Assembly: GCA_903924465.1 (NCBI GenBank)
Contig: CAIYBN010000056.1
Coordinates: 1,291-65,290 of the forward strand
Source: an uncultured Myxococcales bacterium
GTDB lineage: Bacteria > Myxococcota_A > UBA9042
Length of the DNA: 64,000 nt
Reading direction: 5' to 3'
Part shown: in pieces, positions 1 to 64,000 of the stretch
How the letters are laid out: every line of letters starts with the position of its first letter
How positions within the stretch are numbered: position 1 is the stretch's first letter
The notes under the pieces: model-generated
The model's input: only the letters and a program-made list of their open reading frames with translations
The model's database searches: none
Told to the model about the DNA's origin: nothing
Translations under genes and position numbers: made by a program

Positions 1-196
1 GACTTCTTGCGCGCCTCGTACTTGACCAAGAGAGTGCCATCCATTCCGAACCTCCCGACGCCCATCCCGCGGACTTATCTTCCAAGAAGCGAATTGGTCA
101 CTGATGTCGCGGTCTTGAGGCAAATCGCATCCTCATATGTGCCGGACCGAAGGCAAAGTGTATCGCTGGCATAGATTGTCAACGGCCACACCAACT

Positions 197-230
197 GGAC
201 CACAGTTCGGCCACAAACTAGGTACCACCC
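197..230. repeat. IS21-family left terminal inverted repeat
   Basis: Read directly from the sequence. Shares the core ttcggccacaaactagg with the reverse complement of 2852-2887. Confidence 0.7.
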
Positions 231-327
231 CGCGCAAGCGAAGCGAGCGCATGCCCGCGAGGTCGCGCGCAGCGCGAACAAGCGTACCCGCGCTTACACG
301 CACACCTGACGTCGCAGCGGACACCAG

Positions 328-363
328 CCCCCATAAGCCCCCTTGCAAGGGGGCTTATGGGGG
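328..363. other. Perfect 36-bp palindrome (cccccataagcccccttgcaagggggcttatggggg) inside the IS, downstream of istB
   Basis: Read directly from the sequence. A 15-bp stem around a self-complementary ttgcaa loop. Possible terminator or structural element of the IS. Confidence 0.4.
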
Positions 364-437
364 CGCGCGCGACCGCCTCGACCGTGTTTCCTTGTTATTG
401 TCGTGATTTCAGCAAGCTACGGACTTGAGTCGGTCGG

Positions 438-1193
438 CTACTCCGCCCGACCAGGCTTGCGCCGCTTGCGGTACGACTCGCCATCGATGACGAGGTCATG
501 CGCCTGATTGACGAACCGGTCCAGCGCGGCCTGCGCTTGCAGCTGCGGCGTCATCATTTCCAGCCACTCCGCCGGCTCGCGATTTGACGTCACAATCGTC
601 GAACGCCGCTGCAGCCTCTCACCGACAATCTCACTGAAATCCCCAGTGTCCATCGCATCGAGCGGCTGCTGCGCGAAGTCGTCGATGATGAGCAGGTCCG
701 CCGTGCACAGCCGCCGCATCTGCTCCGCCCAGGTCTGGTCGAGCCGTCCGGCGCGCAGGCTGCGGTGCAATTTGATGGCCGGCTCGCACACCACCTTGAG
801 CCCGCGCGCGCAGGCAAGATGGCCGAGTGCGTGTGCCCAGAACGTCTTGCCGACGCCGACCGGACCGAGAATCTGCACATTCTGATGGTCGTCGATAAAG
901 CGCAGCGTCAGCAATTCCGCCAGCTTGGTGCGGTCGTAGGTCACCCTGGAGGTCTCATCCCAGACGCCCGACACCATCACTGGATCGAGGCCGGCCTTGT
1001 GCGCGCGCATCTGCGTGGCCTGGGCGTCGCGTCGGCCGATCTCGTCGTGGCACAGCACCAGCAGCAAGTCCTCGTGCGGCATGTGCTTTTCTTTCGCCTG
1101 GGCCAGTCGCACCGATAGCGTGTCCAAGAGCGGTGACAGCCGAAGCCGCCGCAGCGCTGTTTTGAGATCCTGGCTCACTTCAACCGTCATCAT
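438..1193 (-). CDS. istB: IS21-family transposition helper ATPase IstB
   Basis: 251 aa. Walker A GPVGVGKTF. DnaA/IstB-like AAA+ architecture. Overlaps the istA stop by 14 nt, the usual IS21 arrangement. Confidence 0.9.
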   Translation of the reverse strand: MMTVEVSQDLKTALRRLRLSPLLDTLSVRLAQAKEKHMPHEDLLLVLCHDEIGRRDAQATQMRAHKAGLDPVMVSGVWDETSRVTYDRTKLAELLTLRFIDDHQNVQILGPVGVGKTFWAHALGHLACARGLKVVCEPAIKLHRSLRAGRLDQTWAEQMRRLCTADLLIIDDFAQQPLDAMDTGDFSEIVGERLQRRSTIVTSNREPAEWLEMMTPQLQAQAALDRFVNQAHDLVIDGESYRKRRKPGRAE

Positions 1194-2796
1194 GGCTATC
1201 TCCTTGGTTTGATTGTTTTCTCACGGCAAACTCCGCCGGCGCGCGCGCAAACCGCAGTGGCACGACGCGGCCCATCGCTGGCGGCGAGGGCTGTGGCGTC
1301 GGCCGGTCATGCAAGCCGCGGGCCACGATGCGCTCGACCCGTGTCACGTCGACGAGATCCAGGGCCAGCAGCTGCCGGCACGCGCCATTGACCGCAGCGC
1401 CGCCCCAGGTCTTGCACTGCCCGAGCAGGCGGTACACGTGCCGCACGCGCGACCACGGCAGCGGACTATCCAGCAGGCGCTGCGCCATCTGCGCCACCGA
1501 ATCGCCGTGCGCCTGAGCCTGGCGCAGCAGGATTTGCGTGTCGCGCAGCGCGTAAGCCAGCTTTTCCTCGGGATAATCAGCCGGGTCGACCTGCGGCTTG
1601 CCCAGCGTCCCGCGCACATGCACCTTGACCAGCACCGCGCCCTGATAGGCTTTGATGGTGCTGCGGTCGGCGCGGTACTCCAGGGTCTTGCCGACCAGCG
1701 CCGAAGGCATGGAATACAGAACCTTCTGCACGATCAGCATCTGGTCGCGCCCGACCTTGGCCGTGCCCCAGACCGCGATGTCATACGGCTCCGTCGGCGC
1801 CGGCAGCAGGTGCGGCTGCTCGCGCGCGGCAAAGTCCTCGGCGGGCTTGCAGTACGTGGTGCCGTGGAGCCGCGGACCGGCGACATCCAAGCACCAGCGC
1901 AGCGCAATCTCTTTCGCTGCGGGCAGCGTCGTGAACGTTTCTCCTGCCCACATGCTGCCTTGCACGTACTGCACGTCGCGCTCGACCCGCCCCTTGTCCT
2001 GGGGCGTGCGCACCCGCGCCGGATCGGCGAAGAAGTCGCGCGACTGCATGTACTCGAGAAACCCGCGGGCAAATCGCGGCGTGAGCGCGTCGGCCTCGGC
2101 CACGATGCCTTTGCAATTGTCCGGAATCAGCACCTCGAACACGCCGGCGTAGAACGCCCAGGCGGCTTCCATCCCTTCGATGATGGTCTCGGTCGTCTGG
2201 TCCCAGCACGGCCAGACGAAGCAGTGCCGACTGACATTCGGCGTGAAAACCAGCGCTTGCAGCTTGCGTCGCTTGCCAGTGTCGGGATCGATGACCCAGG
2301 CGAGATCGGTGAAGTCGACCTGCAGCTCCTTGCCCGGCTCGCCGTCAGCCACGCGAACCGTCGGCCCCGGCTTGCGGCTGCGGCCGAGATCTTCGGCGAC
2401 AAACCGCCGCAGCGTCCGCTCGGGCACCTGCACACCGGTCAGGCGGTGCAACAACACCCCGATTTTCGGCGTCTTGATGTCCTGCTCGACCCACGCCAGC
2501 AGCTGCTCGCGGTGGGTCAGGCAATGCGCGCGCATCTGCCCAGGCGTGCTGTCCCGCCCAGGCAGCAACGCGTGCGCGACCTGGCCGATCAACTCGTCAG
2601 TCAAAAGCCGCCGATCCTCACGGCTTGGCGGGTCGCGCCGCTGCAAACCGAACCGCTGCGCCGCCTCGATGTAGCGCCGCGCCGTCCTCCGGTCGACACC
2701 GCAAATCGCGGCAACTGCGCGAAATCCTTTGCCGCCGAGCCAAATCCGCAGTACTTCCTTGATTTCCGTCACTGTCAGCTCCCGGTATGCCATCAC
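1180..2796 (-). CDS. istA: IS21-family transposase IstA
   Basis: 538 aa. N-terminal HTH (ELTVTEIKEVLRIWLGGKGFRAVAA). Central DDE integrase-like region. Directly upstream of istB. Confidence 0.9.
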   Translation of the reverse strand: MMAYRELTVTEIKEVLRIWLGGKGFRAVAAICGVDRRTARRYIEAAQRFGLQRRDPPSREDRRLLTDELIGQVAHALLPGRDSTPGQMRAHCLTHREQLLAWVEQDIKTPKIGVLLHRLTGVQVPERTLRRFVAEDLGRSRKPGPTVRVADGEPGKELQVDFTDLAWVIDPDTGKRRKLQALVFTPNVSRHCFVWPCWDQTTETIIEGMEAAWAFYAGVFEVLIPDNCKGIVAEADALTPRFARGFLEYMQSRDFFADPARVRTPQDKGRVERDVQYVQGSMWAGETFTTLPAAKEIALRWCLDVAGPRLHGTTYCKPAEDFAAREQPHLLPAPTEPYDIAVWGTAKVGRDQMLIVQKVLYSMPSALVGKTLEYRADRSTIKAYQGAVLVKVHVRGTLGKPQVDPADYPEEKLAYALRDTQILLRQAQAHGDSVAQMAQRLLDSPLPWSRVRHVYRLLGQCKTWGGAAVNGACRQLLALDLVDVTRVERIVARGLHDRPTPQPSPPAMGRVVPLRFARAPAEFAVRKQSNQGDSHDDG

Positions 2797-2841
2797 TCCT
2801 CCCAGTGTTTCCAGGAGAAGTCCATGACATTACGGGCCGAT

Positions 2842-3633
2842 TCACGCCAGCGGGTGGTCCCTAGTTTGTGGCCGAATACCGGTCCCATCCCGATGGCCGA
2901 ACTCGGCCCTCGGTGGGTGGTTTACCGTGGCCGCGGACACATAGATGCCAGCCGGGCTCGTTGACGCTCGGCGAAAGGTACCCGGAGAGATCTTGAAGTC
3001 AGATCGCAAGCCGTCGTCGGTAACCATGCAAAGCGCATGTGGCGCAACCCGCGCATTGCACCCAAAGGACTGGTAGCCCAGGAACGTGCCATGCCGGTCC
3101 CACGCCTTTGAGGCACTCACGGCTATGCACTCCTCGCCGTTCTCGCCGCAAATTTCGCTGCCTGACTTGTTGAGCGTGATTGGCCTTCGTTTGGCATGCA
3201 GCAGTTCGTCGTTGATGACCTTGCCGTGGACCGCACCCAATCGCTGGACCGCCGCTACCGCGGCATCCGTGCGCCCGGCCGCGGCGTCGATCGCGGTCAG
3301 TTTGGACTCCAGAGATGCCACGCGTTCCTCGGCGCGATTGGCGACGCTGCGGGCAGTGCGCGCCTCCGTGACCACGGACGCACCCACGAGTGCGCAGAAC
3401 ACCAACGTCGCCAACAAGCCCGCGACGGCCCAGCGCCACCAAATGCGTCGTCGCGGCCTCAGTGATGGAATTGGGTCGGCCGAGGATATCTGGCGATCTG
3501 GCACCGCGGGCTCAACCTGCCCGGACGTTCCGCAGTCCGGGCAGTCGAAGTTGACTGAACCGGCAATGTCATCAGCAACTTGCACGTTGATCAGGCAAGC
3601 GCAATTGGCGCACGTGGTCTGGATGATGTGCAT
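2842..3633 (-). CDS. Zinc-ribbon-domain membrane protein; the 3' end runs into the IS21 right end (C-terminus probably altered by the insertion)
   Basis: 263 aa. N-terminal CxxC...CPDCG zinc-ribbon. One transmembrane segment (WAVAGLLATLVFCALVGASVV). Ala/Arg-rich coiled-coil region. The last roughly 15 codons lie inside the IS right inverted repeat. Confidence 0.5.
   Translation of the reverse strand: MHIIQTTCANCACLINVQVADDIAGSVNFDCPDCGTSGQVEPAVPDRQISSADPIPSLRPRRRIWWRWAVAGLLATLVFCALVGASVVTEARTARSVANRAEERVASLESKLTAIDAAAGRTDAAVAAVQRLGAVHGKVINDELLHAKRRPITLNKSGSEICGENGEECIAVSASKAWDRHGTFLGYQSFGCNARVAPHALCMVTDDGLRSDFKISPGTFRRASTSPAGIYVSAATVNHPPRAEFGHRDGTGIRPQTRDHPLA
2852..2887. repeat. IS21-family right terminal inverted repeat
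   Basis: Reverse complement gggaccggtattcggccacaaactagggaccaccc matches the left repeat with a few mismatches. Confidence 0.7.
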
Positions 3634-3704
3634 GTGGCTCGCCTCCCCTGGTGGTGCTCCGAAGTCGGAGCGGAGACATAGCTTGCCGGGGCTACGCTGT
3701 CCAG

Positions 3705-3992
3705 ATGAAGGACGCGCATTCAGCCCTTGTCGAGCATCTTCAGCGCCAGATGACGGCTCGATCCTGGAACATCAATCGGCTGGCGGACGCGGCGGGAATT
3801 GGGCGCGGAGCGCTCAGCGAAGTGATGAGCAAGAAGCGCAGCCCGACGCTGCAAACGCTACAGAAACTCGCGAATGCGCTGGAGATTGATGTTGGTCGGT
3901 TGCTGCTCGCGGACGAGCCAGCCGCCACGCCATCGCAGGCCACGCGGTGGAAGGCGCGACGCGATCTGAATCGGCTGGATCGGGAGGAGTGA
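3705..3992 (+). CDS. XRE-family helix-turn-helix transcriptional regulator
   Basis: HTH_XRE signature (RLADAAGIGRGALSEVMSKKRSPTLQTLQKLANALEIDVGRLL). Start chosen at the MKDAH methionine inside the longer ORF 3651-3992. Confidence 0.7.
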   Translation: MKDAHSALVEHLQRQMTARSWNINRLADAAGIGRGALSEVMSKKRSPTLQTLQKLANALEIDVGRLLLADEPAATPSQATRWKARRDLNRLDREE

Positions 3993-4001
3993 GCGCGGCG
4001 G

Positions 4002-4247
4002 CTACGGCTTCTTGGCCCAGCGGGCCGCAGCAGCCTTCCGTGCGCTCTCCGCGCGCTGCTCGGGCGTGAGCTTGGCCGCGCGCGCCTTCCCGCCCTTGAG
4101 GCCGCCTTTACGGCCGAGCGCAACCGCGGCAGGATCGCGCGTGTCCTCTGGCTCAGGATCGGGCGCGACCTGGCGCGTGGCGATCTCGCCGATCAGGTGG
4201 GCCAGTTGGTTGACGTCGCGGGGTCGTTTGCGTGAGCGGTTTGGCAT
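4002..4247 (-). CDS. Small basic Ala/Lys-rich protein (KGG-like motif GRKGGLKGGKARAAKLTPEQR)
   Basis: 81-98 aa ORF convergent with the XRE gene. Low-complexity basic C-terminus. Function unknown; start uncertain (4247 or 4298). Confidence 0.45.
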   Translation of the reverse strand: MPNRSRKRPRDVNQLAHLIGEIATRQVAPDPEPEDTRDPAAVALGRKGGLKGGKARAAKLTPEQRAESARKAAAARWAKKP

Positions 4248-4408
4248 GGTCGCAGTGTAAGCGACGGCGGATCGGGCTGCAAGCGCGTCCCGGTTCAAAC
4301 TGTCGCACTACCAGCGGCGTCAACCACGTCCAGCGCTGGCTGCATCTGTGCTACGCTTCGCGCTGGCGCCGCCGGATTGGCAAGCCCTTGTACCTGCCGG
4401 AAGCTGCC

Positions 4409-5812
4409 ATGACCACCGATTCCCTGCCGTCCGAACATCCGGACATTGCCCACCTTGGATTGTCCGAAGCCTCGCTGCGCGTCCTGCGCGAGCTCGGTTT
4501 TTCCCGCCTGACGCCGATCCAAGCCCGAAGCTTGCCGGTATTGCTGCGTGGTGAGGATCTCGTCGGCCAGTCCGCGACGGGCAGCGGCAAGACCGTGGCA
4601 TTCGCGCTGCCGCTCCTCGATCACCTCGACGCGGATCAGCGCATGCTTCAGGCGCTCGTGCTGTGTCCGACCCGCGAACTGGCCAATCAGGTGGCGGCCG
4701 CGATTCGCACGCTGGGCCGACATCGCCCAGGCTTGCGGGTGCTCGTGCTCGCCGGCGGGATGCCGTCCGGGCCGCAGCGCAAGGCCTTGCAGGAGGGCGT
4801 GCACGTGGTTGTCGGTACGCCGGGGCGCGTGCAGGACCACCTCGACCGTGGCCTGGATGTGGCGCAAGTGCGCACCGTCGTGCTCGATGAAGCCGACCGG
4901 ATGCTCGACATGGGCTTTCAGGAATCGGTGGAGAAAATTCTGCGCGCGCTGCCCGTGGAGCGACAGACCCTGTTCTTCTCGGCGACCTTTCCGCCGTCCA
5001 TCGCCGCGATGAGCCGGAACTGGCAGCGCAAGCCGCAGCACGTGACGATTGCCGAATCCGGAAGCGAAAAGCCGGCCATCCGCCACATCGTCCATCTGGT
5101 GGCCGTCGAAGAAAGGCAAGCGGCTCTGGATGCGGTGCTGCGCAGTCATGCGCCGACATCGGCGTTGGTGTTCTGCAATCTCAAAGACTCCGTTCGCGAC
5201 GTGGCAGCGGCGCTGGCCAGAGCAGGATTTGCCGTCGAGGCGCTGCACGGCGATCTGGAGCAGCGTGACCGCGATCGCGTGATGGCGAAATTCCGCAATG
5301 GCACAACGCCCTTCCTCGTCGCGACCGACGTGGCCGCGCGCGGGCTGGACATTGCCGGGCTGGCGGCGGTGATCAACTACGAATTTGCTTCGACGCCGGA
5401 CACCTATGTGCACCGCACAGGGCGGACCGGACGGGCCGGCGCTCCAGGGCTGGCCATCTCGCTGGTGACGCCGCGCGACGTGGATCGGCTGAAGGCCTGC
5501 GAAAAGGCCGCGGAAAGTGCGATTGAACGGCTCCCGGTGCCCACGAGCGCCCCGCCCAAGTCAGTGGCCGCGGCTGTGGCGTTGGATACCCTGTTCATCA
5601 GCGGCGGGCGCAAGGACAAGCTGCGACCGAGCGATATCCTTGGCGCGCTGACCGGCGAAGCGGGCGTGGCGGCGACGGAGATCGGCCGTATCGAGATCAG
5701 CGATCGCTTTACCTACGTGGCGATGCCGCAGCGCGTGGTGGCCAGACTGCTGGCCAAGTCGCCCGGGCTGCGCATCAAGGGCCGGACCTTTCGTCTCGAA
5801 CGCGTGCAATAG
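4409..5812 (+). CDS. dbpA: DEAD-box ATP-dependent RNA helicase, DbpA-type (C-terminal RNA-binding domain)
   Basis: Q-motif and motif I (TPIQARSLP...GQSATGSGKTVAF). DEAD box (VLDEADRML). SAT. HRTGRTGRAG. C-terminal DbpA-like domain (LRIKGRTFRLERVQ). In-frame start at MTTDSL. Confidence 0.85.
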   Translation: MTTDSLPSEHPDIAHLGLSEASLRVLRELGFSRLTPIQARSLPVLLRGEDLVGQSATGSGKTVAFALPLLDHLDADQRMLQALVLCPTRELANQVAAAIRTLGRHRPGLRVLVLAGGMPSGPQRKALQEGVHVVVGTPGRVQDHLDRGLDVAQVRTVVLDEADRMLDMGFQESVEKILRALPVERQTLFFSATFPPSIAAMSRNWQRKPQHVTIAESGSEKPAIRHIVHLVAVEERQAALDAVLRSHAPTSALVFCNLKDSVRDVAAALARAGFAVEALHGDLEQRDRDRVMAKFRNGTTPFLVATDVAARGLDIAGLAAVINYEFASTPDTYVHRTGRTGRAGAPGLAISLVTPRDVDRLKACEKAAESAIERLPVPTSAPPKSVAAAVALDTLFISGGRKDKLRPSDILGALTGEAGVAATEIGRIEISDRFTYVAMPQRVVARLLAKSPGLRIKGRTFRLERVQ

Positions 5813-5848
5813 CAAGGTGTTGAGAAGCCAGAGGAGAAATTCCACGCG

Positions 5849-6916
5849 ATGAAATCCGCAGCCGACCTGTTCCTGGGCCTGACGCCCGACGCCGTGCTCG
5901 CGGCGATCGAGGCCTCCGGGCTGCGTTGTACGTCGGTCTGCTGGCCGCTGAATTCCTATGAAAATCGCGTGATGGAAGTGGAACTGGCCGATGAAGCGCG
6001 GACACGTTTGGTGACCAAGTTCTACCGGCCGCAGCGTTGGAGCCAAGCGCAAATTCTGGAGGAGCACGCGCTTCTGGCCGAATTGCACGCCGATGAAGTG
6101 CCGGTCGTGCCAGCGCTGACATTTCCAGATGGCGGCACCTTGCGGCAAATCGCCGTCGCGGGCGGCGCAGATGTTGTGTGGTTTTGCCTGTTTCCGCGTT
6201 TCGGTGGGCGCGCACCGGAAGAAGTGGATGATGCCCTCGCCACGCGCCTGGGTGCCCTGTGCGCGCGCATCCATGTGGTTGGCGCGCGCAAGCCCTTTGC
6301 GGCGCGACAGCAGCTCAGCGGCGCGACCTACGGCGGTGCGCCGCTCTCGGTGCTGGAAGCGTCAGGTCGCGTGCCCACACCGCTGCGGCGGCGTTTCTTC
6401 ACCGCCGCGAACGCGCTGATTGTCGTCACCGACGAGTGGCTGCAAGGCACGGCGATGCAGCGCATCCACGGCGATTTCCATTTGGGCAATCTCATCCAGC
6501 GCGACAATATCCTGTACGCGCTGGACTTTGACGATGCCCTGACGGGGCCGCCGGTCCAGGATCTGTGGATGTTGCTGCCGGGCCGCGACGTCGACACGGT
6601 GCGTCGCCGCGAGCTGTTTCTGCAAAGCTACGAGCAATTTCGACCGTTTGATCGCACCTCCCTACGGCTGATTGAGCCGTTGCGCGGGCTGCGCTTGGTG
6701 CATTTCTGCGGCTGGTTGGCGGCGCGTTGGCACGACCCGATTTTCCCGCAGACTTGGCCGCAGTTCGCGACCGACGCGTTCTGGCACGAAACGACGGACA
6801 CGCTGGAGGAGGCCCTGGATTTGACGTGGGCGGCCCCGGATACCGCGGTCGTCGCGCCGCAAGTGGACGTACCGGAAGCGACAAACGCTGATTTCTTCTG
6901 GGATTGGGAGAAGTAG
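5849..6916 (+). CDS. srkA: Stress-response Ser/Thr kinase of the SrkA/RdoA (YihE) family
   Basis: 355 aa. Characteristic NSYENRV motif near the N-terminus. Aminoglycoside-phosphotransferase-like fold motifs (HGDFHLGN, LDFDD). Confidence 0.75.
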   Translation: MKSAADLFLGLTPDAVLAAIEASGLRCTSVCWPLNSYENRVMEVELADEARTRLVTKFYRPQRWSQAQILEEHALLAELHADEVPVVPALTFPDGGTLRQIAVAGGADVVWFCLFPRFGGRAPEEVDDALATRLGALCARIHVVGARKPFAARQQLSGATYGGAPLSVLEASGRVPTPLRRRFFTAANALIVVTDEWLQGTAMQRIHGDFHLGNLIQRDNILYALDFDDALTGPPVQDLWMLLPGRDVDTVRRRELFLQSYEQFRPFDRTSLRLIEPLRGLRLVHFCGWLAARWHDPIFPQTWPQFATDAFWHETTDTLEEALDLTWAAPDTAVVAPQVDVPEATNADFFWDWEK

Positions 6917-6924
6917 TCCGGCGG

Positions 6925-7737
6925 TCAAACCGCGACGGCGAAATCGCGTAGTGCCGCGTTCAGGCTGGTTTTGCGATCGGTCGATTCCTTGCGCTGGCCG
7001 ATGATCAGCGCGCAGGGCACGCCGTAGTCGCCCGCCGGAAAGGATTTCAGGCGTGTGCCTGGAATCACGACGGAACGGGCGGGAATGCGGCCGCGAAGTT
7101 CCACGGGGGCGGCGCCAGTGACGTCGATGATGGCCGTTGAACTCGTGAGGACGACGCCCGCACCGACAACGGCTTCCCGTTCGATGTGCATGCCTTCCAC
7201 GACGATGGCGCGCGATCCGATGAAACAGCCGTCTTCAATGATGACGGGACGCGCGCTGGTCGGCTCCAGGACGCCGCCGATGCCGACGCCGCCGGCCAAG
7301 TGGACGTCGCGGCCGATCTGCGCACACGATCCGACGGTGGCCCACGTGTCGACCATCGTGCCAGAACCGACCCGAGCGCCGATGTTGACATAGCTGGGCA
7401 TCAGGATGACGCCGGGCTCCAGAAAGCTGCCATAGCGCGCGACGCCGGGCGGCACCACGCGCACTTGTTGCCCGGCCAGATTGTGCTTGAGCGGAATCTT
7501 GTCGTAGAACTCGAACGGTCCCACTTCATGCACGGTCATCGCCGCGACGCTGAAGTACAGCAGAATCGCTTCTTTGACCCACGCGTGAACGATCCAGCCG
7601 TCCGCGGTCGGCTCCGCGACGCGAATCTCGCCGCGGTCGAGCGCGGCGATGGTGTCCAGGACGGCTTCCACGTAGCGCCGCTCCGCCAGCAAGGCGCGGT
7701 CGGCATAGGCGGCAGAGACGAGTTCTGCGAACTGCAT
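6925..7737 (-). CDS. dapD: 2,3,4,5-tetrahydropyridine-2,6-dicarboxylate N-succinyltransferase
   Basis: Strong similarity to DapD. Hexapeptide repeats (LMPSYVNIGARVGSGTMVDTWATVGSCAQIG..HLAGGVGIGGVLEP). In-frame start MQFAELV at 7737. Confidence 0.9.
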   Translation of the reverse strand: MQFAELVSAAYADRALLAERRYVEAVLDTIAALDRGEIRVAEPTADGWIVHAWVKEAILLYFSVAAMTVHEVGPFEFYDKIPLKHNLAGQQVRVVPPGVARYGSFLEPGVILMPSYVNIGARVGSGTMVDTWATVGSCAQIGRDVHLAGGVGIGGVLEPTSARPVIIEDGCFIGSRAIVVEGMHIEREAVVGAGVVLTSSTAIIDVTGAAPVELRGRIPARSVVIPGTRLKSFPAGDYGVPCALIIGQRKESTDRKTSLNAALRDFAVAV

Positions 7738-7739
7738 GA

Positions 7740-8141
7740 TTACGGCGCTGCCGGGGATGGCGCTGCCGCCGGAGCGGCCGGGGCAGCAGGCGCGTTCGGA
7801 GCAGCGGCCTGATTGGGTTGCGCCGGCGGCGACTTGTCGTCGGTTTCCGGCTTCGCCTGCGTAGCGGGCGCGGTGGCGGGCGCGATCGGCGTCACGTCTT
7901 CCACGGCGGAACGATCCGAATTGTGACGCGACAGCACGATCGACAGCAGCATGAACAAGACGGCAGCGCCGGTCGTCACGCGCTTGAAGACGCTCGATGC
8001 GCCGCGGCCCGCTGTGCCTGTACCACCGCCGCCGCCCAAGCCGGAGCCGCCGCGGCCCAGCTGACCCGGTTGGATCAGCACCACGACGATGAGGAACAGG
8101 CAAATGATGATGTAGAGCGTGATGGCGAGGTAATAAAGCAC
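7740..8141 (-). CDS. secG: Preprotein translocase subunit SecG
   Basis: N-terminal SecG signature (LAITLYIIICLFLIVVVLIQPGQ, Gly-rich loop). Long Pro/Ala-rich tail. Canonical position immediately downstream of tpiA. Confidence 0.8.
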   Translation of the reverse strand: MLYYLAITLYIIICLFLIVVVLIQPGQLGRGGSGLGGGGGTGTAGRGASSVFKRVTTGAAVLFMLLSIVLSRHNSDRSAVEDVTPIAPATAPATQAKPETDDKSPPAQPNQAAAPNAPAAPAAPAAAPSPAAP

Positions 8142-8184
8142 TGAAACTCCTGAAGATTCTCAATCTGTTGCGCGAATGCCCGGA

Positions 8185-8952
8185 TTACGGAACTGCGCGG
8201 CCGGCGCGGACGATCGCGGCAAATTCATCTGCCGTCAAGCTCGCACCGCCGACCAACATGCCGTCGATGTCGCTTTGTGCGAACAATCCCGTGGCGTTAC
8301 TGCCTTTGACGCTGCCGCCATATTGGATGCGGCAGTTGGCGGCAAAAGCTGCGGAAAAACGCGTGGCCAGCCAAGCGCGAATGTGCGCGTGGACCTCCTG
8401 CGCCTGTTCCGGCGACGCAGTCAAACCAGTGCCGATCGCCCAAACCGGTTCGTAGGCGATGATCAGATGCTGCAGTTGATCGGCCAGCAGGCCGTCGAGC
8501 GCCACGGTCAGTTGGCGGTCGACCACAGCAAATGTCGTGCCGTTTTGCCGTTCCGCCAATTGCTCACCCACGCACAACACGGGCTTCAGACCCGCCGCCA
8601 GGGCCGCGCGCAGCTTCTTCGCGACGATTTCATCCGTGTCGCCAAAGACGGACCGCCGTTCAGAGTGGCCGACGAGCACGTGCGTGGCGCCTGTGGACAC
8701 GATCATCGCCGCCGAAACCGCGCCGGTAAACGCGCCTTTGGCCTCAAAATGCAGATCCTGCGCGCCCACATTCACGTGACTGCCCGCAACCTTGTCCGCC
8801 ACGGCCGCCAGGAACGGAAACGGCGGAAACAGCAGCACGTCGCCCAGCCGCTGCGAGCCCAGACGATGCCGCACTTCCTGGGCCAAGGCGATGGCCTCGG
8901 GCAAGGTCGTGTGCATCTTCCAATTGCCGCCCGTGACTGGGGTCCGTGCCAT
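8185..8952 (-). CDS. tpiA: Triosephosphate isomerase
   Basis: 255 aa. GNWKMH. AYEPVWAIGTG. GGSV motifs. Confidence 0.95.
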   Translation of the reverse strand: MARTPVTGGNWKMHTTLPEAIALAQEVRHRLGSQRLGDVLLFPPFPFLAAVADKVAGSHVNVGAQDLHFEAKGAFTGAVSAAMIVSTGATHVLVGHSERRSVFGDTDEIVAKKLRAALAAGLKPVLCVGEQLAERQNGTTFAVVDRQLTVALDGLLADQLQHLIIAYEPVWAIGTGLTASPEQAQEVHAHIRAWLATRFSAAFAANCRIQYGGSVKGSNATGLFAQSDIDGMLVGGASLTADEFAAIVRAGRAVP

Positions 8953-8954
8953 GA

Positions 8955-10250
8955 CTATCTCCGTCCGCCGCGCAGGGCCGCGATGCCGGGCATCGGTTTG
9001 CCGCTGATGAACTCGAGCGATGCGCCGCCACCCGTCGAGACGTGTGAAATCAGCGGTGTGACGCCAGCCTTCTTCACCGCCGCGACGGAATCGCCGCCGC
9101 CGACAATCGAGGTCGCAGCTGTCTGCGCGATCGCTTTGGCAAGCGCCATCGTCCCGGCCGCAAACGCGTCCATCTCAAAGATGCCCATCGGCCCATTCCA
9201 CAGGATCGTCCGCGGCGCGCCTTTGCCGATGCCACCCGCCAGCATGTCGCAGTACGTCTGGATCGTCGCCGGTCCAATGTCCACCGCGATGTCGTCGTCG
9301 GCAAAATGGCCGTTGTCGACGATCCGCGATGGCGCATCCGCCTTCACTTCCTTGACCACCACGTGATCCTGCGGCAGCAGCACGGTCACGCCGCGCTCTT
9401 CGCAGCGCTGCAGCAAGTGCTTGGCCAGCTGGACGTGGTCCCGCTCGACCAGGCTCAGGCCCATGTTGTGGCCTTGCGCCGTCAGGAACGTGTAGGCCAT
9501 CGCACCGCCGATCACCAGCACGTCGACGATTTGCACCAGCGACTCGATGACCTCGATCTTGTCGCTCACCTTCGCGCCGCCAAGAATCGCCACATACGGC
9601 GACTCTGGGCTCTGCGTCAGCTTCGACAAGTACTCAATCTCGCGTTCCAGCAGGAAACCCGCCGCGCGCGCGGGCATGAGCCGCGGGAGCGCCGACACGC
9701 TGGCATGTGCACGGTGCACGCAGCCAAACGCATCGTCGACGTAGATATCGCACAGATCCGCCAGTTTCCGGGCAAAATCCTCGCTATTCTCCTCTTCCTC
9801 CGGGTGAAACCGCAGGTTTTCGAGCAGCACGACCTGACCCGGACGCTGGTTGGCGATGAGATGCACCGCCGCATCGCCGATGCAATCGTCGGGCAGCAGC
9901 ACATCACAGGCCAACAATTCCGCGAGTTTGCGCGCGACCGGTTCCAGCGAGTACTTCGGATTCTTCTTGCCCTTGGGTCGCCCCAGGTGCGAGCAGAGAA
10001 TCACCCGCGCATCCGCCTTGCGGCAGAACTCGATGGTCGGAATCGCGCCGCGAATACGCGAGTCATCCGTGATCACGTCGCCGTCCAGCGGCACGTTGAA
10101 ATCACAGCGAATCAGCACGCGTTTTTGCGCCAGCAGGCCCTCGCGGGTCGGCTGATCGCGGCTTTGTTCCCGGTTCAGATCGCGAATGGACAGGATGCCA
10201 AGCGCCCGGAGCATTGCCCCGGGTTCAGCCGCCTTTTGCGTCGTTTCCAT
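8955..10250 (-). CDS. pgk: Phosphoglycerate kinase
   Basis: VLIRCDFNVPL. GGGASLEF. Typical Pgk length. The exact start codon is uncertain (the ORF may begin at an internal Met). Confidence 0.9.
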   Translation of the reverse strand: METTQKAAEPGAMLRALGILSIRDLNREQSRDQPTREGLLAQKRVLIRCDFNVPLDGDVITDDSRIRGAIPTIEFCRKADARVILCSHLGRPKGKKNPKYSLEPVARKLAELLACDVLLPDDCIGDAAVHLIANQRPGQVVLLENLRFHPEEEENSEDFARKLADLCDIYVDDAFGCVHRAHASVSALPRLMPARAAGFLLEREIEYLSKLTQSPESPYVAILGGAKVSDKIEVIESLVQIVDVLVIGGAMAYTFLTAQGHNMGLSLVERDHVQLAKHLLQRCEERGVTVLLPQDHVVVKEVKADAPSRIVDNGHFADDDIAVDIGPATIQTYCDMLAGGIGKGAPRTILWNGPMGIFEMDAFAAGTMALAKAIAQTAATSIVGGGDSVAAVKKAGVTPLISHVSTGGGASLEFISGKPMPGIAALRGGRR

Positions 10251-10271
10251 GTGGCCTCCGCCGGCCGCGCG

Positions 10272-11315
10272 CTACAGCGCGGTCAGGATGTGATTCGCCA
10301 GCGCGTACAAGCGGTTGGTGTAGCCCCACTCGTTGTCGTACCACGCCACGACTTTGACCAGATTGCCACCCTGCACGTGCGTCATGCTCGGATCGAACAC
10401 GGAACCGGTCGCCTCGCCGATGAGATCCGAGGACACGACCAGATCATCCTCCACACGCAAGGTGCCCGCGGGGTACTTGGCCGCCGCGGCCCGCAGCGTG
10501 TCGTTCACTTCCTGAGTCGTCGTAGCCTTTTCGACCGAGACGACCAGATCGACCAGCGACACATCCGGAACCGGCACGCGCAGCGCAACGCCGTGCAGCT
10601 TGCCCATCAGCGCCGGCACGACCAGACCGATCGCCTTGGCGGCGCCCGTCGAGGTCGGCACGATGTTCTGGCTGGACGTACGACCGCGACGCGGCTCTTT
10701 CTTGTGCGGCAGGTCGAGTACGACCTGATCGCCGGTGAACGCGTGCACCGTCGTCATCACGCCGCCGACGACGCCAAACGCCTCGTGCAACGCTTTGGCC
10801 AGCGGCGCCAAGCAAGTCGTCGTGCAGGAAGCGGCCGAAATGACCGTGTGTTCCGGCTTGAGCGTTTCGGTATTGATGCCAAACACGACCGTCGCATCCG
10901 GTGCTTCTTTGGAATCACCCGGCGCGGAAATCAGCACGCGCTTGGCACCCGCGGTCAGGTGCGCGGCGGCGGCCGAGCGCTTGGTGAACTTGCCGGTCGA
11001 TTCGATCACGAGATCGATGTCGAGCTCTTTCCACGGCAACGTCGCCGGATCCGTTGCGGCGAACAGCTTGACCTTCTGATTGCCGACGGTCAGCACACTG
11101 CCGTCGAGCGAAACGGTGCCTTTGAACTTGCCGTGCGTGCTGTCATAGCGCGTCAGGTAAGCGAGGGCGGACGGATCGGCCAAATCATTGGCAGCGACCA
11201 GTTCAAAGGGGCAATTGGGATCGAGTGCTGCAACACGGGTCAAGCAGCGACCGATGCGACCAAAACCGTTGATAGCGACGCGGGGACGACGAGTGGCGGA
11301 CATTTTGGACTCCAT
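10272..11315 (-). CDS. gap: Glyceraldehyde-3-phosphate dehydrogenase
   Basis: INGFGRIGR. SCTTNCLAP active-site cysteine. 347 aa. First gene of the gap-pgk-tpiA-secG operon on the minus strand. Confidence 0.95.
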   Translation of the reverse strand: MESKMSATRRPRVAINGFGRIGRCLTRVAALDPNCPFELVAANDLADPSALAYLTRYDSTHGKFKGTVSLDGSVLTVGNQKVKLFAATDPATLPWKELDIDLVIESTGKFTKRSAAAAHLTAGAKRVLISAPGDSKEAPDATVVFGINTETLKPEHTVISAASCTTTCLAPLAKALHEAFGVVGGVMTTVHAFTGDQVVLDLPHKKEPRRGRTSSQNIVPTSTGAAKAIGLVVPALMGKLHGVALRVPVPDVSLVDLVVSVEKATTTQEVNDTLRAAAAKYPAGTLRVEDDLVVSSDLIGEATGSVFDPSMTHVQGGNLVKVVAWYDNEWGYTNRLYALANHILTAL

Positions 11316-11370
11316 AACGGGGAGGAAAGCCCCGTGGGGTCCGGGATGATAAGTCGATCGGCCGGCAGGG

Positions 11371-12225
11371 TCAACGCGGTGGCGCGCGACCGCCCGTCAA
11401 CGCATCCAGCAGCGCTGCCACCTGCGCCGACGTGTGTGCGACGTGCCGCAACGTGGTCGCTTGGGCTGCGAGTGCCACGGCCGCCAACGCAAGTCCGCCG
11501 GCACTCGGCAGCGCGCCCATTCCCACACCCAACAGTGCGCCCACGCCCGCCAGCACGGCGGCCACCTCCAGCACGCGCGTCCAGGTGTCCAACCCTTTGA
11601 GACGCCGCCGGTGCTCCAAAACCAGCGCGACAACGTGCTCGGTCTCCAAGGGTGGCGAATGCGCCGCCAGGGTAGAACGTGGGGCAGTCGGCGGCAGCGG
11701 GCGCGCAGGCTGCATGTGGGCCGGCACTGGCGGCCCGTGGCGCAGGATCTTGCCCGGCGGTGGAAACGCGACGCCGGATCCCGGCGGAATGGTCTTTTGC
11801 GGCGCCGCGGGATGCGGCACCCCGGGATGGGCGTCGTCCGGTCCGGCTTCAAACGTTTGAATGACGTCTGAACTTTCCTTCTTCCCACTCACCGGCAGCC
11901 GAATCGGATGGTCGGGCGCGTGCACCGGCGGGAGCAGCCCCTTCGGCGCGATCGTCCCGTGCTGGCCGGCCAGTGTAGAGTTGGTATTCGGGCCAAAAAC
12001 CGGTACGAGCGGCTGCCGTTCGACCGACATCGGCTCGGGATTCTGTCGCGCCAGGTCCGCCACCATGGGCAGCGCGCGCGACGGCGGGTGATCGGGCAAT
12101 TCCGGCTCGACGTCCGACGGCACGCGCGCCTGTGGCGGCAGCGTTCCGTGCTGCAGGAGCGTCACATCCGCTTCGCGCGGCGGCAGCGGCAAAATGGCCG
12201 GCGGGTCCTCACGGTGGCTGGGCAT
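11371..12225 (-). CDS. Proline-rich hypothetical protein with a C-terminal hydrophobic segment
   Basis: 284 aa ORF with PxxP-rich low complexity and a C-terminal membrane-like stretch (VLAGVGALLGVGMGAL). No recognizable domain; may be over-called. Confidence 0.35.
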   Translation of the reverse strand: MPSHREDPPAILPLPPREADVTLLQHGTLPPQARVPSDVEPELPDHPPSRALPMVADLARQNPEPMSVERQPLVPVFGPNTNSTLAGQHGTIAPKGLLPPVHAPDHPIRLPVSGKKESSDVIQTFEAGPDDAHPGVPHPAAPQKTIPPGSGVAFPPPGKILRHGPPVPAHMQPARPLPPTAPRSTLAAHSPPLETEHVVALVLEHRRRLKGLDTWTRVLEVAAVLAGVGALLGVGMGALPSAGGLALAAVALAAQATTLRHVAHTSAQVAALLDALTGGRAPPR

Positions 12226-12258
12226 CTGGGCCTCGTCTGGCGCGTTCGCTGAGGTCGG

Positions 12259-13671
12259 TCACGGCTTGGGGCGTTGCGGATTCGCGACCTTGCATTGACC
12301 GAGCAAGGTGTCCAGCGCCTGCACCAACGGTTGGCGCGCAGGTTCCGGCAAGTTAGCGCGCAAAACGACGCCGCGCAACGCATCTTCCAGGTCGATCGGT
12401 CGGCAATGGTTGGGCTCGCGCTCCAGATCGATGTTGTGACCCAGCGCCATCAGCGGTCCCAACGTCGCCGCGGACGGCAGCTTGCCCTTGGCCGCCGCAA
12501 ACAGCGTCGCGGGACTCAGCGGCCGCGCGTTGGCCAAATCCTCGCGTTCAGCGATGCCTTGCGGCTTGAGCGACTGGGCATAGCCGTACACGATCGCTTC
12601 CTCGGGAGTCAGTTGCGCAAGGCCAATCAGCGCGGCATCTGCATCACCGCGAACACCGTGCCGCGACGCGATCGCCTGCCACGCCACATCGGCGGTTTGA
12701 TCCGCGGTCTGGCGCGCAACCAGCACGGCGGCGTTGAGCGCAACAATCGCCAGATCGCCCGTGGCATCGCGCTGCATCGCGTCGATCAGGGACAACGCAT
12801 CCAGCCGCGCACCGCCGGCCAATTCGCCAATGAGCGGATCCTTGAGCCAGCCCTTGAACACGGGCGCAGTGACGACAAACGGCGTCGACGCGGGCGGCGG
12901 TGCGGCCGTACTCGCCTTTGACGGAGCACGCTGAGCGGGCGTCCATTCCGGAGGCGGAGGCGGCAACTGAATCGGCGCCGACAGGTTCGCCAGCTCATGC
13001 CCGGCACAGGCCGTCGCCAAACCGCGTGCCAACGCGTCGACGCGCTCGGCTGCCGCCAGACGCACACTCTCGGCACCGCCGTCGCGCGCACTTCTGGCCA
13101 ACTGTACCGCATGACTACAGGCGGTTCGCGCATCCGGGTCCGCCGCCGCCGCGACGAGCGCATGGGCAGCCCGAATCGCCTGGATCGTCGGCGCCTGCTG
13201 TTCGGCGTATTCCAGCAGTTGTAGCGCGCCCGCGTCACTCACTTTGGCCGACCGCGTCTGCAGCCGTTTCGTGTCAGCGCCCGCCGCCAGCGCGCGCAGC
13301 CAGCCCAGCACGAACGCCTGGCGGGCATTCAACTGGTCGACGTCGATGTCGCGGGCCCGCAGCGCACCGGACGGGCCGATCGCCAACCGCGCGAGCAAGC
13401 CCTGCGTGACAAATGCATCCACGGCGTGACGGGCCACGCCGGCCGCGCCCACTGCATCCACGACCGCCCACGCGCGATCGGTTGGAAAGCGCACATCGAG
13501 CACCTTTTCCCGATCCAGGAGGGTCAAGTAGCCTTGCGATCGCACGGCGAGCACCAGTGGATGGTCTGCGTATGCGGCGTCCACGTGGATGGATTCCAGC
13601 AGCAAGGGCTGTGGTTGTGCCAGGACCGTGGACGCAATGAGCAGGGTGAGGGCGACGAGAAATCGGGGCAT
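12259..13671 (-). CDS. Secreted hypothetical protein (signal peptide)
   Basis: 470 aa. N-terminal signal peptide MPRFLVALTLLIASTVLAQP. Ala-rich, no recognizable domain. Confidence 0.55.
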   Translation of the reverse strand: MPRFLVALTLLIASTVLAQPQPLLLESIHVDAAYADHPLVLAVRSQGYLTLLDREKVLDVRFPTDRAWAVVDAVGAAGVARHAVDAFVTQGLLARLAIGPSGALRARDIDVDQLNARQAFVLGWLRALAAGADTKRLQTRSAKVSDAGALQLLEYAEQQAPTIQAIRAAHALVAAAADPDARTACSHAVQLARSARDGGAESVRLAAAERVDALARGLATACAGHELANLSAPIQLPPPPPEWTPAQRAPSKASTAAPPPASTPFVVTAPVFKGWLKDPLIGELAGGARLDALSLIDAMQRDATGDLAIVALNAAVLVARQTADQTADVAWQAIASRHGVRGDADAALIGLAQLTPEEAIVYGYAQSLKPQGIAEREDLANARPLSPATLFAAAKGKLPSAATLGPLMALGHNIDLEREPNHCRPIDLEDALRGVVLRANLPEPARQPLVQALDTLLGQCKVANPQRPKP

Positions 13672-13858
13672 GACGGACTCCGCAGACTGGGCACACGGTA
13701 AACGGACGGGCCGCTGGAATCAATCGTGGCGCCGTGCCGGCGGTCTGTGACCAGAGATTCGATGGTGAATTCCGCAAGCGTATTGCGTTTGCGTGCTCTT
13801 GCGGCGACGATCCGCCGGCCCTTGTCCGGGCACGTGGAGACGGTGAGTGCGCAGCAGC

Positions 13859-14815
13859 ATGTTTCAGCGACGGTTTGTGATTGTCTCCGGCAAGGGCGGC
13901 GTGGGGCGATCCACGCTGGCGGCCTCGCTGGGTTTCGCCGCGGCGCGCTACGGCATGCGAACCTGCGTGGTGCAACTGAATACCCGCGACGAGCTGGGGC
14001 GCATCTTCGCCGTCGATGCCAGCGGTTACGAGCCGGTGCCCCTGGTCCCCGGGCTGCCGCTTTTCGGCTGCAACCTGCGCCCGGTGGATGCGCTGCGCGA
14101 ATATGGCCAAATGAAGCTGCACTTTCGCACGCTGCACAAATTGGTCTTTGAAAATGACGTGATGCAACGCCTGCTGCGGATGATTCCGGGGATGAATGAG
14201 CTCGTGCTGTTGGGCAAGGCTTGGCACATGGAGGCGCAGGAACGCGGCAGTGATGGCCAGCCAGCGTGGGATCTGATCATCGTCGATGCACCGGCAACGG
14301 GGCACGGCGTGTCGCTCTTGCGCCTGCCGCAGACGATTCTCGCCGCCGTGCCGGTGGGGCCAATGGCCGACGACGCCCGCCAGATGCAGGCGCTGCTGGA
14401 GGACCCGGCCCGCACGGCGCTGCATGTCGTGACCCTGCCGCAGGAACTGCCGGCGACGGAAGCGCTGGAGCTGTGCGATGAAGCGCGGCTCAAACTGGGC
14501 ATGCCGACTGGCAATTTGTTCGTGAACATGATCCTGCCGCCGCTTGTGGACGATCGCCAATTGCGGGCGATCCAGCGCGCGGAGCCGGAGACGCCGCTGA
14601 TGGTGGACACGGTGACGGCGGTCGCGGCGCACGTGCGCTGGCACGACGCCCAGCAGCTGCAAGTGCGCAGGCTGCAAAAGGCCTCGGCCTTGCCGGTGGT
14701 GGAGCTGCCGCACTTGTTTTGCACCATCGGCCGGGCGCAAATCGAGGTGCTGGCCGATGCGCTTGTCACGGGGATGGAAGCCGCCGAAAGTCGTCAGCGC
14801 GGAGCGGCGCGATGA
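13859..14815 (+). CDS. ArsA/GET3-family (ParA-like) P-loop ATPase
   Basis: Deviant Walker A FVIVSGKGGVGRST. ArsA-like length and motifs. Its stop overlaps the next start by 4 bp (ATGA). Confidence 0.8.
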   Translation: MFQRRFVIVSGKGGVGRSTLAASLGFAAARYGMRTCVVQLNTRDELGRIFAVDASGYEPVPLVPGLPLFGCNLRPVDALREYGQMKLHFRTLHKLVFENDVMQRLLRMIPGMNELVLLGKAWHMEAQERGSDGQPAWDLIIVDAPATGHGVSLLRLPQTILAAVPVGPMADDARQMQALLEDPARTALHVVTLPQELPATEALELCDEARLKLGMPTGNLFVNMILPPLVDDRQLRAIQRAEPETPLMVDTVTAVAAHVRWHDAQQLQVRRLQKASALPVVELPHLFCTIGRAQIEVLADALVTGMEAAESRQRGAAR

Positions 14816-16302
14816 GGCGCTGCCTGCTGTGGCTGGGCTTGCTGGCCATGAATCATGCCGCGCTGGCGGTTGAGCCGCGTGTTGCCGGCAAAGGACACGC
14901 CATGCAGATGCACAAACCGGTGGATGCAACTGCCGCAGAGGCCGCGGCGCGGGCGCGCGAGACGACCTACCAGCAGAGCGGCGCGCAGGTCCGGCTGCTG
15001 GCGGTGCTGCCGTACGGCGCGGGGGTGGTCGAGCACTGGCAGCTGGCAAACGGGCTGCAGATCGTGCTGGCGGTGGATGCCCTGGTGCCCGTGGTCGCAG
15101 TGCAATCGTGGCTCTGCGTCGGTTCGGCCGATGAAATCGCCGGCAAGACCGGATTGGCGCACCTTTTTGAGCACATGATGTTCAAGTCGACGGAAGCACG
15201 GCCGGCAGGAACGCTGGACCGCGTGCTGGAACAGATGGGCGGCTCTGCCAATGCGGCAACATCGCTGGATTACACGTTCTTCCAGGAAACCGTGCCCAGC
15301 GTGCACGTCCCGACCGTGTTGGACATGGAAGCGGATCGGCTGGTCAACCTGGATCTGACGGCGGCGGCGTTTCGCAGTGAATTGAGCGTGGTGCGCAATG
15401 AGCGGCGGGAAGTGGTCGACAACGATCCGGACGGGCAGATCGACGAAACGATGAGCGAACTGGCTTGGGGCGCGCACCCGTACGGCCATCCGGTGATTGG
15501 CACGGAGAAGGACCTGGCGGGGCTGAGCGTCGCGGACGCGCGCCAATTCTACCAAACGCATTATGCTGCTGGACGCACACTGTTGGTGCTGGTTGGCGGA
15601 TTTGACCCGAATGCGCTGCTCCTGGAAGTGATTCAACATTACGGGAAGTTGCCGCAGGGACCGACGCCACAACGACCAACTGCCGCGATCCCGACGGGCG
15701 CGGCGCAACGCTCGCTGGCGATTGATGCAGGTGCGGAACGACTGGCCATGGCCTGGCGCCTGCCGCCGGGCGATCACGCTGACATGGCCGCGCTGGATGT
15801 GTTGACGGAAATGCTGGCCAATGGCGATTCCACGCGGCTGGCGCGGGCGCTGCTGTACGACAAGCCGATTGCGTCCCACGCGTCGGCGGACTTGAACGAC
15901 GCGCGGCTGGGGAGCTTGCTGCAAATCCACGTGACTTTGCTGCCAGGGCAGGTGGCCAAAGAGGCGCTGGCGCGGGTTGACGCGACGATCAAGGCGCTCA
16001 ACGGCTCGCAGCCGATGACGGAAAGCGAACTGCTCGCAGCAAAAAATCGTTTGAAAATGGCGCATTTCAGCGCGTTGACCAGTGTCGATGGCCGTGCTGA
16101 ACAGCTGGGGCACTTTCTCGCGGGCTACGGTTCGCTGCAGCCGCTGCTGCGGTTCAGTGCGGACGTCGAGGCGGTGACGGTGGCCGATGTCCAGCGCGTC
16201 GCGCAAAAATACCTGGTGGCCGATCGCCGCGTCGTGGTGTTGGGTGAGATGGCGCCGCCCAAAGTCGCTGGCAAACGGCGGACGGGCGGGTCCAAGGGAT
16301 GA
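14812..16302 (+). CDS. M16-family (pitrilysin/insulinase) zinc peptidase, catalytic subunit, secreted
   Basis: Signal peptide MRRCLLWLGLLAMNHAALA. Inverted zinc-binding motif HxxEH (AHLFEHMMFK). About 500 aa. Confidence 0.85.
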   Translation: MRRCLLWLGLLAMNHAALAVEPRVAGKGHAMQMHKPVDATAAEAAARARETTYQQSGAQVRLLAVLPYGAGVVEHWQLANGLQIVLAVDALVPVVAVQSWLCVGSADEIAGKTGLAHLFEHMMFKSTEARPAGTLDRVLEQMGGSANAATSLDYTFFQETVPSVHVPTVLDMEADRLVNLDLTAAAFRSELSVVRNERREVVDNDPDGQIDETMSELAWGAHPYGHPVIGTEKDLAGLSVADARQFYQTHYAAGRTLLVLVGGFDPNALLLEVIQHYGKLPQGPTPQRPTAAIPTGAAQRSLAIDAGAERLAMAWRLPPGDHADMAALDVLTEMLANGDSTRLARALLYDKPIASHASADLNDARLGSLLQIHVTLLPGQVAKEALARVDATIKALNGSQPMTESELLAAKNRLKMAHFSALTSVDGRAEQLGHFLAGYGSLQPLLRFSADVEAVTVADVQRVAQKYLVADRRVVVLGEMAPPKVAGKRRTGGSKG

Positions 16303-17870
16303 TTCTGATGCCGCGTCACAGCACAGCCAACATGCTGCGAAATGGCTGGGCGGGCCTGTTGATCGTGCTGCTGACCGGTCTCGCGTTGCCTGACGCCTGG
16401 GCCAAACCGAAGCGAGGTGCCATGCCCCCCCTGATCGTTGTCGAGCGGCCATGGCCGCCGGTGGTGCAAGTGCGCGTGCTGTTGTCCACCGGGTCGCTGG
16501 CGGATCCACCCGGGCAGGAAGGACTGGCGCTGCTGACGTGGGACACCGCGTTGCGCGGCGCGGGTGCGCGAGATCGCGGGCAGATGGCGCAGGCGCTGGA
16601 CGCGCTGGGCGCGCACCTGGACGTGCAGGTGGACAAGCTCGGTGCCTCGCTGGTGGGTGAAGTGCTGCTGGAGCACTTGGACCCGTTCCTCGCGTTGCTG
16701 GCGGACACGCTGCTGCAGCCAAAGCTGGCGACCGACGACATCGAACAGGTGCGGGCGCAGCTGTTGGCGGACCTGACCCACCTGCACGACGACGACGCGG
16801 CGTTGGCGCACGACGCGGTCGGGCGCTACCTGTACCGCGGGCAAACGCTGGGCCGACCGACCGGTGGCACGGAAAGCACACTGCGGGCCATCACGCCCGA
16901 CGCGGTTCGGCAGTTCCACAAGCATTGCGTGGTCGCTGGCAACGTGCGGGTCGGATTCGCGGGCCCGGTCGACGAAGCGACGGCGAAGTCGCTGCTCGAA
17001 CGTCACATCGCCTTGCCCAGCGGCACGCCGCCCAAATTGACGTTGCCGCACACGGTGCACGACGGCCGGCGGCTGTTGCTCATCGACAAGCCGCGTCACA
17101 CGCAATCGGAGGTCGTGATCGCTTGGCCAACCGTCGCCGCACACCACAAGGACATGACGGCGATCGGCATTGCCAACGCGATCCTCGGCGGCACGTTCAC
17201 CTCGCGGCTGAATCGCGAGATCCGCGAGTTGCGCGGCTGGTCGTACAACACCTGGTCCGCGCTGTCGTCCGGGCCGCAGTTGACGACCTGGGCCCTGGGG
17301 TTCACGCCCGAGACGGCGGACACGACCGCGGCGCTGGAGTTGGCCGTCAAGATCCTGGAAGAAATGGCCGAGCAGGGTCTGACACCGGCAGAACTGCGCT
17401 TCGCCAAGGACTATTTGAAAGGCATGCACCTGGCGAGCCTGGAAACCGCAGAGCGCGAACTGGGCATGCGGATGCGCGCGCAGCAGCTCGGCATGGCGGC
17501 GGACGCGATCGACAACTACGCGGCGCATGTCGAGGCGGTGGACTACAAGACCATCCAGCGGGTGCTGCGCGAGCACATCAGGCCGGAGCATTTGACGGCG
17601 GTCGTCGTGGGCCAAGGGCGCGTGCTGGAGAGCAAGCTGCGGGAGTCGGCGGCGCAGTTTGAAGTGGAACTGATGCCCGCGGATGGCCAGCCGGAGCACA
17701 CGAGTGCCCGTGGTCGGGCGATTGGCAAGCGGCCGACCCCGGTGGAGGAAGCACCGCCACCCGCGGTGAACGACGATCCGGCCGACTCGCCGGAAGAAGA
17801 TGAACCCGGCGAAGGCAACGAGCCTGAAGACGGTGAAGACGGCGCTGTCTCGCCGGAAGGAGCCCCATGA
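16299..17870 (+). CDS. M16-family peptidase, second (probably non-catalytic) subunit, secreted
   Basis: M16 fold-like sequence lacking an HxxEH motif. Signal peptide. Acidic Pro/Glu-rich C-terminal tail. Coupled to the previous gene by a 4-bp overlap. Confidence 0.8.
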   Translation: MILMPRHSTANMLRNGWAGLLIVLLTGLALPDAWAKPKRGAMPPLIVVERPWPPVVQVRVLLSTGSLADPPGQEGLALLTWDTALRGAGARDRGQMAQALDALGAHLDVQVDKLGASLVGEVLLEHLDPFLALLADTLLQPKLATDDIEQVRAQLLADLTHLHDDDAALAHDAVGRYLYRGQTLGRPTGGTESTLRAITPDAVRQFHKHCVVAGNVRVGFAGPVDEATAKSLLERHIALPSGTPPKLTLPHTVHDGRRLLLIDKPRHTQSEVVIAWPTVAAHHKDMTAIGIANAILGGTFTSRLNREIRELRGWSYNTWSALSSGPQLTTWALGFTPETADTTAALELAVKILEEMAEQGLTPAELRFAKDYLKGMHLASLETAERELGMRMRAQQLGMAADAIDNYAAHVEAVDYKTIQRVLREHIRPEHLTAVVVGQGRVLESKLRESAAQFEVELMPADGQPEHTSARGRAIGKRPTPVEEAPPPAVNDDPADSPEEDEPGEGNEPEDGEDGAVSPEGAP

Positions 17871-18421
17871 GCGCGGATTGGACTTTGGACGACGTCGATG
17901 CTTTTGCCGCGCGGGCCCACCACGGCCAAAGGCGCAACGTCGGCGATGATAGCGCGCCCGAAGTGCCGTACATCGTGCATCCCCGCGCCGTGCGGGACGT
18001 TCTGCTGCTGGAACACCCCGACCCGAGTTTGCACGAGCCCTGGGTGCTCGCCACGGCGCTGCTGCACGACGTCCTCGAGGATTGCCCGGTCCATCCAGAC
18101 CAGATGACCGCCGCGTTTGGCTCGAACGTCTGCGCCGCGGTGCGGGCGTTGTCCAAAGAGATGCGCGAGGTCGACGGCGCGACGAAGACCGACGATCAGT
18201 ATTGGACCGTGCTGGCGCAATCGCCGCTGGTGATCCGCCAGATCAAGGCCGCCGATCGCGTGGACAACCTGCGATCGTGCCTGCGCTGGCCGCGCGAGCG
18301 GTTGGCGCGCAAGTACCTGGTGGAAACGCCAGTCAAGCTGCTGCCGCTGGTCGTGGACGATGCGTTCCTGTACGCGACCTTGGCGGATTTGCTGGCACAA
18401 TTGCGGCGGACCTATCCGTGA
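17867..18421 (+). CDS. HD-domain hydrolase of the RelA/SpoT type (small alarmone hydrolase-like, putative (p)ppGpp pyrophosphohydrolase)
   Basis: AHHGQRRNVGDDSAPEVPYIVHP...LLHDVLED matches the SpoT/Mesh1 HD motif pattern. 184 aa. 4-bp overlap with the upstream M16 gene. Confidence 0.7.
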   Translation: MSADWTLDDVDAFAARAHHGQRRNVGDDSAPEVPYIVHPRAVRDVLLLEHPDPSLHEPWVLATALLHDVLEDCPVHPDQMTAAFGSNVCAAVRALSKEMREVDGATKTDDQYWTVLAQSPLVIRQIKAADRVDNLRSCLRWPRERLARKYLVETPVKLLPLVVDDAFLYATLADLLAQLRRTYP

Positions 18422-18765
18422 CGTCGACTCGCCCGCAAGTCATCACACGGCGACAGGTCATCCATCTCAGGCACAAGCAACCCAAGCGCGTTGCGCCGTC
18501 GGTCGGATGGCTTCTGTCCAGGCAATCTTGATACTTTCTTGATCCCCATCTCAGCGGTCTTGCCATCATCCTGATCCGGGTGCGCCTATCGTGGCACCGT
18601 TGGCGGGCGTGCCAGCCTGCACGTGGCTTGACGGCAGCGGAGGTCGAGCGACTGATCCGTCTGTGTACAGAAGCGCCTTTTCTCGGCATCATTGGACCAG
18701 CGCGCGTCAACGTCCGGTGCACCCATTTGGCCCTGAACAAACGCCTTGTCGCTCGCTGGGTTGTG

Positions 18766-21474
18766 ATGATGGCGAATTCTGAATCAGGCTCATCGTTGCC
18801 CATCCGCCGTCCCAATCCGGACGCGCTGCTGGCACGCATTCAGGCCGAAGCCGCGCGCAAGGAACGAGCCAAGCTTAGGATTTTCTTTGGCTTAGCTCCG
18901 GGCGTCGGCAAGACGTTCCGGATGCTCCAGGTCGCGCGCGAGGCCGCGGCGCAGGGCGTCAACGTCCTGGTCGGTGCGGTGGAAACGCATGGCCGGAGTG
19001 AAACCGCTGGATTGCTGGACGGCCTTGCCATTCTGCCACGTCGCGACATCCAGCACGGCAACACGGTGCTCGGCGAGTTCGATCTGGACGCGGCGCTGCA
19101 GCAACACCCGACCCTACTCCTGCTGGACGAACTGGCGCACAGCAACGTCCCGGGCGCGCGGCACGCCAAGCGATGGCAGGACGTCCTGGACTTGCTGGAG
19201 GCCGGTATCGACGTCTACACGACGCTCAACGTCCAGCACGTGGAGAGCCTGAACGACGTCATTGCCCAAATTACCCACATCCAGGTGCGGGAAACCGTGC
19301 CGGATTCCATCCTCGAGCGCGCCGACGAGATCGAGCTTGTCGACATTTCCGCCGATGAACTCCTGCAGCGACTCCACGATGGCAAGGTTTACTTGCCCGA
19401 GCAAGCCCTGCGGGCGGCGCAGCATTTCTTCCAGCGCGGCAACCTGCTGGCGCTACGCGAGCTGGCCTTGCGGCGGACCGCGGAGCGCGTGGATGCCGAC
19501 GTACTGGCGCAGCGTGCCGATGAAGGTGTGGAAACGCCGTGGCGCACCACCGAACGCATCCTCGTCTGCGTGGGCCCGGCGCCGGCCTCAGCGCGTCTGG
19601 TACGTACGGCGCGGCGTTTGGCGGTGGGGCTGCATGCCCCGTGGTTTGCAGCGTACGTGGAGTCGCCCCTGCATCCGTTGTCGACCGCAGATCGTCAGCG
19701 GCTGGACGCACACCTGCGCTTGGTCGAGGCGTTGGGCGGCAACGTCGTGCGGTTGAATGGCGTGCAGGTCAGTGCCGCTCTGCTGGACCACGCCCGCAAG
19801 CACAACATGACGCGCATCGTCATCGGCAAGCCCACGCATTCGCGACTGCGCGATTTTGTCCGCGGCTCGTTGCTGGATGAAGTCGTGCGCGGCAGTGGCG
19901 ACATCGACCTGCACGTGATTTCAGCGGACGAGACCGCCCCGGCGCCGCCGGAGATGCCACCTGCTCAGGCGCCCGTCCATGTAGCTTCCTACACATTTGC
20001 GGTCGCAGCAGTGGCCGCTGCCACCGGGTTGGCTTGGCTGGGGCGCGTGCAACTGCCGGCGCCCGATACGGTGATGCTGTACCTGCTGGGCATCATGGCG
20101 GTCGCGGTGCGCACCGGCAAAGGCCCATCTTTCCTGGCTGCGGCGCTGTCCGTCGCGGCCTACGATTTCTTCTTCGTCCCGCCGTTCTTCACCTTCGCCG
20201 TGAGCGATGCGCGACACGTGCTGACCTTCATGACGATGTTCGTCGTCGGCGCCGCGATGAGTACACTGATGGTGCGCACGCGGCGGCAGGAAAGGGACGC
20301 GCGTGAACGGGAGGCGCGAACCTCGTCGCTCTTCGCGCTCAGCCGCGACCTGAGCGGCGCACGCGATGAAGCGGCAGTCGCGGCGACGCTCTGCGATCAC
20401 GTGGCACGCGGCTTTGGTTCCGCCGCACAGGTCGTCGCACGGCGCGGCGCGGAGTGGCGGCAATTGGGCCAAACCGGTGCTTGGCAGACCGATTCCGGCG
20501 ACGACGGTCTGCTGCGCTGGGTCGTCGAACACGGCCGTGAAGCGGGCCTGGGCACCGAGACGCTGCCGGGCTCCCGCGCCCTCTGCCTGCCGATGCCGCT
20601 GGGTGAAGGCGACCGGACGGCGATCGCGCTGCTGCCGCAATACGGCAAGGCTTTGGATGGTCAGGCGCTGGCTTCGCTGCGGGCCTATGTGCGGCAGGGT
20701 GCGCTGGCACTTGAGCGCGCCCGTCTGGCCGACGTTGTGAGCACCACGGAGCTCCGGGCCAAGACCGAGGAAATGCGGAGTTCGCTGTTGTCTGCCGTCT
20801 CGCACGATCTGCGAACCCCCTTGGCCGCCATCACGGGCGCGGCGACGACCTTGCGTGAGGTGGGCATCAGCCTCCGCCCAGAACAACGCGTCGACCTCAT
20901 CGAGGCGATCTGCGAGGAAGCGGACCGCATGGAACGCCTCGTCGTCAATCTGCTGGACATGACGCGCCTGGCTTCCGGGCAAATGCGCGTCAAGCGCGAG
21001 TGGGTACCGCTGGAGGAGATTGTCGGCTCGGCGCTTGCACGTTTGGAGGTCCGGCTGGGCGCACGTCAGGTCCAGGTGGCGATTCCGCCTGACTTTCCGC
21101 TGCTTCACGTCGATGCGCTGCTGTTTGAGCAGGTCTTTGTCAACCTGCTGGAAAATGCTGCGAAGTACACGCCCGCCGATTCGCCGATCGAAATCAGCGC
21201 CGAGCGGCGGCCGACGATCACGACCATCGCGGTCATCGATCATGGTCCCGGACTGCCGCCCGAATTGGCCGCGCGGGTGTTCGACAAATTTGTCCGCGGG
21301 CAGCACACTGGCGTCGGCGGCGTGGGCTTGGGCTTGGCCATTTGCAAGGGCATCATGGATGTGCACGGCGGTACAATCGCCCTGGAATCGACCCCGAAAG
21401 GTGGCGCGACGTTCCGGATCGCCCTGCCACTGACCGCCGCGCCGCCAACGATGGCTGAGGTGCCGCGACCATGA
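18766..21474 (+). CDS. kdpD: Osmosensitive K+ channel sensor histidine kinase KdpD
   Basis: N-terminal KdpD domain with P-loop GLAPGVGKTFRML. Usp-like domain. Four transmembrane segments. GAF. HisKA (SHDLRTPL). HATPase_c (GLGLAICKGI). Start placed at MMANSES. Confidence 0.9.
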   Translation: MMANSESGSSLPIRRPNPDALLARIQAEAARKERAKLRIFFGLAPGVGKTFRMLQVAREAAAQGVNVLVGAVETHGRSETAGLLDGLAILPRRDIQHGNTVLGEFDLDAALQQHPTLLLLDELAHSNVPGARHAKRWQDVLDLLEAGIDVYTTLNVQHVESLNDVIAQITHIQVRETVPDSILERADEIELVDISADELLQRLHDGKVYLPEQALRAAQHFFQRGNLLALRELALRRTAERVDADVLAQRADEGVETPWRTTERILVCVGPAPASARLVRTARRLAVGLHAPWFAAYVESPLHPLSTADRQRLDAHLRLVEALGGNVVRLNGVQVSAALLDHARKHNMTRIVIGKPTHSRLRDFVRGSLLDEVVRGSGDIDLHVISADETAPAPPEMPPAQAPVHVASYTFAVAAVAAATGLAWLGRVQLPAPDTVMLYLLGIMAVAVRTGKGPSFLAAALSVAAYDFFFVPPFFTFAVSDARHVLTFMTMFVVGAAMSTLMVRTRRQERDAREREARTSSLFALSRDLSGARDEAAVAATLCDHVARGFGSAAQVVARRGAEWRQLGQTGAWQTDSGDDGLLRWVVEHGREAGLGTETLPGSRALCLPMPLGEGDRTAIALLPQYGKALDGQALASLRAYVRQGALALERARLADVVSTTELRAKTEEMRSSLLSAVSHDLRTPLAAITGAATTLREVGISLRPEQRVDLIEAICEEADRMERLVVNLLDMTRLASGQMRVKREWVPLEEIVGSALARLEVRLGARQVQVAIPPDFPLLHVDALLFEQVFVNLLENAAKYTPADSPIEISAERRPTITTIAVIDHGPGLPPELAARVFDKFVRGQHTGVGGVGLGLAICKGIMDVHGGTIALESTPKGGATFRIALPLTAAPPTMAEVPRP

Positions 21475-22169
21475 CAGGTGTCGATCCACTCGCGCCACTG
21501 GTTCTGGTGGTGGATGACGAACCGCAAATGCGGCGGTTTCTGCGGGCATCGTTGAATGCCCACGGCTACCGCGTGTTGGAAGCTGGTTCTGCCGCGGAAG
21601 CGCTGATGCTCGCGACGAGCCACAATCCCGCGATCATCCTGATGGACTTGGGCTTGCCGGACGGCGATGGCATCACTGTGACGCAATCCCTGCGCGAGTG
21701 GTGCCAGATGCCCATTGTCGTGATTTCCGCGCGTGGCCGGGAAGACGATAAGGTCACAGCGCTGGATGCGGGCGCCAACGACTACCTGACAAAACCATTT
21801 GGCGTCAATGAGTTGCTGGCCAGAATGCGCGTCGCCCTGCGCCACGCGACGCCGGAACCGCAGCGCCAGGAGTTGCTGTTTGGCTCCCTGCGCATCGACC
21901 TCGTGCGCCGCATGGTGTCGCGTGACGGCGTGGAAGTGCACCTGACGCCGATCGAATACAAACTGCTGACCCTGCTCGCCCGCCACGCCGGAAAGGTGCT
22001 GACCCACCGGCAAATTCTCAAGGAAGTCTGGGGACCTGGCGCGCTGGAGCAGCCGCACTACGTCCGCGTCCACATGGCAGAATTGCGCAAGAAGGTGGAG
22101 CGCGACCCCGCGCGGCCGGAGTGGCTGCTGACCGAGCCGGCGGTCGGGTACCGGATGCGCGAGTCGTGA
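21471..22169 (+). CDS. kdpE: Response regulator KdpE (OmpR family)
   Basis: REC domain (VLVVDDE...D54-equivalent in ILMDLGLPDGDG). Winged-helix DNA-binding C-terminus. 4-bp overlap with kdpD. Confidence 0.9.
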   Translation: MTGVDPLAPLVLVVDDEPQMRRFLRASLNAHGYRVLEAGSAAEALMLATSHNPAIILMDLGLPDGDGITVTQSLREWCQMPIVVISARGREDDKVTALDAGANDYLTKPFGVNELLARMRVALRHATPEPQRQELLFGSLRIDLVRRMVSRDGVEVHLTPIEYKLLTLLARHAGKVLTHRQILKEVWGPGALEQPHYVRVHMAELRKKVERDPARPEWLLTEPAVGYRMRES

Positions 22170-22172
22170 CGG

Positions 22173-23450
22173 CTACTTGGCCACAATCCGGTCAAACGGC
22201 AAGTACGGCAGCAACGCTTTGGGCATCGACACCGAGCCATCGGCGTTCTGGTGGTTCTCCAAAATCGCAATCAGCCCGCGCGACAACGCAATCGCCGTGC
22301 CATTGAGCGTGTGCACCGGCCGCGCCTTGCTGGTCTCGTCCGGATAGTGGCGAATGCCCAGCCGCCGCGCCTGAAAATCCGTGCAATTGCTGGTCGAAGT
22401 CACTTCGCCGTACAGACCGCGGCCTGGCATCCAGGCTTCGATGTCGAACTTGCGGTACGCCGGCGCGCCCAGATCGCCCGAGGCGATGTCCAGCACGCGG
22501 TAAGGAATCTCCAGCGCCTGAAACAGCTCTTCCTCGATCGCCAGCAGTTCCGCGTGATGGCGATTGGACACCTCGAGATCGCCGTCGCAGAAAATGAACA
22601 TCTCCACTTTGGTGAACTGGTGAACGCGGTACAGACCGCGCGATTCCCGGCCGCCAGCGCCCGCTTCTGTGCGAAAACAGTGGGAAATTCCCGCAATGCG
22701 GACCGGTAACTCGTTGGCATTGAAGATGCGATCCTGGAACATGCCGCCAATGGTGATTTCCGCGGTGCCGACCAGACACAAATCGTGGCCGGCCACCGAA
22801 TACACCTGCGTTTCCTCGCCACGCGGATTGAAGCCGATGCCTTCCAGGATCGACGGCCGCGCCAGATCCGGCGTGATCACCGGCTTGAAGCCATGGGCCA
22901 TGGCGCGATCCACCGCAAAGCGCTGCAGCGCGAGGTCCAGCAACACCATCTCGTTCTTCAGGAAGTAGAACTTCTGCCCGGCGACGCGCGCGCCGGCCTC
23001 GAAGTCGATGAGGTCGAGTTTCTCGGCGAGATCCACGTGATCCAGCGGGGCGAAATCAAACGCCCGCGGCGTGCCCCAGGTGTGCAGGACCTTGTGATCG
23101 TCGTCGGTATGGCCAATCGGCGTGTCCGGGTGCGTCATGTTGGGCAGTTGGCGCACAGCAGCGTCCAACTCGAGTTGCAGCACTTCCGTGTCCTTTTCCA
23201 GTTCCGCCACGCGTACTTTCAGGGCGCGACCGTGCTCGATGCGCCGCTGCCGCTCATCCGGCTCCATCTTGCCTTGCATCGCCTTGGCGGACGCGTTGGC
23301 TTCCGCGCGCGTCGTTTCCAGCGCCGTCAGCAGCTCATTGCGGCGCTTGTACGAGGCCACGACCGCCGCCACATCAGCCTTTGCGTTGCGGTTCTTGACG
23401 TTCTGCGCGACCGCTTCTTCGTGGTTGACGACGTATCGAATGTCCAGCAT
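22173..23450 (-). CDS. serS: Seryl-tRNA synthetase
   Basis: N-terminal coiled-coil arm. Class II aaRS motifs (FRTEAGAGGRESRGLYRVHQFTKVE). Start at MLDIRYV. Confidence 0.95.
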   Translation of the reverse strand: MLDIRYVVNHEEAVAQNVKNRNAKADVAAVVASYKRRNELLTALETTRAEANASAKAMQGKMEPDERQRRIEHGRALKVRVAELEKDTEVLQLELDAAVRQLPNMTHPDTPIGHTDDDHKVLHTWGTPRAFDFAPLDHVDLAEKLDLIDFEAGARVAGQKFYFLKNEMVLLDLALQRFAVDRAMAHGFKPVITPDLARPSILEGIGFNPRGEETQVYSVAGHDLCLVGTAEITIGGMFQDRIFNANELPVRIAGISHCFRTEAGAGGRESRGLYRVHQFTKVEMFIFCDGDLEVSNRHHAELLAIEEELFQALEIPYRVLDIASGDLGAPAYRKFDIEAWMPGRGLYGEVTSTSNCTDFQARRLGIRHYPDETSKARPVHTLNGTAIALSRGLIAILENHQNADGSVSMPKALLPYLPFDRIVAK

Positions 23451-23475
23451 GGCAAGCTCCAAAGGGGCGCGCAGT

Positions 23476-24282
23476 CTAGCGCGGACCGAGCGCGACGAAC
23501 AGCCAGCCGGACAAATCGGTCTGAAACTGTGGGTCAAGGGCGCCAGACTGATCCGCTGCTAACGCGTAAAGGCGGACGTTGCGCAGTTGACTCAGCCACG
23601 TGGGCGTCGGCTCGCTGGAGAGTGGAAGCGCCACCAGCGCGAAGCGATCGGCCACTTCTGGTGGCAGTGCAGTCTGCGGCGGGCTCTCGGGCGCAATCAC
23701 CGCCAGCGACAACGGCCGCGGCCTCTCGGCCACCTGCCACACCGCGTCGCCTGCGTCCCGCGCACCAAGCAGGACCCAGCGCGTTTGCGGCGAGCGGCGA
23801 TCCAGCCACGTCAACGCCGCAGTCCAGCGCGCCACCGCGCGACTTCGACGCAGCGCATCGTCCGGCTGCCGCGGCTGCGTGTCTTCCAGCCAAAGCACGT
23901 GTGCGGGCCGCTGCGCCAGGAGCGCTTGCACGGGGCGGCGCCAACGCTGCAGATCCGCGGCCGCGCCCACGTCGATCACCAGCACCGGCGCAGTCGCTGG
24001 ATCGGCGGGATACCAATGGGCACGCAGCGCGGCGCCAGCGGCCATCTCCAAAGTCAGTTCTTCCGCGGGCGGCATGGGCTGTAGCTGGTGGGGCGCCGGA
24101 TTGGGCGGTGGTTCGGTCACGGCGGCATCGGACAAAACGGGCCGCGGCGGAACCGGCGAATGGACCGCTTTGGCAGGCACTGGGCGGCAAGAGCGCCAGA
24201 CCAGCCCGATCACCAAGAGCGCCAACAGCAGCACAAGTAGGGCACGCAAGCGCGACACAGCCAATTCCGGCGAGGCCACCAT
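23476..24282 (-). CDS. Hypothetical membrane-anchored protein
   Basis: N-terminal hydrophobic anchor (LRALLVLLLALLVIGLVW). Pro-rich. No known domain; start uncertain. Confidence 0.35.
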   Translation of the reverse strand: MVASPELAVSRLRALLVLLLALLVIGLVWRSCRPVPAKAVHSPVPPRPVLSDAAVTEPPPNPAPHQLQPMPPAEELTLEMAAGAALRAHWYPADPATAPVLVIDVGAAADLQRWRRPVQALLAQRPAHVLWLEDTQPRQPDDALRRSRAVARWTAALTWLDRRSPQTRWVLLGARDAGDAVWQVAERPRPLSLAVIAPESPPQTALPPEVADRFALVALPLSSEPTPTWLSQLRNVRLYALAADQSGALDPQFQTDLSGWLFVALGPR

Positions 24283-24324
24283 GGCCAGCAGAAAGCTTGT
24301 AGCGCCCGGTTGCGGGACCTGCAA

Positions 24325-24403
24325 GCGGCGGAGGCGACGATTCGCGTGGTGGAATCGCCAACGAGGGCTGCAAACCGCCGGCAGTCACGCTATGCTCCGC
24401 CGC
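24325..24403 (+). promoter_or_regulatory. Structured 5' leader upstream of the yitJ-like gene (candidate SAM/SAH-type riboswitch or attenuator)
   Basis: A 9-bp long-range stem (gcggcggag 24325-33 with ctccgccgc 24395-403) encloses an internal hairpin (cgattc/gaatcg) and a cgagggctgcaaacc segment. It sits about 45 nt before the ATG of a methionine-cycle gene. Not verified against any covariance model. Confidence 0.2.
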
Positions 24404-24448
24404 CGCGCCGCCGACCGATCAGTCGACCGCTGCCGAGAGGAAGTACGT

Positions 24449-26302
24449 ATGTGGACCCGAGAACAGCTGGAAGCCCTGCTTGATGAACGCGTGCTGGTTT
24501 TTGACGGCGCGATGGGCACCGAACTCTACGAGCAAGGCTTTGGCTTTGAGCGCGCCTTTGACGGCCTGAATCTGACGCATCCCAACGTGGTGCGGCGCGT
24601 GCACCGCGACTACGTCAACGCGGGGGCGCACGTCCTGACAACCAACTCGTTTGGCGCCAATGTGCTACGGCTCGCACGGTCGCACTTTGCCGATCAGGTT
24701 GCGGCGATCAACGAAGCGGCCGTCCAGCTGGCGCGCAGCGAATCCGAAGCGCGGCCGCCGCATATCCGGCCGTTGGTCGCGGCGTCCATCGGCCCGCTGG
24801 GGCAGCCGCTTGCGCCGATTGGCCGACTGACGCGCGAGGCCGCCGCGGACGCCTATCGCACGCAGATGGTCGCGATCCTGCGCGCCGATCCGGATTTCAT
24901 CCTGCTCGAGACCTTTGGCGATCTGGAGGAGTTGAAGGTCGCCGCCGGCGTGCTGACTGAACTCGCGCCCAACGCCGCATTCATCGCCTCGGCGACGTTT
25001 ACCGAAGAAGCCAAAACCATCTTTGGCAACAAACCGGAGGAAATCGTTCGCGTGATGACCGCGGCGGGCGCAGCGGCGGTGGGCGCGAATTGTTCGACCG
25101 GACCGCAGGCGCTGGACCCCGTGCTCGAGCGCATGCTCAAGGTGCCGGGCGCCCGCGTCATGCTCAGTCCCAACGCCGGCATGCCGCGTTTGGTCGATGG
25201 CCGGTACGTCTACGTCGCGTCGCCGGATTACTTTGCCGAATGGGCCGTGCGCGTCGCGGATCTCGGCGTGCGCGCGATCGGCGGTTGCTGTGGCACCAAG
25301 CCCGCGCATATCCAGCGGATGGCCGACGCGATTGGCATTCGTGCACCGCATGTCCTCACGGTTGGCAAACGGCGGGAAGTGGACGTATCGGTTGCCGTGG
25401 AACCGATCGCAGCAGCCGGCGTACCGCAAACCCAAACGTCGAGTTTTGAGCGCAAGCTGGCGGCCGGCGAGTTTGTCGTGTCCGTGGAACTCGATCCGCC
25501 GCGCGGCGTCGACGGCGATCGCCTGGTGCAGGGCGCGATCTTGCTCAAGCAGGCCGGCGTGGACGCGATCAACATCGCTGATTCGCCGTTGGCCACGGCG
25601 CGCATGAGCCCGCTGGCGCTCGCGGTGCTGATCAAACAGCAAATCGACATCGAAATTCTGCTGCACGTGTCGTGTCGCGATCGCAATGTCCTGGGTTTGC
25701 TGAGTGAAGCGATGGGCGCGCACGCCCTGAGCATCCGCCACCTGCTCTGCGTGACCGGCGATCCGCCGTCGCTGGGCGACTATCCGGGATCGCGTGGCGT
25801 GTTTGAGGTCGACTCGATCGGCCTGCTGCGGACGTTGCAACGCGTCAATGAGGGGGAGGATGCCAACGGCAAGCCGCTGCCGTTTCGCACGGATTTTCGC
25901 CTGTCGTGCGCTGTGAATCCGACCGCCGTCGATCTGGACCTGGAGATCGAACGCTTTCACCGCAAGGTCGACGCCGGGGCGACCTACGCTTTGACCCAAC
26001 CGCTGTATGATCCCGCGGACCTACAGCGATTTGTCGAACGCGCCAAACCGACGATTCCGCTGTTGGTGGGCGTGCTGCCGCTGCGCAATGCCCGGCACGC
26101 GCACTTCATTCACCACGAAGTGCCTGGAATGGCCATTCCGGAGGCGATTCGCGAGCGGATGAACCTGGCCGGCCCCAACGGTCCAGAGGAAGGCGTGGCG
26201 ATCGGCCGCGAGTTCCTGACGGCCGTGAAGCCCTACGTCGCTGGCACGTACCTGATGCCGCCGTTCAACAAGTTTGAAATGGCGATTGAGCTGCTGCGCT
26301 GA
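24449..26302 (+). CDS. Bifunctional homocysteine S-methyltransferase / 5,10-methylenetetrahydrofolate reductase (YitJ-like)
   Basis: N-terminal Hcy S-methyltransferase domain (VLVFDGAMGTELY...GGCCGT). C-terminal MetF/MTHFR domain (FVVSVELDPPRG...ATYALTQPLYD). About 617 aa, the same architecture as B. subtilis YitJ. Confidence 0.85.
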   Translation: MWTREQLEALLDERVLVFDGAMGTELYEQGFGFERAFDGLNLTHPNVVRRVHRDYVNAGAHVLTTNSFGANVLRLARSHFADQVAAINEAAVQLARSESEARPPHIRPLVAASIGPLGQPLAPIGRLTREAAADAYRTQMVAILRADPDFILLETFGDLEELKVAAGVLTELAPNAAFIASATFTEEAKTIFGNKPEEIVRVMTAAGAAAVGANCSTGPQALDPVLERMLKVPGARVMLSPNAGMPRLVDGRYVYVASPDYFAEWAVRVADLGVRAIGGCCGTKPAHIQRMADAIGIRAPHVLTVGKRREVDVSVAVEPIAAAGVPQTQTSSFERKLAAGEFVVSVELDPPRGVDGDRLVQGAILLKQAGVDAINIADSPLATARMSPLALAVLIKQQIDIEILLHVSCRDRNVLGLLSEAMGAHALSIRHLLCVTGDPPSLGDYPGSRGVFEVDSIGLLRTLQRVNEGEDANGKPLPFRTDFRLSCAVNPTAVDLDLEIERFHRKVDAGATYALTQPLYDPADLQRFVERAKPTIPLLVGVLPLRNARHAHFIHHEVPGMAIPEAIRERMNLAGPNGPEEGVAIGREFLTAVKPYVAGTYLMPPFNKFEMAIELLR

Positions 26303-26313
26303 TTGCGCTCAGG

Positions 26314-27174
26314 CTACATCATCAACGGCTGACCAACCTGAAAGACTTGGCCTTCTGCGACGAATCGCACGTCGCGCCGATGGCCCAGTGTCGTCCGCGC
26401 AATCGCGTCCAACTGGTCATCCGTGCGCGACGGATCGTGATGAAATAGCAGGGTATTGCGCACCTGCGCTGCATCCGCGTGGGCCAGCGCGGCGGCATGC
26501 GTTGCGTGCCCCCAGCCACGTCGCGCCGGACCCGTACGACCCGCATACTCGTCGTCGGTGTAGGTGGCATCCACGCTCAACAAATCGGCGTCGCGGACCA
26601 GTTCAACCAACGCCTCATCCAGACCCTCCGCCGGATGTTCCCAGTCGCTGCAATGCGCCAGGCTGCGACCGCCGTATTCCAGACGGTAGCCCACTGCACC
26701 GCCCGGATGATGCAAAGGCGCAGTTCTCACTTTCACATCGCCAACTTGCAGCGTATCTCCTGGCTCCAACATACAGAAATTCAATTCTGCCTTGAGCATG
26801 TCCATCGAAATCGGAAACGCCGGTTGATTGAAAAGTTGCCGCAAGATGTCCGCGACGCCCAAGCCATTGTGACGCGCGGACCAGATGTCAAAGCGGTTGC
26901 CGGGAATGAGAAACGGAGCAAAGAACGGGAACCCTTGGACGTGATCCAAGTGCAAGTGGCTCATCAAGATGGTCGCATGCACGGGCCCTTTGCCGATGAG
27001 GGATTCGCCCAGCAGGCGCACCCCTGTGCCGCCATCGATGGCAAAAAGCTGATTCCCGCAGCGAATCTCCAGACTCGTCGTATTGCCGCCATAGCGAACC
27101 GTGTGCGCCCCGGGGGAGGGAATGCTGCCGCGCAATCCCCAGTACTTGACGGAAAAGTCTTTGGAGAGGTCCAT
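26314..27174 (-). CDS. MBL-fold metallo-hydrolase
   Basis: HxHxDH motif (MSHLHLDHVQG). Beta-lactamase-like fold length (286 aa). Confidence 0.8.
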   Translation of the reverse strand: MDLSKDFSVKYWGLRGSIPSPGAHTVRYGGNTTSLEIRCGNQLFAIDGGTGVRLLGESLIGKGPVHATILMSHLHLDHVQGFPFFAPFLIPGNRFDIWSARHNGLGVADILRQLFNQPAFPISMDMLKAELNFCMLEPGDTLQVGDVKVRTAPLHHPGGAVGYRLEYGGRSLAHCSDWEHPAEGLDEALVELVRDADLLSVDATYTDDEYAGRTGPARRGWGHATHAAALAHADAAQVRNTLLFHHDPSRTDDQLDAIARTTLGHRRDVRFVAEGQVFQVGQPLMM

Positions 27175-27322
27175 GTGATCCGTCGTCCCTGCGTCAGTTG
27201 GCAGCCGCTATCCGTGCGGGCGATCGGAGTCTGCCTTCGCCTGAGGCAACTGTATACAGGAAGCGCCGAAGCCGGCAACTTTCTGCGCGAAACGACGCCT
27301 CACGTGCGCGCGATCGCGCCGG

Positions 27323-27889
27323 TCATGGCGAAATCGAACTTGTTGCGTCGGATGGTGGCGCGATCGCTGTGAGTCCAAGTGCTGGAACAATAGGAAACCG
27401 GAACTGCCGTTCCACACCATCCCTCTGAACGAAAATTTCCAATACATCTGAGGTCTTGAGTCGTTCGAAAATCGCCAGCAAGTCGCTCGGCGTGACGATC
27501 TTTTGGCCATTGACGGATCGAACAATGTCGCCGGGCAAAATGCCATAGCGCAGGACTTTCGGATCGTTGCGAAACACGGACAACAGCTTGAATCCACTGA
27601 ATTTATGCTTGGCCAGAAAGGTTGGCTGCAGCGGCACTTCAGAGAGCAGCCAGCCGGGACCGGCCGCCAGCACGCGATCGAGCAGCACGCGATCGATCGC
27701 GCCTTCAGGGACGCGTGGCTTCGCTGGCACGTATTCGGTCGCACCGCTGGCTTGCGGTGGATCGGTCTGCGCTTCAGCGAACTCGCCGCTCCCCTGCGCG
27801 GCAACGGCGACTTCTTGCGACGCCGCACCGCTGCACGCGCTCAGAAGCAGCGTACAAACCAGCGCACGAGCCAGCGCCAACCTGTTCAC
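27323..27889 (-). CDS. PDZ-domain lipoprotein
   Basis: Lipobox LLLSAC. PDZ-like region (GDIVRSVNGQKIVTPSDLLAIFERL). Confidence 0.7.
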   Translation of the reverse strand: MNRLALARALVCTLLLSACSGAASQEVAVAAQGSGEFAEAQTDPPQASGATEYVPAKPRVPEGAIDRVLLDRVLAAGPGWLLSEVPLQPTFLAKHKFSGFKLLSVFRNDPKVLRYGILPGDIVRSVNGQKIVTPSDLLAIFERLKTSDVLEIFVQRDGVERQFRFPIVPALGLTAIAPPSDATSSISP

Positions 27890-28266
27890 TCTTTCGGCGC
27901 CATGCCGCAGAAGGACTTGTTCTCATCGCTGCACGGCTTCAAGGCCCCGGTGCCTGTGGCTTCAGCGGCCATCGGACACGGGTCCACGCCCCGGCAGACC
28001 AGGCCGTCGCGGCAGTCGCCGGTCTGGACGCAGGTGAACATGCAGAAGGTCTGGCTGTTGCCGAAATCGATGCAGGTCGCTTCCGGCGGGCATTCGCCCG
28101 GGCGGCAAGGCGATTTGGTGCAATAGCCGCCGTGCGTCGCCAGATCGCAAATCAGCCCCGTGGTCGCGCCACATTCGCGATCCGTGGTGCAGACATCGCC
28201 GACCACGGGCGTGCACGCGGCGGTGCAGAGGAGGACGACGAGGGTCCAGCGGCAGAACAGCATCAC
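27886..28266 (-). CDS. Cysteine-rich secreted lipoprotein
   Basis: Lipobox LLCTAAC. 16 Cys in 126 aa, EGF/disintegrin-like spacing. 4-bp overlaps with both neighbouring genes. Confidence 0.6.
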   Translation of the reverse strand: MMLFCRWTLVVLLCTAACTPVVGDVCTTDRECGATTGLICDLATHGGYCTKSPCRPGECPPEATCIDFGNSQTFCMFTCVQTGDCRDGLVCRGVDPCPMAAEATGTGALKPCSDENKSFCGMAPKE

Positions 28267-28652
28267 GGTGTGTTTCCAGTCGAAGGTGGCGCGGCAGGCG
28301 CCGAGGAAGGTGGCGCAGCAACCGCCGGGTCAACGCAGGGCTTCGCGAGTGCTTCCGCGGTGACTTTGCGCGCCCAGCCCGGATTCGCATCGGCTTGGAC
28401 CGCAAACGCCTGGAAGTACGCCGGCCCATCGGCAAAGCCGGCGTCCTTGTACAGCGAGTCAACAGCGTGTTGATTGGCCGACAATGCACAGTGAATCCGC
28501 GGATAGGCTGCGGCCAACTTTGCCGCAAGGTCGTCGTCCTGCTTCAACACAGGACCGCCCGCGTCGGCGACAGCCACCACGGCCTTGGGTTTGTCCTTGC
28601 CGCAAGCGGCCAGACCCAAAACGACAAAAAGGAGGAGGGGCAGATGCTTCAT
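28263..28652 (-). CDS. Lipoprotein of unknown function
   Basis: MKHLPLLLFVVLGLAACG lipobox. Immediately downstream of eno, probably co-transcribed with it. Confidence 0.6.
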   Translation of the reverse strand: MKHLPLLLFVVLGLAACGKDKPKAVVAVADAGGPVLKQDDDLAAKLAAAYPRIHCALSANQHAVDSLYKDAGFADGPAYFQAFAVQADANPGWARKVTAEALAKPCVDPAVAAPPSSAPAAPPSTGNTP

Positions 28653-28691
28653 GGCTCCGATCGTAGGCGCAACGGCCCCAAGGCTCAAGGA

Positions 28692-30038
<1,347 letters not shown>

Positions 30039-30108
30039 TCAAACAGTGCTTGCGTACGCGCGCCCGCTCAAGCACAGTACGGCCGCCCGATGCGGGCGTG
30101 AGGGTACC

Positions 30109-30918
30109 ATGCAACGCCAGAAAGTCGCCGTAATCCAGACCCGTTCGACAGAAGATATTGACGCAAATCTTACAAAATCCGCGGAGTTGTGTCGCGCAGC
30201 TCGCGCTGATGGCGCGCGCTTTTTGGCCCTGCCAGAGAACGTTGGCTTCCTGCGCATCGCCACCAAGGAAAACTTTGGCGAAGCCATTCCCGGTGGCAAA
30301 ATCACGTCCTTTTTCCAAGCGTTGGCCAAGGAAATCGACGCTGCGATCCTGGTCGGCACCATCCAGGAAAGCGCCGGCGACGGCTACAAAGTGTACAACA
30401 CGTCGGTGCTCATCGGGCCGGACGGCGCGTTGGTGCAAAAATACCGAAAAGTTCACCTGTTCGACATCGACATCCCCGGCACCGTCAGCCTGAAGGAGTC
30501 GGACTTCATCGTGCCGGGCAGCGAAGCGGTGACTGCGGACTTGTTCGGCACCACCTGGGGCATGAGCGTCTGCTATGACCTGCGCTTTCCGGAACTGTAC
30601 CGCAAGCTGCTCGACAAGGGCGCGGAAGTGTTGCTGATTCCCGCCGCATTCACGCTGCAAACCGGCAAGGATCACTGGGAAGTGCTGCAGCGGGCGCGGG
30701 CGATCGAAAACCAGTGCTACGTGCTTGCGCCGGCGCAATGGGGCTTTCACGGTGGCATCCGCAACTCCTACGGCCACTCGATGATCATCGACCCGTGGGG
30801 TCACGTGATCGCGCGGTGCTCCGATGGCGAAGGCTATGTCACGGCGTGGCTCGACCCGGAGAAGCTAGCCAGCGTGCGGCGCAACCTGCCGTGCGGCGAA
30901 CACCGCCGCATGCGCTAA
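30109..30918 (+). CDS. Carbon-nitrogen hydrolase (nitrilase superfamily)
   Basis: E-K-C catalytic triad context (KVAVIQ...LALPE; RKVHLFD; VCYDLRFPE). 269 aa from MQRQKV. Confidence 0.85.
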   Translation: MQRQKVAVIQTRSTEDIDANLTKSAELCRAARADGARFLALPENVGFLRIATKENFGEAIPGGKITSFFQALAKEIDAAILVGTIQESAGDGYKVYNTSVLIGPDGALVQKYRKVHLFDIDIPGTVSLKESDFIVPGSEAVTADLFGTTWGMSVCYDLRFPELYRKLLDKGAEVLLIPAAFTLQTGKDHWEVLQRARAIENQCYVLAPAQWGFHGGIRNSYGHSMIIDPWGHVIARCSDGEGYVTAWLDPEKLASVRRNLPCGEHRRMR

Positions 30919-31829
30919 CGGTCGAACGGTCGCGTGAAACCAAAACGCTCGCGCAGCCATTTTTCCACGCGCAGGTGGATGAGTTCCGGGAATTCCAGCG
31001 GCGTGTAATGCGTGCCGCTCGGAATCACCAGCAGCTCGGCGCCGGCAATCGCCTTGACCATCTCGCGGCTCTGCGCCAGCGGCGTCAGCATGTCGTGGTC
31101 GCCCGTCACCACCATCACCGGCACCGTGATCGACGGCAGGACATCGAGGGCGGAGTGCGCAGCCAGGGCATTCAGCGTCGCCATGTAGCGCGGCATGTGC
31201 AGCCCGGCCACTTCAGACGCCAGCGTCAGGAACATCTTCTCGTCGAGCGCCTGGCTCGCCAGACCCAAGTTCTTGACGATCTTGAGCGCCATTTTCGTCT
31301 TGGTCACCCGCTGCGCCATGGGCTGGAACGGCTCGGCGAGATGCGCCACGGACTCCATGGCCTTGGCAATCGCCGGGAGCATCTGCGCCAGTGGCGAATC
31401 CTTGAGCATCGGCGAAAACGCTGTGGCCAGCGGACTGCCGTACGTGCCGTTGATCAACACCATGCCCTGAACAATTTCAGGCATTTGCCGCCATGCTTCA
31501 AAGGACACTTGCACGCCCATCGACCAGCCGAGCAGCACGGCTTTTTGGATCCCGAAGTGCTGCAGCACCGCGCGCAGGTCCTGAACCTGCGTCTCCACGT
31601 CATAGCCCGTTCCCGGTGCGGCGGGACCAGACTTGTACAACCCGCGGTAATCCCAGGAGACAATGCGGTGGTGCGGGCCAAAGTCGTCGATCAGGTAGCG
31701 CCACGCGTCGATGTTGCCGCCCAAGCCGTTGCACAGCACGAAAACGGGACCCGGTCCGCCACCACACTCAAATGCCGTGAGTTCAGTGCCATCAGCGGCG
31801 CGAACGGAAGAGGCGTGAATTTCCAACAT
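30915..31829 (-). CDS. Alpha/beta-fold hydrolase
   Basis: GWSMG nucleophile-elbow motif. Typical alpha/beta hydrolase length. Confidence 0.8.
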   Translation of the reverse strand: MLEIHASSVRAADGTELTAFECGGGPGPVFVLCNGLGGNIDAWRYLIDDFGPHHRIVSWDYRGLYKSGPAAPGTGYDVETQVQDLRAVLQHFGIQKAVLLGWSMGVQVSFEAWRQMPEIVQGMVLINGTYGSPLATAFSPMLKDSPLAQMLPAIAKAMESVAHLAEPFQPMAQRVTKTKMALKIVKNLGLASQALDEKMFLTLASEVAGLHMPRYMATLNALAAHSALDVLPSITVPVMVVTGDHDMLTPLAQSREMVKAIAGAELLVIPSGTHYTPLEFPELIHLRVEKWLRERFGFTRPFDR

Positions 31830-31836
31830 GATGACC

Positions 31837-32286
31837 TCAGAAGGTTTTGTGTGAATCCAACAGAATCGTCACCGGCCCATCGTTGGTCAGTGAAACCTGC
31901 ATATCGGCGCCAAAGATGCCCTGGGCGACTTCCAGGTGCAGCGCGCGCAGAGCTTCCGCGCATCGATCGATCCAAAGCCGGGCCGCGTCCGGCGCCATGG
32001 CCGCGGTAAAGCCCGGGCGCTTGCCGCGGCGGGCGTCGCCGTGCAGCGTGAATTGGCTGATCAGCAAGATGGCGCCGCCCGTTTGCGCGACGTCCCAGTT
32101 CATCTTGCCTTCCGGATCGGCAAAGATCCGCAGCCCAGCGATCTTGTCGACGATGTAACGCAAGTCCGCTTCACCATCGCCCTGCCCCACCGACAGCAGC
32201 ACGCACAGGCCGCGCGAAATGGCGCCGACCGTCTGGCCCGCAACCGCCACTTCCGCCTGACTGACCCGTTGCACCACTGCCCGCAC
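31837..32286 (-). CDS. dtd: D-aminoacyl-tRNA deacylase
   Basis: MRAVVQRV start. SQFTL motif. 149 aa. Confidence 0.9.
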   Translation of the reverse strand: MRAVVQRVSQAEVAVAGQTVGAISRGLCVLLSVGQGDGEADLRYIVDKIAGLRIFADPEGKMNWDVAQTGGAILLISQFTLHGDARRGKRPGFTAAMAPDAARLWIDRCAEALRALHLEVAQGIFGADMQVSLTNDGPVTILLDSHKTF

Positions 32287-32358
32287 GTTGCCCCCTCCAT
32301 CCCGTGCCTCCATAATCCAACTTGGCTGCGAAGACCAGTTCTTGGCGTCCGGAGGCCG

Positions 32359-33432
32359 ATGCCTTTTGATTTGGACCAAGCCGCAAACCGCCTGGGCCGT
32401 GTACACGGTCATGCCGTCGCATTTCGTCAGGCGTTGCTGGACGTGGCGTTCGCAAGTGGCTGTCCGATGCGTGAACAGGCCGTGGCGCTGGAGCATGGCG
32501 ACGCGGTGACGCTGCGGATGGCGTCGCGCGATCCTGCCATGGCGGCGTCCGTCACGCGGTTTGCCATCCTGGATCTCGATCCACCGGGGCACGCGGCGAC
32601 CTGGGCGCCGGAACTGGATAGTCTGGGAGGGCCTGGGCTCGCGCAGATCTGGGCGGTCGCGCTGCACACGCTCCTGGGCCAGACGGACGAGCGGCCGTGG
32701 GAGCTCACGTACACGCGCGGTCCCGCGCTGGGCGTGTCAGCGTACGTGCGCGATCGCCTCGATGCGCAAGCCTCGACGATCCAGTTGGTGCCGTGTCCAT
32801 CCGTGCCGTCGCACGGTCGGGCGATGGACGGCGTTGCGCTGACCCTGGAACCGACGCAGAACGTGTCGCGTCGTGCTGAATCCGGGTGGACGGTGTCGCT
32901 GACCGTCGCGGGAGAGGACGCGCTGGCGCGTCTGCGCTCATGGCTCCACGGCGTGTCCGGCGCGTGGACCCTGCATCAGCTCGACCTGCGCAGCCACGAT
33001 GCACTCACCGCGCTGTTGTGCGCCGATCGACCGCTTGAGCCGCCACCGGGGATCGCAATTCAGGCGTGGCCGGAGTCGCCACGGCTCTCCTTTCCAGTCA
33101 ACGAGGCGCTGATGGCGTGGCCGGAGACTTGGCTGCCTCGGCCGCTGGCGGTGCGCACGCTTGACGCCGGACTCTGGCTGGCTGGGCTGACATCAACCGT
33201 CGCAGAAGATGCAGCACTGCCGGAACGGGCCGGGGCGCTGGCTTTGACTTGGCAGGTCGAGTCGGTCGCGCGGGAGGTCAGCGCGCAAGTGCTGGTTGCG
33301 GTTGACGCTGCCGAATCCATCGGCCCGGTTGCGGCGGGTCTGGATGGGCCGATTTGGCGACTGCCTGGGGCGGGTGAACGGGCCTTGGCCGCGCGCGGAT
33401 TGGCGGCCAGACTCAGCGCGCGGTCGACGTAG
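32359..33432 (+). CDS. Hypothetical protein
   Basis: 357 aa ORF with a GGAGG ribosome-binding site 5 nt upstream of the ATG. Protein-like composition, no recognizable domain. Convergent with the giant gene. Confidence 0.45.
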   Translation: MPFDLDQAANRLGRVHGHAVAFRQALLDVAFASGCPMREQAVALEHGDAVTLRMASRDPAMAASVTRFAILDLDPPGHAATWAPELDSLGGPGLAQIWAVALHTLLGQTDERPWELTYTRGPALGVSAYVRDRLDAQASTIQLVPCPSVPSHGRAMDGVALTLEPTQNVSRRAESGWTVSLTVAGEDALARLRSWLHGVSGAWTLHQLDLRSHDALTALLCADRPLEPPPGIAIQAWPESPRLSFPVNEALMAWPETWLPRPLAVRTLDAGLWLAGLTSTVAEDAALPERAGALALTWQVESVAREVSAQVLVAVDAAESIGPVAAGLDGPIWRLPGAGERALAARGLAARLSARST

Positions 33433-36400
33433 CCATCGGCGCCGGTTCGACCGCGTCGGCAGACGTCACGATACTTGGCAGCGCCACTGGCTTGTGTTCC
33501 TGCGGATCGGGCGTCTTGTCGTGCGGCGCATAGCGAATCGCCAGAAAAGGCCGATACGCCGGCACGCCGAAACCCGGCCACAGGCCGAAACCGCTGCCCA
33601 AGCTGCCGTACAGGTCTTCGCCCAGCGGCCAGCCAACGGCCAGCGTCGCCTCCAGCTTCTCGTCCGCGCCGTTTTGGTACGCGTTCTTCAATGGCGTTTC
33701 GTGCACCAAGCTCGCGTCCAGCCACCAGCCGTCCGGCACCCATTTGCCCAGCCAGCTGTCTTGCGCCACTGCCGCATTGAGGCTCGCCGCGAGTGCAAAG
33801 CGCATCGCTGGCCCGTCGGTCAGGTTGAACAGCGTCTGGGTGCCTTGCGCCCGCACGCCGAAATTCGCTGCCACGCGCCATGGTCCCAAGGCCGTCGAGG
33901 CGACAGCCGTCGGCGTCGCCGTCATGCCTGGACGGCCCATGTACAGGTTCGGATCGCCGACCGGAATCGTCACCGGCACGACCAGCGCGAGCCCCATCTT
34001 CTGCTGCCGCTCCGCGAAGACCACGTACTTCAAGGCAACGGCGATATCGCCGATCGCCGTCGCGGTATCCAGCGGACCGGATTGCGGACCATAGAGCGAG
34101 GGCTGCGAACCCGTTTGCCAGATGGACACCGGCACAGTGACGCCCAGCGTCAGCCCTTGCCACAGGCGCGTCGCCAGCATGCCATCGGCCTGAAAACGCT
34201 GATCCACCAGGCCGCGCAGCGCACGCGTCTCCGTGCCCACCACCAGCGGCCGCCACGCGTACTGCGACTGCACACCAACCGAGAGGGCGTGCAGGTCCAG
34301 CTGCAGCGCAGAATCCACGCCCAGAATGCCGACGCCATCGACGTTCGACCGACCCGACGTCACATCCAGCGGCGTCAGCGCCGTCGCTGGCATCGCGACA
34401 CACAGGAGCAGAAGCACCGCGCGCGACCGCCGCCGCACCAGCAGCACAAGCCCCGCCAGCACGAGCAGCAGCGCACCTCCGGCCTGTGGCGCCCGCGTCG
34501 TCTGGCACGACAACGGCGTGGTGCCGCGCAGCCGACCGCCAAATTCCAGCACTTCCGAGTCATCGCGCGGATCCAGCGGATTCGTGTGCGTTTGCAGCAC
34601 CTCGATCGGATCGCTCAGTCCGCCAAAGTCGGTGTCCGGCAAGCGCGCATCGGTGTGGTATTTGAACACCTCGTCGCCGTCGGACAGCGTGTCGTTGTCG
34701 CTGTCCGTGTCGCGACAATCCGGCATGCCGTCGCCGTCTGAATCCACCAGCTTCTGCTGCAGTGAATTGTCGCCCGGCTTGATGCCCGATTCGTACGCAT
34801 CCGGCACTGTGTCGTTGTCGCTGTCCAGGTCCAGCGCGTCGATGATGCCGTCCTTGTCGGTATCCAGCGGATGGTTCGGGTCGACGACTTCGGTTGGATC
34901 CAGGATGCCATCGCCGTCGCTGTCGCGCTTCAGCGGATTGGTGCCCAGCAGCAGCTCCGTCTTGTTGTCCAGGCTGTCGCCGTCCAGATCACCGTCGATG
35001 TTGCCGTCGTCGGCCGCCACCAGCGGATTGGTCTCGCCGATGTCGACCTTGCCGTCGTGGGAGAAATCCTCGACGCCATCCGGCAGCCCGCCGCGATCGG
35101 TGTCGGCATTCGCCGGCCACGTCGTGTGCGTCGGGTCCTGATCCGGCAGGAACACGCCGGTCTTCAGGTTCGTGTCCGCCGGAAAGGCCAAGGTCGCGAG
35201 CGTCAGGCCCACCTCGGTGCCGTCATACAGGCCGTCGCCATCGCTGTCCTCGTCGTTCGCGGCATTCTGGCCATCGCCATCCAGATCCACGTACGGATTG
35301 CATTCGCGGCCATCGGGCACGCCATCGTCATCACTGTCCGCGTCATGCGGTCGCGAGCCGATCGTCGTCTCCATCGCATCGCACAAGCCATCGCCATCGC
35401 TGTCCGGCACCTTGGATTGCACTTCCGGGTCATTGGGATCGCCCTCGCCCATGTCCAGCCGACCGTTCAGGTTCGCATCCTCCCATCCGTCCGGCTGACC
35501 GTCGTGGTCGGTGTCCGCGGCCAGAGGCGACGTTCGCGTCGCCGGGTCCGAATCCGCATGAAAGCGCCCCAAGGACACGTCCGTCTGCGGATCCGCTTGC
35601 GTCACGCCGCGCTCCAGGCCATCGCCCAAGCCATCGTCGTCCGAGTCCGGATCCAGCGCGCCCGGCAGGCCGTCATGGTCAAAATCGAACGCCGCATTGG
35701 GTTCATCGCCATCCAGCACCCCATCGTCGTCGCTGTCGCGGTCGTGCGGATTGCTGCCCAGTCGCGCTTCTTCGGCATCGCACAGGCCATCGCCGTCCTG
35801 ATCCACGACAATCGTCTGGGTCAGCGCGGCGTTGGGATCGCCTTCGCCCGGATCGACGAAGCCGTTGGCATTCTGGTCCTCCAGGCCATCGCGCTGGCCA
35901 TCACCATCGGTATCCGCCAGCAAGGGCGACGTCGTCGTCCCTGGATCCGTGTCCGGCAAGAAGTTGAACGCCAACAGGTTTGTCGCCGCAACCGGCGCAC
36001 CCGCACCGCGTTCCAGGCCATCGGGCAGGCCGTCGTTGTCGGAATCGGCATCCGCGGCATTGCTCGCGCCATCCAGATCCGAGTCGCACGACATGTTCCA
36101 TTCCACGCCATCCGGCACACCGTCGTCATCGCTGTCGGCGTCGTCCTGCGCTGTGCCGAGCACTTTCTCCTCCGCATCGGGCACGCCGTCACCGTCCTGA
36201 TCGCCCAGGTACAGCGTCTCGCCAGCCAGGAACGGATCGCGCTCGCCCGCATCCACGCGACCGTTGTGGTTGACGTCCTCCGCACCATCGCGCTGGCCAT
36301 CGCCGTCGGTATCGGCCTTTTGCGGATTGGTCTGCGTCGTCGGATCGGCATCGGCCACAAACGCGCGCTTGGCCAAATTCGTGTCTGGCCCAACCGTGCT

Positions 36401-39400
36401 GAGCGTCTTGCCCGCTTCCGTACCGTCCAGAATCGCGTCGTTGTCGGAATCGGGATCCAGCGCGCCGATGAGCCCGTCGCCGTCCAGATCCAGCAACGAT
36501 TCCTCCCCGTCCAGCAAGCCGTCGTCATCGCTGTCGGTGTCCAGCGGATTGGTACCCGCCTTGATTTCCGCGCCATCGGCCAAACCGTCGTGATCGGTGT
36601 CATTGCTCAAGCGGTCCGTGTGGTATTTCGGCTCATCCGCGTCGAGCAGGCCATCGCCGTCACTGTCCAGGTCGCGAAAATCAGGGATGCCATCGCCGTC
36701 AGTGTCCACCGCCGGGGTCTTCCAATTGGCGTCACCCGCCTCGACCGCGTCCGGAAAGCCGTCGCCGTCGCTGTCCAGGTCCTTGGCATCGACCGTGCCG
36801 TCGCCATCGGTATCCACCACTTGACCCAGGTTCGATTCCTGCCCATCGGAAATCGTGTCGCCATCCGTGTCCGGATTCTTCGGATCCAGTCCCAGCTTGA
36901 TTTCCGTCTTGTTCTTGACGCCGTCGCCATCGTTGTCGCCGTTCGCGTCATCCGTCGGGTCCAGCGGATTGGTCAGGTCCGTCAGCACTTCCTTGCCATC
37001 CGGCACACCGCCGCCATCGCTGTCCGCCTTCGCCGCGTTGGTTTCGCCGGTCAACAACGTGACATCCCAATCCTGCTTGCCGTTCTTGTTCGTGTCCTCA
37101 AAGCCGTCATTCAAGCCGTCGCCGTCGGAGTCCTTGTTCAGCGGATTCGTCGTCGTGGTTGGATCGGCATCGCCCGCTTTGCCCGCCTCCACGCCGTCGC
37201 TGAGGCCGTCGTTGTCGGTATCCGCCTTCTGCGGATTGGTCTCCTTCGCGTCGACCTTGCCATTGTGGTTGAAATCCTCCTGACCATCCTGCAAGCCGTC
37301 GCCATCCGAGTCGGGATTCTTCGGGCTCGTCGTCGTGTTCGGATCGCTGTCGCCCTTCTTACCAGTTTCCAAACCGTCGAGCAGTCCATCGCCATCGGTG
37401 TCCGTCAGGAGCGGATTCGTGCCGTAGAAATTGACCTCCACGCCGTCGTTCAGACCGTCGCCGTCGCTGTCCGGATTCGCCGCACCTGTTTCGTTCAGCA
37501 CCTTGTCCCAAACGCCGTTGGCATTCTTGTCTTCCTGCGCGTCACTCAAGCCATCGCCGTCGCTGTCCTTCTTGCGCGGACTCGATTCGCCCGGATCGGT
37601 CAAGCCGTTGTGGTTCTTGTCCTCCACGCCGTCCAACAAGCCATCGCCGTCGGTGTCCTTGTCGTTGGGATTGCTGCCCGTTGGCGTCGCCGCCTGATAG
37701 ACGCCCAACACTTCCACCTTGTCGCTCGATCCATCTCCGTCGCTGTCCTTCTTGCGTGGATTGGTGCGATTGGCCTGCGCCTTGCCGGCCGCGTCTGGCC
37801 AAGTCTGGGCGTATTCCACGGCGTTGGAAAGGCCATCGCCGTCGTTGTCGCTTTGGCCATCGGCCGGATCCAGCGGATTGAGCGGCTTGCCATCGGCACC
37901 GTTGGCATTGTCGGCGTATTTGACCTCCCAGCCATCATCCAAGCCGTCGCCGTCCGTGTCGGCTTTGTTGGGATCGGTTTCACCCAGTTGCGGCTCCCAA
38001 GCGCCGTTGTGGTTCTTGTCCTCGTCGCTGTCGGCCAAGCCATCGCCATCGGTGTCCGCGTTGGCCGGATCGGTCGTCGACGTGGGCGCCAAGTCCGGCA
38101 AAAACGGCGGCGACAGCGTGTCGTCCACACCCTTTTGCGAGAGCGGCGCCGCTGCCACGCCCGTTTCCTGGCCATCACCCAACGCATCGCCATCGGTGGA
38201 GAACTTGAGCGGATTCGTGCCGCCCACCACAATCTGGCCGACGTTCTTGCCATCGACCACGTGGAACACGAGCACGCCGGTTTCCTTGCCGTCCAGGAGG
38301 CCGTCATCATCCGAGTCCGCGTCCAGCGGATTCGTGACGAGGTGGTTGTCCAGCGGAAAAACCTCCTGACCATCCGGAGCAAAGTCGCCATCGGTGTCCG
38401 GATCGGTGGGCGACGTCTTGCTCACCGTCAACTCATAGTGCGTCGACAGCCCGTCGCCATCCGGATCCGCACCCGTGTCGTCCGCCGCCTTGTTCGGATC
38501 CGTGCCATCGCTGATTTCCACCGCGTCGTACACACCGCCGCCATCGCTGTCGGCCTTGAGCGGATTGGTCTGGAACGTGCCAATCTCATCCGCGTCGCCC
38601 AAGGAATCCCAGTCGCTGTCCGTCAAAAGTGGATCCGTCTTGTAGGTCAGGACCTCATCACCATCTTTCAAGCCGTCGCCATCGGTGTCCGGCTTGAGCG
38701 GATCCGTCGTCGCGGCGATCTCAGCGTTGTCATCCAGCCCGTCGCCATCGGTGTCTTTCAACGTCGGGTCGGTCTTGTAGAGGTTGACCTCGTCGCCATC
38801 GGTCAGCGTGTCGCCATCGGTGTCCACCTTGAAACGATCACTCTTGTAGACCGTCACCTCCTGCCAGTCCGTCAACTTGTCGCCGTCGCTGTCTTTCTTG
38901 TCGTCATCCGGCTTGAGTGGATCGGTGTGGTCAATCAGCACTTCCTGACCGTCGTCGGAGAAGCCGCCATCGGTGTCGAGCTTGAGCGGATCGGTCTTCG
39001 ACACTTGCAATTCCAGGTTGTCCGGCAGGTTGTCGCCATCGGTGTCCGCGAGCGTCGGATTGGTGCCGTAGATCAGGACCTCGTCGCCATCGCTGAGGAA
39101 ATCGCCATCGGTATCGGCCAAGGTCGGCTGCGTCTTGGACTTGCCTGGCTGCGGAAACAGCTCGGCAAAATCGGACAAGCCATCGCCGTCGGTATCCTTC
39201 CGCGTCGGATCCGTGCCGGCAGCTTGCTCATTGGCATTGGACAGGCCATCGCCGTCCGGGTCACCGTTGCCGTTCTGCTTCAGGTCGCCAAAATAGCCGG
39301 CTTCCCAAGCGTCATCCAGGCCATCGCCATCGGTATCCACGGCATAAGCGGGACGTCCAACGGCGAAGCTCAGCACGAGAAGGCAAACGGCAAATCGACG

Positions 39401-39409
39401 AGCGTTCAT
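33413..39409 (-). CDS. Giant secreted protein made of tandem thrombospondin-type-3-like Ca-binding repeats (DxDxDGxxDxxE), continuous in frame with a C-terminal beta-rich module
   Basis: Signal peptide MNARRFAVCLLVLSFAVGRPAYA. More than 60 Asp-rich DTDGDGLxDGxE repeats over about 1,650 aa. Then a MYXO-CTERM-like Cys/Gly/hydrophobic/RRRSR segment, followed directly, with no stop codon, by a signal-peptide-like stretch and a roughly 350-aa beta-rich domain. The start was chosen at MNARRF inside the longer ORF 33413-39694. Confidence 0.8.
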   Translation of the reverse strand: MNARRFAVCLLVLSFAVGRPAYAVDTDGDGLDDAWEAGYFGDLKQNGNGDPDGDGLSNANEQAAGTDPTRKDTDGDGLSDFAELFPQPGKSKTQPTLADTDGDFLSDGDEVLIYGTNPTLADTDGDNLPDNLELQVSKTDPLKLDTDGGFSDDGQEVLIDHTDPLKPDDDKKDSDGDKLTDWQEVTVYKSDRFKVDTDGDTLTDGDEVNLYKTDPTLKDTDGDGLDDNAEIAATTDPLKPDTDGDGLKDGDEVLTYKTDPLLTDSDWDSLGDADEIGTFQTNPLKADSDGGGVYDAVEISDGTDPNKAADDTGADPDGDGLSTHYELTVSKTSPTDPDTDGDFAPDGQEVFPLDNHLVTNPLDADSDDDGLLDGKETGVLVFHVVDGKNVGQIVVGGTNPLKFSTDGDALGDGQETGVAAAPLSQKGVDDTLSPPFLPDLAPTSTTDPANADTDGDGLADSDEDKNHNGAWEPQLGETDPNKADTDGDGLDDGWEVKYADNANGADGKPLNPLDPADGQSDNDGDGLSNAVEYAQTWPDAAGKAQANRTNPRKKDSDGDGSSDKVEVLGVYQAATPTGSNPNDKDTDGDGLLDGVEDKNHNGLTDPGESSPRKKDSDGDGLSDAQEDKNANGVWDKVLNETGAANPDSDGDGLNDGVEVNFYGTNPLLTDTDGDGLLDGLETGKKGDSDPNTTTSPKNPDSDGDGLQDGQEDFNHNGKVDAKETNPQKADTDNDGLSDGVEAGKAGDADPTTTTNPLNKDSDGDGLNDGFEDTNKNGKQDWDVTLLTGETNAAKADSDGGGVPDGKEVLTDLTNPLDPTDDANGDNDGDGVKNKTEIKLGLDPKNPDTDGDTISDGQESNLGQVVDTDGDGTVDAKDLDSDGDGFPDAVEAGDANWKTPAVDTDGDGIPDFRDLDSDGDGLLDADEPKYHTDRLSNDTDHDGLADGAEIKAGTNPLDTDSDDDGLLDGEESLLDLDGDGLIGALDPDSDNDAILDGTEAGKTLSTVGPDTNLAKRAFVADADPTTQTNPQKADTDGDGQRDGAEDVNHNGRVDAGERDPFLAGETLYLGDQDGDGVPDAEEKVLGTAQDDADSDDDGVPDGVEWNMSCDSDLDGASNAADADSDNDGLPDGLERGAGAPVAATNLLAFNFLPDTDPGTTTSPLLADTDGDGQRDGLEDQNANGFVDPGEGDPNAALTQTIVVDQDGDGLCDAEEARLGSNPHDRDSDDDGVLDGDEPNAAFDFDHDGLPGALDPDSDDDGLGDGLERGVTQADPQTDVSLGRFHADSDPATRTSPLAADTDHDGQPDGWEDANLNGRLDMGEGDPNDPEVQSKVPDSDGDGLCDAMETTIGSRPHDADSDDDGVPDGRECNPYVDLDGDGQNAANDEDSDGDGLYDGTEVGLTLATLAFPADTNLKTGVFLPDQDPTHTTWPANADTDRGGLPDGVEDFSHDGKVDIGETNPLVAADDGNIDGDLDGDSLDNKTELLLGTNPLKRDSDGDGILDPTEVVDPNHPLDTDKDGIIDALDLDSDNDTVPDAYESGIKPGDNSLQQKLVDSDGDGMPDCRDTDSDNDTLSDGDEVFKYHTDARLPDTDFGGLSDPIEVLQTHTNPLDPRDDSEVLEFGGRLRGTTPLSCQTTRAPQAGGALLLVLAGLVLLVRRRSRAVLLLLCVAMPATALTPLDVTSGRSNVDGVGILGVDSALQLDLHALSVGVQSQYAWRPLVVGTETRALRGLVDQRFQADGMLATRLWQGLTLGVTVPVSIWQTGSQPSLYGPQSGPLDTATAIGDIAVALKYVVFAERQQKMGLALVVPVTIPVGDPNLYMGRPGMTATPTAVASTALGPWRVAANFGVRAQGTQTLFNLTDGPAMRFALAASLNAAVAQDSWLGKWVPDGWWLDASLVHETPLKNAYQNGADEKLEATLAVGWPLGEDLYGSLGSGFGLWPGFGVPAYRPFLAIRYAPHDKTPDPQEHKPVALPSIVTSADAVEPAPMATSTAR

Positions 39410-39657
39410 GGAACTCCGCGCGGCGAATGACGGCGTCGCCGCGGTCCCCAGATTGGAGCATGAACGGTGATTTTCGGCTACACATGCTGACCCAAGACGA
39501 ACATCAAATTTGGTCGGTTGAACCTGTTCCATGTCGGATTGGGACCGCGAGCGTGTTCCGAAGGTGACACGCCGCGGTAACGGCGGCTGTGATGCTCGAA
39601 CTCGGTCAGCGTGCGTGGCGCGAACCAACGTGTCACTGGGCTGGCGCAGGGTTCCGA

Positions 39658-41949
39658 TCAGTCGCCAAAGCGCGCGCGTGCCTCGTCTTTCCACTCATCC
39701 GGCCAGTAGTAGAATCCTTCGCAGGCGATCGAGAAGAAGCAGGTCTCGCACGCCTTTTCGTGACGTCGCCGCGATTGCAGGTAGTCGAACAGGTTCACGT
39801 CGTCCATGGTCACAAACACCATGTCACGTTCCATCTTGCCGATGTCGCTGAGGCAATAGTCCTCGTACCCCGGCATGTAGCACAGCGGCAGGTTGATCAC
39901 CTGGAACTTGATGCGATCGCCAAAATCGTCAATCAGCTTCATCACCAGCGGCGCCACTTCCGCCGGATCCGGCTGGCACTCCGCGCTGGCTTTGCCAAAC
40001 GGCGTCAGGAACTGCACGTTGCACAGCTTCACGCCCAGCTTCACCAGCAGCTCGCCGTACTCCATCAGCACCGGCGAATTGACCTTGGTCAGCGTCACAT
40101 TCACGCCAAAATCGATGCCCAGCTTCTCGCACAGCGGCCGGCAATTCCGGATGCCATCGACGGTCTGGCGAAACGCGCCTTTGGCCTGGACATTCTCCTC
40201 GTGCACCGCCTCGTTCGGCCCGTGCAGGGAAATCAGCAGGCTGGTGATGCCCGACTTGACGATCTTCTCGGCGTTGCGCGGCAGGCTCATCATCCGGCCG
40301 TTGCTGGTCAGGTTGATCGCCTGGAACTGCAAGTCCTTGGCCGCGCTGATGAGCTTCTGCAAGTTCGGATTGGTCGTCGGCTCGCCGCCGTCAAAATCGC
40401 ACAGGTCGTAGCCCTTGGCACGCCGGTCCTTCAGGAATGCGATTTGCTGGTCCAGCTCGCCGTGCCAGTCGCTGCGGTTGCCCGTGGCGCAGAACACGCA
40501 CTGGTTGTTGCAGACATACGTCGTGTTCATGATGACTTTGCGCGGCTTCCACGCCGACGCCTTGGTCTCCAGCACGCGCTTGGCCGCCCACAGCTCGCCC
40601 GGCGTCCAATCCGGCCCGGTCAGCACCGGCTTGCCCTGGAACAGCGGGCCGATATCGCGGTCCTCGCGCGTCGTCCACAGCTTGTCGTTGGTCGCGGTCT
40701 TGTGCAGCTCCGTGCCCTTGATCGGCGTCGCAAACTGCACCAGCGGCTGAGCGTCAAAGTCTTCGCACAGCTGCCACGCGGTCTTCAGCGTGTTCAGGAT
40801 TTCGACCCGCGTCTCCGTCGGCTGGCCGATCATCCAGTGCACCACCAAGCGCAGCCCATGCTGCTGGCACCACTGCGCCACGCGCTGCGTCGCCGCCAGA
40901 TCGAACTTCTTGCCGATCACGTCATTGGCGATGCGGTCGTTGGCCGACTCTGCGGAAATCGACAGCACCGGCACGCGCTGCGCCATGCGGATGATCTGGC
41001 TCTCCGTCACGCGATCCGCGCGCATGCCGTTGGGAAAATCCAGGCCGAGGTCGAATTCTTCCGCGACATCCAGCAGCGCGTCAAAATGGCTGGTCGTCAC
41101 GTTGACCAGTTCATCCAGCACCACCCAGCGGTCGATGCCATAGGTCGTCTTGAGCAACTCCGCGTGCTTGCGCAGCCACTCCTTGCCGTGGCGCCGGTAT
41201 GGCTTGCCCTCCAAGCCAGCGCGCTGCCACGGGTTGGACGTGCAGAAATTGCAGCGGTAGACGCAGCCGCGCGACGTCTTGACGGCGATGACCGGCGGCG
41301 CCGAGGAGAAGATCTCGTTCTTGTGCCGGCTGGCCGAGACGCGGCCCATGAACTTCTGGAACGCTGCGATGTCGACCAGGTCGTACGCCGGCAGCGGCAA
41401 CGCGTCCAAATCCTCGACCTGAGGCGCGCCGCGGGTGATGCGATCCACCGGCTTGCCGCCCGCCGCCAGCGTCGCAACCAGCTGCGTCAACTGCCCTTCT
41501 GCCTCGTACTGCTGGCCCCACGGAATGCCGACTTCGTCGAGATCGCGCTCATCCCATTCGATGAAATGCATCCCGCCGACGTCGCAATCCGCCAGCACCA
41601 CTGGCACGTGCGGCCAGCGCTCCGCCAGGTGCGCCACGAGCCGCTTGAGCTCCGCGCTCGCCGCCCGCGCGCGCTGCCACGGCGAATTGCCCAGCACCAC
41701 GACGTCCGGCGCTTGTTGTGGCAGCCGGCCGATCAGCGTCGAGATCGGCACGCCGAGGCGCAGGAATTCCTTGTTCTCGTGGATGAGGTTCGACGTCGGC
41801 AGGCAAAACGCGTCGAGCACCGTCACCGCATGACCGTCCACGCGCAGCTGCGCGGCGGCCTGCCAGAGCCCCAGGCTGGCAAAAGTCGGATAGTCGATGT
41901 ACGCCGCATGCAGCAAAAGGGGCGGCTGAATCAACAGGACGTGGGCCAA
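39658..41949 (-). CDS. Fusion protein: B12-binding (class B) radical SAM domain + radical SAM/SPASM-type domain
   Basis: 763 aa. The N-terminal half has a B12-binding-like Rossmann region followed by CVYRCNFC (CxxxCxxC). The C-terminal half has a second CNNQCVFC motif, GGEPT, a PLCYM motif, and a C-terminal Cys cluster CETCFFSIACEG (Cx2Cx5CxG, SPASM/twitch-like). Confidence 0.85.
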   Translation of the reverse strand: MAHVLLIQPPLLLHAAYIDYPTFASLGLWQAAAQLRVDGHAVTVLDAFCLPTSNLIHENKEFLRLGVPISTLIGRLPQQAPDVVVLGNSPWQRARAASAELKRLVAHLAERWPHVPVVLADCDVGGMHFIEWDERDLDEVGIPWGQQYEAEGQLTQLVATLAAGGKPVDRITRGAPQVEDLDALPLPAYDLVDIAAFQKFMGRVSASRHKNEIFSSAPPVIAVKTSRGCVYRCNFCTSNPWQRAGLEGKPYRRHGKEWLRKHAELLKTTYGIDRWVVLDELVNVTTSHFDALLDVAEEFDLGLDFPNGMRADRVTESQIIRMAQRVPVLSISAESANDRIANDVIGKKFDLAATQRVAQWCQQHGLRLVVHWMIGQPTETRVEILNTLKTAWQLCEDFDAQPLVQFATPIKGTELHKTATNDKLWTTREDRDIGPLFQGKPVLTGPDWTPGELWAAKRVLETKASAWKPRKVIMNTTYVCNNQCVFCATGNRSDWHGELDQQIAFLKDRRAKGYDLCDFDGGEPTTNPNLQKLISAAKDLQFQAINLTSNGRMMSLPRNAEKIVKSGITSLLISLHGPNEAVHEENVQAKGAFRQTVDGIRNCRPLCEKLGIDFGVNVTLTKVNSPVLMEYGELLVKLGVKLCNVQFLTPFGKASAECQPDPAEVAPLVMKLIDDFGDRIKFQVINLPLCYMPGYEDYCLSDIGKMERDMVFVTMDDVNLFDYLQSRRRHEKACETCFFSIACEGFYYWPDEWKDEARARFGD

Positions 41950-42142
41950 GTTCGCCTCGGGAATCTGGTTTTCACCTCAGCGCAACCTGCAAATCAGGCC
42001 AACGCTGCTCGGTCAGTATCGGTTGGCCGGTCCGCATCGGCAAGCCACGTCCGGCAAGCCCATGTGCGTGTGGGGATTTTTTGCCCAGACTTGTGTGCTA
42101 TCCCTGCCGCACCTACGCTGTCGGCGGGGGGAAAAGGTCGAG

Positions 42143-45100
42143 ATGCGTCGTTGCTGGATTCTGTTCCTGTTAACCGTGCTGGCGGTGCCGTCGTCTGCGC
42201 TCGCGTGGAGCGCCCGCAAGGTCGCGAAGCCCGTGGCGCATCACGCCAGCCATCACGGCGGCAAGACGCATGCGGCAGCTGCCAAGCACGTGCCGCCGAT
42301 CGACGTGCTGGTCGATGGCAAGCTGGTCGTCAAGCCCAAGGTTGCGCTGGCGGTGCTGAAGCGCCACGTGGCGGCGCGGGAGATGGCCGACGCGGTGCGG
42401 ATTGCTGAAGCGCTGGTGGAGCTGCCCAAAGTCGCGAAGCCGATCCTTGCAGACGCCGCAGCGGCCTTGGGCGCTGGCAATGATTACCCCGTGCAACTGC
42501 GGATATGGCGACGGCTGGCGAAGACCGGACATGGCCACGAGACCTTCTCCGAAGGCTATCTGGACGCTTTGCTGGCGGCCGGCGATGTGGCCAAAGCGCG
42601 GGAATTGCTGAATGCGGCGCTGAACCGCCTGCCCGTGGGCAAGCGCCGTGCGGTGCTGGAACGCCTGGTCGTGGTGTCCAAGCTGGATGGCACGGCCGGT
42701 GAGACGATCGACCAACTGCGGGCGCTGCGCGATCCCGACGCCGCGGTGCTCGCCGCACAGCTGCTGGAAGAACAAGGCGACTCGGATCTCGCCGCCGACG
42801 AACTGGCACTGGCGTGGCAGCGCTTTCCGGGGCATCGGGCGCTCCAGGCGGCGTATCAGGCGCTGCTGGTGCGGCTGGGACGGCGCGAGGAGCTGGCGAA
42901 GATCGTCGCGGAAGTGGTGCGGCTGGCGCCCGCGGACCCGATGCCGTGGCTGAGCGTGCTGGATGCGCACATCGCCGCGCGGGACATCGAGGCGGCGCGC
43001 AACCTCATCGACGAGCTGGCGCGCAAGCATCCCAAGCACGACGTGCTGCTGGAGGCGCTGATCGACCGCGAGCAGCGGATCGGCGATGCGCCCAAGCGCG
43101 TGGAGGCGCTGTACGAACAGCTGCTGACGGCTGCGCCCCGCGAGCCGCAGTACATCGAGGCTTACGCCGAATGGCTGCTGTCGCGCGCAGATGGCCAGAC
43201 GAATCGCTCCGACGAACCGGTCCTCGCTCTCCTGGCGCGTCTGCAAAAACCGCCTGCGGACGAGTGGGCGGGCCTGACCAAGTCGGCAGCGATCCTGATG
43301 AACCACAACCGTTTTGTCGCGGCACGCAAGCTCGTGCAAACGCTGAGCGCCAAGCGGCCGGGCGATCCGCGCGCCACGCGGCTGCTGGCGCTGCTGGACG
43401 AGCGCGAGGGCCATCCGCAAGACGCGATTGGCCACTGGCTGGAGCTGACCCACTTGCCGGATGCGCCGGATCTGGCGGATCGCCAGCGGGCGGTGGAAGC
43501 GCGCCTTTCGCTGTCGGCGCTGCTGCGGCGGACGTCACAGCTCGCCGAGACGGCGGCCGGGCTGCGGGCGAAGATCGACACCGGCAAGGCGACGCGTGCC
43601 GAGGTGCTGCTGTGGCTGGATCTGCAGACGCAGCTCGACGATGGCCGCGATGCCTTGAGCGACGCGGACTGGCAAAAGACCGCGGAACACGGGCGCTTGG
43701 CCTATACCGATGACGATGAAATCGCGCTGGCGGTGGCGACCGGGCTGCTGAACCGCGGCAAGCTCAGCGACGCGCTGCCCGCGGTGGAGCAGCTGGCGAA
43801 GCGCGATCGCGACGCGGCGACGCCGTTGGTCGCGCAAGCCGTGGAGATGGCGCTGGCGCACGGCGAGCCGGCGACGGCCAAGCGGCTGGAAGGGCTGCTG
43901 CTGACGGGCGACGAGACGCCGCAGACGTCGGTGCTGATGCGCCTGGGCGACCTGCACCTGCGGCTGGGTGACAATGCCGGGGCGACTGCGCTGTTCCGCC
44001 AATCGGCACAGCAGAATACCCGCGACACGCGGGCGGCCGGTCGGCTGGCGACGCTCTTTCGCCTCGCCGGCGCGGTGGACGACGAGGACAAGGCACTGCG
44101 CGACATCGTGGCGCGGGCGACGGACAGCGATGAGATCGACGCGGCCGGGCAACGCCTGCTGGCCGTGGCGCTGGGGGCGGGGCGCCTGGGCGAGCTGGTG
44201 CGGTGGCTCGACACGATCGTGCCGCAGCACGCCCGGCGTGAGCTGGTCGAGCGCCTGCGGATGAATGGCTACGACCTGTGGCTGCGCACCCTGCCGCTGG
44301 AACATGCCCTGGGCCATTCCGGCCCCGAGCCGATGGCCTCCGGCGTCGGCGATGCGCTGTCCAGCGGCGATCTGGCGCTGCAGGTCAAGGCGCTGCGCCA
44401 GCTGGCGGAGCTGCATCGGAGCATCCCACTGGCAACTGCCCAGCAGCTGCTGGCCGCGCCGAATCCTGCCTTGCGCCGCGATGTGACGCTGCTGCTCGGC
44501 GCGTCGGGCTCCGAGGAGGCGACGAAGCTGATTGTGGCGGTGATGGATGGCCACGACGTGCACGTGAACGGCGGCATGGATCCGGATGAGGAGGTGCGCA
44601 ACGCGCAGTTGGCCGCGCTGGTGCAACTGCCGCCGGTGCCTGGCGTGGAACGACCGCTCGACGAGTTCATTCGCCGCGGCGAGATGCTGGCACTACTGGC
44701 GCTCGGCAAGCTGGCCGGGCCGAATCCGGCGCTGGCACGACTGAGCGACGTGCTGGTGGCGAGCCGCCGCGACGCGACGCCCTATGCCCTGGTGGCGCTG
44801 GGGACGCTGGCGGGCCGTTCCGGTGAGGAGCCGAGCGCGCGCGATGCGGTCGACAAGCTGCTGCTGTTCAGTCCGGTGCGCGGTGGGACCGGTGACTTGC
44901 CGCGTCAAGTCGCGGCGCTCTGGGCGTTGGCGGCCGCCGGGCAGATGCGCGCGACCATGGAGGTCTGGAAAGCCGCGCTGGAGTCCCCCGAGCGTCCGCT
45001 CCGACACATGGCCGTGCGCCTGCTGGTGGCGGCGGAGCGGCCCACTTTGGTGGTGCCGGAGCTGCGGCCAGCGGATGGGGATACCGGCCGCGATTTGAAG

Positions 45101-45334
45101 AACCGCATCCTCCGCGCCACGCTGCTGCCCTGGCTGACGGAAGATGACGCCGCGCTGGCCAAGGCCCTGTCTCTGCTGGATGACGAGTTGGCACGCTCGG
45201 CGCAGGCCCGGCTGGCTGAGGGCGCGGGCGAGGTGTGGCAGCGCGCGTGGTGTGCGACCTGGCAGACGGCGGATGGCACGCAAGCGGCCGGTCCACACGT
45301 GCGGCAGTTCTGCGCGGTCAAGCCACGCGAGTGA
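42143..45334 (+). CDS. Secreted TPR/HEAT-repeat protein
   Basis: Signal peptide MRRCWILFLLTVLAVPSSALA. Long alpha-helical repeat protein (TPR-like, C-terminal HEAT/PBS-lyase-like repeats). Divergent from the rSAM fusion gene. Confidence 0.7.
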   Translation: MRRCWILFLLTVLAVPSSALAWSARKVAKPVAHHASHHGGKTHAAAAKHVPPIDVLVDGKLVVKPKVALAVLKRHVAAREMADAVRIAEALVELPKVAKPILADAAAALGAGNDYPVQLRIWRRLAKTGHGHETFSEGYLDALLAAGDVAKARELLNAALNRLPVGKRRAVLERLVVVSKLDGTAGETIDQLRALRDPDAAVLAAQLLEEQGDSDLAADELALAWQRFPGHRALQAAYQALLVRLGRREELAKIVAEVVRLAPADPMPWLSVLDAHIAARDIEAARNLIDELARKHPKHDVLLEALIDREQRIGDAPKRVEALYEQLLTAAPREPQYIEAYAEWLLSRADGQTNRSDEPVLALLARLQKPPADEWAGLTKSAAILMNHNRFVAARKLVQTLSAKRPGDPRATRLLALLDEREGHPQDAIGHWLELTHLPDAPDLADRQRAVEARLSLSALLRRTSQLAETAAGLRAKIDTGKATRAEVLLWLDLQTQLDDGRDALSDADWQKTAEHGRLAYTDDDEIALAVATGLLNRGKLSDALPAVEQLAKRDRDAATPLVAQAVEMALAHGEPATAKRLEGLLLTGDETPQTSVLMRLGDLHLRLGDNAGATALFRQSAQQNTRDTRAAGRLATLFRLAGAVDDEDKALRDIVARATDSDEIDAAGQRLLAVALGAGRLGELVRWLDTIVPQHARRELVERLRMNGYDLWLRTLPLEHALGHSGPEPMASGVGDALSSGDLALQVKALRQLAELHRSIPLATAQQLLAAPNPALRRDVTLLLGASGSEEATKLIVAVMDGHDVHVNGGMDPDEEVRNAQLAALVQLPPVPGVERPLDEFIRRGEMLALLALGKLAGPNPALARLSDVLVASRRDATPYALVALGTLAGRSGEEPSARDAVDKLLLFSPVRGGTGDLPRQVAALWALAAAGQMRATMEVWKAALESPERPLRHMAVRLLVAAERPTLVVPELRPADGDTGRDLKNRILRATLLPWLTEDDAALAKALSLLDDELARSAQARLAEGAGEVWQRAWCATWQTADGTQAAGPHVRQFCAVKPRE

Positions 45335-46247
45335 GGGCAACCGCCACTTGTGCCGCCAGCGCGGCATTGTTCAGCACCAGCGCGATGTTCGCCGCCAGGC
45401 TATCGCCGCCGGTGCTCTGGTTGAGCCAGGCCAGCAGGAACGGCGTCACCGCCTTGCCGGTCACCCCCTGTGCCTTGACCGCCGCAAGCGCTTCCTCTGT
45501 CGCCGCATCGACCACCGCGCGCGCCATGGCCCACGCCTCGGGAGTCGGGTTGGCCACCACCACGCCGCCGTGACCCAGGGCCCAGCGCGCCCGCAGGATC
45601 GCCGCCACCTGCTCGGGCGTCTCGCAGCGCGTGTCCACGGGCAGGCCGCTGTCGCGGGTCAGGAACGCCGGGAACGCATCCGTCCGGTAACCCAGCACCG
45701 GCACGCCGTGGGTCTCCAGGTACTCCAAGGTCAGCGCCAGATCGAGAATCGACTTCGCGCCGGCACAGACCACCGCCACCGGCGTGTGCGCCAGCTCCGG
45801 CAGGTCGGCCGAGATGTCCATCGTCGCCGCGGCGCCGCGGTGCACGCCGCCGATGCCACCTGTCGCAAACACGCGAATGCCCGCCAAGGCTGCGATGACC
45901 ATCGTGCCGGCGACCGTCGTCGCGCCCGTGCCGCCGTTGGCCAGTAGGATGGGCAGATCGCGGCGGCTGGCCTTGGTCACCCGCGGTCCGGCTTGGCCCA
46001 GGGTCTCGATTTCCGCGGCGGAGAGCCCGGCTTTCAGGCGGCCGTTGAGCACGGCGATGGTTGCGGGAATGGCGCCGTGGGCGCGGACTTCTGCCTCGAC
46101 CCGCAGGGCTGTCTGCACATTTTGTGGGTACGGCATGCCGTGGGAGATGATCGTCGATTCCAGTGCTACGACTGGGGCGTGGGACGCGAGGGCCTGGGCA
46201 ACCTCCGGTTGGATGTCGAGGGGGCTATGCGACATAGTGGTCTTCAT
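45318..46247 (-). CDS. psuG: Pseudouridine-5'-phosphate glycosidase
   Basis: Indigoidine synthase A-like/PsuG family motifs (VVALESTIISHGMPYP; GGIGGVHRGA; VVCAGAKSILD). 309 aa. Confidence 0.9.
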   Translation of the reverse strand: MKTTMSHSPLDIQPEVAQALASHAPVVALESTIISHGMPYPQNVQTALRVEAEVRAHGAIPATIAVLNGRLKAGLSAAEIETLGQAGPRVTKASRRDLPILLANGGTGATTVAGTMVIAALAGIRVFATGGIGGVHRGAAATMDISADLPELAHTPVAVVCAGAKSILDLALTLEYLETHGVPVLGYRTDAFPAFLTRDSGLPVDTRCETPEQVAAILRARWALGHGGVVVANPTPEAWAMARAVVDAATEEALAAVKAQGVTGKAVTPFLLAWLNQSTGGDSLAANIALVLNNAALAAQVAVALTRVA

Positions 46248-46279
46248 TTTGCGGAACCGGCGCCGCGGGCGCGCCGGAT

Positions 46280-46308
46280 CTGAGGGAAACCGTTCCGGTT
46301 TCCCTCAG
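46280..46308. other. Perfect hairpin palindrome (13-bp stem ctgagggaaaccg / cggtttccctcag, 3-nt loop)
   Basis: Read directly from the sequence. Lies in the psuG upstream / intergenic region. Confidence 0.5.
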
Positions 46309-46373
46309 ACTCCCTTCCCCTTTTCGGGCGTGGAAGTTCCGAGAGGTGGGGTCGGCGTGGGGCCCCCGAGCTT

Positions 46374-46396
46374 TTGCCGAAGCTTTGCTTCGGCAA
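46374..46396. other. Perfect hairpin palindrome (10-bp stem ttgccgaagc / gcttcggcaa, 3-nt loop)
   Basis: Read directly from the sequence. Same intergenic region. Confidence 0.5.
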
Positions 46397-46550
46397 ATCG
46401 GGACCCACGCCTCGGCCGAGATGGGGAGGAAGGGGCAGCGCGCTTGGGAAGGGGCTGGCGTGCGGGCAGGTGTTGAGGGCAACTGGGTCGCGGGGCATGG
46501 CTCGGTGCATGGGGGCGACCTTCTTGGGGCGGTGTGGTGGGGCTCTGGCG

Positions 46551-46777
46551 GCTGCTTTGCGGGCACTTATGCCTATGGGGTGACTATCCTGCAAGTGCGG
46601 GATGGGCACAACAGCCGATTCAGTGACCATCTTGCAGTTGCGGGATAGGCACTCATGCCGACTCAGTGCCCATAAAGCAGTTGCAGGATGGTCACTCATG
46701 CCGACTCAGTGCCTATCATGCAATTGCGGGATGGGCACCCATGCCGACCAAGTGGCTATCTTGCAGCTGCGATCAGG
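46551..46777. repeat. Tandem direct repeat array, about 43-bp unit x roughly 5.5 copies
   Basis: Units read from the sequence: gtgactatcctgcaagtgcgggatgggcacaacagccgattcagt / gaccatcttgcagttgcgggataggcactcatgccgactcagt / gcccataaagcagttgcaggatggtcactcatgccgactcagt / gcctatcatgcaattgcgggatgggcacccatgccgaccaagt / ggctatcttgcagctgcgatcag. Each unit carries a small dyad atggg..cccat. There are no intervening unique spacers. Confidence 0.8.
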
Positions 46778-47459
46778 TCTCCGACTCGGGCGGGGTGGTT
46801 GGATCCGCGGCTGTGGGCTTGCTCTTGGGCGTGCTGCGTGCCGGGGCGAGCGCTGCGCGGACCAGATCGCTGCGGCCGGGGAACTTGGTGAGGATGCCGA
46901 GTTCGGTCGTCGCGGTCAGTTTGTCCAGCGCCGTGACTTGCGCGGAGCGGGCAATATCCAGCACCAGGGAAGCTTGTTGCGCGGCGCTGCGATCCGCTTC
47001 TACGGCACTCAGGGCTTCCGTCGCGGTTTTCAGCGCCGCCAAACACTTCACCAGCTCCGGGTGCGCCAGCGCTGCACCCTTGGCGGCGATGACAGCGGCT
47101 GCGGCAATCGCGCGCACGGGGCCCAGGGTGCGGAGTACAGCGGCCCGCAGCGGCGTGAACAAGGACGCGTACGGGTCCTTGCGCACGTTCTTGCCCGCCG
47201 CAAGCAGCGCCCGGCCCGAGAGATCCCCCACCACCACGCCCCATTCCACCGAGCTGACCGCAACCTTGCGCTGCGCACCCAGCAGCTTCCACCGCGTCTC
47301 GTCGCGCGTCTGCCGCGCCGCAAGCAGGTCCTTGCGCAGCTTGTGCCACGGCGCCGCCAGCGGCGCGAGGCTGGGTGTGGCTTCCAACCCGGCGATGACG
47401 CCGGAGACGTGGTCGATTAGCGAATCCAGGGATGCTTCTGGGGCAAATGCGTAGCTCAT
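46773..47459 (-). CDS. Hypothetical protein
   Basis: 228 aa from MSYAFAPEA. Ala-rich helical composition. No recognizable domain. Confidence 0.45.
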   Translation of the reverse strand: MSYAFAPEASLDSLIDHVSGVIAGLEATPSLAPLAAPWHKLRKDLLAARQTRDETRWKLLGAQRKVAVSSVEWGVVVGDLSGRALLAAGKNVRKDPYASLFTPLRAAVLRTLGPVRAIAAAAVIAAKGAALAHPELVKCLAALKTATEALSAVEADRSAAQQASLVLDIARSAQVTALDKLTATTELGILTKFPGRSDLVRAALAPARSTPKSKPTAADPTTPPESET

Positions 47460-47644
47460 CGATGACCTCGCAGGTAGCGAAAAGTAGGAACAACGGGCCC
47501 GGAAGTCGGGTAACCGATAGGAACGGGTGAAAAGTTGCCGCGGGTTTGGGGGGATGTCAAGAGGGCGGCGGGCGGGGAATTGTGACTTTTTGGGGACGGC
47601 TGGTCGAGGCCTCTTGTGCACTCACGATGCCCAGCCGCGTCGCG

Positions 47645-50236
47645 TCAGGGACACGAGGTCTGCGTCACGCTGAAGTTACTGACGTCAAATTCAGTGTACG
47701 CTCCACCAGTTCCCGCGGAAAATCCGATGAAGCCGCCGGCGAAGGCACTTGGCATCGTTCCGGAGAACAGGAGATAGCCATCGATAGAGCCCTTGACGTT
47801 TGCGCCGTTGATATCAACGACGTAGTGATGCCATAAGCCATCGCCGACATCGCCGGGAACATTGTTCCATGCGTCAGCCCAGCCATTGGCTGCATACTTG
47901 CCGGTGTCACCATTCAGTGTCGCCGCGAACTCATAGCTGAGCCCATGATCGCCGGCATCGCTGTCATGCGTGTCCAGCTTCACGTGGACACCGTTGACTG
48001 GGTAACTGCCGCAGATGGTGTTGTTGGAGCCATAGCCCATGCAGGCTCCGGATGCCGTGTTGGCGATATAGCTCTCAAGTGCGGTGAGATTGGGTACGTC
48101 GATGATGTTGAGCGCCATTCCCTCCGGAGAGGCAAAAAACGCTGCGTCGTATTGGATGGTCGTCTTTGCCGCCGCAATCCGCGCGGTTGTGTAATACACC
48201 TGCCCCTTCTTCGATGCGGCTGCGGGCACGAGCCGAACTCCGGGGCCTGCCGTCGAGGAGTAGTCCGCGCTGTTATACAGCTTCCACCCGGCCTTCACGG
48301 TAGCGAGAGAATTCGTTGTGTTCAAGCAAGCCGCGCAGCCTTCATCGGTCAAGCCATTGCAGTTGTCGTCGATGCTGTTACCGCAGACCTCCGCGTGACC
48401 GGGATTCACCGCCGCGCTGGCGTCATTGCAATCACCGGACACCATCGCAGTGTAGCTCGCCAGCGGGCCGCAGGCAGCTTTGCCCGTACCGGCGCCATAG
48501 CCATCCGCGTCGGCATCGGCATAGTAGGTTGCCGTGCCCAAACCCTCGTCGGTCTGGCCGTTGCAGTTGTCATCCAAGCCATTGCAGATCTCGGTGGCGC
48601 CCGGATGGACAGTTGCCCGCGTATCATCGCAGTCGGTATGGTCGCTGACATCGCCGACAGGCGCGCTGCAGGCCTGCACCAACTTGCTAGTGTCGCCGTA
48701 GCCGTCGCCATCTGCATCTGCGTAGAAGTTCAGCTTCACGCCTTCGTCGACCGTGCCGTTGCAGTTGTCGTCCACGCCGTTGCAGATCTCGGTCGCGCCG
48801 GGATGAACGGTGGGACTCGCATCGTTGCAATCACCGCTGACGGTGACGTAGCCCATCGGCTGGCTGCATGCCGATTTGCTGACAGCTGCGTTGCCATAGC
48901 CGTCGAAGTCCGAATCCTGATAGTACGTCACGGTCACCAAGCCCTCGTCGATCTGACCATTGCAGTCATCGTCCACGCCGTTGCACACTTCCGTCCTGGC
49001 CGGGTTGATCGTGGGATCGTTGTCGTTGCAATCGCCGCCCTTGGATGTTGAGTAGATGGCGCTGGCTGCGCACAGACAGCTGGGGGTGCCGCCGCCGTAC
49101 CCATCGCTGTCGGCGTCCTTGTAGAACAACGTGCAGTTCGTCGCCCCCGCCTCATCGGTCTTGCCGTTGCAGTTGTCGTCCACCCCGTTGCACACCTCCG
49201 CCGCACCCGGATGAATCGCCGCATTGCCATCATCGCAGTCCCCGCCGCACGTCGCGCTCGGGCCGTAGCCATCGCCATCGGCGTCGATGGTCTTGGAACT
49301 GCACACGCCAGCCACGCACGCATCCGCGGTGCAGACATTGCCATCGCTACACGCATTGGCGTTGTTGGTCACGTTCGCACAGCCGGTCGCGGGCGCGCAG
49401 CTGTCATCGGTGCAGGCGTTGCCGTCGTTGCAATTGCTGGCGCCACCGCCAAAGCAGGTGCCGGCCACGCATTGGTCGCCGCTGGTGCACAGGCTACCGT
49501 CCTCGCAGGTGGCGCCGGTGGCGAGGTTGACGGCGACGCACTGGCTGGTGCTGGGATCGCAGCTGTTGGCCTTGCAGGCGAGAACGGGACAGACGATGCC
49601 TGCGCAGGGATTGGTGTTGGCGTCGGGCAGTGCCACGTCATCGGCGGCATCGGCATCAACCGCGGAGGCGTCGTCGGCCAGCACCACGTCGGCGGTATCC
49701 ATCAGGTCCGCACTATCGGCATCCGCGACATCCACCAGCGTGGCATCGGTGCCCGCGGTATCGCTGCCATCGGCCAGATCGGCCAGGTCCGGCGCATCGG
49801 CAGCGCTGGCATCGGTCGCATCGGCAAGCGCATCGACCGTGTCGGCGATATCCGGCCCGACGTCCGCAAGGACTACATCCGCGGCATCCACGGCGTCGAC
49901 AATTTCGGCCGCCTCGTCGACCACGGCAGTGTCGGTGCCGGCATCCACCGTTTGCGCATCGCCATCGACGGCATCGACTTCCGGCGGCGCGTCGGCCAGT
50001 TGCACATCCAGCGCATCCGCGGCCGTCACGTCCTCGCCGGCGTCCACCACGTCCGCGAGGGCGTCACCAACATCCGCCGCAGCATCGCCATCCGCGGCAT
50101 CACCGAGCGCATCCGCCGCAACGAGTCCATCCGCCGCGGCTTGTTCAGCCGGCGTGGCGTATTCAAAGGCATCCGGCGCCGGCAGGGCAAAGCATCCGCT
50201 CAGGCAGGCAAGGCCGATGGCCAGCAAGCGCTTCAT
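47645..50236 (-). CDS. Large lipoprotein with MopE-like Cys-rich 'putative metal-binding' repeats and a C-terminal L-type-lectin/LamG-like domain
   Basis: Lipobox LACLSGC. Asp/Ala-rich linker. Several repeats of DADGDGYG...C..DC(D/N)D....(I/V)(H/N)P...E.CNG(V/L)DD(N/D)CNG..DEG. C-terminal roughly 230-aa beta-sandwich-like domain. Confidence 0.75.
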   Translation of the reverse strand: MKRLLAIGLACLSGCFALPAPDAFEYATPAEQAAADGLVAADALGDAADGDAAADVGDALADVVDAGEDVTAADALDVQLADAPPEVDAVDGDAQTVDAGTDTAVVDEAAEIVDAVDAADVVLADVGPDIADTVDALADATDASAADAPDLADLADGSDTAGTDATLVDVADADSADLMDTADVVLADDASAVDADAADDVALPDANTNPCAGIVCPVLACKANSCDPSTSQCVAVNLATGATCEDGSLCTSGDQCVAGTCFGGGASNCNDGNACTDDSCAPATGCANVTNNANACSDGNVCTADACVAGVCSSKTIDADGDGYGPSATCGGDCDDGNAAIHPGAAEVCNGVDDNCNGKTDEAGATNCTLFYKDADSDGYGGGTPSCLCAASAIYSTSKGGDCNDNDPTINPARTEVCNGVDDDCNGQIDEGLVTVTYYQDSDFDGYGNAAVSKSACSQPMGYVTVSGDCNDASPTVHPGATEICNGVDDNCNGTVDEGVKLNFYADADGDGYGDTSKLVQACSAPVGDVSDHTDCDDTRATVHPGATEICNGLDDNCNGQTDEGLGTATYYADADADGYGAGTGKAACGPLASYTAMVSGDCNDASAAVNPGHAEVCGNSIDDNCNGLTDEGCAACLNTTNSLATVKAGWKLYNSADYSSTAGPGVRLVPAAASKKGQVYYTTARIAAAKTTIQYDAAFFASPEGMALNIIDVPNLTALESYIANTASGACMGYGSNNTICGSYPVNGVHVKLDTHDSDAGDHGLSYEFAATLNGDTGKYAANGWADAWNNVPGDVGDGLWHHYVVDINGANVKGSIDGYLLFSGTMPSAFAGGFIGFSAGTGGAYTEFDVSNFSVTQTSCP

Positions 50237-51111
50237 CAAAACCGCCCCGTCAGCAGCAGACCCTGCGGTGTGGGCAGCAGCGCGACCTTGTCGGGATGGC
50301 GCAGCAAGAGCCACGTGCCCCCGCCCGCGCACGCCAGCCCGCCCACGCCCAGGCCGATGCCCACGCCCAGCCGGGTGTTGAGCGAGGTCACCGTCGCCGA
50401 GGCCGTCTGGTAATTCGTGCCGACAATCTTGCCATCAGGCCCCAACGTGCCGCTGTCGCGCTTCCAGGCCGCGGCATCCGCCAGCGTGGACAGGCTCACG
50501 CCCAAGCCAGCGATGAACAGCGCGCCGCCACCCGCCACCAATGCCCATGGCACCAGTTCGTTCTCGGCTAGACGGCGCGGCGCCTGAAGGACCACAGGCG
50601 GCGGCGCAACCGGCTCACGCTGCGGCAACGTCTCGACCGTTTTCACCACCACCACCGCGGGCGGCGGTAGCGGCTGCGGCGGCTCCACGGTTGACCGCGG
50701 CGGTTGGGCCACCGGCGGCGGCGCAACGGGCAATGGCGGCGGCGCGGCGCTCTTCTCCACCGCGTCGATTTCATCCAGCGCTTTCTGAGATTTCAAGAAG
50801 TACGGGTCCGTGCCCGGCAGCAGCCCCATGAGGCTCTCGAACGCCAGCCGCGCGGCCTTGAATTTGCCGGCCTTCTGCTCGGATCGCCCAACGCCGAACA
50901 GGTATTCCGGCTTGGTAGGATCGATCCGGTACGCGCGTCGGTAGAGATCGGCGGACGCCACGTACGCCTGATGCCGGTAGTAGTCGATGGCCTGCTTGGC
51001 GACCATCGACGCTTCCACGGCCGGCGCGGGCGGTGCGGCCAACACCGGCAGCGCCAGCAACAGCACAGCCGCCACGAGCACACGGCGCAGAATCTGCCGA
51101 GCCATCGCCAT
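50236..51111 (-). CDS. TPR-repeat protein with a Pro-rich linker and C-terminal hydrophobic region
   Basis: Signal/anchor MAMARQILRRVLVAAVLLLALPVLAA. TPR-like segment (YYRHQAYVASADLYRRAYRIDP). PPPV repeats. Confidence 0.5.
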   Translation of the reverse strand: MAMARQILRRVLVAAVLLLALPVLAAPPAPAVEASMVAKQAIDYYRHQAYVASADLYRRAYRIDPTKPEYLFGVGRSEQKAGKFKAARLAFESLMGLLPGTDPYFLKSQKALDEIDAVEKSAAPPPLPVAPPPVAQPPRSTVEPPQPLPPPAVVVVKTVETLPQREPVAPPPVVLQAPRRLAENELVPWALVAGGGALFIAGLGVSLSTLADAAAWKRDSGTLGPDGKIVGTNYQTASATVTSLNTRLGVGIGLGVGGLACAGGGTWLLLRHPDKVALLPTPQGLLLTGRF

Positions 51112-51353
51112 GGTTGCATCCGGAAGCAGGAAGTCTGCTGCGGCGAGGATGGCTGGTGGAACGTTGCGGTGCAATTGCACTCGCTGACCGACGGTCGAGA
51201 TCACGCCTCCGCCAGCCGCGGCGTGCCACAGGAGGTGCACGCTCGCGGTCCAGTCCGAAAGGCAACAGCTCTGACTGGCCCGGCTTGGCATCCGACAAAG
51301 ATCAGGAGTTACGACTCGCAGTCTCCGCATCGCTCATGCTACCCTCGCGCGCC

Positions 51354-53171
51354 ATGACGCACCGCGCTTTCGTTCCACCCAAACCGCCGCCGATTGAACT
51401 GCTCGACCCGCTGGTGGCCAACCAGATCGCCGCGGGCGAGGTGGTGGAACGGCCGGCGTCGGTCATCAAGGAGCTGGTCGAGAACAGCCTGGACGCCGGT
51501 GCGACGCACATCCAGATTCGCCTGAAAGAGGGCGGAAGCGTGCTGGCGCAGGTCATCGACAATGGCTATGGCCTGGATGGTCCCTCAGCGAAGCTGGCGT
51601 TCCTGCGCCATGCGACGTCCAAGCTGCGCACGGCTGAAGAGCTGATGGGCATCCAGACGTTCGGCTTTCGCGGCGAGGCACTCGCGTCGATCCTGGCGGT
51701 GGCGCACGTGACGCTGACGTCCCGGCGTGCGGACATGGACGTGGGCGTGCGGCTGACGGGCGGTGGCGCGACCGGGCTGCGTGAGGAGCCCGCGGGCTGT
51801 CCGGTGGGCACGGACATCCAGGTGGCGGACCTGTTCTTCAACGTGCCCGCCCGCCAGAAGTTCCTGCGGACGGCAGCCACCGAGCTGGGGCAGATCCTGC
51901 GCTTTGTCGATGCGCTGGCGCTGGCACGGCCGGACCTGCATCTGACGGTGCACCACAATGACCGCAAGGTCGCGGATTATCCCGCCGACCGGGACCTGAT
52001 GCGCCGCACGCATGCGGTGCTGGGTGGCGAGGTGGCGGCGCGGCTGTACCCGCTGGCGGATGACTTGGAATACCAGGTGCGCGGCCTGCTGAGCGAACCG
52101 AGCCTGCACCATGGCGGCCCGGGACAGCTCACGCTCTTGGTCAATGGTCGGCATGTCGCGGATCGCACGCTGCAGCACGCGGTGATCTCGGGCTACGGCA
52201 CGCTGCTGGAGCGCGGCCGCTATCCCGTGGGCATTCTCGCGATTGATTGCCCGCCGGGCACGGTGGATGTCAACGTGCACCCGGCCAAGACGGAAGTGCG
52301 GTTTGTCCAGAGCCAGGCGGTGTTTGCCGCGGTCGTGCGCGCCATCCGCGGCATGTTGGCGGGAACGCCGTGGGTCAAGGAGCCCATCACGGTCAATCTC
52401 GCTGCGCTGACGGAGCAGACGCCAACGGTCCACGACTTTCCAGCGCTGCGACCGGGGCCGGTGCGGGAGCAGCTGCCGTCGGCCTGGCGCAACACCCCGG
52501 TGCGGCCGTTCAAGCACACGCAGCCGTTTTCCAGCGGCGTGGAGGACGCTTTCCAGCCGCCGCTGCCGCAAGCGCAGCCGCAACCGACGACGTACAGCGG
52601 CCTGCGCTACGTCGGGCAAGTCGGCAAGTGCTTCCTGGTGTGCGAAACGGCGGATGCGTTGGTGCTCATCGACCAGCACGCCGCGCACGAGCGCATCCTG
52701 TTCGAGCAGTTTGTCCAGCGCGCCCGGACCCAAGGCTATGCGATGCAGCAGCTGCTGATTCCGCAGATGATTCCCCTGGTTCCGGCGGAGGTCGCAGCGC
52801 TGGATGAAGCGGCCGACCTGCTGACGCCGTTGGGTTTTGTCGTGGAAGCGGCCGGCGAACGTGCCGTGCGTCTGCGGGCCCATCCGGCGATTCTGCGCGA
52901 CCGTGATGTGGTGGCTGAAGTGCTGGCGTTGGCGGAATCCTTGGCCCAAGGCGGTCGCGGCGCGCGCACGCTGGAGACGCTGGAACGCGCTGCGGCCACG
53001 CTCGCCTGTCACGCCGCCTGGCGCGCCGGTGATGTGATGACCGCGGACGACGTGCAACGCCTGCTGCGGGAGATGGAAGGCGTAGATTTGTCCGCCTACT
53101 GCCCGCACGGCCGACCGGTCGTGTTTCGCGCGCAGTGGCAGGAAGTCGGCCGCTGGTTTGGGCGCCCGTAG
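51354..53171 (+). CDS. mutL: DNA mismatch repair protein MutL
   Basis: GHKL ATPase N-terminus (IAAGEVVERPASVIKELVENSLDAGAT). C-terminal dimerization domain. 605 aa from MTHRAF. Confidence 0.9.
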   Translation: MTHRAFVPPKPPPIELLDPLVANQIAAGEVVERPASVIKELVENSLDAGATHIQIRLKEGGSVLAQVIDNGYGLDGPSAKLAFLRHATSKLRTAEELMGIQTFGFRGEALASILAVAHVTLTSRRADMDVGVRLTGGGATGLREEPAGCPVGTDIQVADLFFNVPARQKFLRTAATELGQILRFVDALALARPDLHLTVHHNDRKVADYPADRDLMRRTHAVLGGEVAARLYPLADDLEYQVRGLLSEPSLHHGGPGQLTLLVNGRHVADRTLQHAVISGYGTLLERGRYPVGILAIDCPPGTVDVNVHPAKTEVRFVQSQAVFAAVVRAIRGMLAGTPWVKEPITVNLAALTEQTPTVHDFPALRPGPVREQLPSAWRNTPVRPFKHTQPFSSGVEDAFQPPLPQAQPQPTTYSGLRYVGQVGKCFLVCETADALVLIDQHAAHERILFEQFVQRARTQGYAMQQLLIPQMIPLVPAEVAALDEAADLLTPLGFVVEAAGERAVRLRAHPAILRDRDVVAEVLALAESLAQGGRGARTLETLERAAATLACHAAWRAGDVMTADDVQRLLREMEGVDLSAYCPHGRPVVFRAQWQEVGRWFGRP

Positions 53172-53200
53172 GCGCGGCGTTCAGGTCACGCTGATGAAGG

Positions 53201-53986
53201 CTAGCGCAACGCACCCGCCGTAAACGCGCTCTTGGCCGGCGCGGTCGACGGTCCTTCGGCAACAAATCGCACCGATTTTGGATCATCGCCGGCACCGCGC
53301 AATTGGAACGCCTCGGGTTGGCCGGCGCCGTTGAACGCTTCCCAGTCGACTTCTCCCAGCTTGGCTCCCTTGCCATCGCTGATGGCGGTGGCAATCAAGT
53401 AGCCGGAGCGTTTGGAGATGGACACCTTGGCGGGACGCGCCGTCACGCCCAATTCATAGCGCGGCGCCAGACGCACAACGGCCACTTCGTCAAACTCACC
53501 CTCCACCGTGGGCGTGTACTGCGATTGCCATTCCAGCGCACAGAACATGATCCACGGCACACCGAGAATGGGTTGGGGGCGGAACACCGCTTCGTGCGGC
53601 AGCAATTTGGCCTTCTCACCGCCGACGCGCAGCCACGCCTTGGCGCCATCCATGACAACGCCCGTGCCCAGCAACTCCGCCGGACCTGCGACAACGCGCA
53701 CTTGCAGCTGAGCGTGGCCGACAAAGCTCCGGGCGACCGCAATCTTCAGCCCTGCCATCGGGTGCCCGGCCGGCACATCCGCTTTGAAGACGCGCTGCCA
53801 GGGCTTTTGTGCCGAACGCTGGAGCGCCAGCTCGGCAATCGCAGGCGCACCCTTGCGGCGAATATCCAGCCATTCGGTGGGCGGCGCCGCGAGCGCGAAG
53901 GACGCCAGCAAACACTGCGTGGCCAGCAGGCAGCGTGTCAGGAAGAGGTTGCGGTGAAGGCGCCGGAAGACCATTGGACGACCCAA
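53201..53986 (-). CDS. Secreted hypothetical protein
   Basis: Signal peptide present; no recognizable domain. Confidence 0.45.
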   Translation of the reverse strand: MGRPMVFRRLHRNLFLTRCLLATQCLLASFALAAPPTEWLDIRRKGAPAIAELALQRSAQKPWQRVFKADVPAGHPMAGLKIAVARSFVGHAQLQVRVVAGPAELLGTGVVMDGAKAWLRVGGEKAKLLPHEAVFRPQPILGVPWIMFCALEWQSQYTPTVEGEFDEVAVVRLAPRYELGVTARPAKVSISKRSGYLIATAISDGKGAKLGEVDWEAFNGAGQPEAFQLRGAGDDPKSVRFVAEGPSTAPAKSAFTAGALR

Positions 53987-54233
53987 GCACGGCGGCGATG
54001 CCGCGAGAGGTCAGATTGCCCCTCGCCACGGGCTCGGTCAAGTTCAATGGCGCACAAGCGGAATTCTCCACGCCCACATCGACGGTTGCAGCTGGCGAGA
54101 ACGACGTCACCCGCGCGGCAACCCGCTGTGCCGGAAGAAGTTACCGTCATTCGCGTGCATCGCGTGCCAAGATCCGGCACACTGACCTTTCGCGTTCCTT
54201 CCGGCCCGGAAGCCGCGTCCACGGAGTCGATTC

Positions 54234-55502
54234 ATGGCCAACCTCGGCTACATCCAGATGGTCCGGCACTGCAACCAGAACTGCGGGTTCTGCTCCAATC
54301 CGGAGACGCCGTTCTTCCACAATCTGGAGCAGATTCACGAAATCGTGAAGGATTTCGTCAGTCGCGACTACTTTGGCGTCATCATGACCGGCGGCGAGCC
54401 CACGCTGTCGCCGATCCTGCCGGAAGCGATTGCCCACGCCCGCGAGAACGGCCTGCACGTGCGGATGATTACCAATGGCCAGAAGCTCGCCGATTGGGAT
54501 TACTGCAAATCCTTGGCCGATGCCGGTTTGCAGCATGTGCACGTATCGATTCACAGTCACAAACACAAGCTCGAAGACTTTCTAACCGGTACGCCGGGCT
54601 CGCTGGACTGGGCGGAAAAGGCGCTGACCAATCTGGGCAAGACCAACATCACGGTCAACATCAACACGGTCATCAACCGCTACAATTGCGACCATCTGCA
54701 CGAAAACATCGAATGGTTCATCCAGAATTTCCCGTTCATCCGGCATTTTGTCTGGAACAACCTGGACCCGTCGATCGGTCGCGCCACCAGCAACCAGTAC
54801 TTCACGGCGCGGATGCAGGACATCGAGGTGAGCCTGTCCAAGGCGATGCGCATGCTGGCGGAAACCGGCCGGTCGTTTCGCGTCGAGCGCGTGCCGCTGT
54901 GCTACATGACTGAGTTTGCGCATTGCTCGACTGAAACGCGTAAAATCGTCAAATCGGAAGAGCGCATCGTGCATTTCCTCGACAACAAGGGCACCGTGCG
55001 CCAGACCGAATGGGGCCATTTGTACGCCGATGTGTGCAACGTCTGCAGCCTGCGCTCCATCTGTGGCGGCCTGTTCGACCGCGGCGACGCTTACGATCCG
55101 AAGGAGCTGTCGCCGATTTTCAGCGATCCCAAACCGATCATCGCGCGCATCGTCCAGGATTTGCAGTCCGATCCGGCTTGGCGCATGGCGAAATTCAAGA
55201 ACCTGGCGGCAGTTCCGGCGGCGCACCAGGGTAAATCCGGGAGCCAGAAGAGCATGGCGGGCGGCGAAGTGTCGCGACCCGGTAAAGTGCAGGCGCCGAC
55301 CGGCGAGCGGCTGGTGCAAATGGCGATGGACCCGAAGCGCAAGACGGATCACACGGCGCATGACTGGACGCCGGAAACGGCGGGCTGGCATCCGTCGGAC
55401 GATGAAGAGGACGTGGACGAAGGCCTCGTCGTGCCGCCAGAGCCCGTTTCGACAGGGCGGGTTGCGGCGTCGCGCCTTGATGTTCGATCCGGACAAGAGT
55501 AG
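54234..55502 (+). CDS. Radical SAM/SPASM-type enzyme (paralogous to the C-terminal half of the 39658-41949 fusion)
   Basis: CNQNCGFC (CxxxCxxC). GGEPT. PLCYM. C-terminal Cys cluster CNVCSLRSICGG. Roughly 110-aa disordered acidic/Pro-rich tail. GGAG ribosome-binding site. Confidence 0.85.
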   Translation: MANLGYIQMVRHCNQNCGFCSNPETPFFHNLEQIHEIVKDFVSRDYFGVIMTGGEPTLSPILPEAIAHARENGLHVRMITNGQKLADWDYCKSLADAGLQHVHVSIHSHKHKLEDFLTGTPGSLDWAEKALTNLGKTNITVNINTVINRYNCDHLHENIEWFIQNFPFIRHFVWNNLDPSIGRATSNQYFTARMQDIEVSLSKAMRMLAETGRSFRVERVPLCYMTEFAHCSTETRKIVKSEERIVHFLDNKGTVRQTEWGHLYADVCNVCSLRSICGGLFDRGDAYDPKELSPIFSDPKPIIARIVQDLQSDPAWRMAKFKNLAAVPAAHQGKSGSQKSMAGGEVSRPGKVQAPTGERLVQMAMDPKRKTDHTAHDWTPETAGWHPSDDEEDVDEGLVVPPEPVSTGRVAASRLDVRSGQE

Positions 55503-55595
55503 AAGCAAGAGGTCACGCCAGTCCGGTCGCCCCCCGCCGGATGCGCGTTCGCCCTCCCACATCTGGGGCAATTTGCATCACAGGAGTACTTGAGC

Positions 55596-56036
55596 ATGGG
55601 CCAGCCGCACATTGAGAAACTCGACCCGAAAACCAGTACGATGACGCTGTCGCTGGACATCGGCCTGTACCCCGCGGACGTGCTGTACGCCGCCGCCTAC
55701 GTGTTCCTCGACCGCGCGTACGTCTTGCTGGATCGTGCCGGTCCGCGCTTTGAAGTGCACCTGCGCGGCAAAGGCGAGCTCGACGAAGCGCAGCTGACCG
55801 CGATGTCCGGCGAGTTTGAGAACGAGCTGCTCGCTCAGGCGCTGCGCCGCAAGGTCGTCAAGGCCAACCAGAAGATCATCGAAGACATCACCAGTCAGGC
55901 CATCGCGGGCGCGGCGGGCGGCACGCTGCCCACGGATTTCCTCGCTGCAGGCGACGACGGCATGGACTTTCTCGACGACCCGCTGGGCATCGCGGTGCCG
56001 TGGGAAGAGAAATTCAAGAAGAAGAAAGACGCCTGA
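55596..56036 (+). CDS. Small protein A of the rSAM cassette (poly-Lys C-terminus)
   Basis: 146 aa from the ATG at 55596 (AGGAG ribosome-binding site 8 nt upstream; the track ORF starts 6 nt earlier at TTG). Ends ...EEKFKKKKDA. Paralogous to the next small ORF. Confidence 0.65.
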   Translation: MGQPHIEKLDPKTSTMTLSLDIGLYPADVLYAAAYVFLDRAYVLLDRAGPRFEVHLRGKGELDEAQLTAMSGEFENELLAQALRRKVVKANQKIIEDITSQAIAGAAGGTLPTDFLAAGDDGMDFLDDPLGIAVPWEEKFKKKKDA

Positions 56037-56097
56037 GAGACGTCCAACAAACGTCAGCGTATCCCAACTGTTCTGATCTTTTTGCGGGGTTCTCTTC

Positions 56098-56337
56098 ATG
56101 AGCCATGTCACACACCAATCCGTCAAGCTGCACCGCACGCTGTACATGCAGCAGGCGGTGAAGGAAGCGGCGACGACATTCGCGGATTTCGCCTCGTTCG
56201 CCATCAAGCGCGACGGCGATTACTACGCGGTCGACATCCGGGACATCGACCCGGACGTGGACGGCGACGTGGTCGCGGAATTCTGCAACTTTGCGCTGGC
56301 CAACACGGCGAGCCGCAAGAAATCCAAGAAAGCCTGA
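56098..56337 (+). CDS. Small protein B of the rSAM cassette (paralog of A; poly-Lys C-terminus; N-terminal SHVTHQS..HRT)
   Basis: 79 aa. Shares a LY..A..F.D.A....RDG...V..R...D...V..EF.N..LA core with the 146-aa protein. Ends ...ASRKKSKKA. Lies immediately upstream of the RRE-containing rSAM gene. Confidence 0.55.
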   Translation: MSHVTHQSVKLHRTLYMQQAVKEAATTFADFASFAIKRDGDYYAVDIRDIDPDVDGDVVAEFCNFALANTASRKKSKKA

Positions 56338-56365
56338 ACGGCCGCAGTGAGAGGAGCGAACACGG

Positions 56366-57928
56366 ATGACAGCGACCACGCTTCAGACCAAGAGCCAGAA
56401 GCACGATCTGCTGCCCAAAGGCAAACAGGTTGATCTGACGACGATTTCCAGCCCGGGTCGCTGGAAACCTGAGTTCGCCGTGCCGTTCAACCAACGGCAG
56501 CTTGGCAGCAAGATTCTGATCACCAACGACATGGGCGATTGGGATCTGCTGAGCCGCGAGGAATTCCGCGACTTCATCGAAGGCAAGCCGCAGCCGGGCG
56601 AGCCGCTGTATGAACGACTGAAGACCCACAATTTCATCGCCAAGGAAATCGACATCACGGCGCAGGCCGAGCGGTGGAAGCGCAAGAAGCAATACCTGTT
56701 TTACGGTCCGACGCTGCACGCGTTTGTGCTCACGCACCGCTGCAATCACGGCTGCCAGTATTGCCACAGCTCGATCGTCGGCATGGAGCGGACCGACACG
56801 GACATGTCGATCGAGACCGCCGAGCGTGCCGTCGATCTGGTGTTCCAGACCACGAGTCCAGGCATCACGATTGAGTTCCAGGGCGGCGAGCCGACCGCGA
56901 ACTGGGAAGTGTTGCAGCACGTCGTCGAATACGCGCGGCAGAAGAACGCGTTGGCCAACAAGGCGCTGTCATTCGCATTGGTCACGAACTTGTCGCTGAT
57001 GGACGACGAGAAGATGGAGTACCTGCTGGACCGCAAGGTGCAGATTTGCACCAGCTTGGACGGTCCGGAGGATTTGCACAACAAGATCAGGATCTTCAAG
57101 GACGGCAACAGCCACGCGAACTTGATGCACTGGATCAAGCGCATCAACGACCGCTACGGCGAGCTGGGCTTGGATACAAACCTCTACCGCGTGGAAGCGC
57201 TGCCGACGATCACCAAGCCGGGCTTGCACCGGTGGAAGGAAATCGTCGACACGTACGTGGAAGCGGGCTGCAAAGCGGTGTTCCTGCGCAAGCTCGACCC
57301 GTTCGGCTTCGCAGAGCGCACGGCCAAGACGCTGGGCTATTCGATGGACGACTTCCTGGAGTTCTATGCGCATGCCGTGGACTACATCATCGAGCTGAAC
57401 CGCAACGGCACGCAGGTGATGGAGCGGCATGCATCGATCATGCTGAACAAGATTCTGGCCGATCAGGAGCCCAACTACCTGGACCTGCGCACGCCCGGTG
57501 GCGCATGCATCGGCCAGCTGGGCTACGCGCCCGACGGTGGCGTGTATTCGAGTGACGAAGGCCGGTTTGTCGCCGCAATGGGCGATGACATGTTCCGGAT
57601 TGGCACGGTCGAGGACACGTACCACCAGTTGATGACGAACGCGCAGACCCGCGCGATCGTCATGGCGGGCTTGAACGACGCGCAGCCGGATTGCGTCAGC
57701 TGTGTCTACAAGCCGTGGTGCGGCCAGCAGGTCGAGTACAACTACAAGACGCAAGGGTCGTTGCACGGCCACATGCGCGACTCGGTGTGGTGCAAGAAGC
57801 ACAAGTCGATTTTCGACTATTTGATGTACAAGCTGGAGAACGCCGACGAACGCGACATGGAGATGTTCCGCCGCTGGACGACGAACCGTCAGCTGGAACA
57901 CTTCCTTCAGGAGCGCGCGCCGCTGTGA
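56366..57928 (+). CDS. Radical SAM/SPASM-domain peptide-modifying enzyme with an N-terminal RRE-like extension
   Basis: GAGGAG ribosome-binding site. Roughly 110-aa N-terminal extension (ILITNDMGDWDLLSREEFRDFIEG, PqqD/RRE-like). CNHGCQYC. GGEPT. C-terminal SPASM Cys cluster (CVSCVYKPWCG). Confidence 0.9.
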   Translation: MTATTLQTKSQKHDLLPKGKQVDLTTISSPGRWKPEFAVPFNQRQLGSKILITNDMGDWDLLSREEFRDFIEGKPQPGEPLYERLKTHNFIAKEIDITAQAERWKRKKQYLFYGPTLHAFVLTHRCNHGCQYCHSSIVGMERTDTDMSIETAERAVDLVFQTTSPGITIEFQGGEPTANWEVLQHVVEYARQKNALANKALSFALVTNLSLMDDEKMEYLLDRKVQICTSLDGPEDLHNKIRIFKDGNSHANLMHWIKRINDRYGELGLDTNLYRVEALPTITKPGLHRWKEIVDTYVEAGCKAVFLRKLDPFGFAERTAKTLGYSMDDFLEFYAHAVDYIIELNRNGTQVMERHASIMLNKILADQEPNYLDLRTPGGACIGQLGYAPDGGVYSSDEGRFVAAMGDDMFRIGTVEDTYHQLMTNAQTRAIVMAGLNDAQPDCVSCVYKPWCGQQVEYNYKTQGSLHGHMRDSVWCKKHKSIFDYLMYKLENADERDMEMFRRWTTNRQLEHFLQERAPL

Positions 57929-58027
57929 TTCTGGCTGCAGCGCGCTGTTTTCGCGCGCGCAGGTAAGGAGACCGCCGCGCGGCCTCCTCGGATTCTGCAA
58001 GCAGAATCCTCACCTCCAGCGGGGGCG

Positions 58028-59110
58028 ATGCGCCCCTTTTGGAACGGCATGCTTCTCGGCGCGAAGACTCCAGGTCTCGAAATCCTCAGTGTCCATCGCA
58101 GGATGGCCGTGCATGCGCTCGGTCACGGTCGCGTGTGGGCCAGCCGCGGCGGCAATCTCTACACGCGGGCAATCCGCGGTGGGCCGTGGCTGTTGCAGGG
58201 GCGCCTGCCGGAGCCCGCCTGGCAGCGACTGGTCGGCCGTTCCACCGCGGTCGGTCAAGCCCTGCGCCTCGGCATCCACGGGATCGTGCCGCTGTCCGAT
58301 GGCGCCCAAGTCGTCGTTGCGACCGGCCGGCTGTGGCGCTTGCAGGAAGGGCGCTGGCACGAAGCACTGCGTTTTGACTTCCGCAAACCGGCGCGGCTCG
58401 GCATGCTGCGCACCACCGATGGTGCCGTTTTCTGCGCCGAATACGCGCTCAATCCGCACCGCGACCGGGCGATTCGCCTGTGGCGCTCGGACGACGACGC
58501 CCGCACCTTCCGACAGGTCTTTGCATTTCTGGCCGGGCAAGTCCGGCACATCCATTTCATCCAGCAGGATCCAGTGGACGGCTCGCTGTGGCTCGGCACC
58601 GGCGATCGCGATACCGAGAGCGGGCTCTGGCGCTCGACGGATCTCGGCGAGAGCTGGAACGTCATCGGCCGGGGCGACCAGCGTTGGCGGGCCATCGGGC
58701 TGGCCTTCTTGCCCGACGCGGTCATCTGGGGCACGGACGCCGGCAGCGACGCCGGGCCATTTCGCAACATTGCGCTGCGCTGGGATCGGCAAACGCAGAC
58801 GCTGGTCGAACTGGGCGCGCTGCAAGGTCCGGTCCACGGCGTCACTGCGCTGCAGGATGGCACGGTTCTTTTGGCCACCGGGTGTGAAGGCGGCATCAAC
58901 GAGGCAGACCGCCGCGTGCACGTGTGGGCCCTCCGCGCAGGCCAAGCGCCGAAAGAATGCGCGCATTTCGCCGCGGGTCTTCAGCCCAAGCGCGCGCAAT
59001 ACCCGGTCATGCACTTTGCCCAAAGTCAGGAGCTGGGCGAGCGGGTCTGGCTCATCGGCCGCGGCCTTTTGGCTGGCGCGGTGATCAGCATGGAAGTGGC
59101 GCTGCGCTGA
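58028..59110 (+). CDS. BNR/Asp-box repeat beta-propeller protein
   Basis: Asp-box-like motifs (STDLGESW; GTDAGSDAG). 360 aa; start uncertain. Confidence 0.5.
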   Translation: MRPFWNGMLLGAKTPGLEILSVHRRMAVHALGHGRVWASRGGNLYTRAIRGGPWLLQGRLPEPAWQRLVGRSTAVGQALRLGIHGIVPLSDGAQVVVATGRLWRLQEGRWHEALRFDFRKPARLGMLRTTDGAVFCAEYALNPHRDRAIRLWRSDDDARTFRQVFAFLAGQVRHIHFIQQDPVDGSLWLGTGDRDTESGLWRSTDLGESWNVIGRGDQRWRAIGLAFLPDAVIWGTDAGSDAGPFRNIALRWDRQTQTLVELGALQGPVHGVTALQDGTVLLATGCEGGINEADRRVHVWALRAGQAPKECAHFAAGLQPKRAQYPVMHFAQSQELGERVWLIGRGLLAGAVISMEVALR

Positions 59111-59160
59111 ACATGGCGCTGTGCGGTGGATGTGGCACACTGCCCGCGGGAGGTGCTGCC

Positions 59161-60477
59161 ATGGCTTATCGCGCCGTTGAAATCATTGCCAGCAAGCGCG
59201 ACGGACGCACGCTCTCCGGCGATGAGATTCGCTGGCTGATCGCAGGATTCACCGACGGCAGCGTGCCCGACTACCAAATGGCGGCGTTTGCCATGGCTGT
59301 GTTCTGGCGTGGCATGGTGCCGGACGAAACGGCCGCGCTGTTGGACGCCATGGAACGGTCCGGCGACGTCGTCCGCTGGCCGAACCTCGCGTGGCCGACC
59401 GCTGACAAACACTCGACTGGTGGCGTCGGCGACAAGGTCTCCATCCCGCTGGCGCCAGCTGTCGCGGCGTGTGGCGTCGCCGTTCCGATGATTTCCGGCC
59501 GCGGCCTGGGGCACACCGGCGGCACGCTCGACAAACTCGAGTCCATTCCCGGTTTCAACGTGCACCTTGACCTCGCGGCTTTTGACCAGATGGTGCGGCA
59601 AATCGGCGTCAGCTTGATTGGCCAAACGGACCGTCTGGTGCCCGCGGACAAGAAGCTCTACGCGCTGCGCGATGTGACGGCGACCGTGGAGAGCATTCCG
59701 TTGATTACCGCGTCGATCCTGTCGAAGAAGTTGGCGGAGGGCGTCGGTGCCTTGGTCATGGACGTCAAGGTGGGCTCCGGCGCGTTCATGAAGGACCGCA
59801 CTTCCGCGCTGGCGCTCGCGCGCTCGCTCGTGGACGCTGGCACTGCCGCAGGCCGCAAAGTGACGGCTTTCCTGACGGCGATGGACCGACCGCTGGGCAC
59901 GCACATCGGCAATGCGCTGGAGATCGCGGAGTCCATCGAAATCCTGCATGGCCGCGGGCCGACCGACACCCGCGAATTGACCGTGCGTCTGGGCGGCGAA
60001 ATGCTGCGCCTGTGCGGTGTCGCGACGACATTGGCCGCCGGCGAGTCGGCGATTGCGGCCGCCCTGGACGACGGCCGCGCGCTGGCGAAATTCCGCGCGC
60101 TGGTGGCTGCCCAAGGAGGCGATCCGCACGTCTGCGATGCGCCGCACGACGTCCTGCCCCAAGCGCCGCTGGTGACGCCCCTGCTGGCGTGGCAGGACGG
60201 CATCGTCCAGCGGATGGATGCCTGGGACATTGGCGTCGCGGCGGTCCATCTTGGCGCGGGGCGCAATACTGCGGCGGACGCGGTCGATCCAGCGGTCGGA
60301 TTTGTGCTGGCCAAGAAACCTGGAGATCGCGCGCGCGCGGGTGAACCGCTCGTGTACGTGCACGCGCGCACGGAGGCGCAAACGCGCGCGGCGTTGACAG
60401 AATTGCGGGGCGCAATCGCGCTGGGCGCCGAAGCCCCGACGTTGCTACCGCTTTGGTTGGACGTCGTCACCGCGTAA
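59161..60477 (+). CDS. deoA: Thymidine (pyrimidine-nucleoside) phosphorylase
   Basis: DKHSTGGVGD. SGRGLGHTGGTLDKLESIPG. Collinear with E. coli DeoA along its full length. Confidence 0.9.
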   Translation: MAYRAVEIIASKRDGRTLSGDEIRWLIAGFTDGSVPDYQMAAFAMAVFWRGMVPDETAALLDAMERSGDVVRWPNLAWPTADKHSTGGVGDKVSIPLAPAVAACGVAVPMISGRGLGHTGGTLDKLESIPGFNVHLDLAAFDQMVRQIGVSLIGQTDRLVPADKKLYALRDVTATVESIPLITASILSKKLAEGVGALVMDVKVGSGAFMKDRTSALALARSLVDAGTAAGRKVTAFLTAMDRPLGTHIGNALEIAESIEILHGRGPTDTRELTVRLGGEMLRLCGVATTLAAGESAIAAALDDGRALAKFRALVAAQGGDPHVCDAPHDVLPQAPLVTPLLAWQDGIVQRMDAWDIGVAAVHLGAGRNTAADAVDPAVGFVLAKKPGDRARAGEPLVYVHARTEAQTRAALTELRGAIALGAEAPTLLPLWLDVVTA

Positions 60478-60491
60478 TCATCGAGGCACCT

Positions 60492-61643
60492 ATGGCAGAG
60501 CCCATGCAGTATGTCAGCGGCACGGCGATGGCCCTCTCCGAGTTGCCAGAGAGGATTCAACCGTATCTGGCCCCGACTTCTCCCGTCGCGACGCGCTTGC
60601 GCGCAGCTGCCGGCACGTTGCCGTTGCCCCCGGATCAGCTGATCACGGTGCTGCTGTTCCTGAGCCAGGACAGCGACGAGCTGGTGCAGAAGAAAGCGAC
60701 CGCGGCGCTTCTGGAAATGCCCGCCGATCTGACGCAACCGGTTTTGGCGCACTTGACATCCCCGGCGGGGCTGGACGCCGCGGTGCGTGTTTTTCGCCGG
60801 AACGACGAGATCGCCATCGAACTGGGCTCCAATCCCAGGACGGCCGACGACACGGTCCGCTGGCTGGCCGGCACGGCTTCGGCGAACGTCTGCGATGCCA
60901 TTGGCCGCAACCATGTCCGGGCGCTGCGCACGCCGGCGATCGTCGAGGCGCTGTGGCTGAATCCCAAGGCGTCGCAAGGTGTTGTGCAAGGACTGCTGGA
61001 ATTGGCCGTGCGCCAAAATCTGCCGCTGGAGCACATCGCCGGCTTTCGCGAGGTCAAGGCGATCCTGTCCGGCGAGGAAAAGGACGCTGAGCACGAGAAA
61101 GGCCTGTCCGACATCGAGTTTTCCCTGGCCATGGCTTGGGCGACGCAGAGCTACGAACGCGAATATGGCAGCACGACGCAGCCGCTGCCCGGTGATAACC
61201 ACAAGACAGAGGACGACAAGACGTCAACGCTGCAGACGCTCATTAGCAAGATGTCGGTGTCACAAAAGGTACGTCTGGCGATGGTCGGCGATGCCAATGT
61301 ACGCAAGTTGCTGATCCGCGACCCGAAAAAGTTGGTCGCACTCGCAGTCCTGCGGTCGCCGCGCATTTCCGAAGGCGAAGTGACGAATTTTGCCGGCAAC
61401 AAGTCGCTGTCGGAAGAACTGCTGACGGTCATTTGCCGCAACCGCAATTGGGTCAAGGACTACGCGACACGCAAAGCGCTCGTGTTCAATCCCAAGACGC
61501 CGATTACCTTCGCGATGACCTTCCTGCGCCAGCTTTCCCCCAAGGACTTGAAAGACGCGTCCGGCAGTCGCGACGTCAACCAGACGGTCGCCCGCACAGC
61601 CAAGCGGATGATTGCCGACAAGGCGGATAAGCATAAGTCGTAG
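60492..61643 (+). CDS. Hypothetical alpha-helical (HEAT/ARM-like) protein
   Basis: 383 aa from MAEPMQY. Repetitive helical composition. No recognizable catalytic motif. Confidence 0.55.
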   Translation: MAEPMQYVSGTAMALSELPERIQPYLAPTSPVATRLRAAAGTLPLPPDQLITVLLFLSQDSDELVQKKATAALLEMPADLTQPVLAHLTSPAGLDAAVRVFRRNDEIAIELGSNPRTADDTVRWLAGTASANVCDAIGRNHVRALRTPAIVEALWLNPKASQGVVQGLLELAVRQNLPLEHIAGFREVKAILSGEEKDAEHEKGLSDIEFSLAMAWATQSYEREYGSTTQPLPGDNHKTEDDKTSTLQTLISKMSVSQKVRLAMVGDANVRKLLIRDPKKLVALAVLRSPRISEGEVTNFAGNKSLSEELLTVICRNRNWVKDYATRKALVFNPKTPITFAMTFLRQLSPKDLKDASGSRDVNQTVARTAKRMIADKADKHKS

Positions 61644-61675
61644 CCAGTCCAGGCCTGGTCGATTCGGCGTTGCCA

Positions 61676-63316
61676 TCACTCAGGCTTGTCGAGTTCGCCC
61701 GCCGTCACCGCTTCCGCAATCACGTCCGCCAGCAGCGCCGTCTCGCCACAGGTCTCCTTGTCCTCGGCCCGGAACGGTCGGCCGTCCAGGCAGTGCCGGT
61801 CGGCCAATTGCAACGGCAGGTAGCCGCTGCCGCCGCGCGCCAGATAGTCCAGCGTGGCCAGAGTGTAGCGTTTGCCCGGCACAAGCGCCTGGCCACCGAC
61901 GGTCACATCCTGCGCCCGCTCGCCCGCCTGCTCGATCGCCACGGGTTTGTTGTCCACGTATGTGTAGCGCGCCGGCGTCCGCGACACGTCGCAGCGCATG
62001 TGCACGCCCCACACGATGCTGTTGGCGCCATGCTCCTGGGTCTGCGCGTGGCCGCAAGCATGCTCCAGGACATCGTGCAGTTGCTGACCCGTCAGCGTCA
62101 CCAGCACGACGCGGTTGCGAAACGGGTGGATCGCGGAGACCTCGAGATTGGTCACCGCCCCCGGCGGGTAGATCATGTGGCTGCGGAAACCGCCGGTGTT
62201 CAAGAGCCCGCCGTCGACGTGCTGCTTGCTCACGCGCTCCGCATACTGCGCCACGGCCCGGGTCGCCCGCACTGCATACTGGGAGTGGGCAATGTCCATC
62301 ACATCCCAAGCGTAATCGCGCTTGCCAATCACCCGCTCCGGCACCAGCGCGGCGAGCAGCTTGTCCGTCTGCGCGACGAGCGCCGCATCGGCCTGATAGG
62401 ACTGCGGCGCGGTAAGATCATAGGTCGTTTGGTCGTTCAGATGGCCGTCCGGCGACACCGCCAAGTCGATGCGTCCCAGTCGGTCGAAGCGGGCGCCCGT
62501 TTGAGTAATCCAGGTCGGTCCGACATGAATGGCTTGCTCCAAACGGGTATGCGAATGGCCGCCGACAATCACGTCGATCCCGTGCACGTCGCCAGCCAGC
62601 TTGCGGTCGTCATCCACGCCGAGATGGGACAGCAACACGACGATCTCCGCGCCTTGTTGGCGCAACGCCGCGATGCTCGCCCGCGCGCTGTCTTCGAGCG
62701 GCCGCAGCTTGACGTCGCCGAGATCCGAAATCGTCCGTGTGCTCGGCGTCAACAGGCCGAACAGCCCAACTTTGACGCCACCGCAATCCGCCATCGCCGT
62801 CGCGCCGAACAGGCCTTGCGGATGGCCTGCATCGACCGGGTCGAGCGCACCGCCCACGCCATCGACATTCGCTGCCAGCAGCCGGAACTGATGCAGTCCT
62901 TGTAGCGCGCGCCTTACGACCTTGGGACCATTGTCGAATTCGTGATTTCCAAAGACGGCAAAGTCGTAACCCGCCGCCTCGTAGAGCGGCCAATTTTCCG
63001 CCGCGGCGCGTGCGCGATCGCCGTCCTGACGTTCCAGGAAACGACCTTGCAGTACGTCGCCGCCCTCCAGCAACAGCACGCCGCCGGGCCGCGACTCCAG
63101 CGCCGCCTTTTTGGCCGTGGCGATGCGCGCCAGCGGGTAGGCATAGCTCAGCTTGCCGTCCGCGGCGCGCGTGGCGCCATCGAAGTTGGATTCGCTGTCG
63201 TTGGTCGTCAGCAGCAAACAGCGCCGCACCGGTGCCGACGCGGACGACGCCGCGGTCGTTTGCGTCGCACCGCAAGCCAGCGTGAACAACACCAAAAGAA
63301 TCCACAAACTTCGCAT
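61676..63316 (-). CDS. Bifunctional metallophosphatase / 5'-nucleotidase-family lipoprotein (UshA-like)
   Basis: Lipobox LVLFTLACG. Calcineurin-like phosphoesterase motifs (GNHEFD; GGHSH). C-terminal 5'-nucleotidase domain. Confidence 0.8.
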   Translation of the reverse strand: MRSLWILLVLFTLACGATQTTAASSASAPVRRCLLLTTNDSESNFDGATRAADGKLSYAYPLARIATAKKAALESRPGGVLLLEGGDVLQGRFLERQDGDRARAAAENWPLYEAAGYDFAVFGNHEFDNGPKVVRRALQGLHQFRLLAANVDGVGGALDPVDAGHPQGLFGATAMADCGGVKVGLFGLLTPSTRTISDLGDVKLRPLEDSARASIAALRQQGAEIVVLLSHLGVDDDRKLAGDVHGIDVIVGGHSHTRLEQAIHVGPTWITQTGARFDRLGRIDLAVSPDGHLNDQTTYDLTAPQSYQADAALVAQTDKLLAALVPERVIGKRDYAWDVMDIAHSQYAVRATRAVAQYAERVSKQHVDGGLLNTGGFRSHMIYPPGAVTNLEVSAIHPFRNRVVLVTLTGQQLHDVLEHACGHAQTQEHGANSIVWGVHMRCDVSRTPARYTYVDNKPVAIEQAGERAQDVTVGGQALVPGKRYTLATLDYLARGGSGYLPLQLADRHCLDGRPFRAEDKETCGETALLADVIAEAVTAGELDKPE

Positions 63317-63319
63317 CGA

Positions 63320-63973
63320 CTACCCTTTGCTGCGTGCTTCCGGGCCGAGCCCGGCTTTCTTCCGCGCGTCCAGCAGCCGAACCAGATCCGGCGCCGGCAG
63401 CGTCGTCACCCGGCCGATCTGCATCGCCCGCAGCTGAATCGCCGCCAGATGCTCGAGTAGCTCCGCGCGGAGATAGGCCTGCTCCAGGTCGTCACCCCAA
63501 GCCAGCACGCCGTGGTTGCCCAAGGTGAGGGCGTCGTGGATGCGCGCGGCTTCCTGCAGTTGCGCGATTTGCTCGGCACTCTGCGGAAACCTATACGGCA
63601 GCAGCGGAATCTCGGCGCCCAGCGACACCACGGCTTCCGCCAGCATCTTCGGCTCGATCGCCACGCCCGCGACCGCCAGCGCCGTCGCGTTGGGCGCGTG
63701 CGTATGCACCACCGCGCGCACGTCCGGCCGAACGGCATAAATCGCCCGATGCAGCTTGATCTCCGAAAATGGCCGACGGCCGCCCTGCAGCACGCGGTCC
63801 CGGGCATCGAGCACGATCAGGTCGTTCTCCGTCAGCGCGCGCTTGGACATCGCGGTCGGCGTCGCCAGCAAATGCTCGCCGGGCAGCCGCAGCGTCACGT
63901 TGCCGTCGTGATTCGCCACCCAGCCGCGGGTGTGCAGCTCCTGGGCGATCGCCAGAAGCTGACGCCGCGCCAT
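63320..63973 (-). CDS. Class II aldolase/adducin-family protein (L-fuculose-phosphate aldolase-like)
   Basis: 217 aa. HTHAPNATA and GNHGVLAWG motifs typical of the class II aldolase fold. Confidence 0.85.
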   Translation of the reverse strand: MARRQLLAIAQELHTRGWVANHDGNVTLRLPGEHLLATPTAMSKRALTENDLIVLDARDRVLQGGRRPFSEIKLHRAIYAVRPDVRAVVHTHAPNATALAVAGVAIEPKMLAEAVVSLGAEIPLLPYRFPQSAEQIAQLQEAARIHDALTLGNHGVLAWGDDLEQAYLRAELLEHLAAIQLRAMQIGRVTTLPAPDLVRLLDARKKAGLGPEARSKG

Positions 63974-64000
63974 CGCCAGCGTCGGTTCACCCAGATGGAA

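What the first reader, a model, noticed from the sequence alone, without database searches (positions are those of the whole stretch)
55596..56337. Two tandem paralogous small proteins with shared core and C-terminal lysine runs
Aligning the 146-aa and 79-aa proteins by eye gives:
- a shared LY/A/F-D-A/RDG/V-R/D/EF-N-LA pattern;
- lysine-rich termini in both (KFKKKKDA and RKKSKKA);
- protein B starting SHVTHQSVKLHRT, i.e. three H-x-S/T triplets;
- a single Cys in B near the tail, and none in A.

Duplicated candidate substrates (or duplicated accessory chaperones) between two maturases are a hallmark of modification cassettes. Lys-rich tails could be modification sites or membrane/nucleic-acid interaction tails.
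Basis: seen in the sequence. Interest (0 to 1): 0.6.

Follow-up and report, generated by a model that had tools for sequence, protein, structure and literature searches.

The report
Paired HxsD accessory proteins, not substrates
The two small tandem proteins are distant paralogs from the HxsD family, the helper proteins of "His-Xaa-Ser" radical-SAM peptide-maturation systems, so they are most likely helpers for the two flanking enzymes rather than the peptides those enzymes modify.

Summary
ORF A (55596-56036, 146 aa) and ORF B (56098-56337, 79 aa) exist as described, between two radical-SAM genes.

**Paralogy.** BLASTP finds no A/B similarity. Profile methods do:
- hhalign E = 2.7e-4.
- B-profile versus A: 12.3 bits, above all 2400 shuffled decoys.
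- Both AlphaFold models share a β-α-β-β-α core.

**Identity.** These are known families. A is HxsD (TIGR03976, 54.8 bits, cutoff 50). B is "HxsD-like" (NF038315, 70.2 bits, cutoff 41). The downstream enzyme is HxsB. The upstream enzyme is HxsC-like but scores below cutoff.

**Conservation.** A-B-HxsB is a conserved unit: 62/62 related genome loci have A next to B, and 57/62 have HxsB next. In many relatives a separate precursor with an (SHG)n repeat core lies nearby (NCBIfam HxsA4). That makes A and B accessory proteins, not substrates.

- B's N-terminal HxS/T triplets are lineage-specific (3 of 119 relatives).
- The basic tails are conserved.
- A carries a conserved, disordered tail motif, DPLGIAxxWE.

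**This window's cassette.** It is reduced: no HxsA in 64 kb, and two radical-SAM genes found in close relatives are missing. All four genes remain under strong purifying selection.

**Verdict.** New members of known, experimentally unstudied families. Moderate interest.

The parts
54234..55502 (+). HxsC-like radical SAM enzyme (422 aa) with a CxxxCxxC motif near the N-terminus, a C-terminal CxxCx5C auxiliary-cluster-like motif, and a low-complexity acidic C-terminal extension
   Evidence: Pfam Radical_SAM E = 1e-20. The best NCBIfam hit is HxsC TIGR03977 at 108 bits, below the 268 cutoff; HxsC4 NF038332 scores 87 bits against a cutoff of 500. It lies directly upstream of A in 26 Myxococcota-type loci. 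dN/dS is 0.04-0.06.
55596..56036 (+). Protein A: long HxsD-family protein (146 aa)
   Evidence: TIGR03976 HxsD 54.8 bits, cutoff 50, over aa 23-106. 861 homologs, with precomputed Pfam PF27806 HxsD. AF2 pLDDT 81 with elements E5-10, E15-21, H27-37, E41-48, E51-58, H64-106. dN/dS 0.035-0.046.
55965..56027 (+). Conserved motif in A's disordered C-terminal tail: DFLDDPLGIAVPWEEKFKKKK (aa 124-144)
   Evidence: F125, L126, D128, P129, P135, W136 and E137 are invariant in the 45-sequence alignment. AF2 pLDDT is 44-53 here. The core 'DPLGIAxxWE' recurs in most long HxsD proteins of (SHG)n-associated loci from 34-74% GC organisms. The tail lies outside the 90-position TIGR03976 model and is absent from a canonical 96-aa HxsD.
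56098..56337 (+). Protein B: HxsD-like protein (79 aa), in the position that HxsD holds in the canonical operon (immediately upstream of hxsB)
   Evidence: NF038315 HxsD_rel 70.2 bits, cutoff 41. 357 close homologs and 545 clusters at 50% identity. AF2 pLDDT 93, β-α-β-β-α. Conserved motifs LHRxLY, FADFA.F and DGDVVAEFCNFAL. dN/dS 0.06-0.09. Canonical hxsD (96 aa) overlaps the hxsB start in Aeromonas plasmid NC_009349.
56366..57928 (+). HxsB radical SAM/SPASM maturase (520 aa)
   Evidence: TIGR03978 520.9 bits, cutoff 370. About 35% identical to annotated HxsB on plasmids. Immediately downstream of B in 57/62 related loci.
57921..57942 (+). Terminator-like hairpin at the end of the four-gene cassette
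   Evidence: Consensus scan. The match is weak on its own: 6 sites found against 4.4 expected.

Best explanation
A and B are two anciently diverged paralogs of HxsD, the small accessory protein of His-Xaa-Ser (Hxs) radical-SAM maturation systems. They lie in a four-gene operon: HxsC-like rSAM, A, B, HxsB.

**Proposed mechanism.** Each step below is inference, by analogy with E. coli HxsD. That protein binds HxsC and needs its LY and (L)LNDYxLRE motifs for substrate processing.
- A and B are folded α/β adaptor subunits. They dock on the two radical-SAM enzymes, either separately or as an A-B heterodimer.
- A keeps the LY and EFxNE motifs. B sits where canonical HxsD sits, directly before HxsB.
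- Together they help position a separate His-Xaa-Ser-repeat precursor for modification.
- The conserved disordered tail of A (DPLGIAxxWE followed by a basic run) acts as a short docking peptide for a partner.

**Substrate.** It is not A or B. In relatives it is an HxsA4-type peptide: a leader 'LPxLRKxPxDFL...' followed by an (SHG)n core ending in W. In this window that gene is absent from all 64 kb and must be elsewhere in the genome.
For: **Family membership.**
- A is above the curated cutoff for HxsD, B for HxsD-like, and the downstream enzyme for HxsB.
- Public sources name homologs HxsD and HxsD-like.

**Paralogy.** Shown by hhalign E = 2.7e-4, HMM scores above all 2400 decoys, and the shared fold.

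**Conserved module.**
- A is immediately upstream of B in 62/62 genome loci, and HxsB is downstream in 57/62.
- The same A-then-B order appears in 18 of 25 metagenomic loci that were found independently through (HGS)n DNA.
- It also appears in a 37% GC organism.

**Separate substrate in relatives.**
- 105-aa (SHG)16 precursors flank the Binatia-type clusters. They score 105.5 bits on HxsA4 NF038313, cutoff 55.
- An (SHG)7 protein sits inside the L068 operon.
- Many (HGS)n precursors are co-located with A and HxsB homologs.

**Experimental precedent.** HxsD binds HxsC and is needed for HxsA processing. Y23A and D61A/R65A mutants are defective (PMC13128918).

**Real, selected genes.** dN/dS is 0.035-0.09 at dS 0.5-0.9.
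Against: - No HxsA or (SHG)n gene is present in the window or in any Myxococcota-type locus within ±10 kb. The substrate of this particular cassette is therefore unidentified.
- The upstream rSAM does not reach the HxsC or HxsC4 cutoffs.
- Physical binding of A or B to either enzyme, and A-B heterodimerisation, were not testable here.
- The fold matches nothing in the PDB significantly, so structure gives no independent functional clue.
- The window lacks two rSAM genes that close relatives carry, so its chemistry may differ from theirs.
Confidence: 0.75

Rival explanations
1. A and/or B are the ribosomal substrates (precursors) of the two flanking radical-SAM maturases. B's N-terminal HxS/T triplets or the Lys-rich tails would be the modification sites.
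For: - They lie between two maturases.
- No other candidate substrate is in the window.
- B's N-terminus MSHVTHQS resembles the start of the HxsA4 core, MSHASHGS.
Against: - Both are confidently folded and conserved along their whole length.
- The HxS/T pair is present in only 3/119 B relatives and is already lost in an 87%-identical homolog.
- Both belong to the accessory HxsD family.
- Relatives with the same pair have separate (SHG)n precursors.
Confidence: 0.06
2. The conserved, disordered C-terminal tail of A (DPLGIAxxWEEK[F/Y]KKK) is itself a cis-encoded core peptide, for example for a Trp-Lys or similar cross-link, or it is a leader mimic. The HxsD domain would then act as a long folded leader, as in NHLP/Nif11-type precursors.
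For: - The tail is disordered yet has invariant residues, including W136, E137 and K139.
- It is present wherever the long HxsD occurs.
- Myxococcota-type clusters have no other visible substrate.
- rSAM/SPASM enzymes that cross-link Trp and Lys exist; this rests on my own knowledge of streptide, darobactin and WGK-type RiPPs.
Against: - The tail is equally conserved in loci that do encode a separate (SHG)n substrate.
- A is a single-copy protein with very low dN/dS, unlike typical variable core peptides.
- Conserved disordered motifs are more often docking peptides.
- No direct evidence supports this reading.
Confidence: 0.08
3. The window's cassette is a decaying remnant. It has lost the precursor gene and two of the four radical-SAM genes found in close relatives, and it no longer functions.
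For: - Close relatives at 89-97% protein identity carry two extra rSAM(-like) genes upstream. The window has none of these in 64 kb.
- No HxsA is present.
- The upstream neighbourhood is rearranged (mutL, then a 261-aa gene).
Against: - All four ORFs are intact, with dN/dS of 0.035-0.09 against three relatives.
- The same reduced arrangement recurs in independent assemblies from different samples.
- The missing genes may simply lie elsewhere in the genome.
Confidence: 0.08

Closest known systems
HxsD of the HXS antiphage system (E. coli/Klebsiella; Li et al., Nat Commun 2026, PMC13128918; TIGR03976/PF27806)
   Same: - A passes the curated HxsD model, and B hits it weakly.
- Both keep an LY motif and an EFxN motif. 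These correspond to the LYW and LLNDYxLRE motifs that were shown to matter experimentally.
- Both are encoded next to HxsB.
   Different: - There are two paralogs here instead of one.
- A has a 40-aa disordered tail with the DPLGIAxxWE motif. A canonical 96-aa HxsD lacks it.
- The gene order is HxsC-like, A, B, HxsB rather than D-B-C-A.
- No HxsA is encoded in cis.
- The HxsC-like enzyme is below cutoff.
- The host is Myxococcota, whereas 99.7% of HXS systems were reported in Pseudomonadota.
- The neighbourhood is chromosomal housekeeping genes.
NCBIfam variant Hxs components: HxsD-like NF038315, HxsA4 NF038313, HxsC4 NF038332 (curated models with no publication found)
   Same: - B scores 70.2 bits against a cutoff of 41 on NF038315.
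- Related loci with the same A-B-HxsB core encode HxsA4-class (SHG)n precursors.
   Different: - The window has no HxsA4 gene.
- None of its rSAMs reaches the HxsC4 cutoff: 87 bits against 500.
- Nor do those of the Binatia-type locus, where the best score is 124 bits.
PqqD/RRE accessory proteins of radical-SAM RiPP pathways (functional analogy only)
   Same: A small accessory protein, encoded beside an rSAM/SPASM maturase, that binds the enzyme and is needed for peptide modification. This is inferred from HxsD data.
   Different: - The fold is β-α-β-β-α rather than a winged helix.
- There is no sequence hit to any solved structure.
- Foldseek against the PDB gives only generic ferredoxin-like, KH or Pcc1-like matches at E > 0.004.

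Membership tests
HxsD (TIGR03976 / PF27806) | Score above the curated NCBIfam cutoff (50 bits) | tested here: met
   A scores 54.8 bits, E = 9e-15, over aa 23-106. B scores only 19.6 bits (E = 8.7e-4), so B alone does not meet it.
HxsD (TIGR03976 / PF27806) | Conserved LY(W) and LLNDYxLRE-type motifs | tested here: inconclusive
   A has L24-Y25 (Y25 invariant) and EFENELLAQALR. B has L15-Y16 (Y16 invariant) and EFCNFAL. The LY and EFxN cores are present but the rest of the motifs diverges. A canonical Aeromonas HxsD has EFKNALIDHELR.
HxsD (TIGR03976 / PF27806) | Encoded with HxsB and HxsC radical-SAM maturases | tested here: inconclusive
   HxsB is met: 520.9 bits against 370. The second rSAM hits HxsC best but at 108 bits against a cutoff of 268.
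HxsD (TIGR03976 / PF27806) | System includes a His-Xaa-Ser repeat protein (HxsA) | tested here: not met
   No ORF with clustered HxS motifs and no homolog of the HxsA4 leader occurs in the 64-kb window. The feature is met in Binatia-type and other relatives. The rest of the genome could not be searched.
HxsD (TIGR03976 / PF27806) | Physically binds HxsC and is required for HxsA processing | not testable with these tools
   Shown only for E. coli HxsD (PMC13128918).
HxsD-like (NF038315) | Score above the curated cutoff (41 bits) over the full 62-position model | tested here: met
   B scores 70.2 bits, E = 1.3e-19, aa 9-70 against model positions 1-61 of 62.
   AF2 pLDDT is 93 for B, and the A core (aa 11-100) has block means of 90-97. 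Conservation runs through the whole domain. dN/dS is 0.035-0.09.
   Two N-terminal HxS/T triplets occur in 3/119 relatives and none in 104/119.
RRE / PqqD-like recognition element | Winged-helix fold, or sequence or structure similarity to PqqD | tested here: not met
   There is no Pfam or NCBIfam hit to such a family. Foldseek against the PDB does not return PqqD or RRE structures among its top 50 matches.

The most novel reading that the evidence does not exclude
In the Myxococcota lineage no HxS-repeat precursor is encoded near the cassette. There, the A-B pair may be more than a passive helper. A's universally conserved, disordered DPLGIAxxWE-basic tail could be a tethered pseudo-substrate or an actual cis-substrate of the radical-SAM enzymes. 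Alternatively, A and B could form a heterodimeric, non-RRE recognition module of a kind not yet described for RiPP-like maturases.
Probability: 0.1. Interest if true: 0.65.

Novelty: new member of a known kind. Interest (0 to 1): 0.35.

Why it matters
The canonical HXS system was shown only in 2026 to be an antiphage barrier, and the role of HxsD is still unclear. This window belongs to a large sister class of Hxs-like clusters that has not been studied experimentally. The class spans Myxococcota, Binatia and low-GC taxa, and has three hallmarks:
- a tandem pair of HxsD paralogs;
- a conserved tail motif on the longer paralog;
- multiple HxsC-like rSAMs, with (SHG)n-repeat precursors in many members.

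Recognising A and B as accessory proteins prevents their mis-annotation as RiPP precursors. It also points experiments at the right substrate, HxsA4-type (SHG)n peptides. The conserved tail and the A-B pairing are concrete handles for finding out what HxsD proteins do.

Tried and rejected
**Searches on A and B that returned nothing.**
- BLASTP of A against B gave no alignment; profile methods were needed.
- The local Pfam copy has no HxsD model, so A and B gave no hits.
- PADLOC 2023 has no model for A or B. The rSAMs hit only generic viperin models.
- Sequence search of the PDB with both family profiles found nothing meaningful.
- Foldseek against the PDB for both models gave only generic α/β sandwiches at E > 0.004.

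**Searches for a substrate.**
- Scans for HxS-rich or His-rich ORFs in the window and in Myxococcota-type loci found none. This held for strict and relaxed criteria and for tblastn with the HxsA4 leader.
- I tested whether the gene just downstream of HxsB is a conserved fifth component. The window, L006 and L066 versions are unrelated.
- The conserved flanking genes in Myxococcota loci (uppS, lgt and lspA; aroE, ribF and aroA) are housekeeping synteny, not system parts.

**Other.**
- An Rfam scan of the window found no RNA family.
- Similarity between the HxsA4 leader 'PLDFLS' and A's tail 'DFLDDPLG' was considered and set aside. The shared stretch is too short and the charge order differs.

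Full report
**1. The observation**

The ORF list and the raw sequence confirm two same-strand ORFs.
- A is 55596-56036, 146 aa. An AGGAG lies about 9 nt upstream of its ATG.
- B is 56098-56337, 79 aa.
- A has no Cys and ends EEKFKKKKDA.
- B has one Cys and ends SRKKSKKA. It begins MSHVTHQSVKLHRT, which contains H-V-T, H-Q-S and H-R-T.

The two ORFs lie between radical-SAM genes at 54234-55502 and 56366-57928. The gaps between the four genes are 93, 61 and 28 nt. A terminator-like hairpin follows the last gene.

**2. Are A and B paralogs?**

Profile methods do detect the relationship.
- hhalign of a 45-sequence A alignment against a 40-sequence B alignment gives E = 2.7e-4 over 71 columns.
- An HMM of the B family scores window A at 12.3 bits (E = 6e-6 for one comparison). 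It scores 120 A-family members at a median of 13.2 bits. The best of 2400 shuffled decoys reaches 8.5 bits. The reciprocal search behaves the same way.
- AlphaFold2 gives B a confident β-α-β-β-α fold (pLDDT 93). It gives A the same core plus an extra N-terminal strand, a long helix (64-106) and a disordered tail (107-146; block-mean pLDDT 74 falling to 44).

The paralogy is real but ancient.

**3. What they are**

NCBIfam places each gene as follows.

| Gene | Best model | Score (bits) | Cutoff (bits) |
|---|---|---|---|
| A | HxsD, TIGR03976 | 54.8 | 50 |
| B | HxsD-like, NF038315 | 70.2 | 41 |
| Downstream enzyme | HxsB, TIGR03978 | 520.9 | 370 |
| Upstream enzyme | HxsC, TIGR03977 | 108 | 268 |

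The upstream enzyme is closest to HxsC but well below the cutoff.

Homolog searches find 861 relatives of A and 357 of B. Some are already named "His-Xaa-Ser system protein HxsD" or "HxsD-like protein" by NCBI or JGI. A full-library profile search with B finds 545 clusters at 50% identity, mostly proteins of 66-90 aa.

The only experimental work is Li et al. 2026 (PMC13128918).
- In E. coli, the operon HxsD-HxsB-HxsC-HxsA is an antiphage system.
- HxsD binds HxsC in pull-downs.
- All three proteins are needed to process the HxS-repeat effector HxsA.
- Mutations in HxsD's LYW and LLNDYxLRE motifs impair processing and abolish defence.

A and B both keep an invariant LY and an EFxN core.

A canonical operon on an Aeromonas plasmid has a 96-aa hxsD that overlaps the start of hxsB. 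B therefore occupies the canonical HxsD position and has about its size. A is the extra, longer paralog, yet it scores better on the HxsD model.

**4. Context in relatives**

A pattern scan of species-representative genomes with the B alignment returned 62 loci. All are MAGs, mostly Myxococcota, Binatia or "delta" lineages.
- A lies immediately upstream of B in 62/62 loci.
- HxsB lies immediately downstream in 57/62 loci.

Two main architectures appear.

*Myxococcota type (26 loci).* The order is rSAM-like (317 aa), rSAM (about 650 aa), HxsC-like, A, B, HxsB. The cluster is embedded in conserved housekeeping synteny: uppS, lgt and lspA on one side; aroE, ribF and aroA on the other.

*Binatia type (18 loci).* These have four HxsC-like rSAMs, then A, B and HxsB, followed by an aKG-HExxH peptide β-hydroxylase.

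The window matches the Myxococcota type but lacks the two upstream rSAM genes anywhere in its 64 kb. The same reduced layout recurs in independent assemblies.

**5. The substrate in relatives**

Scanning all loci for clustered HxS motifs revealed 105-aa ORFs about 8-10 kb from B in the Binatia-type loci. Some loci have one on each side. Their sequence is MSDQKKNGLPELRKKPLDFLSPAEARQAVKP...AQHMSHA(SHG)~16SW.
- These score 105.5 bits on NCBIfam HxsA4, NF038313, cutoff 55.
- A 37% GC organism has the same module: long HxsD, HxsD-like, HxsB, and five further rSAMs. An (SHG)7-ending protein sits inside the operon.
- About 60 of these encode precursors with a related leader (LPxLRKxPxDFL...) and a core AQH[CM]S(HGS)nW.
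- Many are co-located with A and HxsB homologs.
- Of 25 loci with any A or B hit (23 from this scan plus L068 and L070), 23 have A, 20 have B and 18 have both, with A directly followed by B.

The A-B pair is therefore a hallmark of a widespread Hxs-like class whose substrate is a separate (SHG)n peptide. That is the main reason to read A and B as accessory proteins.

**6.

- *B's HxS/T triplets.* They are not conserved. Only 3/119 relatives have two such triplets before the LHR motif. The third triplet lies in LHRxLY, where x is usually Ala.
- *B's Cys.* It is conserved in the close family (113 of the 120 relatives examined) but is replaced by G, A or S in distant members.
- *Basic tails.* They are conserved in both close families but absent from low-GC B-like proteins.

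The more striking feature is A's tail. It is disordered in the model, yet F125, L126, D128, P129, P135, W136 and E137 are invariant. The core DPLGIAxxWE, usually followed by EKY/F and lysines, recurs in most long HxsD proteins across phyla. I read it as a docking motif; this is inference.

**7. Status of this cassette**

- No HxS-repeat ORF and no HxsA4-leader homolog exists in the window.
- All four genes are intact and under strong purifying selection against three relatives: dN/dS 0.035-0.09 at dS 0.5-0.9.
- The neighbours are MutL, thymidine phosphorylase, a 5'-nucleotidase and a MopE-repeat protein, so this is not a defence island.
- The cassette is 5-9 points lower in GC than its flanks.

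**8. Mechanism and rivals**

*Best explanation (confidence about 0.75).* A and B are adaptor subunits for the two rSAM enzymes. They act on an unlinked HxsA4-type (SHG)n precursor.

What is shown:
- family membership;
- paralogy;
- the conserved A-B-HxsB module;
- separate precursors in relatives;
- purifying selection.

What is inferred:
- who binds whom;
- the role of the tail;
- the existence of an unlinked precursor in this genome.

*Rivals.*
- A or B as substrates (about 0.06).
- A's tail as a cis-substrate or leader mimic (about 0.08).
- A decaying remnant (about 0.08).

Whether the class is defensive, like HXS, or physiological is open. The stable housekeeping synteny in Myxococcota argues for vertical inheritance rather than a mobile defence island.

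**9. Novelty**

Both proteins fall in curated families, and NCBI already annotates such pairs. The finding is therefore a new member of a known kind. No paper on the paired-HxsD, (SHG)n class was found in the searched library. The reduced, HxsA-less cassette here is a minor variant. Interest is moderate.

Noticed in passing
window 53201-54233 versus L004:3359-6385, L005, L009, L010: Close relatives (89-97% protein identity in the cassette) carry two extra radical-SAM(-like) genes upstream of the HxsC-like gene: a 317-aa rSAM-like gene and an rSAM of about 650 aa. The window has neither anywhere in 64 kb. In their place it has mutL and a 261-aa signal-peptide protein of unknown function.
   Followed up: partly
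L024:333-641(-), L043:18296-18622(+) and 16-342(-), L054/L066:16595-16912(-), L062:10551-10877(+): HxsA4-class precursors (a leader of about 60 aa followed by (SHG)n and a final W) flank Binatia-type clusters, sometimes on both sides. The repeat number ranges from 2-3 (70-aa proteins in short-read assemblies) to 16-17 in the loci examined (several from long MFD contigs). This is either real copy-number variation or assembly collapse.
   Followed up: partly
L066:11822-13144(+): In Binatia-type clusters the gene directly after HxsB is an aKG-HExxH-type peptide β-hydroxylase (TIGR04267, 87 bits, cutoff 40). This suggests further modification of the (SHG)n peptide. The window has no counterpart.
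   Followed up: no
window 54000-58000 versus flanks: The four-gene cassette has 58.5-61% GC while both flanks have 65-69%. This could reflect horizontal origin or the amino-acid composition of rSAM enzymes.
   Followed up: no
window 47645-50332(-): An 895-aa secreted protein with an acidic D/A-rich N-terminal region and five MopE-type 'putative metal-binding' repeats (Pfam PF11617, E = 2e-57). Its C-terminal domain is unassigned. In L070 a 1571-aa protein with weak MopE hits sits directly upstream of a B-like gene. This is probably coincidence.
   Followed up: no
L006, L008, L015, L030, L041: These public MAG records are titled 'Enterobacteriaceae' or 'Klebsiella pneumoniae'. They have 57-69% GC and 53-82% identity to the window's B (24-82% for the HxsC-like gene), and three of them (L006, L030, L041) share lgt/lspA synteny with the Myxococcota loci. 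The taxonomic labels look wrong.
   Followed up: partly
L068:8324-8671(+) and 8773-16201: In a 37% GC organism a 23S-rRNA-IVP-family gene is inserted between the HxsD-like gene and HxsB. Five more radical-SAM genes follow the (SHG)n gene, giving six rSAMs in one cluster.
   Followed up: no
window 55130-55502 (aa ~300-422 of the HxsC-like rSAM): The HxsC-like enzyme carries a low-complexity, partly acidic C-terminal extension of about 120 aa (...DWTPETAGWHPSDDEEDVDEGL...). It lies beyond the TIGR03977-matched region, which ends at about aa 229. Its conservation and role were not examined.
   Followed up: no
L070:8001-11654: A minimal variant exists in which a B-like protein (71 aa) is the only HxsD-type gene. 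It overlaps HxsB and is followed by two small rSAMs. There is no long HxsD and no HxS-repeat ORF within ±8 kb.
   Followed up: no
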